A stretch of 64,000 nt of DNA, taken from Cytophagales bacterium (GTDB lineage Bacteria > Bacteroidota > Bacteroidia > Cytophagales > Microscillaceae). The first letter of the stretch is position 1, and each line of letters begins with the position of its first letter. Position numbers and translations under genes: made by a program. The stretch is from contig JANPJR010000030.1 in the NCBI GenBank assembly GCA_031425615.1, positions 82,492-146,491 of the forward strand, written 5' to 3'. Under the pieces are notes generated by a model. That model saw only the letters and a program-made list of their open reading frames with translations, ran no database searches and had not been told where the DNA came from. Of this stretch, positions 1 to 64,000 are shown in pieces.

Positions 1-543
1 ATAAGTGCTTTTAAATCATTACCATTTAGGTCTAATATTTTGAGGTAAATCAGTTGTCCAATATTAGAATGAAGTTTTTTGATGCGATTTTTTCCCAAAA
101 ACAGATATTGCAATTTAGTACAAGCATTAATATTTTCAGGCACACTAAGCAAGCGGTTATTTTGCATTTCAAGGAGTTGCAAATTTTTAAGTTGTTCTAT
201 TTCTTCAGGGATTTCAGTAAGACCTTCTGCGGAAATTTTCAATACTTTTACCTCGTCAGGGCTTTTAAGGGCTTCATTCATAGACGTAAAATGTTTTTCA
301 CGCTCAAGTTGCTCCCAAGTCAATAAACCTTCACGTATAGATTTATCCGTTTTGAATGCTTTTTGAATATTATTTCTGCTTGTTTTAAATGTTTCAGGCA
401 TAAAAACAAACATAAAAAGCAATAAAATTACCCCAAGAGGCAAAATCAATCTTGGCAACATACCAATAAAATCAAAAATATTGTTAATATTTCTATTTGG
501 GCGACCATTTGTATTACCTGGGTTTGGCGGGTTTAACTCCATT
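1..543 (-). CDS. Leucine-rich-repeat protein. It has an N-terminal TM segment then LRRs, and is partial because it continues past the window start.
   Basis: I translated the reverse strand from the ATG at 543. It gives MELNPPNPGNTNGRPN..., a hydrophobic stretch (LPRLILPLGVILLLFMFVF), then LxxLxLxxNxL units (LKNLQLLEMQNNRLLSVPENI..., LQYLFLGKNRIKKL..., LKILDLNGNDL). There is no stop before position 1. It is absent from the ORF track because it is incomplete. Confidence 0.55.
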
Positions 544-709
544 TTGTATATTTATTATTATGTGATTTTTGGTAAATAACTACAGTTTTTTGAAATGTTT
601 TTTGAAATTTTTATTCATACAAAAAAATCTTTTTTACAAAAATATAAAATTCCAAAGCAAATACACCAAATATTACCAAAAAATGGGCTTTCTTCTGGTT
701 TCAAAATTT

Positions 710-1525
710 TTATTTCTCCAACAATTCACTTTTTATACGCGTTGTAGGCTCTTTTTTGGTTTCTGCAATATTTTTCCCTTTGCTTACTTTTTCAAAAGTT
801 TTTTCGTAATCTTCGTGATTTGTACCCATTATTCTATCCCAAAAATTAAAATAAAGCCCATAATTTTTATGCACAAATTGATGGTGCATATTGTGGTGTG
901 TGGGCGTAGTGTACCATTTTGAAACTGGATTTTTCAAAAAACTTTTCGGATTATATTCAAAACCTGAATGTCCAAGCACATTCATCAACATCATATACAT
1001 TAAAAAAATCAACCAAGCCAAAAGATGCGTAGGCATTAAAAAAATCAATATTGGGGCAAAGCCAATCTCTATAAATGCTTCCAAAGGATGAAATGCAAAA
1101 GCTGTCCAAGGCGTAGGATTATGTGAAGTATGATGTATCAAATGCACTTTTTTATAAATTTTTGGGTGGTGCATAAGACGGTGTGTCCAATAAAAATAAG
1201 TGTCATGTATCAGAATAATTGCCAAAATACTAAACCAAAAATAACCTACGCCCCACGTATCAATATTTTTGTACATCAATGTAATACCTAAGGAATTGCA
1301 CCAAAGCATGAGTACAATTACCCCACCAAATATCAAACATGTAAGCATAGAATATTGGAAATCTGCCCACATTTTGGCTTTTTCAGGGTATTTTATTTGG
1401 TTTTTGTAGGGAAACCATGCTTTTTTTCGCCACACATAAAAAATTAAATACGCCAAACCTGCAAATATTGTGTAACGTAATATCTGCATCACAGTTGGTA
1501 ACAAAAACATCAAGTATTCTTTCAT
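710..1525 (-). CDS. Fatty acid hydroxylase / sterol desaturase family membrane protein
   Basis: Three His boxes are present (HRLMHH, HLIHHTSH, HHNMHH). The protein has multiple hydrophobic segments and is 271 aa. Confidence 0.8.
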   Translation of the reverse strand: MKEYLMFLLPTVMQILRYTIFAGLAYLIFYVWRKKAWFPYKNQIKYPEKAKMWADFQYSMLTCLIFGGVIVLMLWCNSLGITLMYKNIDTWGVGYFWFSILAIILIHDTYFYWTHRLMHHPKIYKKVHLIHHTSHNPTPWTAFAFHPLEAFIEIGFAPILIFLMPTHLLAWLIFLMYMMLMNVLGHSGFEYNPKSFLKNPVSKWYTTPTHHNMHHQFVHKNYGLYFNFWDRIMGTNHEDYEKTFEKVSKGKNIAETKKEPTTRIKSELLEK

Positions 1526-1633
1526 TAGGATTTAGGGTTTATTTTTTAGCACTTTTAAATGCTTTGGTTTTGACTTTTTAGCACGTCAAAAGTTTAATTT
1601 TCTAATATATTACGTTTATTTTTTAAATTTATT

Positions 1634-1662
1634 TTGTTTTTAAATGATAACTATTATCTTTG
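1634..1662 (+). promoter_or_regulatory. Candidate Bacteroidetes-type sigmaA promoter (TTG-N18-TATCTTTG) for the regulator-katG pair
   Basis: TTG at 1634-1636, an 18-nt spacer, then TATCTTTG at 1655-1662, which matches the TAnnTTTG -7 consensus. It lies about 50 nt upstream of the 1712 start. Direct repeats AATTACTAAGTAC / AATTATTAAGTAC follow at 1668-1708 and may be an operator. Confidence 0.35.
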
Positions 1663-1711
1663 CATAATAATTACTAAGTACGAATTACTAAATATGAATT
1701 ATTAAGTACAA

Positions 1712-2125
1712 ATGAATAAAGATTTTATAGAAAAACTACAAGAAAAAGGCTTAAAAGTTACCCCCCAACGTATGGCTATTTTTGATGCTATCATCACATT
1801 GGGCAATCACCCAACTGCTGACGATATTGTGGCATTTATCAAAAATAACCACCCAAATATTTCAGTAGGAACGGTTTATAAAGTGTTGCATACTTTTGTA
1901 GAAAATAACCTGCTCAAAAAGGTAAAAACCGAAAAAGATATTATGCGTTATGACCCTTATCTCTCGCATCACCATCATTTGTATTGTGCTGATACTGAAC
2001 GCATTGAAGATTTTGAAGATGAAACATTGAATAAAATCATTAGTGATTATTTTGAAAAAAATAAAATTGCAAACTTCAACATTCAAGACATAAAACTTCA
2101 AATCACAGGGAAATTTCAACATTAA
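1712..2125 (+). CDS. Fur-family transcriptional regulator, probably a PerR-like peroxide sensor
   Basis: 137 aa. The N-terminal winged-helix region (PQRMAIFDAI...) and the HHHHLYC metal-binding stretch are typical of the Fur family. It sits directly upstream of katG on the same strand. Confidence 0.8.
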   Translation: MNKDFIEKLQEKGLKVTPQRMAIFDAIITLGNHPTADDIVAFIKNNHPNISVGTVYKVLHTFVENNLLKKVKTEKDIMRYDPYLSHHHHLYCADTERIEDFEDETLNKIISDYFEKNKIANFNIQDIKLQITGKFQH

Positions 2126-2177
2126 AATTAGAAAAATTTAACAAAAAATAAATATAAAACACAAAAAATTAAATTAA

Positions 2178-4394
<2,217 letters not shown>

Positions 4395-4419
4395 ATTTAA
4401 GTATTTCCTATAAAAAAAA

Positions 4420-4456
4420 CCAGCCAAATTTTTGAAAATTTGGCTGGTTTTTTTGT
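4420..4456 (+). terminator. Rho-independent terminator after katG
   Basis: CCAGCCAAATTT-ttgaaa-AATTTGGCTGG forms a perfect 12-bp stem and is followed by a T-run. Confidence 0.7.
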
Positions 4457-4485
4457 TTTAATATATTTGGTGGATTAAAATATAT

Positions 4486-5127
4486 TTGGTAGATTTGTAT
4501 GAAAGCATGCAACAAATCAGAATGATCATTGATGAAACTCAACTAATAAATTCAAAAATAATATATATGCCACTTATAGGGAATACCACTACCATTATGA
4601 ATTATTATACTTTTGGATTGCCAACACATCAAACTTTACCAATCATAACCTATCAGTTTAACATAGTGGATAATCATATCTATATACCTGGCGATTATGT
4701 AGGCAGAGACCAAGTAGGAGACCCACATTACCCAGAACAAGCGATTTGGCTCAATAGTCTAAAAAATCAAATAAAAATTGAAGAAGTTTGGTATGGGTGT
4801 TGGAAACTACATACAGAAAAAGATGTTGAAGAATTTATCAACCTCTTAAAAATAAGTGATGTTCTTATTACATTTTCCATAGATTATGAAATATCTGGAA
4901 GGTTTGATAAAGATGAACAAGGTTGGTGTTATGATAGAATATCTTTAATTTGTGTTGATGGAAAAAACGTAAAAATACGCAATTATTCTGGTGTAAATGA
5001 CACTGTATATGCTGATAATACACAAGATGCTACTATAAACCAGAAAGAATCGCAAAAAATTCATTTAAAATATAAGAACAATAATTCAAAAGTTATTTTA
5101 GATTTAGCAACACAAAAATTATTATAG
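4486..5127 (+). CDS. Hypothetical protein (213 aa) with no recognisable motif
   Basis: Clean ORF in its own intergenic slot between the katG terminator and waaA. The composition looks coding. No family was recognised. Confidence 0.45.
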   Translation: MVDLYESMQQIRMIIDETQLINSKIIYMPLIGNTTTIMNYYTFGLPTHQTLPIITYQFNIVDNHIYIPGDYVGRDQVGDPHYPEQAIWLNSLKNQIKIEEVWYGCWKLHTEKDVEEFINLLKISDVLITFSIDYEISGRFDKDEQGWCYDRISLICVDGKNVKIRNYSGVNDTVYADNTQDATINQKESQKIHLKYKNNNSKVILDLATQKLL

Positions 5128-5214
5128 AAAATTAACAATTTTGAAAATAAATTCAACTATTGCAAAAAACATTCAAAAAATACATTCAAAAAAACAAAAC
5201 TTTCAAGAATACAG

Positions 5215-6477
5215 TTATTTCTCTTTCTCCAAAATCCTTTTTACTGCATTAAATATTTTTTGTGTACCGCCAAGATGTTTTTCTACATATTTTTTACAAA
5301 TATTGCCTACTTCTTGTCGTTTTTGTTCGTCCAAATAAAGCCTATCAAAAACCACATCTAATTCGTTGGTTGTGCCAACCGAAAATGCACCCATATCCTC
5401 CACCAAATCCACTGCTTCGGGAAATTCCTCAAAATCTTCGCCAAAAAAAATAGGCACACCAAATGTTGCAGGCTCCAAAATATTGTGCAAACCTTCACCA
5501 AAAGCACCACCAACATACGAAAAATCTGCATATTGATATACCATTGCCAACATACCCACATTATCCAATAAAATAATATTTTCCTGTTCAATCGTATTAT
5601 AATCTATTTTGGAATAGCGAATTGGCTTTTTCTCCAATTCTTTTTCCAAACGCAAAAGCGTATGTTCATATATTTCGTGTGGAGCAATTACCACTTTCAA
5701 AGGGTGTTTAAATTGGTTTAAAAAGGGTATCAAAATATTCAAATCCCTTTCCCAACAACTCCCAATAACCAATAATTTATCTGTACCTTTAAATTTTTCA
5801 ATGCTTGGAATTGTATGCGTATTGTGTGCTGTTTCGGTTACACGGTCAAAACGTGTATCACCCACACTTTCTACATTATAAAAACCAAATTTTTCTAATA
5901 ATTCCACCGAATCATCTTCTTGCACAAAAATCTCTGTAAAATTTTTTAAAACTTGTCTAAACGCAATGCCATACGCCTGAAAAATAAAATATTGAGGACG
6001 AAACAATGCGGAAAATAAAATAATAGGGATTTTTCTTTTTTGAATTTCCATTAAAAAATAAAACCAAAAATCATATTTTACCCAAAAAACTGCTTTTGGC
6101 TTTACAATTTCCAAAAAATATTTTGCATTTTGTGGTGTATCCAAAGGCAAATAAAAGGCTTCATCAATCAGTTCGTCATGTTGGCGTACCTCAAAACCCG
6201 AGGGCGAAAAAAATGTTACCAAAAAAAGTGGTTTTTCTTTCCGTCTTTTTGCATAATTTTTTAATTGTTGTAAAAGCGGTCGCCCTTGTTCATACTCACC
6301 CAAAGAAGAAGCATGAAGCCACCACACAGGGCGTTGATTTTGTTCAAATTTATCGCTGAGATTTTTTTTCCAGTTTTTTCGTCCTTTTATCCAAAGAGAT
6401 GCTTTTTTATTAAAAAAAGAAAACAAAAAAATGAAGAAACCATAAAAACGAATACCCAAACCGTAGAGAAATAACAT
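5215..6477 (-). CDS. waaA: 3-deoxy-D-manno-octulosonic acid (Kdo) transferase
   Basis: 420 aa. The N-terminal WWLHASSLGEYEQGRPLL matches the conserved WxHxxSxGE region of KdtA/WaaA. The C-terminal half is glycosyltransferase-like. Confidence 0.85.
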   Translation of the reverse strand: MLFLYGLGIRFYGFFIFLFSFFNKKASLWIKGRKNWKKNLSDKFEQNQRPVWWLHASSLGEYEQGRPLLQQLKNYAKRRKEKPLFLVTFFSPSGFEVRQHDELIDEAFYLPLDTPQNAKYFLEIVKPKAVFWVKYDFWFYFLMEIQKRKIPIILFSALFRPQYFIFQAYGIAFRQVLKNFTEIFVQEDDSVELLEKFGFYNVESVGDTRFDRVTETAHNTHTIPSIEKFKGTDKLLVIGSCWERDLNILIPFLNQFKHPLKVVIAPHEIYEHTLLRLEKELEKKPIRYSKIDYNTIEQENIILLDNVGMLAMVYQYADFSYVGGAFGEGLHNILEPATFGVPIFFGEDFEEFPEAVDLVEDMGAFSVGTTNELDVVFDRLYLDEQKRQEVGNICKKYVEKHLGGTQKIFNAVKRILEKEK

Positions 6478-6588
6478 GAATTAGGAATTAAGAATTTTTA
6501 TAACTGTTTAAGTTTAAGAAATCATTTACCTTATTTTACGCTTATAAGGAATTTAAACCTTTATAAGCGTTTTTAAAAGTATCTTTGC

Positions 6589-8019
6589 TTAAAAAGCAAA
6601 TGAAAAATATCCTCTTTCGCCTTCTTTTGAAATGCCTTCAATGATAACACGACCTTGTGCTTCGGTAAGGTATTTTTCTACATCTTGTGGTGTATCTACA
6701 TTTTTTTTATTAATCACCAAGATAATAAATCCCTCTGGAATACGTCTCAACACACCTTTTTTACTTTTGAGTACACGCACACCATTTGGTACGTCATATT
6801 TTTCTTTTTCTATTTTAGAAATCACTTCCATTTCTGCACCTATTATTTCAGAGGTGTAAGTTAGTGATTTCAAAATCTCTGTTGTGCCTTCTTTATTGGT
6901 AAGTGTAATATTGATTTCTTTTATTTGCTTATTACGTTTGTAGCTAAGGCGAATTTTATCACTTGGGCGGTAATAACTCAATAATTCTTCAAAATTACTT
7001 TTGCCCATTACTGCATCTTGATTTACTTTCAAAATAATATCGCCTTCTTGTAAACCTGCTTTTTGTGCTTCACTATTTTTGTCAATTTGTGTAACTACAG
7101 CTCCTTCATAGTTTTCAGTATTAAGGGCATATTTTTTGGCAAGCTCATTGTTCAAATCTGCAACTTGTAGCCCTGCGAATGCTTTTTGCACAGACTTATA
7201 TTTAACCAAATCCGCAAAAACTTTACCCACAATATCCACAGGTACAGCAAAACCATATCCTGTATAATAACCCGTACGCGACATAATGGCAGTATTGATA
7301 CCTACAAGTTCGCCTTTGGCATTCACCAATGCACCGCCACTATTGCCTGGATTGATGGCTGCGTCAGTTTGTATAAAAGATTCCAACGGAAATTGACCGC
7401 TAATGAGTTGAATATCACGCCCTTTAGCACTCACAATACCTGCGGTAACCGTAGATGTAAGGTTAAGCGGATTGCCTACTGCAAGCACCCATTCACCTAC
7501 TTGCAAATCCTTAGAACTACCTCTTTTGATGGCTGGAAAGCCTTTTCCTTCTATTTTTATCACTGCCAAATCCGCAGAGGGGTCTGTACCTATTACTTTG
7601 CCCACGTATGATTTTTTTTGGTGGATTACTTCTATTTTCTGGGCATTTTCTATTACGTGATTATTGGTAACAATATAGCCATCTTCTGTAAAAATCACGC
7701 CTGAACCTGAGCCAGCGATTTGCCTTTGTCCGCCACCACCATCAAAAAAAAGGTCAAACATACTGTAACTTGGTTGTGCTTCTGCGGTAGTTTTGATAAA
7801 TACTACACTTGCAGTGCTTATGCGTGAGGCATCTACAAAATCATTTGCACCTACGGGCATATATTTCACTTGTTGGACAGGAATATGTGTATTTTGGGCT
7901 AAATTATCTGTTTTATTAACATTTACAAATAAATATGAAGCAATTATCTGCCAAGACATTGCCCCAAAAATACCTGCTACGAATGCGATTGCAACGTTAT
8001 TTTTTATGTAATTTATCAT
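6589..8019 (-). CDS. htrA: Do-family periplasmic serine endopeptidase (HtrA/DegQ-like) with two PDZ domains
   Basis: The catalytic triad contexts are present (VTNNHV, DLAVIKIE, GNSGGALVN). The protein is 476 aa with an N-terminal signal/TM and a C-terminal region long enough for two PDZ domains. Confidence 0.9.
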   Translation of the reverse strand: MINYIKNNVAIAFVAGIFGAMSWQIIASYLFVNVNKTDNLAQNTHIPVQQVKYMPVGANDFVDASRISTASVVFIKTTAEAQPSYSMFDLFFDGGGGQRQIAGSGSGVIFTEDGYIVTNNHVIENAQKIEVIHQKKSYVGKVIGTDPSADLAVIKIEGKGFPAIKRGSSKDLQVGEWVLAVGNPLNLTSTVTAGIVSAKGRDIQLISGQFPLESFIQTDAAINPGNSGGALVNAKGELVGINTAIMSRTGYYTGYGFAVPVDIVGKVFADLVKYKSVQKAFAGLQVADLNNELAKKYALNTENYEGAVVTQIDKNSEAQKAGLQEGDIILKVNQDAVMGKSNFEELLSYYRPSDKIRLSYKRNKQIKEINITLTNKEGTTEILKSLTYTSEIIGAEMEVISKIEKEKYDVPNGVRVLKSKKGVLRRIPEGFIILVINKKNVDTPQDVEKYLTEAQGRVIIEGISKEGERGYFSFAF

Positions 8020-8076
8020 TTTGATTTATGATTTTTTATATTTTTTTACTAAAAAATTTTAAATTATTTTTTCAAG

Positions 8077-8640
8077 TTAAAAAATTAGAAGCACTTTTTT
8101 CTTAGAAATTTGTTCAAAAAGTGGTTTTAATAATTGTTTTGCATTTATTTGTGTTTGTTCCAAAATATTGGATTGTTCTGCGGTTTTTTTAATGGCTTTT
8201 TCTGCCTCTTTGTATGCCCTTCCAAACAAAGCGGAGGAGTTGGTTGTGAGGTAAAAACTGTCATAAATGCGTGTATTTTTTTGGTCAATTTTGTAATAAC
8301 AAATTTCGGGTTTTGGCATATTGACAATGAGTGAATCGTTTCTTTCAACAATATCATTTTTCCTGATTTTCTTCAAATCTACACAGCCAACTGCCTCACC
8401 TGCCACAATCAACACCACTTTATCCGTAGAAATCGCACCTACTTCTTTGTGTTCATACACATCACGAAAAGTATATTTTACCAATTCCAATTTGCCCAAA
8501 TCCTCTACTTTTTCCAGCACAATATTATGAATATCTATTTTTTGCGTTTGCAAAAAACCACCCAAAAAACCTAAATTGTGTGCCTGCCAGCCAAAAAAAA
8601 GCAAAACTAAGGCAATAAATGTAAAAAAAAGGTATTTCAT
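8077..8640 (-). CDS. Hypothetical membrane-anchored protein (possibly DUF4230-like)
   Basis: 187 aa with an N-terminal TM (FFTFIALVLLFFGW). I attribute it to the DUF4230 family from memory only. Confidence 0.45.
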   Translation of the reverse strand: MKYLFFTFIALVLLFFGWQAHNLGFLGGFLQTQKIDIHNIVLEKVEDLGKLELVKYTFRDVYEHKEVGAISTDKVVLIVAGEAVGCVDLKKIRKNDIVERNDSLIVNMPKPEICYYKIDQKNTRIYDSFYLTTNSSALFGRAYKEAEKAIKKTAEQSNILEQTQINAKQLLKPLFEQISKKKVLLIF

Positions 8641-8717
8641 TTTTTAATGGTTTTTAAAAGTTATTTTTAGTTAAAAAAAATAATATCGGTGGTTGATATT
8701 GGTATTTATTTTTTCAA

Positions 8718-8760
8718 CAATTTGCACAAAATTACGCCAATATTTTGCATTTACAAAGTA
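8718..8760 (+). repeat. 43-bp direct repeat, copy 1 (ACAAAATTACGCCAATATTTTGCATTTACAAAGTAAAAAAAAA)
   Basis: It matches 9376-9418 at 41 of 43 positions. It contains TTG-N16-TATTTTG, which resembles a Bacteroidetes promoter. Confidence 0.7.
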
Positions 8761-9375
8761 AAAAAAAAGTGTTTTTTTTATGATAACCTTTGAAAAATAG
8801 GAAAATAAGTGAAATAATAAAGATTTCTTTTCAATTTTGAACTCTTATTCGGAAATATATCAAGGTTATATGCTATTTAATAAACGACTTTTTTAAGTAA
8901 AAATTGGTTTATTTAAGTATTTGTGCTATTTTTTATAGGGCTACCGCACCAAATTAGGGGGTTTTTAAGTATTTTAGAGGATTATTTATAATTTTGAGGT
9001 AAAATAACCCATAAAAAACAACTTTTTTTGGTGTTTGAAGATAAAAAAATTACAAATTTATTTAAAAAACCTTCAAATTAGGTGCGAGAGGCATTTTGAT
9101 TGGTGCAGAAGCCCTACATAAGTTGGGCTTTAGGAATGCAAGTTCATGTTTGCAATTTAGACCAAGATTATAATGGAACAATTGAAGATTGGGCAAAGTT
9201 GTACCTTAAATATTTTGTATTGCAAGTTCACAGACGTTCAGAATACATGATTAAAGAGTACGCAAAACCGTTTGAAAACTATGTTAACTATTAAAAACAC
9301 GAATAAACTGATTAAATTTACAAAAAATATTTTTATAGAAAAACGCTAAAATGATAAATATTGCTGAATTTACAC

Positions 9376-9418
9376 AAAATTACACCAATATTTTGCATTT
9401 ATAAAGTAAAAAAAAATC
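9376..9418 (+). repeat. 43-bp direct repeat, copy 2
   Basis: Same sequence as 8718-8760 with 2 mismatches. The two copies bracket a ~615-bp stretch with no convincing ORF. Confidence 0.7.
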
Positions 9419-9462
9419 ATAAAAAAAACTATTTTTTTTACGATTTTTTTTGTTATTTACTC

Positions 9463-10227
9463 TTAGAAACTTGTACCACCTGATACTTCTATTCTTTGTG
9501 CGTTAATCCATTTTGCATCTTCTGTACAAAGAAATGCCACTACACCACCAATGTCATCAGCGTAGCCTACTCTAGCAAGTGAAGTGATAGAGGCAATATA
9601 GTCATTTACAGCTTTATTATCTCTTACTGTACCACCACCAAAATCTGTTGCTATTGCACCAGGAGCAACTACATTTACCCTAATTCCTTTGCTACCAAAA
9701 TATTTTGCTTGGTATTTTGTCAAAGTTTCCACGCCACCTTTCATAGTAGCGTATGCATCATAACCCGACATGGTAAATCTTGCCAAACCTGACGAAATAT
9801 TTACAATTCCACCTCCATCATTCATTATCACAGAAAGTTTTTGGGTAAGGAAAAAAGGTGCTTTCAAGTGAATATTAACCATATTGTCAAATTGCTCTTC
9901 AGTAGTTTCACCAAAACTTGCATGAACACCAACACCTGCATTATTGATAAGAAAATCAAATGTATTTGTTTGGAATTTCGATTGCAAAGCAGCAGTTACA
10001 TTTTTTACAAACGCATCATAAGAATCCGATTTTGATACATCAAGTTGCAACGCAATGGCTTTTTTTCCGCTTGCTTCTATTTCTTTTACTATATTTTCTG
10101 CTTCCTCTTTTTTGCTGTGGTATGTGATAATCACGTCCAAACCTTTTTTTGCCAATTGCAAAGCCATGTCTTTACCAAGTCCACGACTTCCACCTGTTAC
10201 TAAGGCTATTTTTGAGATATTTGCCAT
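9463..10227 (-). CDS. Short-chain dehydrogenase/reductase (SDR) family oxidoreductase
   Basis: N-terminal VTGGSRGLGKDMA (TGxxxGxG), NAG motif, catalytic YxxxK (YATMK). 254 aa. Confidence 0.9.
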   Translation of the reverse strand: MANISKIALVTGGSRGLGKDMALQLAKKGLDVIITYHSKKEEAENIVKEIEASGKKAIALQLDVSKSDSYDAFVKNVTAALQSKFQTNTFDFLINNAGVGVHASFGETTEEQFDNMVNIHLKAPFFLTQKLSVIMNDGGGIVNISSGLARFTMSGYDAYATMKGGVETLTKYQAKYFGSKGIRVNVVAPGAIATDFGGGTVRDNKAVNDYIASITSLARVGYADDIGGVVAFLCTEDAKWINAQRIEVSGGTSF

Positions 10228-10376
10228 TTTTAAGATATTTTGTTAAGAATTTTTAGGAATTTTAATGTTTTTATAAAAAGTTATTTAAAACGAATTATCA
10301 TTATAGTATAATTTGCATTAAACTTGTTGCAAAATTGCCAAAAAGAATTTAATCTGTGCTTACAATATTCAATGTA

Positions 10377-11327
10377 TTATTTGTAAAAATCAAATAATTG
10401 CGTTCTGTAATGCAAAGGCGAAACATTTGTTTGTTTTTTAAAAAAATTAGAAAAATGTGCTACTTCTTCAAAACCAAGGCTAAACGCTATTTCAGATACA
10501 TTCCAAGTTGTGTGTGTTAGGAGTTCTTTCCCTTCTTGTGCAATTCTTTTGGCAATGATTTCGCTGGTGGTTTTGCCTGTGATTTCTTTTAATATTTTAT
10601 TCAAATGATTTGTATGTACTTTCAAGATATCTGCGTACATTTTGGCAGTTTTTAGGTGCAAAATCTGTGTAGGAGATGAAATTGGAAATTGGCGTTCAAG
10701 CAATTCAATAAACAGCGTAAAAATACGTGTAGAAGCATTTATACTATTTCCAGAGGGTGTTATTGGTTTTAATTTTTGTCCGAGATGAATTAATTCAATG
10801 ACATAATTACGCAATAAATCATATTTGAAAATATATTCTGAATGGATTTCTTTCTGCATTTTTGCAAAAATAAATTCAAATTCCGCTGTTTGTGGCGGTG
10901 TAATTTGATACACAAAATCACTATTGGGGTTAAAAATAGGGACTTCATCAATAATCAGCCCACTATTTGCTTTTGTGATAAAATCTTTATCAAAAACACA
11001 AAAACAACCTGACTGTGCTTGGTCTTGGGAAATATACCTATACGGAATTTTGGGTGTTGCAAACAAGATTGCACTTTTATCTATATCAATCATTCTATCC
11101 GCATATTCTACTTTATTTTTTCCTTTTATAAGGCTTATTTTATAGTATGCTCTACGATTATAGGGCATGATAAATTTTTCAGGGGCTACATTTTGCAATG
11201 TTTCAATATCAAATATATTAAAATGCCCAATATTTTGGTTGTGGTTATTTTCCAAAAATTTATTCATTTCAGCATTATTTTCCCCAAAAATATCTGTATA
11301 AAAATCTTTTAATGTGGTTATTTTCAT
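10377..11327 (-). CDS. AraC-family transcriptional regulator
   Basis: The C-terminal dual HTH (ILKEITGKTTSEIIAKRIAQEGKELL...VSEIAFSLGFEEVAHFSNFFKK) is canonical AraC. 316 aa. Confidence 0.85.
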   Translation of the reverse strand: MKITTLKDFYTDIFGENNAEMNKFLENNHNQNIGHFNIFDIETLQNVAPEKFIMPYNRRAYYKISLIKGKNKVEYADRMIDIDKSAILFATPKIPYRYISQDQAQSGCFCVFDKDFITKANSGLIIDEVPIFNPNSDFVYQITPPQTAEFEFIFAKMQKEIHSEYIFKYDLLRNYVIELIHLGQKLKPITPSGNSINASTRIFTLFIELLERQFPISSPTQILHLKTAKMYADILKVHTNHLNKILKEITGKTTSEIIAKRIAQEGKELLTHTTWNVSEIAFSLGFEEVAHFSNFFKKQTNVSPLHYRTQLFDFYK

Positions 11328-11469
11328 TGTAATTTTGAATTTTCATTATTTGTAAAAATCAAATTTTTTTACAAAGAAGCATTGTTTTTTCTAATTTAAA
11401 AAATAAAAAAGCATTTTCCTTTTTACAGAAAAATGCTTTTTTATTTTTTACAAAACTAATAATTTAGAT

Positions 11470-13503
11470 TTATTGAATTACAAGACGTTTTACTTGTTTT
11501 TCACCATTTGTAACAACCGTTACAAAATAAATGCCTGCTTTGTAACCACGTACATCAAGCGTACCTTCGTATTGCACACTTTCAATGTTTTCAGTTGTAA
11601 TATTTTGCATTGCTTTACCAGATGCGTCAGTAAGCGAAATTTGGATTTTACCAAGATTAGCATTGTCAAAATTTTCTACACTGATTTTAGCTTCATCACT
11701 TGTAGGATTAGGATAAATGCTTGTGTTGAGGCTTGTTTTGAATGTAGGAACTTCCACAGAAGACTCACGCAAACCTGTTACTACATTCAATGTATAATCT
11801 TCTACTTCACCATAGCTAAATGCTTCGCAAGAAGTTTGTGCTGCGTTGTATTTCATAGATACACGAATACGTGTAGCCCCTAATGACGCAGTAGCTGGTA
11901 CTGTAAATGTAGAGCTTAATGTAGCTGCACTTGCAGAACTACGTGTCGCAACTGTTTCACCAGCATCTAAGAAATCACCATCTCTATTCCAATCCACATA
12001 GATTGCCCAAAACTCAGTAGCAGTATAACCTGAACGGAAACCAGCACTATAACTAATTGTTGTACTTGCACCTCTTGTTACATTGGTAGAAGAAGCAGTT
12101 CCATTGAAATAACCTGCATTACCTGCAGAAGTACGATTGATAGTACCAATTTGTACCAAATCAATCCATTCGTCAGCTACACTATTACCTTTTGAAGCAC
12201 AATAAGCAACAGTTGTTGTAGTAGTTGTAAAGGTTGCAGAAGCAGAGAAAGCACTATTTACAGCACTACAAGTAGCTCTTACTTGAAATTCATACGTAGT
12301 ACCCGCAGTCAAACCTGACAAACTTGCAGAAGTAGAAGCAGAAGTACCACTTGACCATGTAGTTGTGCCTGTTGGACGAAATTGAACACTGTAAGAAGTA
12401 GCACCTGTAACCGCTGACCAAGCAATGTTGGCAGTAGTAGTAGCAACCGCTGAACTTGTCAAACCTGCTGGTGTAGACAATGAAGTAGGGCATGTAGTAG
12501 TACCACCGCCTAAAGCTGGTGAAGTAAGAAGACTTATACGTGCTCCACCTGCATCAAACAACGCTCTTGCGCGTGCTTTTTGTCCCGCACTAAACATAAA
12601 CATACATTGGTCATTTACATAATCCATGTAGTTCATAAACATATCGCTTGTGTTGCTACATGTTTTTTTAGGGAATGTAGGACAACCACCGTTTGAAGTT
12701 TGTTGTGTAGGTGTATCAGATACCAAGTCATTACCACAATTTGCATCTCCCCAAATATGGCGAAGATTTAACCAGTGACCAACTTCATGTGTAGCAGTAC
12801 GACCATAGCCAAATACACCACCCAAAGAAGGATTTACACCAAAAAATTTATAACCCATTACTACACCATCTTTGAAAGTCCCTGCATCAGTTGGGAATGT
12901 TGCATAACCCAACAAATCAACGCTTGCACCACCAAAATTACACACCCACATATTCAAATATTGTGTGGTATTCCAAGCGTCTTTTCCACCTTGTGCAGTT
13001 TGTTTTACAAATACACCATTTGCATCACCACCACCATATTCAAAAAATGTTCTTGTGGTAGATGTGCGTGTAATACCATTTGTAGGATTGCCATTTGGGT
13101 CTTTTGTTGCTAATTGGAATTGAATTTCTAAGTCAGCAGCAACAGGTGCAAATAATGAAGGCACTTGACTTGCGTCTGGATTTGTTTTACGGAAGTCTTT
13201 GTTTAACACATCAATTTGTGATTGAATCATCGCATCAGTGATGTTCTGTGCAGCAGTATTATATACCACGTGTACTACTACTGGAATAGTAATTACGCCT
13301 GTTGCTTTGTCGCGTTTTTGTTCAAATGCTTGTGTGTGTTGTTCAATAGCGTCCATTCTATTACGAATTTCTGGCGTACCATTGTTATAGATTTCTTGGT
13401 GTGAGTGCGTACCGCAACCTCTGTGTTGTGCCAAAGCACCTGTTGATGATATGAAAAGGCTACCAACTGCAAGGCTGCCTAAAAATAGTAAATTTTTAAT
13501 CAT
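11470..13503 (-). CDS. Secreted zinc metalloprotease (M43 pappalysin/cytophagalysin-like) with a Fn3-like domain and a T9SS C-terminal sorting domain
   Basis: Signal peptide present. HEVGHWLNLRHIW matches HExxHxxGxxH. There is a Thr/Ser-rich Fn3-like stretch, and the C-terminus (...SIYPNPTSDEAKISVEN...YFVTVVTNGEKQVKRLVIQ) is a typical T9SS CTD. Confidence 0.8.
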   Translation of the reverse strand: MIKNLLFLGSLAVGSLFISSTGALAQHRGCGTHSHQEIYNNGTPEIRNRMDAIEQHTQAFEQKRDKATGVITIPVVVHVVYNTAAQNITDAMIQSQIDVLNKDFRKTNPDASQVPSLFAPVAADLEIQFQLATKDPNGNPTNGITRTSTTRTFFEYGGGDANGVFVKQTAQGGKDAWNTTQYLNMWVCNFGGASVDLLGYATFPTDAGTFKDGVVMGYKFFGVNPSLGGVFGYGRTATHEVGHWLNLRHIWGDANCGNDLVSDTPTQQTSNGGCPTFPKKTCSNTSDMFMNYMDYVNDQCMFMFSAGQKARARALFDAGGARISLLTSPALGGGTTTCPTSLSTPAGLTSSAVATTTANIAWSAVTGATSYSVQFRPTGTTTWSSGTSASTSASLSGLTAGTTYEFQVRATCSAVNSAFSASATFTTTTTTVAYCASKGNSVADEWIDLVQIGTINRTSAGNAGYFNGTASSTNVTRGASTTISYSAGFRSGYTATEFWAIYVDWNRDGDFLDAGETVATRSSASAATLSSTFTVPATASLGATRIRVSMKYNAAQTSCEAFSYGEVEDYTLNVVTGLRESSVEVPTFKTSLNTSIYPNPTSDEAKISVENFDNANLGKIQISLTDASGKAMQNITTENIESVQYEGTLDVRGYKAGIYFVTVVTNGEKQVKRLVIQ

Positions 13504-14039
13504 TTAAATAAAAAGGATAAATTTATTTTTTGAAATTTATTAAAAAAAATGTTAAAACTTTCGTGTTAGTTTTCTGTCAAAAATTGTATTAGTTTTTAAC
13601 ATGCACTTTTTTGAAAGTTTGATGGTGCAAAATTATGCAAGATTTTTAAAAAACAAATATTTTTTTAAAAATATTTGAAATATTCTTCGGTAAATAAGCT
13701 AATTATACAATTTATATTCGGTCTAATTTGGTATTTTTGCAGTATAAAATTTTGAGTTTATGGTTAAATTTGCCTATTTTTTTCCTTTTTTAATCCTATA
13801 AATCCTTTTTTAAGTACAAAAACAAAATTTTATTCTAATTTAATTTTTTTTTAAAAAACCGAATAAAATTTCGTTTTTGCAACATTGTTGCATTTATTTT
13901 TGAGCATTTTTTACAAGGGGAAATTTTATTTTGCCAAAAAATCAATAAAAAATATAAATATTAGCATATTATTTTGTATTATTTTTATAAATTATAAAAA
14001 ATAAAATGAAAGTTGAATTTTTAATATTTTTAAGCATTT

Positions 14040-14876
14040 TTATACCTCTTTATGATACAATGCCAAAATATCTTTGGTAATATGGGTATAAAGTGCTTGT
14101 ATTTGTGGTTCATTGGCTAATTTTTGTTGGTGTATTTCAATAATTTGCATATCACCACGTTTTGCTACGCCTGTTTGTGCATCAAAAGGAGGCATCAAAA
14201 ATGCCTTTTGGGCGGTTTCTTTTACCAAATTTTCAAGTATTTCAAAGGGAAGCTCTGCTTTTTGCAAAATTTCCTTTGCTACATAATACATAAAATTGCT
14301 AAAATTACAAGCAAAAGTTGCCCCAATATGTAAAATTTGTCTTTGTTCTGAATTTATTTGATATATTTTTGATGTAAGTTTATTAGCTATTTTATACAAA
14401 AAATCATTTATTGCTGTTTCGTCTGCTTGTATGCAAATGGGTATATTTTGCCAAAATTGCACAATTTTTTTTTTGTCAAATTCTTTTTTTTCTTTTGAAA
14501 ATGTTTGCAATGGATAAAAAACGCCTATTTTTGTAGTTTTTTCATTTATTTTATACAAAATTTCCAAAGGCGTGCTGCCAGAAGTATGCACAAAAAATAC
14601 ATTTTTAGGTAATTTTATTTCTGATACAACCTGCGATATAACTTCATCTTTTACTGCCAAAATAAATAATTTACTTTTGCTTTGTTCAAAATCCATTTGG
14701 TTTGTGATTGTAATTGGAGACCTATTTTTTTTTATGGCATTTAATTCATTTGCCAAATTTTCTGCATGTTGGATATTTTTGCTAAAAATTTCATTAACCA
14801 AAACACCTTTACTGAGATGTAAAACTTTTGCTAAATGTGTGGCTACATTGCCTGAGCCTATGATTGTTACTTTCAT
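14040..14876 (-). CDS. Rossmann-like / DUF2520-family predicted oxidoreductase
   Basis: N-terminal MKVTIIGSGNVATHLAKVL fits a GxGxxA dinucleotide-binding fold. 278 aa. Confidence 0.55.
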   Translation of the reverse strand: MKVTIIGSGNVATHLAKVLHLSKGVLVNEIFSKNIQHAENLANELNAIKKNRSPITITNQMDFEQSKSKLFILAVKDEVISQVVSEIKLPKNVFFVHTSGSTPLEILYKINEKTTKIGVFYPLQTFSKEKKEFDKKKIVQFWQNIPICIQADETAINDFLYKIANKLTSKIYQINSEQRQILHIGATFACNFSNFMYYVAKEILQKAELPFEILENLVKETAQKAFLMPPFDAQTGVAKRGDMQIIEIHQQKLANEPQIQALYTHITKDILALYHKEV

Positions 14877-15055
14877 GAATAATAGCCCCTAACTCCCAAA
14901 GGAGGAATTTTAGTGTAAAAAATAAGAATGAATAAAATATTAAGCATGATTTTAAACACAAAAATTGCTTATTTTTTTGTATTTTTGACACTTATTTTCT
15001 CAATATAAAATAAATAATTTGCTACGATTCCAGCCAGATTTCTGCAAAATAACAA

Positions 15056-15140
15056 AAAAAATTTGAACCTTTTGAACCTTAAACCTTAAACCTTTTGAAC
15101 TTTGAACCTTTTGAACCTTAAACCTTTTGAACCTTTTATT
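15056..15140. repeat. Imperfect tandem repeat of TTGAACCTT / TTAAACCTT units that overlaps the 5' end of the HTTM gene
   Basis: Seen directly: ttgaacctt ttgaacctt aaacctt aaacctt ttgaacttt gaacctt ttgaacctt aaacctt ttgaacctt. The same motif family occurs at 31890-31942 and, in the inverted sense, at 38595-38788. Confidence 0.7.
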
Positions 15141-16463
15141 ACTTTCCGTTTTTTGTGGGGGTTTTTATTAGCATATAGCACATTGCGGTTTATGTTGTTG
15201 GGTTGGGTAGAAGACCATTATTTGCGTCCTGTTTTTCATTTCAAATATTGGGGTTTTGAATGGGTAAGTACATTTTCTTTACCTATTTTTTTATATACAT
15301 TACATATATTATTGTTTTTGGGGGCAATTTGCATGATGTTTGGTGTGTGGTATCGTGTGGCTACTATCGTTGTTTTTATCACATTTACATACACCGAATT
15401 GATAGACCTTACATATTACCTCAACCATTATTATTTTGTAAGTGTAGTGTGTTTTTTAATGATTTTTTTTCCAAAACCTATTTATACAACAATAGAAAAT
15501 GGAGAAGGAAATACAGAAAAACAAACAGAAAACCAGTTATATATTCCGCAATGGGTTATCGTTTCGCTCAAATTACAAATAGCAATTGTATATGTTTATG
15601 CTGGTCTCGCGAAGATAAATTATGATTGGCTTGTATTGGCGTTGCCTTTAAAAATATGGCTTCCTGCACACGATAAGCTATTCTTGATTGGCGAAATATT
15701 TACTTGGAAAATCACACCTTATATATTTTCGTGGTTTGGTATGTTGTATGACTGCTTTATCATATTTTTTTTATTGTGGAAAAAAACCAGGAATTTTGCA
15801 TATTTTACGGTAATTGTTTTTCATATCTTAACAGGTTTATTGTTTCAAATTGGTATTTTCCCATTGGTCATGATTTGTGTAACATTGATTTTTTTTGATG
15901 CAAATTTTCATAAAAAAATTCATAAAAAAATACAAGAATTTTCATCTTTTTTTAGGCTTGGATTATACCCTAAAAAACAATTTATTGAACCACCACTAAA
16001 AATTAAAAAGCGTTTGAATTTACTTGCCCTTTGGGGGTTGGGAGGCTTTTTCTTGTTTCAATTATTATTCCCACTTAGATATTTGTTGTATGAAGGCAAT
16101 TTGTTTTGGACAGAAGAAGGTTATCGTTTTTCGTGGCGTGTGATGCTCATGGAAAAGGCAGGAACTGCTACTTTTTATGTAAAAAACTCGGACACAAATC
16201 ACGAAATAGTAGTTGAAAATCGTGAATTTTTAAATGCTCACCAAGAGAAACAAATGGCTATGCAACCTGATATGATTTTGCAATTTGCACATTTTTTGGG
16301 TGATTATTACGAAAAAAAAGGCGTAAAAAATCCACAAGTGCGTGCTGAGGTATATGTTACGCTCAATGCTCGCCCAAGCAAGTTATTGATTGACCCAAAA
16401 GTGGATTTGATGAAAGAAAAAGATGGTTTCGCACCAAAAAAATGGATTTTGCCCAATGACTAA
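15102..16463 (+). CDS. HTTM-domain protein (homolog of the vitamin K-dependent gamma-carboxylase domain), polytopic membrane
   Basis: The N-terminus ITFRFLWGFLLAYSTLRF... fits the conserved FRIxFGxxM start of the HTTM domain. There are many TM segments and the protein is 453 aa. The called start is a TTG inside the tandem repeat, so the true start is uncertain. Confidence 0.75.
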   Translation: MNLLNLKPFEPFITFRFLWGFLLAYSTLRFMLLGWVEDHYLRPVFHFKYWGFEWVSTFSLPIFLYTLHILLFLGAICMMFGVWYRVATIVVFITFTYTELIDLTYYLNHYYFVSVVCFLMIFFPKPIYTTIENGEGNTEKQTENQLYIPQWVIVSLKLQIAIVYVYAGLAKINYDWLVLALPLKIWLPAHDKLFLIGEIFTWKITPYIFSWFGMLYDCFIIFFLLWKKTRNFAYFTVIVFHILTGLLFQIGIFPLVMICVTLIFFDANFHKKIHKKIQEFSSFFRLGLYPKKQFIEPPLKIKKRLNLLALWGLGGFFLFQLLFPLRYLLYEGNLFWTEEGYRFSWRVMLMEKAGTATFYVKNSDTNHEIVVENREFLNAHQEKQMAMQPDMILQFAHFLGDYYEKKGVKNPQVRAEVYVTLNARPSKLLIDPKVDLMKEKDGFAPKKWILPND

Positions 16464-16472
16464 GAATATTTT

Positions 16473-19067
16473 TTAATTTTGTGTAGCAGTAAGCAAATTT
16501 TCTAAACCACTTCTAAAATTTTCTTGCAGTAATCTTTCATCTCGTAAATAAACAAAAAACTCCTCGTAATCACTTGGGCTAAGAAAATGAAATATATATT
16601 TTTGAGTAATATTTTGAGTGATTAAAATATTATTTAGTTCTTCAAAATGCTGTTTTGCATATTTATATTTTGCGATATTTTCCAAAGAGTTGTCATTGTC
16701 TGACTTAATTTCCACCACAATAATATATGAGAAACCATTTTTTTTTATTTGTATAAAAAAATCAGGGTTAAATTTTGGGTGCTTGGTATGATTACCTTTT
16801 TCAGTAGTAAGCGTGTATTCTATTTCATATAATTTTTGATTTTTAGACTTAAACCACGCATTTATTTCGCCCGCATTATCTTTTTTACAAAGTAAATCTA
16901 CAAATTTTCGCTCTGGTTCTGAGCTTGTGAAAACTAAATCGGTTGAGGTTTTGAATAAAACAGTTTGGATAGATTTTGAGGCGTTCCTTGGTAATTTGCT
17001 ATTTTCACCAATAATTTCACGCAGTACCATTTTTACTTCTTCGTTTTGGATTTCTGTTTCCCAATCTTCTTTTGCATAAAAAACCGTGCTATCCCTCCTT
17101 AAATTACTAATGGATAAACCTTCTGTTTCTCTATCACAAGTATTTACAAGAAAAATAGGATTAGGTTTTTTTTCATAAGTAATCGTTTTGCTATTTTCTC
17201 TTAAAAGTGTTTGAAAAGAGGAAATAATAATTTGGTAGTTTTTTTTATCCAAAAAATCTCCTGAAATACCTACTTTTTCCATTGACTTGCGAATAATTGC
17301 CTCAATGCTGGTACGTGGTGGTTGATTTTCTTGTGTATATTCTTCACCTGTGGCAAGTTTGATGGCTTTTGCCTCAAATTTGCGGTTGGTAAAAGTTTCA
17401 AAAATTTTTTCTACGATTTTATCCACCGAAAACATTTCTTTTGCTATATGATAGGTGCGTTCTTTGATTTCTCCTTTGACATTTTGAAATACAACATCAG
17501 GGTTATACTCCTCTATTTGAGATTGAAGTTGTATAAGTTCCTTAGAATAGTCAAAAGTTGTTGTTTTTTTCGCTTCTTTTTCTTGTGCTATGCGCTCATA
17601 ACTTAAATTATACAAGTCAAAATGATATTTGCTTCTTTCTTCTCCGTTTTTCAAAGGATTTGCATATAATTTCATTTCTATTTCAAGAAGTTCATCTACC
17701 AATTTTTGAATTTTTGATGTCCAATTATCATGGTTAAAAATAGTTACTTGTGCATTTGGATAAGCAAGTGGTAAACGCAAACCTCGCCCTAATACTTGTG
17801 CAATCAATAATTTTGAATTAAAAGCACGCTCTTCCATTGGCACGATTTGGAATACGTTTTTTACGTCCCAGCCCTCTGTAAGCATAGAAACCGACACTAT
17901 CCATTCAACGTTATTGTCTGTATTGTCTACATAAGGTAAAATATTTTTTACATTATTTTCGTGGTCTTTATGTGAAGTTACAAGTAGAACTTTATTTTTT
18001 CGTATTTCATTTATGGGCGTATTTTCTTTTTTTGTCAAAAATTCACATAAAATTTCTGTAACTTGTCTTGCTAATTTTATATCTTGGGTAATGAGAATAG
18101 TAAGCGGTTTTATTTTTGGATAGATTTTTTTGTTATAAAGGTGATTTTGATAAATTTTCTGATATTTTTCGTCTTTTTCTTTTGTTTCATCGTCTTTTGC
18201 CACATATTCTATTGTTTTTACAATGTTTTCATTTATGGCTTGTTTGAGTGAGTAACGATAAATTACATCATTAAAATATTCATTATCAATATAAGCAGTG
18301 CCTGTAAAACCCAACATATATTGGAATTGATAGGCGGAATCCACTAAAAACTCCTTCCATTTTTTGATGCTTTTGGTTTCGCCATCATTGCCAAATATTT
18401 TATTATAAATATGATGACTTTCATCGCTCAATACCAAACATTTTTCACCTTTGCCAAAGCCCAAACTATCCAATATTGAACTGCTGTTTTTGTGGTATAT
18501 TGCATGTATATTTTCTATGCAAATATCTCCTGCTTTGATGGTTTGTGAGGCATCAATAATACGTGGGTTTTTAAAAATAGCATTTTGCGGAATTTCATTT
18601 TTTAGACTTGCACCAGATGCAAAACTATCAAATTTTTCGGTTAAGCCTTTTTCAATCGTTAAAGAGGGACAAAGTAAAAGTACTTTATCCACCAAACCCA
18701 AACCTAAGGCTATCTGTGCAATGCCATACATCACATAACTTTTGCCTGTGCCTGTTGCCAAATCAATAGTTGCACTTAGTTTTTGAGGAAGTTGGATTTT
18801 TTTGTGGTAATCTTTTATGTCTTTATATCGCTCTTGTAGATGTTCGCTTTTGGGATAATTTTCACTTATTAATGACTCTATATTTTTATATTTTCCTGAA
18901 AAAAGGTAAATAATGGCGGTTTTTATTGCCTCTTTTTGATAATTACGATTTTGACAAAGTACATCTAAAAAACTATCCCAATGAGATAAATCTAATTTTA
19001 ACACATCATAATTTTTAGACACACGCAAAACCAAATCTTGCGTTTTGAAAGTTTTTATATCAAGCAT
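16473..19067 (-). CDS. res: Type III restriction enzyme Res subunit (SF2 helicase plus C-terminal PD-(D/E)xK nuclease)
   Basis: Walker A DLATGTGKSYVM, motif II LVLSDESHH (DEAH-like), motif VI QVLGRGLRL. The C-terminal PDFF...VVEIK is a PD-ExK core. 864 aa. It lies immediately downstream of mod on the same strand. Confidence 0.85.
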   Translation of the reverse strand: MLDIKTFKTQDLVLRVSKNYDVLKLDLSHWDSFLDVLCQNRNYQKEAIKTAIIYLFSGKYKNIESLISENYPKSEHLQERYKDIKDYHKKIQLPQKLSATIDLATGTGKSYVMYGIAQIALGLGLVDKVLLLCPSLTIEKGLTEKFDSFASGASLKNEIPQNAIFKNPRIIDASQTIKAGDICIENIHAIYHKNSSSILDSLGFGKGEKCLVLSDESHHIYNKIFGNDGETKSIKKWKEFLVDSAYQFQYMLGFTGTAYIDNEYFNDVIYRYSLKQAINENIVKTIEYVAKDDETKEKDEKYQKIYQNHLYNKKIYPKIKPLTILITQDIKLARQVTEILCEFLTKKENTPINEIRKNKVLLVTSHKDHENNVKNILPYVDNTDNNVEWIVSVSMLTEGWDVKNVFQIVPMEERAFNSKLLIAQVLGRGLRLPLAYPNAQVTIFNHDNWTSKIQKLVDELLEIEMKLYANPLKNGEERSKYHFDLYNLSYERIAQEKEAKKTTTFDYSKELIQLQSQIEEYNPDVVFQNVKGEIKERTYHIAKEMFSVDKIVEKIFETFTNRKFEAKAIKLATGEEYTQENQPPRTSIEAIIRKSMEKVGISGDFLDKKNYQIIISSFQTLLRENSKTITYEKKPNPIFLVNTCDRETEGLSISNLRRDSTVFYAKEDWETEIQNEEVKMVLREIIGENSKLPRNASKSIQTVLFKTSTDLVFTSSEPERKFVDLLCKKDNAGEINAWFKSKNQKLYEIEYTLTTEKGNHTKHPKFNPDFFIQIKKNGFSYIIVVEIKSDNDNSLENIAKYKYAKQHFEELNNILITQNITQKYIFHFLSPSDYEEFFVYLRDERLLQENFRSGLENLLTATQN

Positions 19068-19166
19068 AGTTTTTTTTAGTTTGATGTTTGATGGGCATAA
19101 ATGCCTATCTTTTACATAAAAAATATGTATAGAATAGACATTTATGCCTATTTTTAAATATCCATT

Positions 19167-21296
19167 TTAGTTTGAATTTATTTTAATTTCTTCCCTAAAT
19201 TCATTGCCATAAATATCCACATACACCACACAAATTTTTGGCGTAGTAGGATTTATTTTTAAGGAAATGTTTTTTTGGTTGATGAGTTCTGCTTTTATTT
19301 GCTCCGCAAAAATATTTTTTTCGTCCTCTGCATCTTTTTGCATTTGTTTTTTTGATTTTATTAAATCTTCTGCAAATGCAAATGTGGTCATACAAAACTC
19401 TTTTTCATTATAACTTTCATCTACTAAAATCATAGAAAGGCTTTCAAAATTTTGCATTTCTTTGCCTGTATCTTCTGATGAATAAGTGGTTTTGAACTGG
19501 GTTATCACAAGTTCATTGTTGATAATGCTACTTTCTACCTCAGGTTGTCGCACAAATTGAAAACCTATGGCATCGTCCAAACTATTAATTTTTTGTTTGC
19601 TTTGTGGCTGACGGAATTTTTTAAATTCCTTTTTGTGCAATTCTTGGATAATGCTATAAGGCACACGCAAAAAATAATACCTCAAATCTTCTATCTCGTG
19701 ATAGTCTGCTATAAATTGTACCTTGTTGGCAGGTGCTACGATATAGAAACGGTTTCTTACCCTGCCACCAATCAAACTATGCAAGTTTTCTAAATATTCC
19801 TCGTCAATGCCCGCCTCTGGAAAATCCCAATATTTATATACCAATACATCAAAACCAAACCTATCACCGTCTATTTCTAAACCATTGATATAATGTTTTT
19901 TTTCGGTTGCTTGAAACAAATCCAATACAAATTTTGTGTATTTTTCGTGGCTCAATTGAAATAATTTTGGCAAATCATACAAACCTGTATTCACAGTGAT
20001 AAACGCATTTGCTAATTTTTCGTATTTTTTGGTAGTATTTTCAAGGCTTTTGCTGTTTTGGATTTGTAGCATACGCTTTTGCATGGTATAAAACGATAGT
20101 TTGCCTATATCGCATGTTATCCATTTACGCCCCAATTTCTCTGCTACCGCTATCGTAGTGCCACTCCCACCAAAAAAATCTAATACCAAATCGCCTTCTT
20201 GGGTGCTACTTTTTATCACACGTTCTAATAAATCTTCAGAGTTTTCGGTGGGATAGCCCATAGAATTTGAATAACCTGCAATGTCTGTCCAATTGCTATC
20301 AATTACTTCAAAATCTGTAGGTTCTACCCAATATTCTGGTTTTACGTTGTTATTGGCTTTGCATTTTTGACAAGAATTACCCCAATCTCCTTTATAATGG
20401 ATATATCCACAATTTTTACAAACTAATCTAATTTTTTGCAATAAAGTTAACTTATCAATATTATCTTGTGAATATTTAAAATGTTTGCCAATAGGTGGAG
20501 ATAATGACTTCCCAAAAAATATTTTTTCACCTCCTTGACCAGCAGAGTCATCCATATGTCGCCAAAAACCTTTTCTTTCTTTTTCTCTTTTTTTAGAAAT
20601 GTCTTCCAAATAAAACGTATCAGTTTTAGCATAAAATAGAACAACATCCGTAGCAGTTGGAAAAACTTTTTGTTTTTGAGATAAAACTGCATTTTTTTTT
20701 ATCCTGTTTACTGAAAATTCATTTCTAAAATTATCTTTTCCAAAAACTTCATCAAGCACAAGTTTGATATAATGCCCAAAATGATAATCTTGTCTTACAA
20801 AAATACTTCCATCATCAGCCAAAATTTCTTTTGCTATGATGAGCCTTTTTCTAATAAATTCCACAAAGTCAGCCCCTTTTACTTTGGCAGAATAGGCTTT
20901 TTGTCCTTTGTTACCATCATATTCATCACCTGTGCCAAAAGGTGGGTCAATATAGATAAGTTTGACTTTGCCTTTTACTTTGTCTTTGATGAGTGCATCT
21001 TCATTTTTGTAAATAGTTTTGAGAAATTGTAAATTATCCCCAAAAACAATCATGTTTTTCCAATCATTTTCTATATTTTTGCGTTCATTATTATATACAT
21101 TTGATATTTGGAGAGGTACAGCTACTACACCATCTTCATCAGCCAAAATATCTTCTTTACGCATTTTGCCTGCATATTGCAGTTCATATTCTTTCTGGAT
21201 AGTAGGGAATATTTTTTCTTTGAAGTCGAGCGGAATAACTTCGTTATTTTGTAATTTTTGGATTAAAAATTCTATTTCTAAGTCTGAAAGTTGCAT
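19167..21296 (-). CDS. mod: Type III N6-adenine DNA methyltransferase Mod subunit (beta-class) with a C-terminal extension of roughly 300 aa
   Basis: N-terminal LQYAGK (LxWxGK-like). Motif IV IYIDPPFG precedes motif I LDFFGGSGTT, which is the beta-class order. The TRD region contains a Cys4 ribbon (CKNCGY...CQKCK). 709 aa. Confidence 0.85.
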   Translation of the reverse strand: MQLSDLEIEFLIQKLQNNEVIPLDFKEKIFPTIQKEYELQYAGKMRKEDILADEDGVVAVPLQISNVYNNERKNIENDWKNMIVFGDNLQFLKTIYKNEDALIKDKVKGKVKLIYIDPPFGTGDEYDGNKGQKAYSAKVKGADFVEFIRKRLIIAKEILADDGSIFVRQDYHFGHYIKLVLDEVFGKDNFRNEFSVNRIKKNAVLSQKQKVFPTATDVVLFYAKTDTFYLEDISKKREKERKGFWRHMDDSAGQGGEKIFFGKSLSPPIGKHFKYSQDNIDKLTLLQKIRLVCKNCGYIHYKGDWGNSCQKCKANNNVKPEYWVEPTDFEVIDSNWTDIAGYSNSMGYPTENSEDLLERVIKSSTQEGDLVLDFFGGSGTTIAVAEKLGRKWITCDIGKLSFYTMQKRMLQIQNSKSLENTTKKYEKLANAFITVNTGLYDLPKLFQLSHEKYTKFVLDLFQATEKKHYINGLEIDGDRFGFDVLVYKYWDFPEAGIDEEYLENLHSLIGGRVRNRFYIVAPANKVQFIADYHEIEDLRYYFLRVPYSIIQELHKKEFKKFRQPQSKQKINSLDDAIGFQFVRQPEVESSIINNELVITQFKTTYSSEDTGKEMQNFESLSMILVDESYNEKEFCMTTFAFAEDLIKSKKQMQKDAEDEKNIFAEQIKAELINQKNISLKINPTTPKICVVYVDIYGNEFREEIKINSN

Positions 21297-21359
21297 GATT
21301 TTTTTGCAAAAAGATTTTTTTGCAAAAAAAATGAAAAAAATATAAAAAATACTATAAAT

Positions 21360-21402
21360 TTAGCACTAAAAGTACTAAATTTGCCTTTTTAGTAGTACTT
21401 AA
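21360..21402. promoter_or_regulatory. Candidate operator palindromes in the divergent mod / XRE promoter region
   Basis: TTAGCACTAAAAGTACTAA is an imperfect palindrome with an AGTACT core. A second AGTAGTACTTAA half-site lies 12 bp downstream. Both fall between the divergent starts at 21296 (minus) and 21415 (plus). Confidence 0.3.
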
Positions 21403-21414
21403 TTTTTCCCATTT

Positions 21415-21777
21415 ATGGACATCAATAATATAGGCAAAACAATCAAAAAATTACGAGAATTACGTAATTATACACAAGAATATATGGCAGAACAACTAAG
21501 TATGAGTCAAACTGGCTATTCTAAAATAGAAAGAAACGAAACAGATATTAGTATTTCTAAAATACAAGAAATAGCTAAAGTGCTAAATATTACTTTTGAA
21601 GATATTTTAGGATTTGATGAAAAATTAAATTTTTTCAATAATATTACCAATAACGAACAATCTGTACAAACAATATTGTATAGTAATACCTTTGACCGAG
21701 AGCGTAAATTGTATGAGGAACGCATACAGGCACAAGAAAAAGAGATATTATTTTTGCGTGGGTTATTGGGAAAATAA
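21415..21777 (+). CDS. XRE-family helix-turn-helix transcriptional regulator
   Basis: IKKLRELRNYTQEYMAEQLSMSQTGYSKIERNETDISISKIQEIAKVLNI is a canonical Cro/C1-type HTH. 120 aa. It is divergent from the Type III mod gene. Confidence 0.75.
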   Translation: MDINNIGKTIKKLRELRNYTQEYMAEQLSMSQTGYSKIERNETDISISKIQEIAKVLNITFEDILGFDEKLNFFNNITNNEQSVQTILYSNTFDRERKLYEERIQAQEKEILFLRGLLGK

Positions 21778-22060
21778 AAAAATATACAAATCCATTCTTA
21801 AAGTTTGGTAGGTCTTAGCAAATACCAAGACCCTTCGGTTAATAAAATACTATTTTTAACTAAATTATAATGTATTGATAATCAATGATTTACACCTTAA
21901 AGGTTTTTGAAAACCTTGAAGGTGTTGTCCATTCAAGCATCTAAATTTAGCAAATTATAACCCGAAAGGAAATAAAAACCAAAAAAAAATATTGCAAAAA
22001 CACCTTTCAATGTTTCTACAATATTTCCCTTTTTTTATTAAAAAAAACTTTCAAAAATCT

Positions 22061-25000
22061 TTAATCAATAATGATTTTTTGTGCAATTTTTTCTTTACCT
22101 ACTTGCAATATTATTTGATACATGCCCGCAGATAAATGGCTCAAATCTATATCAGCAATGCCTTCTTGGTTGGTTTCAGTTTTGATTTCTGATACAAAAA
22201 CGCCTTTGCTATCATACAAGGTAGCAACCAAAGTACGAGAAACCTCACCTGTGATTTTTATTCTAAAAATACCATTTGAAGGATTAGGATAAATTTTCAA
22301 TTCGCCTATTGTAAGTCTATTTGGCAATGCAGTAACGCCTGAAATACTTATTGTGTAATTTGGCGTTGTTGCATTGTTACTTGGAATAGAAATAGACGCA
22401 GATTTTGTGCCTGCAACGGTTGAATTGTTCAATGTTACGCTAAATGTGGTACTTTGTCCGCCTGTTACAGTGGTTTGCGTTGGTTGTGTTACAGAGAAAT
22501 CACTTGCATTTGTGCCTAATAATACAATCGTACCAATCGTAAGGTTTGCAGTGCCTGCATTTTCAATCGTAAATGTAACCATATTTTGTCCTGTTGGGAA
22601 AGCAAATACACCATTATTCGCAATAGTTGTTGTGCCTTGTTTTACACTAATTTGGTTGGCTGGAACTGCATTTCCTGCTTCTGTTCCTGCAACTGCAACA
22701 GTTGTATTGGCAAAACCTGAATGTGTGATATTACCAGATTTTGCACCATTTGTACCTGATGTAGGCGAAAAACGTGCTGTTACAGTTTGAGTAGTTGCTA
22801 ATTCGGTAGTTGTATAAGCGATTGTACTTGAAAAATTTGTACCATCTTTTGATACTTGGAAATTTGTAGGAGCGGTTACAGTTACACTTGTGGTAAGATT
22901 TGTAGCAGTTAAAGTATACGTTTGATTTGCAGAATTTGAGCCATTATTTACATTGCCAAAATTTGTCAAACTTACTGGGTTTGCTACCAATGTAGCCAAA
23001 TTGCCCGCTTCTGTTCCTGCAACTGCAACGGTTGTATTGGCAAAACCTGAATGTGTAATATTACCTGATTTTGTACCATTTGTGCCTGATGCAGGTGAAA
23101 AACGTGCTGTTACAGTTTGAACAGTTGCTAATTCGGTAGTTGTATAAGCGATTGTACTTGAAAAATTTGTACCATCTTTTGATACTTGGAAATTTGTAGG
23201 AGCGGTTACTGTTACACTTGTGGTAAGATTTGTAGCAGTCAAAGTATACGTTTGATTTGCAGAATTTGAGCCATTATTTGTACTTCCAAAAGTCAAAGAA
23301 GTAGGATTTACTATTAATGTAGCAGTTGGGACTGTTTCTGTTCCTGAAACTGCAACGGTTGTATTTGCAAAACCTGAATGTGTAATATTACCTGATTTTA
23401 CGCCTGCTGTGCCTGATGTAGGTGAAAACCTTACACCAACAGTTTGAGCAGTTGCTAATTCTGCTACTGTATAAGTAATTGTACTTGAATATGTACCTGC
23501 TACGCCTTTTGCTACTTGAAAATTGGCTGGTGCAGTAACTACAATATTACTTGCATTGCTTGCGAGGTGGTAAGCGGTCAATGTGTAAGAGGAATTAGTA
23601 GAATTTGCATTGGTATTTACACTACCAAAATTTGCAATGGTGGTAGGATTTGCCACTAAATTAGTCGAAACGCCTGTTACAATCATTGAAAATGCTTGTA
23701 AATTATTGGTTAAACCTGCTCCTTTGTGTGTAACGCGAATAGTATAGATACCTGCGGGCATATTTGCCACATAAATTTGTTCTACATTATCTACTGTATT
23801 ATCTCCTTTTGTTGCGCCATTTGTTGGGTTTTCAGGGTCAAGTTTCCAAGGAAGGTCAGTAATCACATTATTATTAGCATCTAAAATTCGTAAATCCAAA
23901 TCGTTTACCAAGCGAGAAGTACGATTATTGATAGCAGTAGCATCATTTGAAAGCGGATTTGCTGCCGGGTCAGTCCAACAAATTGTCACTCTGAATGGTT
24001 GCCCACCCGCCACATTGACAGTTTGGGTAAAAGTAGCATTATTTGCTAATGTAGTTTCCCTCAAAATATGATTTTGCGTTGCATTATTAATAACCTGAAC
24101 GCATCTTTCAGCATTGAGAAGTCCCCAACCAAAACGATAATCAGGCCCTGGTGTGGTGCCTGTTTCTTCTGCAGTATGGATTGCCAACCCCCTCAAAGTA
24201 GCACTACGCAAAAAAGCACCTGAGTTTACATTTTTATAATGTTGTTGTACCAAAAGTAATGCACTTGCCACCGCAGGACCTGCCATAGAAGTTCCATCTT
24301 GGGCTTCGTATTGATTATCACCCAAAGAAATAGAGGAAATAATGCCCACACCTGCAGCAACTACATCAGGTTTTATTCTGCCATCGTCAGTAGGTCCATA
24401 AGAACTAAAATCAGACATTACCACATCAGAGGCTTGTGTATAAGCAGAAGCTAAGATATTTACAGCGCCTACGCCTAATGTGTTTTTGGCGGTACTACTC
24501 CCCAACAAAAGGTCATAAGAAAAGTTTGAAGCGTCATCTCTATCATTACCACATGCTTGCACAGGCAAATAAAAAGGTGCATTGAAACACATTGCGTCCC
24601 AATCTTTTGCTTCTTGGTCATAATACCCCCTTGCGATATCCCTTGCTTGTCCTGCTGCTGGCATATTTGCACCATAGGAGTGATTAGATGTAAGCATACC
24701 TTCTGATGCTGCAGTACCCATTTCTGATACATCATTCGCAGAATCATATCCGTCCAAAGATGCTTGTGGTGCAATGCCTTTTGCATTTGCTTGCACACCA
24801 CTTCCCATCATAGTACCTGCCACATGTGTAGCATGTTTATTATTGCCATTGTCACCTGAAAAAGTTGTTCCATCACGCATAATAACACGCCCCCCAAATT
24901 CTTGGTGTGTCAATCGGGCTACGCCTGGCTCCCACATACCAAGCCTTGACCTATTGGCATTTACAATCATGCCCTGTCCCTCCAAATTTAATCCTGCACC

Positions 25001-25318
25001 GCCATTATTCCATAAATTACTTGCCCTAATGGTATTGGCAGAACCCAAATTGCTACGTGTGCCATAATATACAGGGTGTCCATTTTCATCAAAATGATGC
25101 AACCACATATAATTGCCTTTTTGGTCATACCTAAACATAGGCAAACCCAACATAAAGGCTTTTTGGCGTGTGATAACAAGGTTTTTATGATAATTTTCAT
25201 TAGCAAGTTTTGCATTTTCCAACAAAACTTTATGATTTGTTTCTGTTTGTGCGAATGTTATTTTTGGGAAAAAACAAATTATAGCCAACAATACACTTAT
25301 AAGAAGATTTTTTTTCAT
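22061..25318 (-). CDS. Large secreted S8 (subtilisin-family) serine peptidase with three tandem Ig-like repeats and a T9SS C-terminal domain
   Basis: Signal peptide present. The His motif HATHVAGTMMGSG and the Ser motif GTSMAGPAVASAL are both there. Three ~106-aa repeats follow, then the C-terminal ...KIYPNPSNGIFRIKI...IILQVGKEKIAQKIIID, which is a T9SS CTD. 1085 aa. Confidence 0.85.
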   Translation of the reverse strand: MKKNLLISVLLAIICFFPKITFAQTETNHKVLLENAKLANENYHKNLVITRQKAFMLGLPMFRYDQKGNYMWLHHFDENGHPVYYGTRSNLGSANTIRASNLWNNGGAGLNLEGQGMIVNANRSRLGMWEPGVARLTHQEFGGRVIMRDGTTFSGDNGNNKHATHVAGTMMGSGVQANAKGIAPQASLDGYDSANDVSEMGTAASEGMLTSNHSYGANMPAAGQARDIARGYYDQEAKDWDAMCFNAPFYLPVQACGNDRDDASNFSYDLLLGSSTAKNTLGVGAVNILASAYTQASDVVMSDFSSYGPTDDGRIKPDVVAAGVGIISSISLGDNQYEAQDGTSMAGPAVASALLLVQQHYKNVNSGAFLRSATLRGLAIHTAEETGTTPGPDYRFGWGLLNAERCVQVINNATQNHILRETTLANNATFTQTVNVAGGQPFRVTICWTDPAANPLSNDATAINNRTSRLVNDLDLRILDANNNVITDLPWKLDPENPTNGATKGDNTVDNVEQIYVANMPAGIYTIRVTHKGAGLTNNLQAFSMIVTGVSTNLVANPTTIANFGSVNTNANSTNSSYTLTAYHLASNASNIVVTAPANFQVAKGVAGTYSSTITYTVAELATAQTVGVRFSPTSGTAGVKSGNITHSGFANTTVAVSGTETVPTATLIVNPTSLTFGSTNNGSNSANQTYTLTATNLTTSVTVTAPTNFQVSKDGTNFSSTIAYTTTELATVQTVTARFSPASGTNGTKSGNITHSGFANTTVAVAGTEAGNLATLVANPVSLTNFGNVNNGSNSANQTYTLTATNLTTSVTVTAPTNFQVSKDGTNFSSTIAYTTTELATTQTVTARFSPTSGTNGAKSGNITHSGFANTTVAVAGTEAGNAVPANQISVKQGTTTIANNGVFAFPTGQNMVTFTIENAGTANLTIGTIVLLGTNASDFSVTQPTQTTVTGGQSTTFSVTLNNSTVAGTKSASISIPSNNATTPNYTISISGVTALPNRLTIGELKIYPNPSNGIFRIKITGEVSRTLVATLYDSKGVFVSEIKTETNQEGIADIDLSHLSAGMYQIILQVGKEKIAQKIIID
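22640..23600. repeat. Three tandem DNA repeats of ~318 bp inside the S8 peptidase gene; two copies are about 97% identical
   Basis: The nucleotide stretches near 22690-22970 and 23010-23290 are nearly identical, and the third at 23330-23600 is more diverged. In the protein these are the repeated YTLTATNLTTSVTVTAPTNFQVSKDGTNFSSTIAYTTTELAT... modules. Confidence 0.8.
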
Positions 25319-25909
25319 GCGATTTTTAATTACTTTTTTTAATAAATTAGAATAAAATTAATTGGAATGAAGATAAAAATAAAAATACAACGTTATATGT
25401 TGTGGTATTTATTTTTATCTTGTTTGATTTAATATCTTGTTGCAATTACGTAAAAAAAGACTAAAAAATTAAAAAAATCAATTAACAAATGGTTATCATG
25501 CTAAAAAAAATATGATAATTAAATAACAATAGTAAAATAATAACAAAATAGTTATATTTTTTATTAAAATAATTTTATTTTTAGAGATTTAGAAATTTTT
25601 TAGCCTTTACGACATTTGTGCAGAAATCCAAAAAAATAGTATGTTTTAAAACCATTATTTAAGAAAGAAAAATATTATTAAAGCACATTTTTTTTAAGAA
25701 AAAATATACAAAAACATATAATACCACAAAAAAAATTGCAAAATTGAAAAATTTAGCGTTTTTTTGTTGTTCAAAAGTCTAAAACATATTTTTTTATTCT
25801 CTTTATCCTAATTTTTTTTTTATTCTTTTCAAGATTGTACTTTTAAAACTCATACTTTTAAACTCAAATTTGAAATTCAATTTAAAAAATTCATTTCTAA
25901 AAATTTCTT

Positions 25910-26572
25910 ATGAAAAAATTATTTGTAGGTCTATTCTTCCTTTGTTTGGCACTTTGCAATACTGCCAAAGCCCAAACTGAGTCAACAGAAAAGAAAAATA
26001 TCGCCAAATTGGGCATACCCAATTTTGTGTTTGGGAGTTTTTTGGTAAGTTATGAGCGTGTAATTACTGAAAAAATCACAGGGCAAATGAACTTCTTTTT
26101 TTTCGGTCGCAAAACTAACCCAAGCCCTTGGGGTCCTAATGGCGGTTGGGGCATTACACCAGAAGCAAGATTTTATTTGACTGAAACCAAACAATCTCCA
26201 CTTGGTTTTTTCTTAGCACCTTTTCTTACTTTACAAGGATTGCGTTATGATTACAGCATTTCAAAAGACAATAATCCACAACTTTATGATGGTAATGGTA
26301 ACTTAAATGCAGGTGTAAAAGCAGAAGCTGGTGCAAAATCTACAGTTTTTGGCATAGGCGCTACAGTGGGTTATCAATGGTTATTTAGGGATATTATCAC
26401 ATTGGACGTATATGCGGGACCTGGTTTTGGTTTGTCAAGTATGAAAACAGATGGCGGTGATGCAACACATACACCAGAAGTTATCAGAAAAGAAATAGAT
26501 GCATATTTCCCATTTACTAAGCAAAACGGACTTATTTTTAGGGCTGGTGTTTCTGTAGGTGTGATTTTCTAA
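25910..26572 (+). CDS. Predicted outer-membrane beta-barrel protein (hypothetical)
   Basis: Signal peptide MKKLFVGLFFLCLALCNTAKAQ, alternating amphipathic strands, and an aromatic C-terminus (GVSVGVIF). 220 aa. Confidence 0.5.
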   Translation: MKKLFVGLFFLCLALCNTAKAQTESTEKKNIAKLGIPNFVFGSFLVSYERVITEKITGQMNFFFFGRKTNPSPWGPNGGWGITPEARFYLTETKQSPLGFFLAPFLTLQGLRYDYSISKDNNPQLYDGNGNLNAGVKAEAGAKSTVFGIGATVGYQWLFRDIITLDVYAGPGFGLSSMKTDGGDATHTPEVIRKEIDAYFPFTKQNGLIFRAGVSVGVIF

Positions 26573-26689
26573 AAACAAACACCACAAAACAAAAAAAACC
26601 ACAAAATCACATTTAAAGCGGTTTTGTGGTTTTTTTATGGCTATTTATTTTTCAAGAATTAAAAAACTAATTACTAAAAAAACTTAAAA

Positions 26690-27916
26690 TTATTTATCAA
26701 TAAGTTTAATTTCTTCTGAAATTTTTGTTGCTTTTTCTTTTTGCCCAAGATTATAATAAATGTTGCTCAATGCGCCCAAAGTTTGTAAATCTTTTGGTTT
26801 TAATTGGTTTGCTTTTTCAAACAAAGGCAATGCGTTCATCATTTCTTGTTTAAACATATCATATTTTTCTTTTGCTCCTTTGGTTTTGTTGAGTGTTGTT
26901 ACGCTCATATCATCAGGCAATTCTTTTCGGATAGCAGTTGCTTTGTTGTAATGCAATACACCTGCATTGTAATAAGGCTCATAAGAATTAGGATTAGACG
27001 CAAGCGATTTTTTATAGATTTCGAGTGCTTGGTCAATTTTTCCTGCAGATTCATACGCAGAAGCAAGTGTAATGGTAAGGGCTACATCATTAGGGTTTTT
27101 GCTTACAAGTTCTTCCAACGTTTTTACAGCTTCTTCTGGTTTATTGTCTTTTTTGTAACTATCAATTAATACTTGTTGGAGGTATTTTAGGGTAGGAAAT
27201 TCTGCAAGACCCGCTTTAGCATATTCAGCAGACTTAGCGTAGTTTTTATCTTCTGCATAATACACATTCACAAGAGATTCCCAATAGTTTTCTTTTTTGA
27301 TTTTAGAAGCTTCCGTTTTTTGTGTTGCGTTAAATTTTTCAAAATCCTTTACTGGAATTTTCACTACTTTTTCGCAATATTCTTTAAATTTTGCGTTGTC
27401 TTTTGCTTCTATTGCCATAGATGTTGCGTATACAATAGTATTGATTTCGGTTGGTTTGCTGTCATAAGCAATCGCAAAGGCTTTCATTGCTCCTTTTTTG
27501 TCATCTTTATTGTGGCATTGTACTGCTACATTGTAGGCTTGTTCATATATTTTGCCTTTTACTTCACCAAGTTCTTTTGCCCAACGCTCTTTTACTTTGC
27601 CTTTTGCGTTTGGTTTTTTATCAAATTCTTCTGCTTTTTGGATTGCCTCTATGGTTTTGCCAAGTGCATCATTATCCAATTTGAAAGCTATGCCTGATTG
27701 GTCGTTTGCGATAGCACCATATACGAGGGCTTTGTAATACCATGCTTTTGGGTCTTCTTTATTGTTATCTTTGAGCATTGCCTTGTCTATTTCGGTTTTG
27801 GCATCACTGATTTTGCCCATATCAAGCGAAAGTTTTGCAGCGTCAAGTTGTGCAAAAAGTATGTTTGCAAATAGCATTGCACTTGCAAATAAAGGTGTGA
27901 AAATGCGTAAATTCAT
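26690..27916 (-). CDS. Secreted tetratricopeptide-repeat (TPR) protein
   Basis: Signal peptide present. There are multiple AxxxYxxxG and WYYKALVY-type TPR units. 408 aa. Confidence 0.7.
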   Translation of the reverse strand: MNLRIFTPLFASAMLFANILFAQLDAAKLSLDMGKISDAKTEIDKAMLKDNNKEDPKAWYYKALVYGAIANDQSGIAFKLDNDALGKTIEAIQKAEEFDKKPNAKGKVKERWAKELGEVKGKIYEQAYNVAVQCHNKDDKKGAMKAFAIAYDSKPTEINTIVYATSMAIEAKDNAKFKEYCEKVVKIPVKDFEKFNATQKTEASKIKKENYWESLVNVYYAEDKNYAKSAEYAKAGLAEFPTLKYLQQVLIDSYKKDNKPEEAVKTLEELVSKNPNDVALTITLASAYESAGKIDQALEIYKKSLASNPNSYEPYYNAGVLHYNKATAIRKELPDDMSVTTLNKTKGAKEKYDMFKQEMMNALPLFEKANQLKPKDLQTLGALSNIYYNLGQKEKATKISEEIKLIDK

Positions 27917-28226
27917 TTTTTAATATTATTTTTTGAAAAAGTTTGTTGTTTAAAATTTAAGTAAAATTCATTTCATTTTTTTTTAAACGTTTTTTTGCAA
28001 AAATCTGTAATTTTTTTCTAAAATAAAATTTAATTTTTGTGTTAATATTCCGTTAAAGCATAAACCAAGAAAATAAAAACATAAGGAAAGCAAAAAACCC
28101 AAACAAAAATTCCAAATCCTTGCTTAAAAGATTTGGAATTTTTTTGTGAAAAAATCACAGTAAAGAGATTATCAAAGCTATATTTTTTTTAACTGACAAC
28201 TTAAAAGCTGACAACTTTTATTTCCT

Positions 28227-28790
28227 TTAAACAGTCATTAATTCTGTTTCTTTTTTGGTTGAAATGTCATCAAGTTTTGCAATAAATTCGTCTGTAAATT
28301 TTTGTACTTTTTCTTCTGCGGATTTTACAGCATCTTCTGAAGCACCTTCTTTTTCCAAATCTCTGAGAGCTTTGTTGGTGTCTTTTCTGATATTTCTGAT
28401 ACTTACTTTGCCTGCTTCAATTTCTTGTTTTAGTTGTTTTACGAGTTGCGTGCGTCTTTCGGTGGTCAATGCAGGAATATTGAGGCGAACAATCTCACCA
28501 TCATTTTGTGGTGTGAGCCCCAAATCACTGTTTTTAATTGCTTTTTCTATTTCGCCTATCATTTTGCGTTCAAAAGGACGAATTACCAAAGAGCGTGCAT
28601 CAGGCGTATTGACCGTAGCCACTTGTACTAAAGGCGTAGGTACGCCATAATAATCTACTGTAAGCCCTTCCAATAAACTTGGGTTTGCTTTGCCTGCACG
28701 TATTTTGGCAAGTTCACGCGAAGTATAATATACTGCTTTTTCCATGAGGTCTTTGCCCTCATCAAGGAACATTTTTATTTCTTCTTCCAT
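28227..28790 (-). CDS. frr: Ribosome recycling factor
   Basis: 187 aa. The sequence aligns with RRF over its full length (…IRAGKANPSLLEGLTVDYYGVPTPL…NIPALTTERRTQLVKQLK…). Confidence 0.95.
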   Translation of the reverse strand: MEEEIKMFLDEGKDLMEKAVYYTSRELAKIRAGKANPSLLEGLTVDYYGVPTPLVQVATVNTPDARSLVIRPFERKMIGEIEKAIKNSDLGLTPQNDGEIVRLNIPALTTERRTQLVKQLKQEIEAGKVSIRNIRKDTNKALRDLEKEGASEDAVKSAEEKVQKFTDEFIAKLDDISTKKETELMTV

Positions 28791-29259
28791 AGGGATTTAT
28801 GTTTATTTTTTTTGGCAATTATAATCAAATAAATGCAAAGATAGGAAATTTTGTAGTTTTTTTTGTGTAAAAAAATCTAAAAACAATTTAGAATACGTTT
28901 TTGCAAACATAATTTTTTGTATTTTTGTAACTCTCAACATTAATAAATGTTTTAAAAAATGTTTTAAAGCAAAAAAATGACTATTGAAATCCTAAAATAT
29001 GATAGCAATTATTACATAAATCATAAAAAAATAACAGAATTTCATTATGGCAAAAAGAAATGTATCAAAAAGAAATACAAAAAAAAACGCAAACGAAATA
29101 AAACAACAAATTCAGACATTTTTTATCTTGGTTTTTTACATGATCTCTTGCAACATTTTTTGATAGGAAAGGTATTTTGGTAATATCTCTCCTATTTTTT
29201 TTGAAATACGAAATCAAAAAGTTTATTTTTAACCATTTTTCTTTGATTATTACCATACC

Positions 29260-31833
29260 ATGAAACAACTATCTTATTTTTTTACCCTATTTTTTTGTGC
29301 TGTTACTAATATTATTATTCCCCCTTTGGGGGTTTGGGGGCAAACTTTAATCGCTACATTGCCCACAGATACCGAAATAAATTGTATCACTGAAAGCCCT
29401 GACAAGATGTTTATTGTGTTGGGTGGAAAGGATAATTTTACACTTTGGCACAAAAATTATGCACAAAAACCACTTCTTACTGCCAAAAATCACACCGAAG
29501 GCGTACAGTTTGCACATTTTTTAGAAAATGAAAATTGGGGAAGTAATGGTGCAATAAAACTTCTCACAGGAGGTGGATATTCCCCAGAAAATACAATGTT
29601 TTTGTGGAACACTGAAAACATAATTTTTCCCAAAAAACGAAAAATAGCGGATTATCAAAAATTTTTCGTCGAACAAACGATTCCGCCTCAAAACTTTAAT
29701 TTCAACAACCATATAAAAGACGAATATAACCTAAACCTAAAGTCTAACCTAAAAGTAGAAGCTGTAAGTTGTATGGTGGTTGTGCCACGTAACAAACTAC
29801 ACGGAAATATCTTAATTGTAGGCAGTTTGGAGGGGAAATTGAATTTTTATCATGCAGATTATTACTTAGAAAAATTTAAACTTGAAAATCCGCTTATCAA
29901 TATCAAAAGAAAGCAAATGGGTTTAGAGCCTTTTTATTCATCTAAATCACTTTCTTATATAATTCCCTCTAAAAACCAATACTATGTACGCAGTTTGACA
30001 ATACAACAAGAAGATGTTTTGCTCATAGGCACAGGCATAGGAAGCAAAAAAGCTGGTGAATTGATAAAATTAGAACTCAGCAACCCTGATAACCGTGTTG
30101 TGGTAGCAAAATTTAATTCGCCTGTGGCAAAAATTACAATATCGCCTGACAAAAAAACAACTGTTGTATGCACTGATACAGGAGAATTATTTATATTTGA
30201 CCAGAATTTTAAGCTGATAAAAGAATATAAAGATGCAAAATATGCGTTTCCTGAATTTTCGCCCTCAAAAAATGAGTTGGCAGTTACCAAAAATGGCAAA
30301 AATATAGAAATTTGGAACATGGAAACCTTCCAAAAAATCCAAGAATGGCAAGCACACACCGAAAAAATCACCGCCCTGAAGTGGGGAATTGATGGATATT
30401 ATTTGTATTCTGCGGGTAATGACCAAAAACTACATATTTGGCTTACGATTGATATAGAAAAACGTGTACAAGAATTGGTTTCCGCCAAATTGGATAGTTT
30501 TTTGAAAAAAGATAATTTTGAAAAAATAGCTGATTACAACATTAGAACCTCAGAAAATAGCCAAAAAGGCGTTATACAATATTATTTTTCAAAATATTAT
30601 AATGAAATATCAAATAAAATATTCCACGCAGTACCTTCCCAAATGGAATATGACGCAGAAAGCGAAACCATAAAACTTTCAGGACTATTTTCACCTACTT
30701 TTTTCGCAAAAGTACACCCAAAAACCGCCAAAGATTTACAAAAAACTTTGCAAGAGTACCTAACTTGTTTTAGAAGCAAAAAACTTGAATTTTTACCCAA
30801 AAAATCCCTCAAAAACCCTGAAAAAATCGCCCAAGATGCACAAATTCCTGTACTTGTAAGTGGTGGTTTAGATGTAATTTGTGGGTCTTTGTATGATATT
30901 TGGTGTAATAATCAACTCCTTTTGACACATAAATTGGATATTTTGGCGAATTTTAACCCTTTGGCTGGTATGAAAATTAATAAAAGCATTATTAAAACCA
31001 CAAATCCACCCACAGAAACCGCAGATATTGACCTTAATATTCCTACGATTGCCAAAAATAAGTTGTTCAATAAAGATAATGTTGCAGTAATTATTGGAAA
31101 CCGTGATTATCAACACACACAAACGGTAGATTTTGCCTTAAATGACGCTCAAACCATGAAAAAATATCTCGTACAAACATTGGGTTATGACGACAAAAAT
31201 ATTATCTATGTAGAAAATGCCAAATCCGCAGATTTTGCCTTGATTTTTGGCACAAAAACCAGCTACAAAGGACGGTTAAATAACTTGGTAAAACCAAAAA
31301 AAAGCGAGGTTTTTGTGTATTATGCAGGACATGGTGCGCCAGATTTGAATAATGACAAAAAAAGCTATTTTGTGCCTGTGGATACGCAAATGGAATATAT
31401 GGAACTGACTGCTTTTGATACAGATATTTTTTATGATAATTTGGCACAAATTCCTGCCAAAAGTATAACTGTGATTATTGATGCATGTTTTTCGGGAGAA
31501 GGTATTTACAAAAATATTTCGCCTGTGCGCATCAAGTCAAAAGGTGCAATGGGCTTGAAAAATGGGGCTTTGATGGCTTCCTGTGGTGCTGACCAAGTAT
31601 CTGCTTGGTACAATGAAAAAGGACACAGTTTATTTACGTATTTCTTTTTAAAAGCAATTCACAATGAAAATGCAGATAAAAATAAAGACAAAAAACTCAC
31701 ACTTTCAGAGATTTTTCAATTTATAGATGACAGTACGGAAGGTGTGCCTTATTTTTCAAGGCGTTTGCACAATGTACAACAAAATCCTGTGCTGAAAGGG
31801 CAAAATGTGGAGATGGTTTTGGTGGAGTATTAG
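29260..31833 (+). CDS. Secreted WD40 beta-propeller protein with a C-terminal caspase-like (peptidase C14) domain
   Basis: Signal peptide present. WD-like repeats occur (…DGYYLYSAGNDQKLHIW…). The C-terminal domain has the caspase His/Cys dyad contexts YYAGHGAP and IIDACFSGEG. 857 aa. Confidence 0.75.
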   Translation: MKQLSYFFTLFFCAVTNIIIPPLGVWGQTLIATLPTDTEINCITESPDKMFIVLGGKDNFTLWHKNYAQKPLLTAKNHTEGVQFAHFLENENWGSNGAIKLLTGGGYSPENTMFLWNTENIIFPKKRKIADYQKFFVEQTIPPQNFNFNNHIKDEYNLNLKSNLKVEAVSCMVVVPRNKLHGNILIVGSLEGKLNFYHADYYLEKFKLENPLINIKRKQMGLEPFYSSKSLSYIIPSKNQYYVRSLTIQQEDVLLIGTGIGSKKAGELIKLELSNPDNRVVVAKFNSPVAKITISPDKKTTVVCTDTGELFIFDQNFKLIKEYKDAKYAFPEFSPSKNELAVTKNGKNIEIWNMETFQKIQEWQAHTEKITALKWGIDGYYLYSAGNDQKLHIWLTIDIEKRVQELVSAKLDSFLKKDNFEKIADYNIRTSENSQKGVIQYYFSKYYNEISNKIFHAVPSQMEYDAESETIKLSGLFSPTFFAKVHPKTAKDLQKTLQEYLTCFRSKKLEFLPKKSLKNPEKIAQDAQIPVLVSGGLDVICGSLYDIWCNNQLLLTHKLDILANFNPLAGMKINKSIIKTTNPPTETADIDLNIPTIAKNKLFNKDNVAVIIGNRDYQHTQTVDFALNDAQTMKKYLVQTLGYDDKNIIYVENAKSADFALIFGTKTSYKGRLNNLVKPKKSEVFVYYAGHGAPDLNNDKKSYFVPVDTQMEYMELTAFDTDIFYDNLAQIPAKSITVIIDACFSGEGIYKNISPVRIKSKGAMGLKNGALMASCGADQVSAWYNEKGHSLFTYFFLKAIHNENADKNKDKKLTLSEIFQFIDDSTEGVPYFSRRLHNVQQNPVLKGQNVEMVLVEY

Positions 31834-31973
31834 TTTTGTTTTTTTTCAGTAGTCAGTTTTTTCAGTTAATTTAGTAAAACAGCCTTAAATTTTTGACCTT
31901 TAACCTTTTTTTAATCCTTTAAACTTTAAATTTTCGCCTTTTCCACCTTGGGGGCTGGGGGCTATTTTTCCAA

Positions 31974-33098
31974 ATGTCTGCTCTTTATATCCACATTCCT
32001 TTTTGCAAAAAAGCGTGTCATTATTGCGATTTTCATTTTAGCACCAATTTTTCACAAAAAGAAGCATTGGTAAAAGCGATTTGTGTAGAAATTTCATTAC
32101 AAAAAGACTATTTAAAAAATACCAATCTTAGTTCTGTTTATTTTGGTGGTGGCACGCCTTCGGTACTTTCAGAAAAGGAATTAGGGCAGATTTTTGAGGC
32201 AATTTCAACATATTTTCTAATTGAAAAAAATGCAGAAATTACTTTTGAGGCAAATCCTGATGATATTTCTTTGGAAAATCTACGTTTGTGGAAACAGACA
32301 GGCATCAATCGCCTAAGTGTAGGCATACAAAGTTTTCATGAGCCATTTCTCCAATGGACAAACCGAAACCACACCGCCCAACAAGCAGAAAACTGTATAA
32401 AAGATGCCCAAAATAAAGGTTTTAGTGAGATAAGTTTAGATTTGATGTATGGATTTCCTGCCCAAAATCACGACATTTGGCTACAAGATTTGCAAAAAGC
32501 TACTGCATTAGAAATACCACACATTTCTGCGTATTGTCTTACGATTGAAGAAAAAACGACTTTTGGAAAATGGCTCAAACAACGAAAAATCGAACCAATT
32601 GAAGAAGATTTTGCAGGACAACAACTTGATATTTTGATACAGTTTTTGACCGAAAATAAATACGAACATTACGAAATTTCTAATTTTTGCAAAAAAAACC
32701 ATTACGCAAAACACAATACAAATTATTGGCTTGGAGGCGAATATTTGGGCATAGGAGCATCTGCACATTCTTATAATCATGTTTCAAGGCAATATAATGT
32801 GGCAAATAATACCCTTTATATCAAAAATATACAAACAAATAAAATTCCGTTTGAATTAGAAATCTTAACACCAAAAGACTTATATAATGAATATTTGCTT
32901 ACCCGATTGCGCACACATTGGGGCATTGAAATCGCAACACTGCAAGATAATTTTAAGGAATTTTGGGGAAATACACAAGAAAAAATATTGGAAAATTATG
33001 TTAAAAGTGATTTTTTAATCCAAAAAAATGGTATAATTTTTCTAACACAAAAAGGCAAAATGATTGCAGATACGATTATAGAAGATTTTTTTAATTAA
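31974..33098 (+). CDS. hemW: Radical SAM family haem chaperone HemW (protein resembling the oxygen-independent coproporphyrinogen-III oxidase)
   Basis: CxxxCxxC cluster motif HIPFCKKACHYCDF, the GGGTPS motif, and a HemN-like C-terminus. 374 aa. Confidence 0.85.
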   Translation: MSALYIHIPFCKKACHYCDFHFSTNFSQKEALVKAICVEISLQKDYLKNTNLSSVYFGGGTPSVLSEKELGQIFEAISTYFLIEKNAEITFEANPDDISLENLRLWKQTGINRLSVGIQSFHEPFLQWTNRNHTAQQAENCIKDAQNKGFSEISLDLMYGFPAQNHDIWLQDLQKATALEIPHISAYCLTIEEKTTFGKWLKQRKIEPIEEDFAGQQLDILIQFLTENKYEHYEISNFCKKNHYAKHNTNYWLGGEYLGIGASAHSYNHVSRQYNVANNTLYIKNIQTNKIPFELEILTPKDLYNEYLLTRLRTHWGIEIATLQDNFKEFWGNTQEKILENYVKSDFLIQKNGIIFLTQKGKMIADTIIEDFFN

Positions 33099-33146
33099 AA
33101 AAATAAGTTTTCCGTTTTTTCAGGTTAGATTTTTTATTATATTTTT

Positions 33147-33350
33147 ATGTTACAACACAAAGAAAGAATTTTATTAGCCCAAAAATCATTGCTTGGCGTT
33201 GCAGTAGGAGATGCTTTTGGCGATAGTTTTTTTGGGGAATTTGAAAAAATAAATACGCAAATTTATAATAAAGAAATTCCTCGAAGCCTATATCATACAA
33301 TTATCACATCCAAACCATCAAAAGTATATTGGACAATGGTACAAATATGA
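33147..33350 (+). pseudogene. Truncated N-terminal fragment of an ADP-ribosylglycohydrolase-family gene
   Basis: The 67-aa ORF RILLAQKSLLGVAVGDAFGDSFFGEF matches the conserved N-terminus (LLGxAVGDAxG) of ADP-ribosylglycohydrolases. It stops after 67 codons and has no in-frame continuation. Confidence 0.35.
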
Positions 33351-33554
33351 CCGCACAAGATACCCTCTGTGGTCATAACTTTGTAAAAAAAAATTGTAAC
33401 AGAATAATATTTTGCAATACAAATAAAAAGAGCAAAATAAAACAATTCTTTGCGTGGAAAAATCCATCTACTACGTGTGTTCTTGCTCTTTTTTATGCCC
33501 ATTTTGCTCTTAGCAGCTCGCCAAGACCAAAAAAAACCAATCCACAATCCCCTC

Positions 33555-34394
33555 TCAATCCTTCAAAACACTTTTTTTGAGTATCAGCACCACCAAAAAC
33601 TGCATACCAGCCACCGTAGCCATAGCTCCAGCAATAGAACCATTGAGCCATACTGCCAAAAAATAGCCCATTATTGCACAATTTACCCCAAAAATCAACG
33701 CCAAAAAAATCATTTTTTGCAAACTATGCGTAATAAGATACGCAGTAGCAGGTGGCACAACCAAAAAAGCCAGCACCAAAATAGCCCCAACCGCCTCAAA
33801 TGCCAATACGGTCATAAAAGACACCGCACTCATCAACGCATAATGCCAAAAAAGCACAGATATACCCAAAGAAGTCGCAAAAACTTCATCAAAACTCGTC
33901 AAAAAAAGCCCTTTGTAACCCACCCACACAAACAATAATATCCCCAAGAGCAACAAAAATAACCGCCAAATCGTGCTTGGCACACCCAAAAAACCTTCTT
34001 CTAAGGGAATGTACGCTATTTCGCCATACAATACGCAATCTTGGTCTAAATCGATTTGACCAGCCCACACCGAAATCATAATCACACCTAACGCAAATAA
34101 TGTCGTGAAAGACAAGCCAATAGACGCATCTAAGGGCATTTTGCCTCGTGTGTGCAAAGTTTCTATCAAAATCGTAATACCAACCCCAAAAATGCCCGCC
34201 CCAATCAACATCATGCCCGAAGCCCTACTTTGTGCAAGCCAATACGCCAACACAATGCCAGGCAATACTGCATGTGAAATCGCATCTCCCACCATAGTAG
34301 CCTTGCGAAGCACCAAAAAACTACCCAACAACGCCCCACAAATCGCCACCAAACTTCCCGTAAGCACAATATAAAAACTATCCACAAATATCAA
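33555..34394 (-). CDS. znuB: Metal (Zn/Mn) ABC transporter permease, ZnuB/ABC-3 family
   Basis: 279 aa with about 8 TM segments. The N-terminus LVLRKATMVGDAISHAVLPGIVLAY is typical of ABC-3 permeases. No cognate ATPase or substrate-binding protein gene lies adjacent. Confidence 0.8.
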   Translation of the reverse strand: MIFVDSFYIVLTGSLVAICGALLGSFLVLRKATMVGDAISHAVLPGIVLAYWLAQSRASGMMLIGAGIFGVGITILIETLHTRGKMPLDASIGLSFTTLFALGVIMISVWAGQIDLDQDCVLYGEIAYIPLEEGFLGVPSTIWRLFLLLLGILLFVWVGYKGLFLTSFDEVFATSLGISVLFWHYALMSAVSFMTVLAFEAVGAILVLAFLVVPPATAYLITHSLQKMIFLALIFGVNCAIMGYFLAVWLNGSIAGAMATVAGMQFLVVLILKKSVLKD

Positions 34395-34500
34395 ATTAGG
34401 AATTAAAAATTAGGAATTAAGATTTTTTTGTCATTTTTCCTAAAACTAACAAATTAAGAATTAGGAATTTTTTTGCCATTTTTCCTAAAAATGAATAAAC
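34393..34500. repeat. AATTAGGAAT tandem motif plus a duplicated TTTTTTTG(T/C)CATTTTTCCTAAAA unit, sitting immediately 5' of the znuB start
   Basis: aaattaggaattaaaaattaggaattaag...tttttttgtcatttttcctaaaa...aaattaagaattaggaattttttt gccatttttcctaaaa. The same composite recurs at 37153-37228, 47155-47215, 60038-60110 and 6478-6496. Confidence 0.75.
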
Positions 34501-34539
34501 TGAAAAAACTGATAACTGAATAAACTGACAACTTAACCA

Positions 34540-35109
34540 TTATTTCATTTTGATTTTTGTGAGATTGTAAGGCCACACAAAACTCATATCGCCTTTGGGT
34601 GTATTTTCCCACACAATATAAAATGGGTCTAATTCCTTTAATTCATCACCTTTGTAAGCAGGCATAAAACGCTTCCCTTGTGGAGCTTCTACATCTTTAA
34701 ACACCAAATACCCTTTGTGGTGGAGTGCTTGCCCAAGTCGCATGGTAACAATATATTTATCATCACATTCAAAAAAAAGTTTTGTTTGTGTTGTATCTAC
34801 ATTTTGAAGGTCAAGATTTTCCATCAATAAATTTTTTAGGCTAATGCCTTTATATGTTTTTTTACGAAAAAAAACAGGGTCATACCCTACTTCTACTGTA
34901 ACTGTATCTTTGAAAGCTCCTTTTTTTTCCAATTCAAGGATATTGATTTGCGTACGAGGGAGCAGTTTTTTTGGTTCTTGTGCAATATCAGTATTATTTG
35001 AAACCACACTTTTGGATTCATTTTTTCCGTTGCAATTTGTTAAAAGAAAAATTGAAATTAAAAAAATATTTATTAAAAAAAGGAAATGATAAGAAAAAGT
35101 TTTTTTCAC
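34540..35109 (-). CDS. Hypothetical lipoprotein
   Basis: Signal peptide with a lipobox-like LLTNC. 189 aa. No motif recognised. Confidence 0.5.
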   Translation of the reverse strand: MKKTFSYHFLFLINIFLISIFLLTNCNGKNESKSVVSNNTDIAQEPKKLLPRTQINILELEKKGAFKDTVTVEVGYDPVFFRKKTYKGISLKNLLMENLDLQNVDTTQTKLFFECDDKYIVTMRLGQALHHKGYLVFKDVEAPQGKRFMPAYKGDELKELDPFYIVWENTPKGDMSFVWPYNLTKIKMK

Positions 35110-35384
35110 GATTTTTTATTAAAATAAATGTAGGAAACTAAACAAAAGAAATTTTAATCCAACGAAATTGAAAGCTAAAAATAAAAATATTATTTTAAAT
35201 ACATTTTTAAAAAGCATTTTTAATTTATAAATAAATTTATAAAATTTTTGTGTAAAAATAAGTTGTTTTTTGTAAATAATGTGTTTTTGGGTATGATTTT
35301 GATTTTAAAAAAAATAAAATTTTTATAAAAAACATAATTTTGAACAAAAAGCGTTATTTTTGAAGTTTATAAGATAAACACATA

Positions 35385-36050
35385 TTGATAAAATATGTTT
35401 TTTTGAAGAACTTTAAACCATTTTTTATGCAAAAACATTTACTTTTTCTTAGCCTTTATTTTGTATTTTTATTACCATTTTTTTCATTAAAAGCACAAAC
35501 AAGTGCAGAAGTTTTTTTTAAAAAAGGAAAAGAATTTATTACCCAAAAAAACTATACAGAGGCTTATACTGCATTTGAGGAAGCCATTAAACTTGACAAA
35601 ACAAACCACGAATATTTTGCCCAAAAAGCATGGGCAGGCATCAAATCCGAAAAATATAAAGATGCTCTCAGCGACCTTCGCCAAGCCCTCAAACTCAAAC
35701 CTGATGTATCTGAATACCATCATTGGCGTGGTGTAGCGTATGACAGTTTGGGCAAAGATAAATCTGCCTTAGACGAATATTTGAAAGCCAATAAATTGGA
35801 CTCCAAAAATGCAAGCGTATATGTCAGTAGAGGCGTCCTATATTTAAAAAAGAAAAATTACAACAACGCTGTCGCAAACTTCAATACTGCTATTCAAATC
35901 AATAAAAGGCTTGGCGAAGCATATTATTGGCGTGGCTTTGCCAAATATCGTTTGGTAGATTCACAAGGTGCTTGCAATGATTGGCGAACAGCTGTACAAC
36001 TCAATATCCCACAAGGAAAAGAAATATTAGAAAAGCTGTGTAAGGAGTAA
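35385..36050 (+). CDS. Secreted TPR-repeat protein
   Basis: Signal peptide present. Repeated TPR-like units (AYTAFEEAIKLD, YHHWRGVAYDSLG, AYYWRGFAKY). 221 aa. Confidence 0.7.
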   Translation: MIKYVFLKNFKPFFMQKHLLFLSLYFVFLLPFFSLKAQTSAEVFFKKGKEFITQKNYTEAYTAFEEAIKLDKTNHEYFAQKAWAGIKSEKYKDALSDLRQALKLKPDVSEYHHWRGVAYDSLGKDKSALDEYLKANKLDSKNASVYVSRGVLYLKKKNYNNAVANFNTAIQINKRLGEAYYWRGFAKYRLVDSQGACNDWRTAVQLNIPQGKEILEKLCKE

Positions 36051-36120
36051 TTACCCCTAACCTCCAAAGGGGAATTAATACAAATAATTTACCATTTGCT
36101 ACCTTTGGGTTTGGGGGCTT

Positions 36121-37152
36121 TTAATCTTCCAAAACATTGTGCAAAAATGTACTTTTGAGGGCAATCCAAATCAAATAAAAAATGATTGCCCAAGTAAGAT
36201 AAATGGCATAAAAATCTTCTTTTGTTTGAAATTTTTTCTCAATAATTGGACTTTTTTCCAATTTATCTATTTCCTTAAATACTTCTGTAAGTGCATTGTT
36301 ATTTTGCACCCTATAAAATTTCCCTTTTCCGAGTTCTGCTACTTTTCTTAGCACCGTTTCGTCTGCGGTTTGGCTTATCATTACCGTTTTACCTGTGAGC
36401 GTATCAGTTGTAGGCACGTCTCCCTCTGTACCAACCATGATGCTGTATATTTTGATGTTGTAATATTGTGCAAGTTGGGAAGCAGTAAGCGGGTCAAGAC
36501 TTCCTGCGGTATTGTCGCCATCACTTATCAAAATAATTACCTTGCTTTTGGCTTGTGATTCCTGAAAACGATTGATAGCCACGCCCAATGCAGAGCCTAT
36601 GGCAGTGCCTTGTTCTGTAATATCGCCTACTTTGAGATTTTGGAGATAATTATCAAGCAAATTATAATCTGTGGTCAAAGGTGATAAAGAATATGCTTCT
36701 CCTGCAAACACGACCAACCCTATGCGGTCATAAATACGCCCTTTGATAAATTCTTTGGCTACTTTTTTGGCAGAATTTAAACGATTTGGGGGTAAATCTT
36801 CAATCCGCATAGATTCTGAAATATCTGTAATCAACACAATATCAATACCTTCAACGCTTTGCTCTATTTGGGTAGATATTTTTTGAGGACGTGCCAACGC
36901 TACTATGACCAAACACACACACAGCCCCATGAATGTAGGTAAGATAAACCGCAAAAAACGTTCAAATGAATATTTTAGATACTTTTTTGGCAAATTATAT
37001 TTTATTTTTTCACGCACTTGTATATTGCCTATTCGTTTCAAAAAAAATAAAAATGGCACGCCCAATAAAAAATATAAATAAAATTCTTGTTCCCACACAA
37101 ATTGTGAGAGCGTCTCAGGCAAAAACCATTGAATTGATAGCCAATCTAACAT
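36121..37152 (-). CDS. von Willebrand factor A (vWA) domain membrane protein, BatA-like
   Basis: Two N-terminal TM segments. The vWA MIDAS motif is DIVLITDISESM. 343 aa. Equivalent to Bacteroides aerotolerance BatA. Confidence 0.8.
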   Translation of the reverse strand: MLDWLSIQWFLPETLSQFVWEQEFYLYFLLGVPFLFFLKRIGNIQVREKIKYNLPKKYLKYSFERFLRFILPTFMGLCVCLVIVALARPQKISTQIEQSVEGIDIVLITDISESMRIEDLPPNRLNSAKKVAKEFIKGRIYDRIGLVVFAGEAYSLSPLTTDYNLLDNYLQNLKVGDITEQGTAIGSALGVAINRFQESQAKSKVIILISDGDNTAGSLDPLTASQLAQYYNIKIYSIMVGTEGDVPTTDTLTGKTVMISQTADETVLRKVAELGKGKFYRVQNNNALTEVFKEIDKLEKSPIIEKKFQTKEDFYAIYLTWAIIFYLIWIALKSTFLHNVLED

Positions 37153-37228
37153 TAATTAGGAATTGAGAATTAATAATTAGGAATAAATTTAATTAGGAAT
37201 GAAGAATTAGGAATAAATTTAATTAAGG
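37153..37228. repeat. AATTAGGAAT tandem motif array immediately 5' of the batA-like start
   Basis: attaattaggaattgagaattaataattaggaataaatttaattaggaatgaagaattaggaataaatttaattaagg (a ~30-bp unit, duplicated). Confidence 0.7.
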
Positions 37229-37330
37229 TTATTTTTACATAAAATTTTAATATCTAAAATAACATTTTAAATTAAAAATTAAAACCAATATTTTATTTGT
37301 AGATAAAGGAATAGAAATTCAAATTATAAC

Positions 37331-37542
37331 TCACTACTATACAGATTTTAAAAAAACAAATTCAAAATGCAGGAAAAAGGCTTTTTTTGAATAGTTTTTA
37401 CTAAAAAATAATACGTTTCTTTGAAAAATTAAAGCAAATATTGCGTTTAATGTTGTTTTCTGTTTGTAATTTTTCAAAATATTTTGTTTAAATCATTTCA
37501 AAGCACTTTTTTTAAAATTCTAAAAAGATGTATAGCAGTAAG
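37331..37542. mobile_element. MITE-like element, copy A (~212 bp), with terminal inverted repeats TCACTACTATACAG / CTGTATAGCAGTAAG
   Basis: The ends are inverse complements of each other (tcactactatacag...tgtatagcagtaag). The body is about 85% identical to 50221-50494 and is partly shared with 39340-39500. No ORF. Confidence 0.5.
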
Positions 37543-37591
37543 AAATTATCATAATTAGACTATCAAATTCCTAATTTCCCATTCCTAATTC

Positions 37592-38584
37592 CTAATTCTC
37601 CTTAATTGCTTTCATAATCATATCTTTGAGCGGGAGGATATTTTTTTCAGTCATAGACGAAATAAATATGTGTGGAAGGTCAGTAGGCAATTCTTTTGTC
37701 ATAAGACTTTCAAGTTCTTCATCGAGTAAATCCGTTTTGGTAATGGCAAGAAGGCGTTTTTTCTCCAATAGTTCAGGGTTATATTTTTTCAATTCGCCCA
37801 ACAAAATTTTATAATCTTGTGCAATATCTTTGCTTTCTGCAGACACCATAAAAAGCAGAATAGAATTACGTTCTATATGCCTCAAAAATCGCACACCAAG
37901 TCCCCTACCCTCTGCAGCACCTTCAATAATACCAGGAATATCTGCCATGATAAACGATTGTCCATCACGATATGATACTACGCCCAAATTTGGTACAAGC
38001 GTTGTAAATGGATAATCTGCAATTTCTGGTTTGGCAGCAGACACAACTGATAAAAGTGTGCTTTTGCCTGCATTTGGAAACCCTACAAGTCCCACATCAG
38101 CAAGCACTTTAAGCTCCAAAATCAAGGTTTTTTCCAATGCTTCTCCGCCCTCTTGTGCATACATAGGTGCTTGATTGGTCGCACTTTTAAAATTATTGTT
38201 GCCAAGACCACCTCTGCCACCTCTAAGCACGATAATCTCTTGTTCGTGTTCTGTAATTTCTGCTACTATTTCGCCTGTGATTTCATCTTTTGCCACTGTG
38301 CCAAGCGGTACAGTAATTATTCTATCTTCGCCTTGTGTACCTGTCCATCTTGCACCTTGACCGCCTTCGCCACTTGTAGCAAAAATATGTCTTTGGTATT
38401 TGAGGTGCAAAAGTGTCCAAAAATTTCGGTTACCTTTGAGTATAATATGTCCTCCTCTCCCACCATCACCGCCATCAGGGCCTCCATTTGGGCGAAATTT
38501 TCCTCTTGCGAAACTCACCGCACCATTACCGCCAGCACCACTGCGAAGGTATATTTTTACGTAATCTATAAAATTTTCTGCCAT
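37592..38584 (-). CDS. obg: GTPase Obg/CgtA
   Basis: N-terminal Obg fold ([21 protein letters not shown], with a Gly-rich region), then G-domain motifs GFPNAGKST and DIPG. 330 aa. Confidence 0.95.
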
Positions 38585-38594
38585 GTTTTTAGAA

Positions 38595-38788
38595 GGTCAA
38601 AAGGTTTAAAAGGTCAAAGGTCAAAAAACATAAACTAAATTTGTTTTTTTCAATTTAATTATTGTCAGTAAAAAATAATCTGAATTTCAAAAAACAACAA
38701 AAAGACAAAAAATATTTTGAATTTTCAAAACCTTTAACTTTTTAACCCCTTTTAAACTTTGACCTTTGACCCTTTTGAACTTTGATTT
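38595..38788. repeat. Inverted pair of low-complexity GGTCAAAAGG / CCTTTGACC repeats flanking ~100 bp, directly upstream of the obg start
   Basis: ggtcaaaaggtttaaaaggtcaaaggtcaaaaaa at 38595-38628 is the inverse complement, in style, of aaacctttaactttttaacccc ttttaaactttgacctttgacccttttgaactttg at 38728-38788. It belongs to the same motif family as 15056-15140. Confidence 0.45.
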
Positions 38789-38996
38789 TTTTTTCCTGCA
38801 AAGATACAAGCGAAAAGCATTTTTTAGTTAAAATTTTAAAAGAATTATAATTATTTTTCTTTTATTTTTTATTTTTCAAAAAAAGTAACTATGTTTGCAA
38901 CCTTAAATAAAAATGCTTTTTTTTTATTAAAAGCATTTATTTAAAGAAAATTAGAAAATATAAACAATACATTATATAATTATTACTTTTTAAACA

Positions 38997-39254
38997 ATGG
39001 CAAATCATAAATCTGCGCTAAAACGTATTCGTTCAAACGAAAAAAAACGCCTTCGTAACCGCTACCAACTCAAAGCAACAAGAGCAATGGTAAAAAAAGT
39101 ACGTAATAGTAAAAACAAAGCTGAAGCATCACAAGTATTAAACCTTGCTTTTGCTTTGCTTGACCGTTTGGCGCGTAAAAACGTAATCCACAAAAATAAA
39201 GCATCTAACAACAAGTCAAAACTTGCAAAATTTGTAAATAAACTTGCTGCGTAA
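38997..39254 (+). CDS. rpsT: 30S ribosomal protein S20
   Basis: 85 aa, MANHKSALKRIRSNEKKRLRNRYQLKATRAMVKK... is canonical bS20. Confidence 0.9.
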   Translation: MANHKSALKRIRSNEKKRLRNRYQLKATRAMVKKVRNSKNKAEASQVLNLAFALLDRLARKNVIHKNKASNNKSKLAKFVNKLAA

Positions 39255-39303
39255 TTTATAACAAAATAGTTACAACAAGCTAAAAGCATTTTTTTAAGGT
39301 GTT

Positions 39304-39350
39304 AAAAATCCAAACCAAATTTATGTATAAATTTGGTTTGGATTTTTGTT
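39304..39350 (+). terminator. Rho-independent terminator of rpsT
   Basis: AAAATCCAAACCAAATTT-atgtat-AAATTTGGTTTGGATTTT is a perfect long stem, followed by TGTTTTTATT. Confidence 0.7.
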
Positions 39351-39500
39351 TTTATTGGGAAATAATGTATTTCATTTCTTTGAAAAAATTAAAACATATA
39401 ATTGTATTTAACACTGTTTTCGGTTTGTTATTCTTGAAAAAGTTGGGACAGACCTCCATAAACTTCGGTACAGACCCAACTTTTTGAAAAAAACAACTTT
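39340..39500. repeat. Partial, TIR-less copy of the MITE body (copy C), including the 43-bp GGACAGACCTCCATAAACTTCGGTACAGACCC sub-element
   Basis: Shares gaaaaaattaaaaca-ata...tttaac-ctgtttt-c-gtttgt... and the cagacctccataaact-ggtacagaccc segment with 50330-50420. Confidence 0.35.
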
Positions 39501-39582
39501 CACAAAACCTAAACTTCGTAAAAGTTATTCTTGGTCATAACAGTCAGATTTCTGCGGAATGACAAAAAAATCAAAACCCATT

Positions 39583-42249
39583 TTACAACAATTCTTGTGC
39601 TTTTGCGATAGCATTTGTAAGTCCTGCTACATCTTTCCCACCTGCGAGTGCGTAATGTGGTTGTCCTCCACCGCCACCTTGTATGTGTTTGGCAAGTTCT
39701 TTTACCCAATTCCCTGCATGGAATTTCGCATTTTCAGGTTTCTTTTCCAATAAACTATCCGAAAAAGCCACCGAAATAAACGGTTTTTCATCTATTTCTG
39801 TACCTAACACCAATGCGAGGTTTGGCACTTGGTTACGCAATTCAAAAACAAGATTTTTCAAGGCTTCTGCAGACGAAATTTTAATAACTTGGCTAATAAA
39901 ATTTATATTATTCAGGTTTTGAATTTTTTGCAAAAGGTTGTTTTTCAATACTTGGTTCGCTTCATTTTCCAAATGTTCTATTTTTTTAAGCAGTTGTCGT
40001 TTTTCTTCTTGTGTATCTGAAATTGCCTTTTTCAAATCTTTTGGATTGTTAAACATTTGGCGAATTTCGTCTAATGCATTGGTTTGTTGCGTAATATATT
40101 CCGACAATTTTTCACCTGTGATTGCTTCGATACGTCTCACACCTGATGCACTCGAGCCTTCTGCAACGATTTTAACGCCACCGATTTTGCCTGTTGCAGA
40201 CACATGTGTACCACCACACAATTCACGCGAAAAACTTGCATCAAACGTAATCACACGCACAAATTCACCATATTTTTCTCCAAAAAGTGCAGTTGCACCA
40301 AGTTCTTCGGTTGCTTTTTTGATAGGTACATTGCGTTGTTCGTCCAATATGATATTTTGGCGTATGCGTTCATTGGCGATATTTTCTATTTTTAATAAAT
40401 TTTCTGGAGAAATTTTTTCAAAATGCGAAAAATCAAACCTCAAACCTTCATCATTGACCAAAGAGCCTTTTTGTGCAATATGTTTACCCAATACTTCACG
40501 CAAAGCAGAATGTAAAAGATGCGTAGCAGAGTGATTTGCAGAAATATTGCCTCGTCTGTGTGCATCTACTTGTGCCAAAACGTTCATTTCTTGGAATTTA
40601 CTTGTGTATTCAAGCCATGATTTATCTTGTGTGAGGTGAATAATAAGGTCATTTTCCTTTTTTGTATCAAAAATTGGAATTTTTACCTCAAAATTTGTAC
40701 CTTGCAATGTTAATTCGCCTACATCACCGACTTGTCCGCCACTTTCTGCATAAAAAGGCGTTTTATCCAATACAATTTGGTAAAAAATTTGGTTTTTGGT
40801 GCTTACTTGGCGATATTTTACAAGGTTTGCAGTAGCAAAAAGCGTGTCATAGCCCAAAAATTCTACTTTGTCAGAAGGAATTATTTGCACCCAATCCGAT
40901 AAATCTTGTGCTGAGGCTTGTCTTGCCCTGTCTTTTTGCATTTTCATTTCTACCTCAAAACCTTTCTCATCAATGCTCAACGAATTTTCTTTGGCAATCA
41001 AAGCAGTTAAATCCAAAGGAAAACCAAAAGTATCGTACAATTCAAAAACTTCGTTGCCTTGAATTTCTGTTTTTTTATTGTTTTTGGTGGTTGTAATAAG
41101 ATTATCAATGCGTTTTATGCCATTTTCTAAGGTTTTCAAAAAAGAAATTTCTTCTTGTAGAATTACATTTTCCACAAAATCTTTTTGTGCAAATAATTCT
41201 GGAAAAACATCTTTAAATTGTTCTGCCAATAAAGGCAAAATGCTATGCAAAAAAGGTGTTTTGAAACCCAAATAGGAATAACCATAACGTACCGCCCTAC
41301 GCAAAATACGCTTGATTACGTAACCAGCACCATTATTGGAAGGCATTTGTCCATCTGCTATCGTAAAAGAAATTGCTCTGATATGGTCAGCAACTACACG
41401 CAACGCAATATCTGTTTTTTCATTTGCACCATATTTTATTTGGCATTTCCCTGCTACAAATTGAATAATTGGCTGAAAAACATCTGTGTCATAATTGGAT
41501 TTTTTGCCCTGAATTGCCATACAAAGCCTTTCAAAACCCATGCCTGTATCTACGTGTTGGGCGGAAAGCGGTTTGAGGGATTTATCTGCAAGCCTTTCAA
41601 ACTGCATAAACACATTATTCCAGATTTCTACAACTTGCGGATTATCTCTATTTACTTCATCACGCCCAGCTTTGAGCGTTCTTTCGTGGTCATCACGCAA
41701 ATCTATATGGATTTCGGAACAAGGCCCGCAAGGACCTACTGCACCCATTTCCCAAAAGTTATCTTTTTTATTTCCAAATAAAATTTGGTTTTCGGGAAGA
41801 TATTTGAGCCAAATTTTATAGGCTTCGCTGTCTTGTGCGAGGTTTTCGTTGGCATCACCTTCAAAAACGGTTGCATACAAACGGTCTTTTGGCAATTTAT
41901 AGACTTCTGTCAATAATTCCCAAGACCAAGCGATGGCTTCTTCCTTGAAATAATCGCCAAAAGACCAATTCCCCAACATTTCAAAAAGCGTGTGGTGATA
42001 AGTGTCATGCCCTACATCTTCCAAATCATTGTGTTTGCCTGTTACACGTAGGCATTTTTGCGTGTCCGCTATGCGTGGCGAAGGTGCGGTTTGATTACCC
42101 AAAAAATAATCTTTGAACTGTACCATGCCCGAATTTGCAAACATGAGCGTTGGGTCATTTTTGAGGATTAAGGGTGCAGAAGGCACTATTTGGTGGTTTT
42201 TTTGGCGAAAAAAGTCTAAGAATTGTCTGCGTATTTCGTGAGAAGTCAT
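39583..42249 (-). CDS. alaS: Alanine--tRNA ligase
   Basis: 888 aa, class II aaRS motifs, the editing-domain HxxxH...CGGTH signature (HSATHLLH, CGGTHV), and a C-terminal DHHA1-like tail. Confidence 0.97.
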   Translation of the reverse strand: MTSHEIRRQFLDFFRQKNHQIVPSAPLILKNDPTLMFANSGMVQFKDYFLGNQTAPSPRIADTQKCLRVTGKHNDLEDVGHDTYHHTLFEMLGNWSFGDYFKEEAIAWSWELLTEVYKLPKDRLYATVFEGDANENLAQDSEAYKIWLKYLPENQILFGNKKDNFWEMGAVGPCGPCSEIHIDLRDDHERTLKAGRDEVNRDNPQVVEIWNNVFMQFERLADKSLKPLSAQHVDTGMGFERLCMAIQGKKSNYDTDVFQPIIQFVAGKCQIKYGANEKTDIALRVVADHIRAISFTIADGQMPSNNGAGYVIKRILRRAVRYGYSYLGFKTPFLHSILPLLAEQFKDVFPELFAQKDFVENVILQEEISFLKTLENGIKRIDNLITTTKNNKKTEIQGNEVFELYDTFGFPLDLTALIAKENSLSIDEKGFEVEMKMQKDRARQASAQDLSDWVQIIPSDKVEFLGYDTLFATANLVKYRQVSTKNQIFYQIVLDKTPFYAESGGQVGDVGELTLQGTNFEVKIPIFDTKKENDLIIHLTQDKSWLEYTSKFQEMNVLAQVDAHRRGNISANHSATHLLHSALREVLGKHIAQKGSLVNDEGLRFDFSHFEKISPENLLKIENIANERIRQNIILDEQRNVPIKKATEELGATALFGEKYGEFVRVITFDASFSRELCGGTHVSATGKIGGVKIVAEGSSASGVRRIEAITGEKLSEYITQQTNALDEIRQMFNNPKDLKKAISDTQEEKRQLLKKIEHLENEANQVLKNNLLQKIQNLNNINFISQVIKISSAEALKNLVFELRNQVPNLALVLGTEIDEKPFISVAFSDSLLEKKPENAKFHAGNWVKELAKHIQGGGGGQPHYALAGGKDVAGLTNAIAKAQELL

Positions 42250-42432
42250 ATTTTTAAGTTGATATTTTTGTCAGTTTTTTGGTTAAAACTTTTATTTTAA
42301 TCTGCAAAAATAAACTAAAAAATGCTGTTTTTTATAATTTTTGTATGTTACAATTTTCTTTTTGTGAAAAAAGGAAATTTTTGTGTTCTTGTACAAGACT
42401 TACCAAATTTTCCAAACTTAATAAGTATAAAT

Positions 42433-43359
42433 TTACTTGTTGTTACTTTCTAAATAATCACGCACATTTGCCAAAACATTTATAAGTCGTCCCCTATTAA
42501 AAACGTTTTCAGGAATATTTTGAATAGGATTCCCTACCAAATGAAGTGTGTGTAATTGAGGGAAATGATTGAGTGATGCCAATGAAAATTCAGAGATTTG
42601 GTTATAAGTCAAATCCAAAATATTTAATTTTTGTAAATCTTTCAAAAACGAAATATCAGAAATTTGATTTACACTTACATTTAAACTTTTCAGATTTTGC
42701 AAATCTTTTAAAAACGAAATATCAGAAAGCCCATTATTTATCAAATATAAATTTTCCAAATTTTGTAAATCTTTTAAAAATGAAAAATCTACAATTTGAT
42801 TGCATCTTAAATCTAAACTTACTAAATTTTGTAAATCTTTTAAAAATGAATAATCTACAATTTGATTTCTTCCTAAATTTAAACTTGTCAAATTCTGTAA
42901 GTTTTTTAAAACAGAAATATCAGAAATTCTATTGTAACTTAAATCTAAACTGGTTAACTTTTGTAAATCTTTTAAAACAGAAACATCTAAAATCTTATTG
43001 CTACACAAATTCAAACTGGTTAAATTTTGTAAATCTTTTAAAAATGAAAAATCAGAAAGTTGATTCCGATGCAAATTCAAACTGGTTAAATTTTGTAAAT
43101 CTTTTAAAAATGAAAAATCTAAAACTTTATTGCTATACAAATCTAAACTTGTCAGATTTTGTAAATCTTTTAAAAATGAAAAATCAGAAATTTCACACTC
43201 ATTTATATTTAATCCGACTACTTCTTTTGTATCATTGAGTATATATGTTACTGGATTTTCCTGATTGAGAACACTAAGAAGATTATCATTTTTTTTTGTT
43301 TCTATAAGTTTGAAACCTAAAATCTCCTCTAATTCAATGATTTTTGGTGGTTTTAACAT
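42433..43359 (-). CDS. Leucine-rich repeat (LRR) protein, internalin-like 22-residue repeats
   Basis: At least 9 tandem units of LKDLQNLTSLDLxxNQIxDxSF. 308 aa. Confidence 0.8.
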   Translation of the reverse strand: MLKPPKIIELEEILGFKLIETKKNDNLLSVLNQENPVTYILNDTKEVVGLNINECEISDFSFLKDLQNLTSLDLYSNKVLDFSFLKDLQNLTSLNLHRNQLSDFSFLKDLQNLTSLNLCSNKILDVSVLKDLQKLTSLDLSYNRISDISVLKNLQNLTSLNLGRNQIVDYSFLKDLQNLVSLDLRCNQIVDFSFLKDLQNLENLYLINNGLSDISFLKDLQNLKSLNVSVNQISDISFLKDLQKLNILDLTYNQISEFSLASLNHFPQLHTLHLVGNPIQNIPENVFNRGRLINVLANVRDYLESNNK

Positions 43360-43454
43360 AGTATAAAATTGTTTTTTAGCTTAAACATGCAGAGGGTTTT
43401 CCGATAAGGACTTCATTTTTAGGCAAATATTTGATTTTTACACACATTCATGAT

Positions 43455-43560
43455 ACACAAATTATACTTACCTTGCTTTTATTTTTTACGTTTGTATTAG
43501 ATGGCATTGCTACAATACGCATTTATGCGAGGCTTTTTCTGGGGAATTATAAGAAAATAT
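43455..43560 (+). pseudogene. Duplicated 3'-terminal fragment (~110 bp) of the NuoL-like gene found at 58199-60037
   Basis: The plus strand at 43470-43560 encodes ...TFVLDGIATIRIYARLFLGNYKKI*, which is identical to the C-terminus of the 58199-60037 product. DNA identity is about 90% to the reverse complement of 58199-58300, and the copy extends into the AATTAGGAAT-like flank. Confidence 0.55.
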
Positions 43561-43590
43561 AGATGAGGATTATGAATTGGGAATGAAATA

Positions 43591-43629
43591 ACACAAAAAA
43601 AGCATTTTAAAGAATGTTTAAAATGCTTT
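43591..43629. repeat. Left copy of a direct-repeat hairpin (ACACAAAAAAAGCATTTTAAA-gaatg-TTTAAAATGCTTT) bounding the HEPN cassette
   Basis: Roughly 38 of 40 positions match 44947-44984. Each copy is itself a 12-bp-stem hairpin. Confidence 0.75.
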
Positions 43630-43645
43630 CCTTTTATTTTTTTTG

Positions 43646-44341
43646 TTACCAATAATTTTCATATTTTATTTTTTTATATTTTTTTAAAGCTAAAAAATCT
43701 TCAATATTATTCAAAAATTCTTGCAAAAATAAGAAAGTTTCCTTTTTAAAAGTTTTTACTTCATCAAAAGCATAACTATTACCACAATCTTGAAACGATA
43801 TTTCGCCATGTGCCAAATCATTTCTTTTGTGTTTGATTTGTGCTAATCTTTTACCCTCCACACGCTTATTACTTGCAAAACCATATTTTTGGGCGAAAGT
43901 TAGCACTTGTTTTGCGTCTATTTTTCCTGCAAAACTCACACCTTTTACTTTTTTCAAATACTCTTTTTTCTTTGATTTGGCATCATATATATCAATAATA
44001 TCCTTTTCTAATTGTTGCAATATATTGAATATTCGGTCAGAGCCTCTGTGTTCATCTTCAAAATTCTTGTATTTGTATTCAATCCAAATCTTTTTCATTT
44101 CGTCTATTGCTTCCTCAAATCGCAACGTGTCTTCGGTTGAAATTGTAATGTGAATGTGGTCTATTGCTAAAATCACAGTAGATTCTAAAAGGTTATAAAG
44201 CAATAAAATACAGGTTGCCCGCATAACTGCGGGCAATGGAATAGTGGCAGGTATTTCTCCATTTTCTATTTTTTGAAGAAAAGCAAAGTATTGATTTATT
44301 TCTTCTTTTCTGCGAGAAAATTCATTTTTTACACTTTGCAT
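43646..44341 (-). CDS. HEPN-domain protein (Abi / RiboL-PSP / MAE_28990-like), a putative RNase effector
   Basis: The C-terminal KHKRNDLAHGE matches the HEPN Rx4-6H motif. The protein is predicted all-alpha and 231 aa. Its ATG lies 2 nt after the stop of the upstream ORF. Confidence 0.5.
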   Translation of the reverse strand: MQSVKNEFSRRKEEINQYFAFLQKIENGEIPATIPLPAVMRATCILLLYNLLESTVILAIDHIHITISTEDTLRFEEAIDEMKKIWIEYKYKNFEDEHRGSDRIFNILQQLEKDIIDIYDAKSKKKEYLKKVKGVSFAGKIDAKQVLTFAQKYGFASNKRVEGKRLAQIKHKRNDLAHGEISFQDCGNSYAFDEVKTFKKETFLFLQEFLNNIEDFLALKKYKKIKYENYW

Positions 44342-44343
44342 TT

Positions 44344-44871
44344 TTATATATTATTTTCTTGTTTGGTAAAAATTTGTGTGATTAACTCATTTTTTACCAT
44401 TTTCACATCTTTTCCTGAAAATACAATAGTTTTTATGGGGGCATTTTTAAATTTTCTTTGTCTTGGAATGGATAAATCTCTGAAATAAAAACCTTCTAAA
44501 CTTGTCAAAATATTTAATTTTGACAATTCTAATTTATTATTTATAAAATTATCTAAAGTTTTTAGATAATATTTACCATCAACAATTTCCAGTTTGTATG
44601 TTTCTGGAATTTCCACCATAACAACCGTATAAATAGGAGAAACTCCTAAGATAACTGATTGTATGAATTTGGATTGTTTTTCTATATCCCACATATTTTT
44701 TGGATTGTTGTTTAAAACCAGCTCATTTTCTGTGTTTTCCAAATCAGGTTTATATATGTTCAAAAAATCTTCTATTCTGTATGTGCGCAAATCATAATCT
44801 AATTTTTGTTGATTATCAATAATCTGTGTTTCTGCTATTTTGCTTTTTTCTATTTTTTCTTCTATGCTCAT
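44344..44871 (-). CDS. Small protein resembling a DUF262 (ParB/Srx-fold) domain with a degenerate DGQQR motif
   Basis: …PKNMWDIEKQSKFIQSVILGVSPIYTVVMVE…LEIVDGKYYLKTL parallels the DUF262 arrangement of QREFVW…SILRGYPIG…LDGQQRLTSL, but QQR is replaced by KYY. 175 aa. Confidence 0.4.
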   Translation of the reverse strand: MSIEEKIEKSKIAETQIIDNQQKLDYDLRTYRIEDFLNIYKPDLENTENELVLNNNPKNMWDIEKQSKFIQSVILGVSPIYTVVMVEIPETYKLEIVDGKYYLKTLDNFINNKLELSKLNILTSLEGFYFRDLSIPRQRKFKNAPIKTIVFSGKDVKMVKNELITQIFTKQENNI

Positions 44872-44946
44872 AATTTTATTGGTTTAAATTTTATGCAAAT
44901 TACATTGTTTTTTCCTCAAAAAAAAAGATTTTTTAATTTTTACAAA

Positions 44947-44984
44947 ACACAAAAAAAGCATTTTAAATATGTTTAAAATGCTTT
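44947..44984. repeat. Right copy of the direct-repeat hairpin; it also acts as a bidirectional terminator between the cassette and the S9 peptidase gene
   Basis: ACACAAAAAAAGCATTTTAAA-tatg-TTTAAAATGCTTTTTTT. Confidence 0.75.
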
Positions 44985-45008
44985 TTTTATTTTTTACCAA
45001 AAACCCCC

Positions 45009-47147
45009 TTAAAAACTCAACCCCATATTATACAGCACAAACGCCCAAGTGTCTGCCCATTCGTCTATGAGTTTGGAGGTAGGTTTTCCTGCACCATGTC
45101 CAGCTTTTTCATCAATACGAATAAGTACAGGGTTATTTCCTTTGTGTTTTGCTTGCAATTCAGAAATAAATTTGAAAGAATGTGCAGGGACAACCCTATC
45201 ATCATGGTCAGCAGTTTTGACCAATGTAGCAGGATATTGCACACCTGATTTTAAGTTGTGAAGTGGTGAATATTTCAAAAGATTTTTAAATTCTGCTTCG
45301 TTTCGTTCGCTTGAACCGTATTCTACAACCCACGCCCAACCAATGGTAAATTTGTGAAAACGCAACATATCTAACACACCAACCGCAGGCAACGCCACTT
45401 TAAACAACTCTGGGCGTTGTGTCATACACGCACCCACCAGCAATCCACCATTAGAACCACCTGCAATCGCCAAATAATCTTTGGACGTATATTTATTTTT
45501 AATCAAATATTCCGCTGATGCAATAAAATCATCAAACACATTTTGTTTTTTCAACAACATTCCGTTTGTGTGCCATTCTTCACCAAATTCTGCACCACCT
45601 CTTAGATTAACCATGACATAAATTCCGCCATTTTCTAAAAAAGGCACTAATGTAACCGAAAATGAAGGCGTAAGACTAATATTAAATCCGCCATATCCAT
45701 ACAAATATGTAGGGTTTTTGCCATTGAGTTTTAGCCCTTTTTTATGTACCACAAACATTGGAACGCTTGTGCCATCTTTGCTTTTGAAAAAAATCTGTTT
45801 GGTTTCATATTCTTCAAATTTAAAATCAATTTGTGCTTGGCGATACAATGTAGAAATATTTGTTTCAATATTATATTTATAAATTGTAGGCGGATAGGTA
45901 AAAGATGTAAAAGAATAAAAAACTTCTTTTTGGTCTTTTTTACCACCAAAACCTGACGCAGTACCCAACGCAGGCAATTTTACCTCGTGCAATACTTTTC
46001 CATCTACATCATGTACCACAATCGCAGAATTGGCATCACGCAAATAATTGGCAACAAGGCGATTATTCACAAAACTAACACTTTGCAATACTGATTTTTG
46101 TTCTGGAATAATGGTTTTCCATTGTGCAGAAGTTGTATTCAAATCTGCCAAAACAAGTTTGTATTTTGGGGCATTTTCATTGGTTAAAAGCAAAAATTTA
46201 TCCCCAATGTTATCAATAATCCCTGCTTCTTTATTAAATCCACTAATAAGCGTTTTAAATTCTGCATTAGGGTTTGAGAGGTCTTTGATGTAGATTTCAT
46301 CGCCAGAAGTGCCTTCTGAAGCACTTATAATTAAATATTTCTCGTCAGAAGTTACCCTTGCGCCAAAGTTGCGGAGTGGTTTTTCTTTGTTTTCAAATAT
46401 TAATACATCTTCGCTTTGTGCCTCGCCAAGTGTGTGGTAATATATTTTGTGGTATTCATTTTTTGCTTCCAACATTTTGCCTTCTGCAGGAGCGTCATAT
46501 TTGCTATAAAAAAAACCATTTTTATACCAAGAAATGCCTGAAAATTTTACCCATTCCACTTTATCTGCAAGTTTTTTCTTGGATTTGGTGTGCATGATTT
46601 CAATTTTTTGCCAATCAGAACCGCCTTTTGAGGTCATGTATGCAAAATATTCTTGATTTTTGGAAAAAGATGTTCCACCCAATGCTACAATACCTTCTTT
46701 TGAAAGGGTATTTGGGTTAAGAAATTCCTCAGCATCATTTTCCGTTTTGCCTGCGGGATAGCGATACAAAATACTTTGATTTTGCAATCCATTATTTTTA
46801 TAAAAATAAAAGAAATCGCCTTCTTGGAAAGGGGAGCCAATTTTAGGATAATTCCAAACTTTTTCCAACCTTTCTCTTATTTTGCCACGAAAAGGAATTT
46901 TGTCCAAATAATCAAAAGTAACTTTGTTTTGAGATTTTACCCATTGTGCGGTTTCGGGCGCGTCAGAGGCTTCCAACCAACGATAAGGGTCTTCTACTTT
47001 TGTGCCAAAATACGTATCAGTTTGCTGTACTTTTTGGGTAGCAGGATATTGGAGAGGAGTTTGTGCGGATAGCATTTGTGCAGAGAGCAAGATATTTGCC
47101 CCAAAAATACACGCAAAAATGTGTTTTTTGGTAAATTTATTAAACAT
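45009..47147 (-). CDS. Prolyl oligopeptidase (S9A family prolyl endopeptidase), secreted
   Basis: The N-terminal beta-propeller start YPxTxK…DxYxGxxVxDPYRWLE is present. The catalytic Ser context is GGSNGGLLVG. 712 aa with a signal peptide. Confidence 0.9.
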   Translation of the reverse strand: MFNKFTKKHIFACIFGANILLSAQMLSAQTPLQYPATQKVQQTDTYFGTKVEDPYRWLEASDAPETAQWVKSQNKVTFDYLDKIPFRGKIRERLEKVWNYPKIGSPFQEGDFFYFYKNNGLQNQSILYRYPAGKTENDAEEFLNPNTLSKEGIVALGGTSFSKNQEYFAYMTSKGGSDWQKIEIMHTKSKKKLADKVEWVKFSGISWYKNGFFYSKYDAPAEGKMLEAKNEYHKIYYHTLGEAQSEDVLIFENKEKPLRNFGARVTSDEKYLIISASEGTSGDEIYIKDLSNPNAEFKTLISGFNKEAGIIDNIGDKFLLLTNENAPKYKLVLADLNTTSAQWKTIIPEQKSVLQSVSFVNNRLVANYLRDANSAIVVHDVDGKVLHEVKLPALGTASGFGGKKDQKEVFYSFTSFTYPPTIYKYNIETNISTLYRQAQIDFKFEEYETKQIFFKSKDGTSVPMFVVHKKGLKLNGKNPTYLYGYGGFNISLTPSFSVTLVPFLENGGIYVMVNLRGGAEFGEEWHTNGMLLKKQNVFDDFIASAEYLIKNKYTSKDYLAIAGGSNGGLLVGACMTQRPELFKVALPAVGVLDMLRFHKFTIGWAWVVEYGSSERNEAEFKNLLKYSPLHNLKSGVQYPATLVKTADHDDRVVPAHSFKFISELQAKHKGNNPVLIRIDEKAGHGAGKPTSKLIDEWADTWAFVLYNMGLSF

Positions 47148-47154
47148 AAAAAAA

Positions 47155-47215
47155 ATTAGAAATTAGGAATTAGGAATGGAAAATTCAGAATTTTTATTTG
47201 TCATTTTGTAGGAGT
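47155..47215. repeat. AATTAGGAAT tandem motif plus a TTTTTATTTGTCATTTT unit immediately 5' of the S9 peptidase start
   Basis: aaattagaaattaggaattaggaatggaaaattcagaatttttatttgtcatttt. Confidence 0.7.
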
Positions 47216-47575
47216 TTGGCTATTATAAAAAGCATTTTTCATAATGTTTCACTTTTTTATAAGTCATTTTCTTAAAGAAAAGTTACAAGAAAATTTTAAA
47301 AAACAAAAATTTTGTAATTATTAGCCATAATACCGAAAATATTTTTGTATTAATTCCCCTTTTGGAGATTAAGTGGCTATTTTTAAATAAAAAAAAAAAC
47401 CCACTGCAAGGCAGAAGGCTTTTTTGGATTCTTACATTTTTAAAAGTGCAAATTTTTATTTACGAATAATATTTGTTGCTATTCAAAAAACTTGCACACA
47501 AAAATACATTTAATATTTTAATTTTTATTTTTTTTAACGTTTTTTTAAGTCAAGGTTTGGAGGTTTCTCCTAATT

Positions 47576-48535
47576 TTAGTTTACAGTGTAGGTTTGACCA
47601 TTGATAGTAACTGTGAAAGTGTTATCACAAGTTTCTGTACCATAATCTACAAGTGCTGTGCGTGTAGTGCCATTTGCTGTGCGTGTCAGTGTTAATTTCC
47701 CACCAATAGGACGGTACACATTTACTGCACAACTTCCTTTCCATACTAATTTTTCACTTTCAGCCACAGTACCAGTATAATTTACATCATTACGATTTTT
47801 ACCACTATAAGTACCCCAAACCCTTAACACCCTTGAATCTGCATTTGTAGCCCAAGTGAAAGAATTGGCAGTAAAAGTACGGATACGTGTACTTTCCCAA
47901 GTGTGTGTAGTATTGTCAGGAAAAGTAAGTTTTGCACCTGTTACCACAATGCTATCTCTGCGAGATGCTAATACACCAGGCATATTAGGCGTAGGATTCA
48001 CAAATGCTTTACAAGTTACTTTTTTAGTACCTTCTACTTTCACAAGTGCAAGTGGATTAAGACCTACATAGTGGTTGTCAAAAGTAGCAGTCATTGTGCG
48101 ACCTACAATATAAAAAGGATTGCCCGATGTATTATTTGGTGCTTCAAAAGTAAGAATAATTTTACCTTTGCGTGTGCGTCCATCTACACCTACACAACCT
48201 GTTGAACCAAAATCAATCGTGATAGTGCGTACATTATTGGCTGTTACAGAGGTAATATCTGCACATGTACCGCCTGGCAAAAAAGGCACAGTTTCCAATT
48301 CTGTTCCACTACCATTGACAGGTCTTGCCATAGAAAGTTGTTCCAATGCTCTACTTTCCAAATCAGTAGAAGCATCTATATCGCTTTCTGTTTGTGAATT
48401 GTCACGTGCAGAAGCTTGCTCTTCAGTAGCGTTGTCATTAGCATCAGGGTCTTTTTTCTTACAAGCTGAAAAGGTAACCACAAAGCCTAACATCAACATG
48501 AATAAGGCTGAACGAAAATTTGATTTTAATTTCAT
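47576..48535 (-). CDS. Hypothetical lipoprotein (319 aa) whose local GC content is visibly higher than that of its neighbours
   Basis: Signal peptide with a lipobox (VTFSAC), an acidic linker, and a Thr/Gly/Val-rich beta-rich body. No motif recognised. Confidence 0.5.
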   Translation of the reverse strand: MKLKSNFRSALFMLMLGFVVTFSACKKKDPDANDNATEEQASARDNSQTESDIDASTDLESRALEQLSMARPVNGSGTELETVPFLPGGTCADITSVTANNVRTITIDFGSTGCVGVDGRTRKGKIILTFEAPNNTSGNPFYIVGRTMTATFDNHYVGLNPLALVKVEGTKKVTCKAFVNPTPNMPGVLASRRDSIVVTGAKLTFPDNTTHTWESTRIRTFTANSFTWATNADSRVLRVWGTYSGKNRNDVNYTGTVAESEKLVWKGSCAVNVYRPIGGKLTLTRTANGTTRTALVDYGTETCDNTFTVTINGQTYTVN

Positions 48536-48585
48536 AGATTTTTTTTTAAGATTTTTTAAAATTTAAAACTTTTTTTGTTTATTTG

Positions 48586-48697
48586 TAAGTAAGACTTAAT
48601 TTTTAGTTAATGGTTTATTTTACATACAATTTTTTTATTTGCAATAAGACTTAATTTTTAGTTAATGGTTTATTTTACACACAATTTTTTTATTATC
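48586..48697. repeat. Perfect ~55-bp tandem duplication upstream of the 48820 gene
   Basis: taagacttaatttttagttaatggtttattttaca[t/c]acaatttttttatt occurs twice in tandem. Confidence 0.75.
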
Positions 48698-48819
48698 TTT
48701 GTACAAACGCTCATAAGGGTTTAAAACCATTTTTATATGTGTTTTGATGATATTTTTTATAAGAAATTAACCTAAAAAATATAGTATAAACCAATTTTAG
48801 CCACATATTTACTTCTAAG

Positions 48820-50013
48820 ATGCTTACCACCTTGCTCAATACCGCAAATACCTACATCAAAAATTTTGTCAAAGAAACCATAGAACACCAAACTATTTCG
48901 TCAGGTTGTCATCTCCAACGTGTGTTGTTACCTTTTGAAAAAGGACACGCTGATATAAATGTTTTTTGGGATTGTGTTTTTAAACATGAAAATAATCAAA
49001 TCACAAAAATTGCAGAAAATACTAAAAATAAAGCGGAAAAAGTTTTTTTTGATTTTGTAGAAAAACGCAAAATATTTTATAATCATGAAATACAAACTAT
49101 CATCGCTTTATATTCCCAACAAGATGAAAAAGGGAATCAACGTGATTTTCTTAGCACAAATAATCTAAGCGAATTGATGGGACTTCATAAATCAAGGCTT
49201 GCAAAACTTGAAAAATTTGACAAAACAAAAAATTTTGATTTTAACCTGGAAATTGTGGAAGAATTGCTCAGTATGCAAAAATATAGTATAGAAATCACAA
49301 AAGAACGTTACCAAGAATATCTTTTGGAAAATAACCGCAACACTCAAATCACCACTAATATAAAACAATATTATCAAGAAGCACTTTCACCTGTTGTAAT
49401 ATTCAATACATATTTTGATGACGAAGCCAATAATTTTAATCCACTAAAAAAAGTATTTACTAATTTTTTAGCAAAAAACCAATCCGAAAATCGTAATGTT
49501 TTTGTGGAAATCAGGGATAAAAATATATCAAAAGAAATAGCCTCACAAATATTGTGTTGTGAATGTCAGGAAATCCCAGCAATCATTTGTTGGTTTGAAA
49601 CAACAGATAAATTTTGGCGAATTAATATACATCATCAAGGTATTGATAATGCCAATACCACTTTTGATGAAAATTTTACACCTATTCCAATAGTGTTTGA
49701 TGTGGTTGAGGATTGTATGTTGGAAACACAATACAACACTATCAAAGACTTATATCAACACAATTCTATAGCATTAGAAAGTATGATGATAGCAGTCATT
49801 GAAACACAATTAGAGCTAATTTTAGATGATTATTGGATAAAATATGCTTATACCTATACGCCAAATGCTCTAAATATCATACAAAATATGATAAACAAAA
49901 CAACTCAACAAGAAACATTATCTATTTGGGAGGGTATATACAAAAGTGTAGAAAACGCACAAAATACACAAAAAGAACGACAAAACATATTGCAGATGTT
50001 ACGCAAAGGGTAA
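48820..50013 (+). CDS. Hypothetical protein (397 aa), no recognisable domain
   Basis: Long clean ORF. It is flanked upstream by the tandem repeat and downstream by MITE copy B. Confidence 0.5.
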   Translation: MLTTLLNTANTYIKNFVKETIEHQTISSGCHLQRVLLPFEKGHADINVFWDCVFKHENNQITKIAENTKNKAEKVFFDFVEKRKIFYNHEIQTIIALYSQQDEKGNQRDFLSTNNLSELMGLHKSRLAKLEKFDKTKNFDFNLEIVEELLSMQKYSIEITKERYQEYLLENNRNTQITTNIKQYYQEALSPVVIFNTYFDDEANNFNPLKKVFTNFLAKNQSENRNVFVEIRDKNISKEIASQILCCECQEIPAIICWFETTDKFWRINIHHQGIDNANTTFDENFTPIPIVFDVVEDCMLETQYNTIKDLYQHNSIALESMMIAVIETQLELILDDYWIKYAYTYTPNALNIIQNMINKTTQQETLSIWEGIYKSVENAQNTQKERQNILQMLRKG

Positions 50014-50220
50014 TTTTTTGAAAAAAATAAGTAGATTTTTAAGTAATTATTTTGTATTTTTACTAAATTTAAAATTACAAATAATGATTATTTTTTGTGT
50101 ATTTTTGTGAAAATATAAATTTTTTCCTTATTTTTTGGGTAAATAAAAAAATAGATTATAAAAATGCCATAAGATAAAATTCAGAGTGAGCAAAAAATTA
50201 CAAATTTAGAATTAATAACT

Positions 50221-50494
50221 TTATTACTACTATACAAATTTTAAAAAACATATTCAAAACGCAGGAAAAAGGCTTTTTTTAGTGTTTTTTACTGAAAAAT
50301 AATTTGTTTCTTTGAAAAATTAAAACAAATATGATGTTTAACGCTGTTTTCAGTTTGTAATTTTTCAAAAAAATCAGGTCAGACCTCCATAAACTATGGT
50401 ACAGACCCCAATTTTTAAAAAATGGCATTAAAAATATTTGTTTAAATCGTTTTAAAGCACTTTTTTTAAAATTCTAAAAGATGTATAGTAGTAA
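50221..50494. mobile_element. MITE-like element, copy B (~274 bp), TIRs TTACTACTATACAAA / ATGTATAGTAGTAA, carrying a 43-bp internal insertion
   Basis: Collinear with 37331-37542. The extra segment caggtcagacctccataaactatggtacagaccc also occurs at 39445-39490. Confidence 0.5.
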
Positions 50495-50535
50495 AAAAAA
50501 AATATAATTAATTTTGTAAAAATTTAAAAAAATAA

Positions 50536-51000
50536 ATGAAACCCAACATGAAAAAAACGTTTTTATTGTGTGCATTTTTGGTGTTTTTGAGTGCTGTTTT
50601 TTATCAATGCACACGTAAAAACATTACCCAAACTACTAATACAGATAATATAGTTCCTGAAAAATATCCCAATGACAGTAGTGAATTAGCACTTTTGATG
50701 CGTGATATGGACAAAGATTTCCAAGAAATCAAAATACTTTTGGGCAAAAAAGACCAAAATATTCCTGATATTCGTGAGAAATTTGCAAAAATTCACACCG
50801 CCACACCTACAGAAGCAGACAAAAAAGATGCAACTTACAAGGCAATGGCTGATGTATTTCTAAAAAATTTGGATACTTTTTACCAAGAACCTTTAAATCG
50901 TTTGGACAATTATACAATTTTGGTCAATGCGTGCCTAAATTGCCACAAAAGCCTATGCCCTGGTCCCACAGTAAGGATTAAGAAATTGCATTTGAATTAA
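50536..51000 (+). CDS. Small lipoprotein with a single CxxCH motif, so possibly a c-type haem protein
   Basis: Signal peptide with a lipobox. C-terminal NACLNCHKS contains CXXCH. 154 aa. Confidence 0.45.
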   Translation: MKPNMKKTFLLCAFLVFLSAVFYQCTRKNITQTTNTDNIVPEKYPNDSSELALLMRDMDKDFQEIKILLGKKDQNIPDIREKFAKIHTATPTEADKKDATYKAMADVFLKNLDTFYQEPLNRLDNYTILVNACLNCHKSLCPGPTVRIKKLHLN

Positions 51001-51010
51001 AATAATTTCC

Positions 51011-51044
51011 AAACTTACCAACTTTTAAAAGGGTTGGTAAGTTT
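51011..51044. terminator. Bidirectional terminator hairpin between convergent genes
   Basis: AAACTTACCAAC-ttttaaaagg-GTTGGTAAGTTT, a 12-bp perfect stem. Confidence 0.55.
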
Positions 51045-51057
51045 GTACCCAAAAACC

Positions 51058-53577
51058 TTAAAATTCCACTTCTGTAAACGCCAAATCTACCAAAGTCGTA
51101 CTCATATCCTCAGCATGTTCCCAAGGGTCAAAATTGGAGATTGGATTGATAAAACGATAATTTTTTTTTTTGTAATAATCCTTTATAAAATCTGCAGGAA
51201 ATTGGTGAAAATAGATTTTTAGCTTTGGAAATTTACTTTTGTATGGCAGTAAATCGTTTTCATTTTTTTTCTTTTTGCTTTTTTTTCTGTCAAATTTTTG
51301 GCTTTCATTTTCTATATAAAAAATCTGCTCATTGGCATCATACACAAAGGTTTTTTTGATAAATCTTTCGTTTCCATTTTCGTATTCATAAGTAGTGCCA
51401 TCATCTTCATAATATTGCAAACGATATTCACCCTCAGTAGCATAATAAATATGCCATTCAAGCGTATCAGAAGGTTTTTCTTGCGTAGTTTGCGTGAGTG
51501 ATTGCAACAAAAGCATTTCGCCAGCACGCACATACACAGGGATTTTATTGTTTGGTACTTCTACAAAAATTTCTTGATTTCCTTCGTGTTTTTCATCATT
51601 CCACATATTATACCAAGTACCTTTTGGTAAATAAATTTTGTGGATGTCCTTGTGAGCAGTTACTGCACACACCAAAATACTTTGTCCAAAAAAGTATTGA
51701 TTTTGATAATTTCCTTCATAAATTTTGGGGTCATCCGCATATTCAAACACCAAACTCCTTTGTACAGGCATACCATTTTGGGTAGCTTCATAAAAAGCAC
51801 TATACAAATAAGGCATCAATCTATAACGCAAATTGATAAAATTGCGTGCAATTTCTTCGGTTTCCTCCCCAAATGCCCAAGGCTCTGCATCTTTGCTATT
51901 TATCATCGTATGGCAACGTGCAAAAGGGGAAAAAGCACCATAAGCAACCCATTTATTAAATACTTTGGTTGGCACTTCACCCACAAAACCCCCAATGTCA
52001 TAACCCGCAAATGAAAGTCCTGCAAGCCCCATATTATTCACAAGCCTAATATCGCCCAGCATATTATTGTCTTCTGATACATTGTCGCCTGTCCAAACTG
52101 CCCCATAGCGTTGCACGCCTGAATACCCTGACCTCGTGAGAATAAAAGGACGCTTTCCATTTGCTTGTTTCTTAGCATTTTCTGCGGTTGCACGTGTCAT
52201 CTGCATACCATATATATTGTGTGCTTTGCGGTGACTTGCGGTTTGTCCTTCATAATGAAATTCGGTTATATCAGGAAAATCTTTTCCCCAGACTGCTGGT
52301 TCATTCATGTCATTCCAAAAACCCAAAAAGCCCATTTTGGTCAAATCCTGCATATTTTCGCCCCACCAATCACGCACTTTTTCATTTGTAAAATCAGGAA
52401 AATGACACGCACCAGGCCACACATTTCCTGTATAATTGAGCGAAATATCTTGTTTATTTTTAAGATATTTTACAAACATATCTTTTTTTAATCCATCTTC
52501 ATAAGGTTTATAATTTTCCTCAACCTTAATGCCTGGGTCAAAAATTAGTACTACTTTAAAGCCTAATTCCTCCAAATTTTTTACGAGTTTAGCAGGGTTT
52601 GGAAAATTATTTTTGTCCCAAGTAAATACTTTGTATTTGTCCATATAATGAATATCCAAATACAGCACATCACAAGGAATTTTTTTTTCTCTAAATGTTT
52701 TGGCTAAATTATATATCTCACTTTCGGGATAATAGCTGTATCTGCATTGCTGAAAACCAAGACTCCAAATAGGGGGCAATGAAATCCTGCCTGTAAGAAA
52801 AGTATAATTTTCAAGCACTTTTTTGGGGGTATTTCCACCAATTACAAAATATTTCATCTCACCCCCTTCTGCCCTAAAATACGAAAATGGATGGCTCATT
52901 GACCCAAAATTAAACGTGGTTTTGTAGGTATTATCAAAGAAAATTCCGTAAGTTTTGGTGGTTTTTTCTTGTGTTTTTGTGTTTTTATTTTCTTTTGTTT
53001 CCTCAAAAACACCCATATAAAATGGATATGAGCCATACATTTCGTTGGCATCAGTGCCGTATGCAAATTGGTCAGTGTTCCAATTGATGTAAGTATTGCC
53101 TTTTTTGTCAATGCCTCCTGTTTTTTCGCCAAGTCCAATAAAACGTTCTTTTTGTGCGTTGGATTTCAATGCTCTATAATTGGTTACTACCTCACCTTGC
53201 CACACCACCCCAAAATCAGTGCTGTCTTGTGTGAGCAATGTATTTTGTGCATCATAACAAGAGATATGAGCAGTTTTTATGTCAATTTTTATTTTTAATT
53301 TTTGGGTACAAACTGCAAAAAACCCTTCGCCATGTTCAAGGATAACCTCTGTATTGATGGGTTGGGCAATGACTGCATAAGAAAATTCATCAAAAAATGC
53401 TTGTTTTTTTTTGATAATGTTAATTTCTGCGATTTCATCTGCAAAAAAGGTTATTCTAATTTTTGCTTCTTTTGTGGTAAAAAGATATGAATTTTGTGCC
53501 AAAATCTGGTATTGTTGGATTTTAGTCAAGAAAATGGTTTGGGTGTCGTTTCGCATTTTGGGAAAATGTAGTGGCAA
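51058..53577 (-). CDS. Glycoside hydrolase family 31 (alpha-glucosidase / alpha-xylosidase-like)
   Basis: 839 aa. The catalytic-nucleophile region FLGFWNDMNEP and the acid/base region are characteristic of GH31. Confidence 0.9.
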   Translation of the reverse strand: MPLHFPKMRNDTQTIFLTKIQQYQILAQNSYLFTTKEAKIRITFFADEIAEINIIKKKQAFFDEFSYAVIAQPINTEVILEHGEGFFAVCTQKLKIKIDIKTAHISCYDAQNTLLTQDSTDFGVVWQGEVVTNYRALKSNAQKERFIGLGEKTGGIDKKGNTYINWNTDQFAYGTDANEMYGSYPFYMGVFEETKENKNTKTQEKTTKTYGIFFDNTYKTTFNFGSMSHPFSYFRAEGGEMKYFVIGGNTPKKVLENYTFLTGRISLPPIWSLGFQQCRYSYYPESEIYNLAKTFREKKIPCDVLYLDIHYMDKYKVFTWDKNNFPNPAKLVKNLEELGFKVVLIFDPGIKVEENYKPYEDGLKKDMFVKYLKNKQDISLNYTGNVWPGACHFPDFTNEKVRDWWGENMQDLTKMGFLGFWNDMNEPAVWGKDFPDITEFHYEGQTASHRKAHNIYGMQMTRATAENAKKQANGKRPFILTRSGYSGVQRYGAVWTGDNVSEDNNMLGDIRLVNNMGLAGLSFAGYDIGGFVGEVPTKVFNKWVAYGAFSPFARCHTMINSKDAEPWAFGEETEEIARNFINLRYRLMPYLYSAFYEATQNGMPVQRSLVFEYADDPKIYEGNYQNQYFFGQSILVCAVTAHKDIHKIYLPKGTWYNMWNDEKHEGNQEIFVEVPNNKIPVYVRAGEMLLLQSLTQTTQEKPSDTLEWHIYYATEGEYRLQYYEDDGTTYEYENGNERFIKKTFVYDANEQIFYIENESQKFDRKKSKKKKNENDLLPYKSKFPKLKIYFHQFPADFIKDYYKKKNYRFINPISNFDPWEHAEDMSTTLVDLAFTEVEF

Positions 53578-53708
53578 GGCTTGCCTTTGTAAGGGAAACC
53601 CTTGCGATTGCCCTGTGGTTTAAAGATTTTTTAGAAAATCAAAAATACGATATTTTTTTTGTTTTTTTTTGCTGTTAGTTTGTTATAAAATATTTTTTTT
53701 ACAAAAAT

Positions 53709-54305
53709 TTATTTTTTCTCCCATTCCAAATAACCATAAATTGCCAACAACAAAAATAAAAAATACAAGCCCACACTCAAATACAACGCTGAAAAAAACG
53801 TAATTATCATGACTAAAATATTGACCACAATCCAAAAAAACCAATTTTCAATGTATTTTTTTGCCAATAAATATTGTGCAGTAATGCTCCCTACACCACT
53901 TACAACATCTAATAACATCATGATATTAAATGGCAAACCAAGCCAAAATACAAACACCGAAAGCAACAAGCCCAATAAAAAAATATTAGAAATCAGTAAC
54001 AAAAAATAATATTTTGGAGGGAAATATTGGGGCGAAAATGAAGTACTATCTTTATGAATTTCATTGTCAAGTGATTGATTTTTTTGGTTAAAATGCCATT
54101 CCCAAAAACCATAAATACTTAATAATAAAAAAATAATTTGTACCAAAAAATTACCGTACAATTTTGCTTCAAAAAAAACAATTGCATACAATATGCCACC
54201 TACAATCGCCCAATACCACGCTTGCGGTTTGCCTTGTGTATTGAGCCAGACACATACAAGCGAAGAAATTGCACCAAATAGTTCGCAGTAATTTGAAAAA
54301 GTCAT
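53709..54305 (-). CDS. pnuC: Nicotinamide riboside transporter PnuC
   Basis: Multi-TM protein ending in the PnuC-like WEW / YLEWEKK signatures. The ORF track starts at 54395, but homology suggests the internal Met at 54305 (MTFSNYCELFGAIS...) is the start. The upstream 90 nt overlap a hairpin and repeat region. Confidence 0.75.
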   Translation of the reverse strand: MTFSNYCELFGAISSLVCVWLNTQGKPQAWYWAIVGGILYAIVFFEAKLYGNFLVQIIFLLLSIYGFWEWHFNQKNQSLDNEIHKDSTSFSPQYFPPKYYFLLLISNIFLLGLLLSVFVFWLGLPFNIMMLLDVVSGVGSITAQYLLAKKYIENWFFWIVVNILVMIITFFSALYLSVGLYFLFLLLAIYGYLEWEKK

Positions 54306-54396
54306 GTTTTTTTTTTTATTTATAAAAAGCCACTTAACCCCAAAGTGGAACAAACAGTCTTGAACGGAAAAACTGACAACTGAGAAAACTGACAAC

Positions 54397-56412
54397 TTAA
54401 TTTATCACAATTTTCTTTGTAACTAAAATTCCTTGTCCAAAATCAATTTTTAAGAAATAAAGACCACTTGGGAGATTTTTGAGTGGAATTTTTATTTTTT
54501 TTGTATTAGAAAAAACATTGTTTTCAATCTCCAAAGATTGTGTTTGAATATTTGAAATTTCTTGCCCTTTTGTCCCCCAAATTTTAATTTCTTTTGGATT
54601 TAATGTTTTTCCAAATGAATTATTTAAAACATTAAAATCTTGGTTTTCTTGCCATTCCACAAAAACATATTCTTGTGCAGGATTTGGATAAACTTTTATG
54701 TGTTGGGAAAATGTATTTTGGGAAAAATTTTCTAACGGTGTAAGATTGTCTTTTGAAAAAATAGGACGAATCATCAAAGCCCCTTTTTGAATAGGGTCTG
54801 GTTGCCAAGTTTGCCAAAAATTGCCTGTATTAAAAAATATTTCGCCTGTGGCATCACTATTCATATCATAACCTACGGTTACCCTGTCGTTGGTCGTTTG
54901 TTCCCAACCAATATAAAAAGTACCTTGTGGTAATACAACTTTTGGAAAACGAAAACCACTTAGACTCACACGTTTGAGCGAATCTACACTCAAAAGTTCA
55001 TTGCGTGTGTTTGGATAGCGAATTGGAATATTGACTTTATACATCACAGAATCTTTGTTAATCGTGTTGTCAATATTGGATAATTTTTGCCAAATCACAA
55101 TATTTACACTCAACGTAGAAAGGTCTTTTTCAAATTTGGTCAAATGCAAACGAATGTCTGTAAGTGTATCAGGTTTTTCCAAAAAAAACCTTACCGCAGT
55201 TTTTCCAAAACGTTGATTTACACCTGCACCGTATTCCGCAGAGCCATCATCATACGCAAAAAAATCTGTAATGTATGTAGTATTGCGTGTAATGTCATTC
55301 CTGCTCAAATCCACGCCTTGAATAGTGGTGCTGTTGTCGCCTGTACCAACCAAAAACTGTGATTTGATAATCATTTTTTTGTTATTTGGTAAGGCATTTA
55401 GATTAGTATTTGCATTTATTGGAAATTGTTGTGCATTTCCCCCCAAAATAAATGGTGGTGTACTCGCAAAAATACCCAAATTTAAGCCTGAAATTGTTTC
55501 TTGGGCGGTAGCATTGTAGCTTATTACATCAAAACCTGTTCCGCTAAAATTATTAATATTGCTTTTGAGACTTTGGGCTAAATATGCACTTGTATTAAGC
55601 CAAAAATGCGGTGCTGGCATGGCAGTATATTTTTTGAGCCAACCTGTTGCAGGCTTTGTAGTGGCTATTTCTTGCACAAATTTATCTTGAAAATTGCGGT
55701 TTTTATCCATGTAAATATAATCCAAATTCCAAATATCATACATACCCGATTGCCTGCCATACGTCTGAAAACGAAACTGAAAACCTGCATGAAAATATTT
55801 TAAATCTTTGATGGACAATAATATTTGTGTAAAAACAGTATCTCTATCGCCTCCTTTTTTTGACCAGATTGTTCCCCAATTCCCTGCATTGTCTTTGGTT
55901 TGCAACACCAACGAATCCAATACATCAGGCATTTCGCCCAAGCCTGTTTTTTGGTAATAAAAACTCAAATACACTGAATCTGCTGGCGTGAGCGTACTCA
56001 TATTGATAAGATAACTTTGCAACACATCAGTAAGTCCTATTGCTTCGCTTACTACCGTAGAAAAATTGTAAGGTTGTCCTTGTTCATTCAAACCATCAAA
56101 TGTAGCAATACCCAAAGAAGGATTATTTATCCCAAAAGTTTGGTTGATATATGTACCACCGTTTTTGTCCCAAATTGTCGTATCTGCAACGCCTTGATAC
56201 AACGAGAAATCCTCAAAAAAAGGCAACCCCAATGCAGGTTTACCCATATATATAAGACTGTTTTGTGATGTGTTGTTTTGCGTTTTGGGCAAAGGTTTGT
56301 AAAAATTTTGGTTGGGTGAAATAGAGAATTGTGCTTTTAAAGTAAAATTAAATTGTTGCACAAAAAAAATACACCAAAAAGACAATAAGAATGTTTTTAA
56401 TGAATTTATCAT
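54397..56412 (-). CDS. T9SS C-terminal-domain secreted protein (hypothetical, 671 aa)
   Basis: Signal peptide present. The C-terminus …KVYPNPAQEYVFVEW…GLYFLKIDFGQGILVTKKIVIN fits the T9SS sorting domain. Confidence 0.65.
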   Translation of the reverse strand: MINSLKTFLLSFWCIFFVQQFNFTLKAQFSISPNQNFYKPLPKTQNNTSQNSLIYMGKPALGLPFFEDFSLYQGVADTTIWDKNGGTYINQTFGINNPSLGIATFDGLNEQGQPYNFSTVVSEAIGLTDVLQSYLINMSTLTPADSVYLSFYYQKTGLGEMPDVLDSLVLQTKDNAGNWGTIWSKKGGDRDTVFTQILLSIKDLKYFHAGFQFRFQTYGRQSGMYDIWNLDYIYMDKNRNFQDKFVQEIATTKPATGWLKKYTAMPAPHFWLNTSAYLAQSLKSNINNFSGTGFDVISYNATAQETISGLNLGIFASTPPFILGGNAQQFPINANTNLNALPNNKKMIIKSQFLVGTGDNSTTIQGVDLSRNDITRNTTYITDFFAYDDGSAEYGAGVNQRFGKTAVRFFLEKPDTLTDIRLHLTKFEKDLSTLSVNIVIWQKLSNIDNTINKDSVMYKVNIPIRYPNTRNELLSVDSLKRVSLSGFRFPKVVLPQGTFYIGWEQTTNDRVTVGYDMNSDATGEIFFNTGNFWQTWQPDPIQKGALMIRPIFSKDNLTPLENFSQNTFSQHIKVYPNPAQEYVFVEWQENQDFNVLNNSFGKTLNPKEIKIWGTKGQEISNIQTQSLEIENNVFSNTKKIKIPLKNLPSGLYFLKIDFGQGILVTKKIVIN

Positions 56413-56592
56413 GAAAATTAAAAATGGAAAAGAAAATAATAGAAAGAAACCGAAACAAAAGCAGTTTTTTTAGCGTTTTTTTTATTTTAATGCCAAAATT
56501 ACACAAAAAGACATTAAAAAAGTATGAATTTTATGGAAATGTAGTTAAAAAAAGGTTTTTTTGCATAAAAAAATCTTTAAATCTTTTTACAG

Positions 56593-57690
56593 ATGTTACC
56601 TTCCAAACGCACACTCACAATATTTGCTATTTTTTTAGGTATTAGTCTTGGATTTTATTATTTCCAAAGTCTATTTACTTATTTGTTATTGTCTGCTTTT
56701 GTAACCTCACTTTTGCGACCTTTGACCGAATTTTTGGCTTCTCATGCAATTTTGGGCATCAAAATTCCACGCATGATAGCAGTTTTATTGAGTTTAGTGG
56801 TGTTGGTGTCGTTTCCTGTGTTGTTTGCAAGTATGTTGGTACCACTTGTGAGCGAACAAGCAAATATTTTGCAAAAAATCAATTATCAAGATGTACTAAA
56901 TACTTTTCAAAGTCCTTTGTCGTCCATTGAAAATTTTTTAATTCAAAATATTTACCCTGATAGAAAAACGGGTTTTTTATTAAAAGAATTGACAGAATTG
57001 ACCACACAATTTGTAAAAAGTTTAGATTTTAGTTATATTTTACAAAATATTCTTTCGGTTACAGGTTCGGTATTGGTGTATGTGAGTGCGGTTTTTTTTC
57101 TGACATTTATGTTATTATATGAAAATAACCTTTTGCGTAAGCAATTTTTAACCGTAATTCCCAATGCGTATTTTGAGTTGATTGTAACTACATTACACAA
57201 AATAGAGGTTTTATTGCGTAGTTATTTATTGGGTTTGATGATGCAAATAGGGATTTTTTTTGTAGTGATGTCTATTAGTTTAAGTATTTTTGGGGTAAAA
57301 TACGCTTTTACAATAGCAATATTTGTGGCTATTTTCAATCTCATACCATACTTGGGTGTAGGTATTGGTTTTGTGTTTGCGAGTTTGGTTACACTTTCTA
57401 CTGATACAGCACAAGCACATACTTTGTGGGATTTTGCGGTAGCGTTAGGGCATTTATTGCCTGCATTTGTGCTTGCTATTACACTGGACAGTATTTTGGT
57501 GCAACCTATTATTTTTTCAAAAAGCGTTAAAGCACACCCTTTGGAAATATTTGGTGCGGTAGTCGCAGGCGCAACATTGGGCGGTGGTTTGGGTATGTTG
57601 TTGGCAATTCCGATATACACGACCATAAAAGTAGGTTATACTGAATGGCAGGAAGGACATAAAAAATATAGGGTTTTTAGGCAAAATTAA
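56593..57690 (+). CDS. AI-2E family transporter (PerM-like permease)
   Basis: 365 aa with 7-8 TM segments. Length and topology are typical of UPF0118/AI-2E. Confidence 0.75.
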   Translation: MLPSKRTLTIFAIFLGISLGFYYFQSLFTYLLLSAFVTSLLRPLTEFLASHAILGIKIPRMIAVLLSLVVLVSFPVLFASMLVPLVSEQANILQKINYQDVLNTFQSPLSSIENFLIQNIYPDRKTGFLLKELTELTTQFVKSLDFSYILQNILSVTGSVLVYVSAVFFLTFMLLYENNLLRKQFLTVIPNAYFELIVTTLHKIEVLLRSYLLGLMMQIGIFFVVMSISLSIFGVKYAFTIAIFVAIFNLIPYLGVGIGFVFASLVTLSTDTAQAHTLWDFAVALGHLLPAFVLAITLDSILVQPIIFSKSVKAHPLEIFGAVVAGATLGGGLGMLLAIPIYTTIKVGYTEWQEGHKKYRVFRQN

Positions 57691-57789
57691 AGCAATTTTA
57701 ATGCAACCATTGTCAAAAATGCAAATCCACTATTCACTAAACTTTTTACCACTTGTAAAATCACAAATTACACAAAAGAGGAAAGAATT

Positions 57790-58020
57790 ATGTATGACCA
57801 AAGCCTAAAAAATTACCGTGATTGGTATGCAATTGAAAAAACTGCCTTTATGAAAGGAGAAATAAAAGGGGAAATAAAAGGAGAAATAAAAGGAGAGAAG
57901 AAAAAGGGAATTGAAATCGCTCTAAACCTTATCAAATTTTCAGACATGAATAATGCCCAAATTGCCCAAATAACAGTAATTTCAGAAATAGAAATTGAAA
58001 ACTTGCGAAATTCAATTTAA
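57790..58020 (+). pseudogene. Remnant C-terminal fragment of an Rpn/YhgA-like (PD-(D/E)XK) transposase-family protein
   Basis: The (KGEI)x3 repeat, then GIEIALNLIK…NNAQIAQITVISEIEIENL, resembles the C-terminal tail of Rpn-family proteins. Only 76 aa, with no nuclease domain. Confidence 0.35.
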
Positions 58021-58198
58021 AAAAAACGTACCTGTTTAGGTTAAATTTAAAATATTCGTTTTAGACTAACTTTCCAAAATTAGACCTACCAAGTTTGAAA
58101 AACTTGGTAAGTCTTGCACAGAAAACAAAGTGCAAGAACACAAAAAAACACTTTTTATAAAAATGCTTTTTTTGTGTTCTTATATTCCTAATTCTCAT

Positions 58199-60037
58199 CT
58201 ATATTTTCTTATAATTTCCCAAAAAAAGCCTTGCATAAATGCGAATTGTAGCGATGCCATCTAATACAAATGTAAAAGACAAGAGCAAAGTAAGCATGAT
58301 TTGCGTGTCGTGGATATGCGTAAAAATCAAATCTTTACCCAAAAATGAAGTCGTTATCGGAAAACCCATTACGCCAAGCACTGCAAACAAAAACAAAAGA
58401 TGTTGCCAATGATAATGTTCTGCGTAACCATGAAAAATCGTCAAATCAAGCCTTTCGCCTTTTTGTTTGATTAACCAAAAAACAACAAAACCAACTACAC
58501 CTGCCACAAGAATACCAGAAAGATATAAAAAAGTATGTTCAAATGTAAAACGTTTATTAAAAGATACAGACAAATCAACCCACAAATGCGTCATTAAAAT
58601 ACACGCCCATGCCAACACCACATTTTTTCGTTCTGTAAAAGCCCTTATAATCGTTGCAAGGGCAATACTTGCAAAAAGAAAAGGCAATAATTGTGTAATG
58701 CGTTCTGAAATAAATATTTGAAAATATAACAAACTTCTTGACATTATATAAAAAGCAAACAAAAACATAAAAACATAAATATTGCTCAAAAATGCAAACA
58801 ATTTACCTATGGATTTGATGGGTTTCCAAAAAAATTTGTATAAAAAATAATCCAAATACCATTCTTTTATGCTCAACATATAAAATGTATATTTCATTTT
58901 TTTGAAAAAATTGCTAATTTTTCCTTTATAAGTTGCCTCATGTCTTGGTACATAATTGTAAAACTGTTCGCTTATCAAATACGCCACTGAAGATGGCGAA
59001 ACCAACAACTGGTATGTACGCAAAAAAGCATTTGCCATAAAATGAAATAATGCCAAATAATCTAATCCTAATGCGATTTCTAAAAAAATAATACCAATCT
59101 GAGACGCAGACGAATACGCAATTTGCCCTTTGGCAGAAGGTTGTACGCGTGCTATGGCATTGGTCAATATGGCAGTTATCACACCTATTACACCCACCAA
59201 AATTTTGATAAACAATAAATTTTCCCAAAATGGATGCGTCCTAAGCAATAAAAATGCCCCCATGTGTACCGAAAGAGACCCATAAAATATCGCACTTGAA
59301 GGCGAAGGTCCTTCCATAGCACGGGCTATCCATGAACAAAAAGGAAATTGTGCAGATTTGACAATACTTGCCAGCAAGATAAAAACCGCTATCGCAATAC
59401 CCAATGTACTGTGTATAGCAAGTTGGTTTTTGATAACTTCCAAATTGTGTAGTTTTTCAAATGTAATATTTTCATGCCAAAGATGATGGCTCAACCACAT
59501 CACCAAAATAAGCCCAACATCACCCACACGATAAATAGAAAACACCTTGATAGCATTGGCAATAGGCAAATATCTATCACGATAAAATGCAATCAATAAA
59601 AACGAAGAAATACCCAAAATCTCCCAACCAATAAACATTATCTCAAAATTGCCCGCTAATATTACAATATTATAGCCCAAAAAAAACAGTAAAAGCCCAT
59701 TGAAAAAACGTTTGTAGCCTTTTTCTAAGTGTAAATAATATGCACTATAAAACGTAACCAACGTAGTAAGCAAACAACCTGTAAATAAATAAACTGCAGT
59801 AACATAATCAAAGTAAAAACACAAGAAAAATGTGTAATTGCCAGAACGATACAATATAACTTCTGGGTCATTGATTTTTTCGCCTATTCCCCAATAAATA
59901 ATCAAACCCAACGCTATCAAACTATGCAAAATCGTAATGCTCAACGCAATGAAAGCAATAGGTTTTTCATGTTTGCGGGATAAAAATAACGTAATAAGCA
60001 ACCCAAAAAAAGGCAACAGAACTAATAAAGCAATCAT
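58199..60037 (-). CDS. Solitary NuoL/MnhA-family proton-conducting membrane transporter subunit
   Basis: 612 aa with at least 14 TM segments. The Proton_antipo_M-like core is present (…IGWEILGISSFLLIAFY…). No other nuo, mnh or dabA genes lie nearby. Confidence 0.75.
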   Translation of the reverse strand: MIALLVLLPFFGLLITLFLSRKHEKPIAFIALSITILHSLIALGLIIYWGIGEKINDPEVILYRSGNYTFFLCFYFDYVTAVYLFTGCLLTTLVTFYSAYYLHLEKGYKRFFNGLLLFFLGYNIVILAGNFEIMFIGWEILGISSFLLIAFYRDRYLPIANAIKVFSIYRVGDVGLILVMWLSHHLWHENITFEKLHNLEVIKNQLAIHSTLGIAIAVFILLASIVKSAQFPFCSWIARAMEGPSPSSAIFYGSLSVHMGAFLLLRTHPFWENLLFIKILVGVIGVITAILTNAIARVQPSAKGQIAYSSASQIGIIFLEIALGLDYLALFHFMANAFLRTYQLLVSPSSVAYLISEQFYNYVPRHEATYKGKISNFFKKMKYTFYMLSIKEWYLDYFLYKFFWKPIKSIGKLFAFLSNIYVFMFLFAFYIMSRSLLYFQIFISERITQLLPFLFASIALATIIRAFTERKNVVLAWACILMTHLWVDLSVSFNKRFTFEHTFLYLSGILVAGVVGFVVFWLIKQKGERLDLTIFHGYAEHYHWQHLLFLFAVLGVMGFPITTSFLGKDLIFTHIHDTQIMLTLLLSFTFVLDGIATIRIYARLFLGNYKKI

Positions 60038-60110
60038 AAGGAAATTAGGAATTATAGATTAGGAATTAGGAATTTTTTTGTTATTCCTGCATATAGTTAT
60101 TCCTATCATA
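60038..60110. repeat. AATTAGGAAT tandem motif plus a TTTTTTTGTTATTCCT unit immediately 5' of the NuoL-like start
   Basis: aggaaattaggaattatagattaggaattaggaatttttttgttattcctgcatatagttattcctatc. Confidence 0.7.
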
Positions 60111-60354
60111 GTTGAAAACTTAGTATTAAAAGCATTCGCTTTATTTTTTTTATTTCCTAAGTTTTTTTTCGTGCAATATTAAAAATATTTTTGATATTTA
60201 TAAAATATTTTAACTTTTTTTTAAACTAATTTAAAAAATTATTTAATTGTTTGAAAAATAAAATGAAAAACTTTGCTAAAACGAAAATATTTTGTAAGAA
60301 AGTTGTCTATTTTTAGGTATTTTTGAAAAAAATAAAACAAAAATTTCAAAAATT

Positions 60355-61332
60355 ATGATGCCCAAAAATCAATTTTTAACCCAATTCTTATTACTGTTAT
60401 TTACAACTTATTTTATACTGCCTTTTGGCGTATTTGCCCAGAAACCTATTACTGGAAAATTATCATTTGAAAATTTTGTAAAAAAATTTCCTGTTGCAAT
60501 TCTACCTTTCAAAATAGATAGAAAAATAATTGATAAAAGTTTTACAGGATTAAAACTACTTACGCCCAATGAAATAGAAACTTTTTTACTTCAAAAAGCA
60601 TCTGATACAAATACCATTGCTTTCTATCCTATGAGAGAAAAAGATATAATGGAAAAAAGCCAAAAAACAGAAGTACAACTTTTGGCAGAGAAAAAAGTGT
60701 TCTTTTTTGTAGTGAATAAGTTAAATCTACAAGACAACATTACAAGTTTGGTGGTGTATCGTTTTGACAAAAGTGTTCAAAAAAACTATGGCTTAGTGTC
60801 TTATGGTTTTTTTATGTTTAATTTTGACCAAAAAGGCGTACTTATCAATACAATAAGCCTCGCAAAAGAGGAATATTTCATGACAGCACGTTTTTGGGAA
60901 GGTTTTTTGGAAAAAAATGATAAAAATGAAGTTATTTTAAAAATTGCAGAAACTGATTACTATGATTTTGACAAAAAAAAGCATAAAAAGAGCAATTATA
61001 TCGCAAATACCTATTATCTCATTACGCCAAAAATGACGATTGAAAATGTAAATGAACGTTATTATCCATATTTAGGAAAATTTTTGTGGCAAGATGATGA
61101 GATGATTGTTGACCAGAATGAAGAAAGGTTTATGGTAATGCGTGGCAAAAAAGGTAGTGGCGGTTGGGCAAGTCAAGAACTTATCACACACGATTTGCAA
61201 AAAGGCATTTTTACCATCAAAACCGAAGATATGGGCGTTGTGCAGGGAGAATTCAATGCAGAAAAAACAGAAATCAAACTAACAAAAACAGATAATACAA
61301 CATTTATTTATAAAAAAACAGGTAAATGGTAA
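60355..61332 (+). CDS. Hypothetical secreted protein (325 aa)
   Basis: Signal peptide (LLLLFTTYFILPFGVFAQ). No motif recognised. Confidence 0.5.
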   Translation: MMPKNQFLTQFLLLLFTTYFILPFGVFAQKPITGKLSFENFVKKFPVAILPFKIDRKIIDKSFTGLKLLTPNEIETFLLQKASDTNTIAFYPMREKDIMEKSQKTEVQLLAEKKVFFFVVNKLNLQDNITSLVVYRFDKSVQKNYGLVSYGFFMFNFDQKGVLINTISLAKEEYFMTARFWEGFLEKNDKNEVILKIAETDYYDFDKKKHKKSNYIANTYYLITPKMTIENVNERYYPYLGKFLWQDDEMIVDQNEERFMVMRGKKGSGGWASQELITHDLQKGIFTIKTEDMGVVQGEFNAEKTEIKLTKTDNTTFIYKKTGKW

Positions 61333-61656
61333 ATAATACAAGTTGCCAGTTAATTATAGAACTTTCGCTTTTATCTTCTTAATCATCTCCAAATCCCCCA
61401 ATTTAATTGTGGCTATTCAAAAAACTATGTTCTAACCCCTTTATAGGGTTAAACTATGAATAATCCACAATAAAATTGGGGAAGGCAAAAGTCCTATAAT
61501 TAGTTTTTAAGTTGTCAGTTTTTGTCAATTTATATTTTTAATTAGACTTAGAAACTCAAAAGTAAAGTAATGCCTATTCATTGGCTTGAAAACCATCACA
61601 ATTTACACGAGTTTAAAACCAACTAATTACTGACAAACAATCACCAACAACTGAAA

Positions 61657-64000
61657 TTATTTCAACAAAAAACCCATCATCAAAATATCATCAACTTGTG
61701 TATGTGTGCCTTGCCAATCTTGTAAGATTTTTTCATACATTTTGCCTTGTTCTTCCATGCTTAGGTGTTGATATGTATAAAACATTTCACGCATTCTGCT
61801 TATAAGAAATTTCTTTTTTCGTGCTAAATTTCCGCCAAATTGGTCTTCAAATCCATCAGTAAAAAGGTATATTTGGGTAGCATCTTGATAAGAAATAATA
61901 TGCCTTGTAAAGTTTTTTTCTTCGTGTGGTACATGATAACCGCCTATACTATATTTATCGCCTTTAATATACGTAAGTTCGCCATTTTGGACATAAATTA
62001 GAGCGTTTTTTGCGCCTGCAAATTCAATCGTTTTATTATTTTCATCAATGGCACAAATCGCCATATCCATTCCATCTGTGCCTTCTGTTTCGTCTTGGCG
62101 TAGATTTTGGCGAATAACCAAATCCAATTCTTTCAATATCAAAGCGGGTTGTGTGATGCCTTCCAAATTGATTATTTGGTTGAGATGTGCTTTGCCTGCC
62201 ATGCTCATAAAAGCACCTGGTACGCCATGCCCTGTACAATCTACAATCGCAATTATTTTTTTTCCTTTGGTAAAACCTTTAAAAACTGACACATTGCCAT
62301 TTTTTATATTTGCATCTTTGGCAAAATATGGTTGCATGTCTATTTCATTGTACCAATAAAAATCACCTGATACAATATCACGAGGTTTGTATAAGAGGAA
62401 AAAATCAGGGAAAGCTAATTTTAATTTTTGGTGTGTGGGCAATACTGCTTTTTGGATACGACTTGCATAATTAATGCTATCAGTCATATCACGATTTATT
62501 TCTTCAATGGCTACATTTTTTTGTTCCAAATCTTCTTTTTGAAATTGGAGCATTTGGGCATTTGCTTCTAATATTTTATTACTTTTGTTGATTTCCTCTG
62601 TACGAACTTCCACTAATTTTTGCAATTTATTGCGTTGTTGGCGTAATCGGGCATTGTATATGCGTAGCAACGCATAAAACATCAACGAAGCAAGCACCAA
62701 ATAAAACACAAGGGCTAAGGGTGTGCGATAAATCGGTGGTTGAATATTAAACGCATAATCCAATACAATACTTTCATCACCATACGCATTGCGTGCTTTG
62801 ATATGGAGGATATAATCACCTTCAAAAAGGTTTCTAAAACTGATTTTGGTGTCCTTAGACCAATTTGACCAAATCACACTTTTTGGGGCTAAAATTCCTT
62901 GTGACTGCAAGCTATGCGCATATTCCAGTTTGTCTGTATCTTCAAAAAAAGGCGTAATAAAATCAAATTCTAAAATACTATTTGGGGCAAATGAATAGGA
63001 TTTTGCAATGCCATATCCACCATATATTAGGCTATCATTGTTATAGATAACATTTCTAAGAAAAACCTGCATTTTTTTTCTGTCCAAAAATTTTTCTTCT
63101 TGCAGTGCAAAAAGTCCTTCGCTTCCACCTACAAAATCGGGGTGTAAGACAGGCTCGCTGATTTCTGGCAATATTTTATACACACGATTCCTTTTTACCC
63201 AATCTTCTTCTTGTTTGTGCCATACTTCTATTGCGTGTTGTCTTGTATGTGCATCAGCCATATAGAGGTCTTTTCCTTTTTGGGTAAAGGCAAAAACGCC
63301 TTTGAGTTCGCTTTTATTTTCTTTTAAAAAAGTGCTTTTGACAAAAATATCTTTTTCTTCGTGCCATTCATACAAACCTTTTGGCGTGCCTATGAGCAAT
63401 TTTCCTGAAAAATAAAACAATCTACTATCACGCAAAGCGGGCAACCCTTGTTTTAATCCGTATCTTTTTAATTTTGTGCTGTCATTTTCTTCATTATTAG
63501 GCAATTTTATAACGCCTTTTACAAAAGTTCCAAGCCATATATTATTTTGAAAATCTGTTTGTATGCTATAAATCTCGTCTTTTATCCATTTAAAATCTTG
63601 TGTAATTTGCCAATTTCCATTTCTATTTTCCCAACATAATAAACCGCCTTTCAAGCCTACCCAAATTTTATTTTTAAGGTATTGCATTTTCAAAACAGCT
63701 TTCCCTTTAGACGCATACAAAAGGGTTGCTTGTCCATTTTTCAATAAATAAATGCCATCATTTGTGCCTGCCCAAATATCATCAGAATTGGGGATTTTGA
63801 GCAATGTCCAAGCCTCTGTATCAATGTTACCAAACCTTGTAAAAGCATTTTGGGGTGTATTTTTAGATAAATAATTATGATAAAAAATGCCCAAAGAAGT
63901 TGTTACCCAAATTTCCTCTTGCTTATTTTTGAGGGGTAAAATACTGCGTACAATACCTACAAGTCCATTATTTTCGTTGTTAATGCGCCAAGGGCTGTAT
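61657..64000 (-). CDS. PP2C/SpoIIE-family protein phosphatase with an N-terminal beta-propeller sensor, a TM segment and a coiled coil. Its 5' end runs past the window.
   Basis: The C-terminal VDCTGHGVPGAFMSMAG plus …FTDGF… are SpoIIE/PP2C signatures. Upstream lie a TM (LALVFYLVLASLMFYALL) and a coiled coil. The reading frame stays open from 63894 to the window end, giving …PWRINNENNGLVGIVRSILPLK…. Confidence 0.7.
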   Translation of the reverse strand, partial: YSPWRINNENNGLVGIVRSILPLKNKQEEIWVTTSLGIFYHNYLSKNTPQNAFTRFGNIDTEAWTLLKIPNSDDIWAGTNDGIYLLKNGQATLLYASKGKAVLKMQYLKNKIWVGLKGGLLCWENRNGNWQITQDFKWIKDEIYSIQTDFQNNIWLGTFVKGVIKLPNNEENDSTKLKRYGLKQGLPALRDSRLFYFSGKLLIGTPKGLYEWHEEKDIFVKSTFLKENKSELKGVFAFTQKGKDLYMADAHTRQHAIEVWHKQEEDWVKRNRVYKILPEISEPVLHPDFVGGSEGLFALQEEKFLDRKKMQVFLRNVIYNNDSLIYGGYGIAKSYSFAPNSILEFDFITPFFEDTDKLEYAHSLQSQGILAPKSVIWSNWSKDTKISFRNLFEGDYILHIKARNAYGDESIVLDYAFNIQPPIYRTPLALVFYLVLASLMFYALLRIYNARLRQQRNKLQKLVEVRTEEINKSNKILEANAQMLQFQKEDLEQKNVAIEEINRDMTDSINYASRIQKAVLPTHQKLKLAFPDFFLLYKPRDIVSGDFYWYNEIDMQPYFAKDANIKNGNVSVFKGFTKGKKIIAIVDCTGHGVPGAFMSMAGKAHLNQIINLEGITQPALILKELDLVIRQNLRQDETEGTDGMDMAICAIDENNKTIEFAGAKNALIYVQNGELTYIKGDKYSIGGYHVPHEEKNFTRHIISYQDATQIYLFTDGFEDQFGGNLARKKKFLISRMREMFYTYQHLSMEEQGKMYEKILQDWQGTHTQVDDILMMGFLLK

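Follow-up and report, generated by a model that had tools for sequence, protein, structure and literature searches.

Why does a short, AT-rich sequence recur in three intergenic spacers of a Cytophagales genome, and what could have brought it there? We analysed a stretch of 64,000 nt (hereafter the window, to which all positions refer unless another record is named), for which a sequence-only reading had proposed a family of miniature transposable elements or, alternatively, of structured non-coding RNAs. The three copies, here called A, B and C, are in our view probably old relics of a non-autonomous cut-and-paste transposon (MITE), and we hold this reading with some confidence.

Three diverged copies in intergenic spacers

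The copies, all in the same orientation and within 13 kb, are the following:

37330-37542, plus strand: copy A, 213 nt, without about 60 nt present in B and C
50223-50495, plus strand: copy B, 273 nt, the most complete copy
about 39346-39529, plus strand: copy C, a decayed core without recognisable termini

A and B are collinear on the same strand and align in two blocks, one of 181 nt at 83% identity and one of 75 nt at 88%, in agreement with the value of roughly 85% estimated beforehand. Over its central 115 nt, C shares about 70% identity with A and about 80% with B, and divergence among the copies amounts to 15-30%. A profile built from the three copies found no other copy in the 64-kb window, and a 26-nt degenerate core pattern likewise matched A, B and C only, so that the earlier count of three copies in 13 kb holds, as does the description of C as a partial copy devoid of terminal inverted repeats. 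The copies delimited by the sequence-only reading were real, and their boundaries had to be corrected to the coordinates above (those of A and B following the 14-nt register of their termini).

The full element, of ~270 nt, is non-coding and AT-rich (22-27% G+C in a window of 32% G+C). Neither A nor B contains an ORF of at least 60 aa, in line with the earlier remark that no ORF is present. The short minus-strand ORFs of A, B and C vary in start, stop and frame, and those of A and B differ at 8 of 29 shared residues, which is about what 85% DNA identity would produce without selection and therefore points to neutral drift.

The spacer with A is flanked by obg (37592-38584, minus strand) on one side and a VWA-domain gene (36121-37152, minus strand) on the other; that with B, by an orphan ORF of 397 aa (48820-50013, plus strand) and then a small lipoprotein-like ORF (50548-51000, plus strand); and that with C, by rpsT (38997-39254, plus strand) and alaS (39583-42249, minus strand), which converge. 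A is therefore antisense between two minus-strand genes and B sense between two plus-strand genes. The earlier remark that the copies sit just downstream of gene 3' ends (obg, rpsT and the 48820 gene) is correct as to position, since A begins 49 nt past the obg stop and B 209 nt past that of the 48820-50013 ORF. Past rpsT, at 50 nt, we observed a hairpin with a perfect 21-bp stem followed by a T-run (39303-39348), presumably the rpsT terminator, which takes up the site expected for the left arm of C.

The proteins closest to the Obg of the window belong to Microscillaceae, Thermoflexibacter and other Cytophagales-like Bacteroidota, at ~74% identity, with a single relative at 89% (GCA_013297825.1). 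In this relative the synteny differs and no copy occurs within 21 kb.

Inverted termini and the limits of homology

Both A and B are bounded by 14-nt inverted termini with the consensus CTyACTrCTATACA:

37330-37343, plus strand: left terminal inverted repeat of A, CTCACTACTATACA, matching the IS50 outside end at 11/14 positions in register
37529-37542, minus strand: right terminal inverted repeat of A, read inward CTTACTGCTATACA, 12/14 identical to the left terminus of A
50223-50236, plus strand: left terminal inverted repeat of B, ATTACTACTATACA, the two B termini pairing at 13/14 positions
50482-50495, minus strand: right terminal inverted repeat of B, read inward TTTACTACTATACA
39534-39547, minus strand: weak candidate for a decayed right terminus of C, read inward CTGACTGTTATGAC, matching the IS50 outside end at 10/14 positions

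The termini read TCACTACTATACA (37331) and TTACTGCTATACA (37541, minus strand) in A, and TTACTACTATACA in B, both at 50224 and at 50494 (minus strand). A terminal 13-mer is present at all four ends of A and B with at most one mismatch. Allowing up to two mismatches, it matches the window eight times, against 1.8 expected, and none of 100 shuffled sequences reached eight. In B the inverted arms extend over 27 nt (50220-50246 and 50472-50498) with 85% complementarity. The sequence-only reading was right that inverted termini bound A and B, although the right end of A reads ...gatgtatagcagtaag and not 'ctgtatag...' as it had given. The left and right subterminal regions of the element are unlike each other, and each is followed inward by a ATTTTAAAAAA box, at a distance of 1 nt from the left terminus and of 9-10 nt from the right.

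Judged by eye, the similarity of A and B seemed to run 15-25 nt beyond the termini. We rejected this impression because 10-92% of 1,269 random AT-rich segments of the window score as high as the flanks. With the flanks at chance level, the inverted termini mark both limits of the homology, as they do in a transposon.

For C, the candidate right terminus is not significant alone; it was placed by collinearity and matches the right terminus of A at 9/14 positions by eye. A left terminus near 39269-39282 (8/14) was rejected, as it had no duplication.

A sigma-70-like hexamer pair, TTGAAT-N17/18-TATAGT, is conserved on the minus strand of A (37336-37365) and B (50229-50257), where it reads outward over the left terminus and, in A, faces the VWA gene. 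It is probably not meaningful, since Bacteroidota promoters differ from this type.

Candidate target-site duplications

A short direct repeat flanks copy A:

37321-37329: candidate left target-site duplication of A, AAATTATAA, matching 37543-37551 at 8/9 positions
37543-37551: candidate right target-site duplication of A, AAATTATCA, matching the left copy at 8/9 positions

The register of this comparison was taken over from an element in another genome, described below (JANYDQ01), and in such a fixed register random pairs of 9-mers from AT-rich parts of the window match at 8/9 positions or better with a frequency of about 0.003. The search for duplications gave 8/9 at A and 5/9 at B, C being without ends. 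A displaced duplication of B (8/9, with shifted boundaries) was rejected, as it lies within chance for the 325 offsets tried. The absent duplication at B is a weakness of the MITE reading; given that A and B have diverged by 15%, a 9-bp duplication can be expected to have decayed to some extent.

An inner module absent from A

B and C share a segment that A does not have:

50368-50422, plus strand: inner module of B, with two ACAGACC-type direct repeats ~21 nt apart, absent from A
39437-39491, plus strand: inner module of C, 84% identical to that of B and in the same relative position

Its G+C-richer block, GGTCAGACC...ACAGACCC, is found only in B (50377-50408) and C (39446-39477), with no occurrence expected by chance. 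As the block occupies the same position relative to the core in both, the length difference of ~60 nt between A and B, which falls at the matching place in B and C, has a deletion in A as its simplest history: A would have lost ~60 nt internally, between A-runs, with no insertion in B. The 43-bp sub-element perceived earlier in B and C is accordingly common to both, but rather than a separate insert in B it is the segment deleted from A, and the block as quoted has 35 letters. In C the module is closed by a 17-nt inverted repeat.

In a rival reading, the copies would be a family of small non-coding RNA genes or cis-regulatory RNA elements, with the inverted ends as a closing stem and the inner module with its two ACAGACC repeats as the functional part. 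All three copies share the plus-strand orientation and adjoin gene ends, the module is 84% kept between B and C, and B folds better than shuffled sequences (z -4.8 on the plus strand). However, the fold is about equal on the minus strand (z -4.1) and driven by the pairing of the termini, and such symmetry is what a DNA palindrome gives; the plus strand of A has a z of only -1.06. A is without the inner module, C without the closing stem, and the hairpin around the module of C is not kept in B. The orientation with respect to the neighbouring genes is inconsistent across copies, and no Bacteroidota-type -7 box occurs inside the elements. Rfam gave no match at gathering score in the whole window, and in the three spacers only eukaryotic miRNA and other sub-threshold noise at E <= 10. 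The structured RNA that the sequence-only reading had kept as an alternative therefore finds no support, and we regard it as very unlikely.

A sister MITE with the same ends in another Bacteroidota genome

To the MITE reading, evidence from another genome can be added. A pattern covering all four termini of A and B (TTTTTTAAAATN{1,12}TGTATAGYAGT) was scanned against 185,579 species-representative genomes and matched 15 loci, at none of which did a profile search detect interior homology to A or B. Only two of the 15 carry an inverted pair of the terminus, and both belong to the same Bacteroidota MAG, JANYDQ01 ('Bacteroidetes bacterium 336R_metabinner_73_sub'; contigs JANYDQ010000240.1 and JANYDQ010000307.1), where they delimit an element of 207 nt:

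L058:953-1159 and L068:1879-2085 (MAG JANYDQ01): the two copies of the sister MITE, 96% identical to each other

This element is a textbook MITE, bounded by a perfect 14-nt inverted repeat (TAAACTACTATACA...TGTATAGTAGTTTA) and flanked by perfect 9-bp direct repeats that differ by locus (CAATTTGCC and CTTGCTTTT). To our knowledge it has not been described. Over 24 nt, one end coincides exactly with the left end of B, ACTACTATACAAATTTTAAAAAAC; the other has ACTACTATACAT plus a T-run in common with the right ends of A and B. The contrast between left and right ends is the same in the two families, which also share the terminal core ACTACTATACA and the size class, with 9-bp duplications that are perfect in the sister element and 8/9 at A. 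Their interiors, in contrast, are unrelated (G+C-rich hairpins in the sister element, AT-rich DNA in that of the window), and their ages differ: the sister MITE, judging from the 96% identity of its two copies, is young and was probably active recently, whereas the copies of the window are old.

Possible further copies elsewhere in the genome

Short-read contigs from SRR20217183 that are 100% identical to the window cover 26121-37419, 37574-39478, 48650-50267 and 50489-57738. Four of their ends fall inside the copies (37419 in A, 39478 in C, 50267 and 50489 in B), and the remaining ends lie at tandem repeats or heptamer arrays. If these contigs were built with 31-mers, as Logan assemblies are, A, B and C, which have no exact word longer than 26 nt in common, cannot themselves have broken them. 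The breaks hint at closer copies elsewhere, and could also stem from poor coverage of DNA with 22% G+C.

An exhaustive search of 1.84 billion representative proteins with the minus-strand ORF of B returned a single match, a 50-aa protein (P0123) with 61% identity in an alignment of 41 residues that takes in the stretch encoded by the inner module. It corresponds to a spurious ORF on another NCBI contig, of 123 kb, and probably marks a fourth, diverged copy in the source genome. A word-indexed protein search for spurious ORFs of other copies found nothing.

The interior of the family was not found in the other public genomes or metagenomes searched: an interior pattern that fits all three copies (TTTCTTTGAAAAAN{20,32}TGTTTTCNGTTTGT) had no match in the species genomes or the JGI metagenomes, neither of which includes the source genome. 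In the JGI metagenomes the terminal pattern gave 29 single matches, all attributable to chance; the only inverted pair (L080) was rejected because it lies within a 772-aa ORF, and a profile match (L098, E 0.014) was rejected as noise. The terminal and inner-module patterns had no match in viral contigs, and a literature search for the terminal words retrieved primers only.

These data bear on another explanation, by which the spacer sequence was duplicated locally through recombination or gene conversion, the inverted termini and the repeat flanking A being chance features of AT-rich DNA. It would account for three copies lying in one orientation within 13 kb, for B being without a target-site duplication and for no other copy having been retrieved as DNA. 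Against it, the homology stops exactly at the inverted termini while the flanking genes are unrelated, the terminal 13-mer is enriched over shuffled sequences, an end identical over 24 nt delimits, in another genome, a MITE whose duplications are perfect, and a fourth copy appears to lie on a different contig. Such an origin consequently seems highly improbable to us.

Proposed mobilisation and the candidate transposase

How might a MITE of this kind have moved? A DDE transposase encoded elsewhere would bind both ends and excise the element, and insertion at staggered cuts 9 bp apart would generate 9-bp target-site duplications; the most likely partner would be an IS4-family enzyme of the Tn5/IS50 type, which is only a lead. 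C would subsequently have lost both ends, and the three copies would have persisted in spacers just past gene ends because insertions there do little harm. The repeats, their termini, the limits of the homology, the repeat flanking A and the sister MITE are observed directly; that a transposase acted in trans, which enzyme this was and that the copies are now inactive is what we infer. The copies are probably relics that no longer move.

The lead comes from the ends. The IS50 outside end, CTGACTCTTATACA, matches the termini of A at 11/14 positions in register and those of B at 10/14, a comparison chosen after the fact. Among the 127,974 14-mers of the window only three match it at 11/14, two of which are the A termini. 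We verified the outside end, CTGACTCTTATACACAAGT, on a Tn5-bearing plasmid, where it lies 62 nt before an ORF with the domains DDE_Tnp_1 and Tnp_DNA_bind and 1.5 kb before aph(3')-IIa, with the inside end at the far side; the transposase so verified is annotated in another record as "IS4-like element IS50R family transposase". In Vibrio, an IS4-family element with a protein 39% identical to the IS50 transposase keeps CTGTCTCTTATACACA, and the ends of the window element match this Vibrio IS50-group end at 11/16 positions, again in a comparison chosen after the fact; the end type used for the IS50 group was CTG(A/T)CTCTTATACA. The ends of a Nostoc IS4-family element, at 29% protein identity to IS50, are quite different.

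IS50 makes 9-bp target-site duplications. The window element resembles it in that the match of CTGACTCTTATACA to CTCACTACTATACA (11/14) is in register from the first base after the duplication, in the 9-bp duplications themselves (perfect at the two sister-MITE loci, 8/9 at A) and in asymmetry, IS50 having distinct outside and inside ends and the window element unlike left and right subterminal regions. It differs in that end positions 3, 7 and 8 are not the same and that there is no transposase in, or found for, the window element. IS50, furthermore, has a host in the Proteobacteria, not the Bacteroidota, and the resemblance is the sole link between the two. It has also been picked out after the fact among thousands of known IS ends. 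The match of the ends together with the 9-bp duplication makes an IS50-type (IS4-family) parent the leading candidate partner, which we put forward tentatively on these sequence comparisons.

The search for a cognate transposase detected no autonomous element: no inverted pair of the termini surrounds a transposase gene in the window, the species genomes, the JGI metagenomes, the viral contigs or the plasmids. As these scans required an exact match to a 22-base pattern, a partner with slightly different ends would escape them. No transposase with DDE_Tnp_1 and Tnp_DNA_bind occurs among the 17 ORFs of the window scanned with Pfam. In a tblastn search of plasmids with the IS50 transposase, which matched 849 records, neither the ten commonest host genera nor the 60 listed records included a Bacteroidota genus, and a BLAST search of plasmids with the left end of B gave chance matches only.

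The element could be a MITE moved by a transposase of a family other than IS4/IS50. Duplications of 8-9 bp are also made by, among others, the IS903 group of IS5, ISLre2, IS256 and IS1. Besides the failure to find a partner, this alternative is favoured by IS4-family members having unrelated ends already at 29% protein identity to IS50, so that a relative in Bacteroidota keeping 11/14 positions of the IS50 end would be unexpected. What speaks against it is that the termini agree with the IS50 outside end at 10-11/14 positions, in register and directly after the duplication, that matches as good are rare in the window and that this agreement coincides with the 9-bp size of the duplication. We regard a partner from another family as quite possible, if somewhat doubtful.

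With an IS50-type partner, the 24-nt end common to two otherwise unrelated MITEs would mark an undescribed Tn5/IS50-like transposase lineage in Bacteroidota, its end signature CTnnCTnnTATACA and 9-bp stagger having been kept across phyla. As a further possibility, the inner module (two ACAGACC repeats 21 nt apart, 84% kept in the end-less copy C between rpsT and alaS) may have been adopted by the host as a putative protein-binding site or terminator. Taken together, these two proposals are unlikely. Were the partner confirmed, Tn5-like elements would be documented in Bacteroidota.

Comparison with other small repeats

Overall, the MITE reading is supported by the lack of a conserved ORF, the end of homology at the inverted termini, the 8/9 repeat at A and the sister MITE with the same termini; against it stands the fact that only two copies have termini and that only one of them has a flanking duplication. 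Bacterial MITEs are known from Cardinium (MITECca01, IS982-derived, about 240 bp, 169 copies; PMC9769881) and from P. gingivalis (PMC4596501). Like them, the window element measures 200-300 bp, bears terminal inverted repeats but no transposase gene, is intergenic and would need a transposase acting in trans. Unlike them, it is seen in few copies that are old (15-30% diverged), with no parent IS identified, and its termini are unrelated to the IS982 ends of MITECca01. REP/BIME units are imperfect palindromes of 20-40 nt, often clustered and without terminal inverted repeats or target duplications; we rejected a unit of this type because the element measures 213-273 nt, ends in inverted repeats of 14 nt and is flanked by a duplication.

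With this result, a Cytophagales-like lineage that has been little sampled gains a MITE family and a transposon end shared with another genome. MITEs are an ordinary kind of genomic passenger and this one opens no long-standing question; its modest interest resides in an end common to an unrelated MITE in another Bacteroidota genome and in the possible IS50-type link. In practical terms, these repeats may account for breaks of short-read assemblies at the spacers concerned, and repeats of ~270 nt are left blank by annotation pipelines or filled with spurious small ORFs.

Other features of the window

Short arrays of the heptamer AATTAGG occur at 6479-6488, 34394-34468, 37154-37214, 37567-37597 (inverted), 47161-47177, 58184-58193 (inverted) and 60043-60073, as well as in another record (L002, 12499-12605 and 12741-12771), and AATTAGGAAT is found 16 times where 0.44 occurrences are expected. 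All of the arrays adjoin gene starts or stops, in places as inverted clusters on both sides of a spacer, and copy A lies between two such clusters. Motif and layout are the same in the relative with 89% Obg identity.

Several other repeats were observed. Direct repeats of 50 nt (43590-43639 and 44946-44995), 74% identical and each containing a hairpin, bracket a pair of genes (ORFs 43646-44341 and 44344-44871) in which a HEPN_MAE_28990 domain and a weak match to GmrSD_N were recognised; the arrangement resembles a small cassette of the defence type whose terminators are repeated, or else a mobile cassette. Two tandem 55-nt units, 85% identical, lie at 48575-48684, upstream of the orphan ORF 48820-50013, and a short-read contig of the same organism ends there. 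Coding tandem repeats are found in the 1085-aa ORF 22061-25318 (330-nt units, 22647-23489) and in ORF 42433-43359 (66-nt units, 42518-43325, encoding leucine-rich repeats). A long-read contig from ENA ERZ26165376 (L003) is 99.4% identical to window positions 37839-39498, from inside C to the middle of obg, and then continues with 10 kb of unrelated sequence; either another strain is rearranged here or the contig is a chimera derived from a single read. Finally, a 500-nt spacer contains an ORF of 76 aa (57790-58020) that carries a (GEIK)3 repeat and does not match Pfam, and the short-read contig end just before this ORF, at 57738, suggests another repeated sequence.
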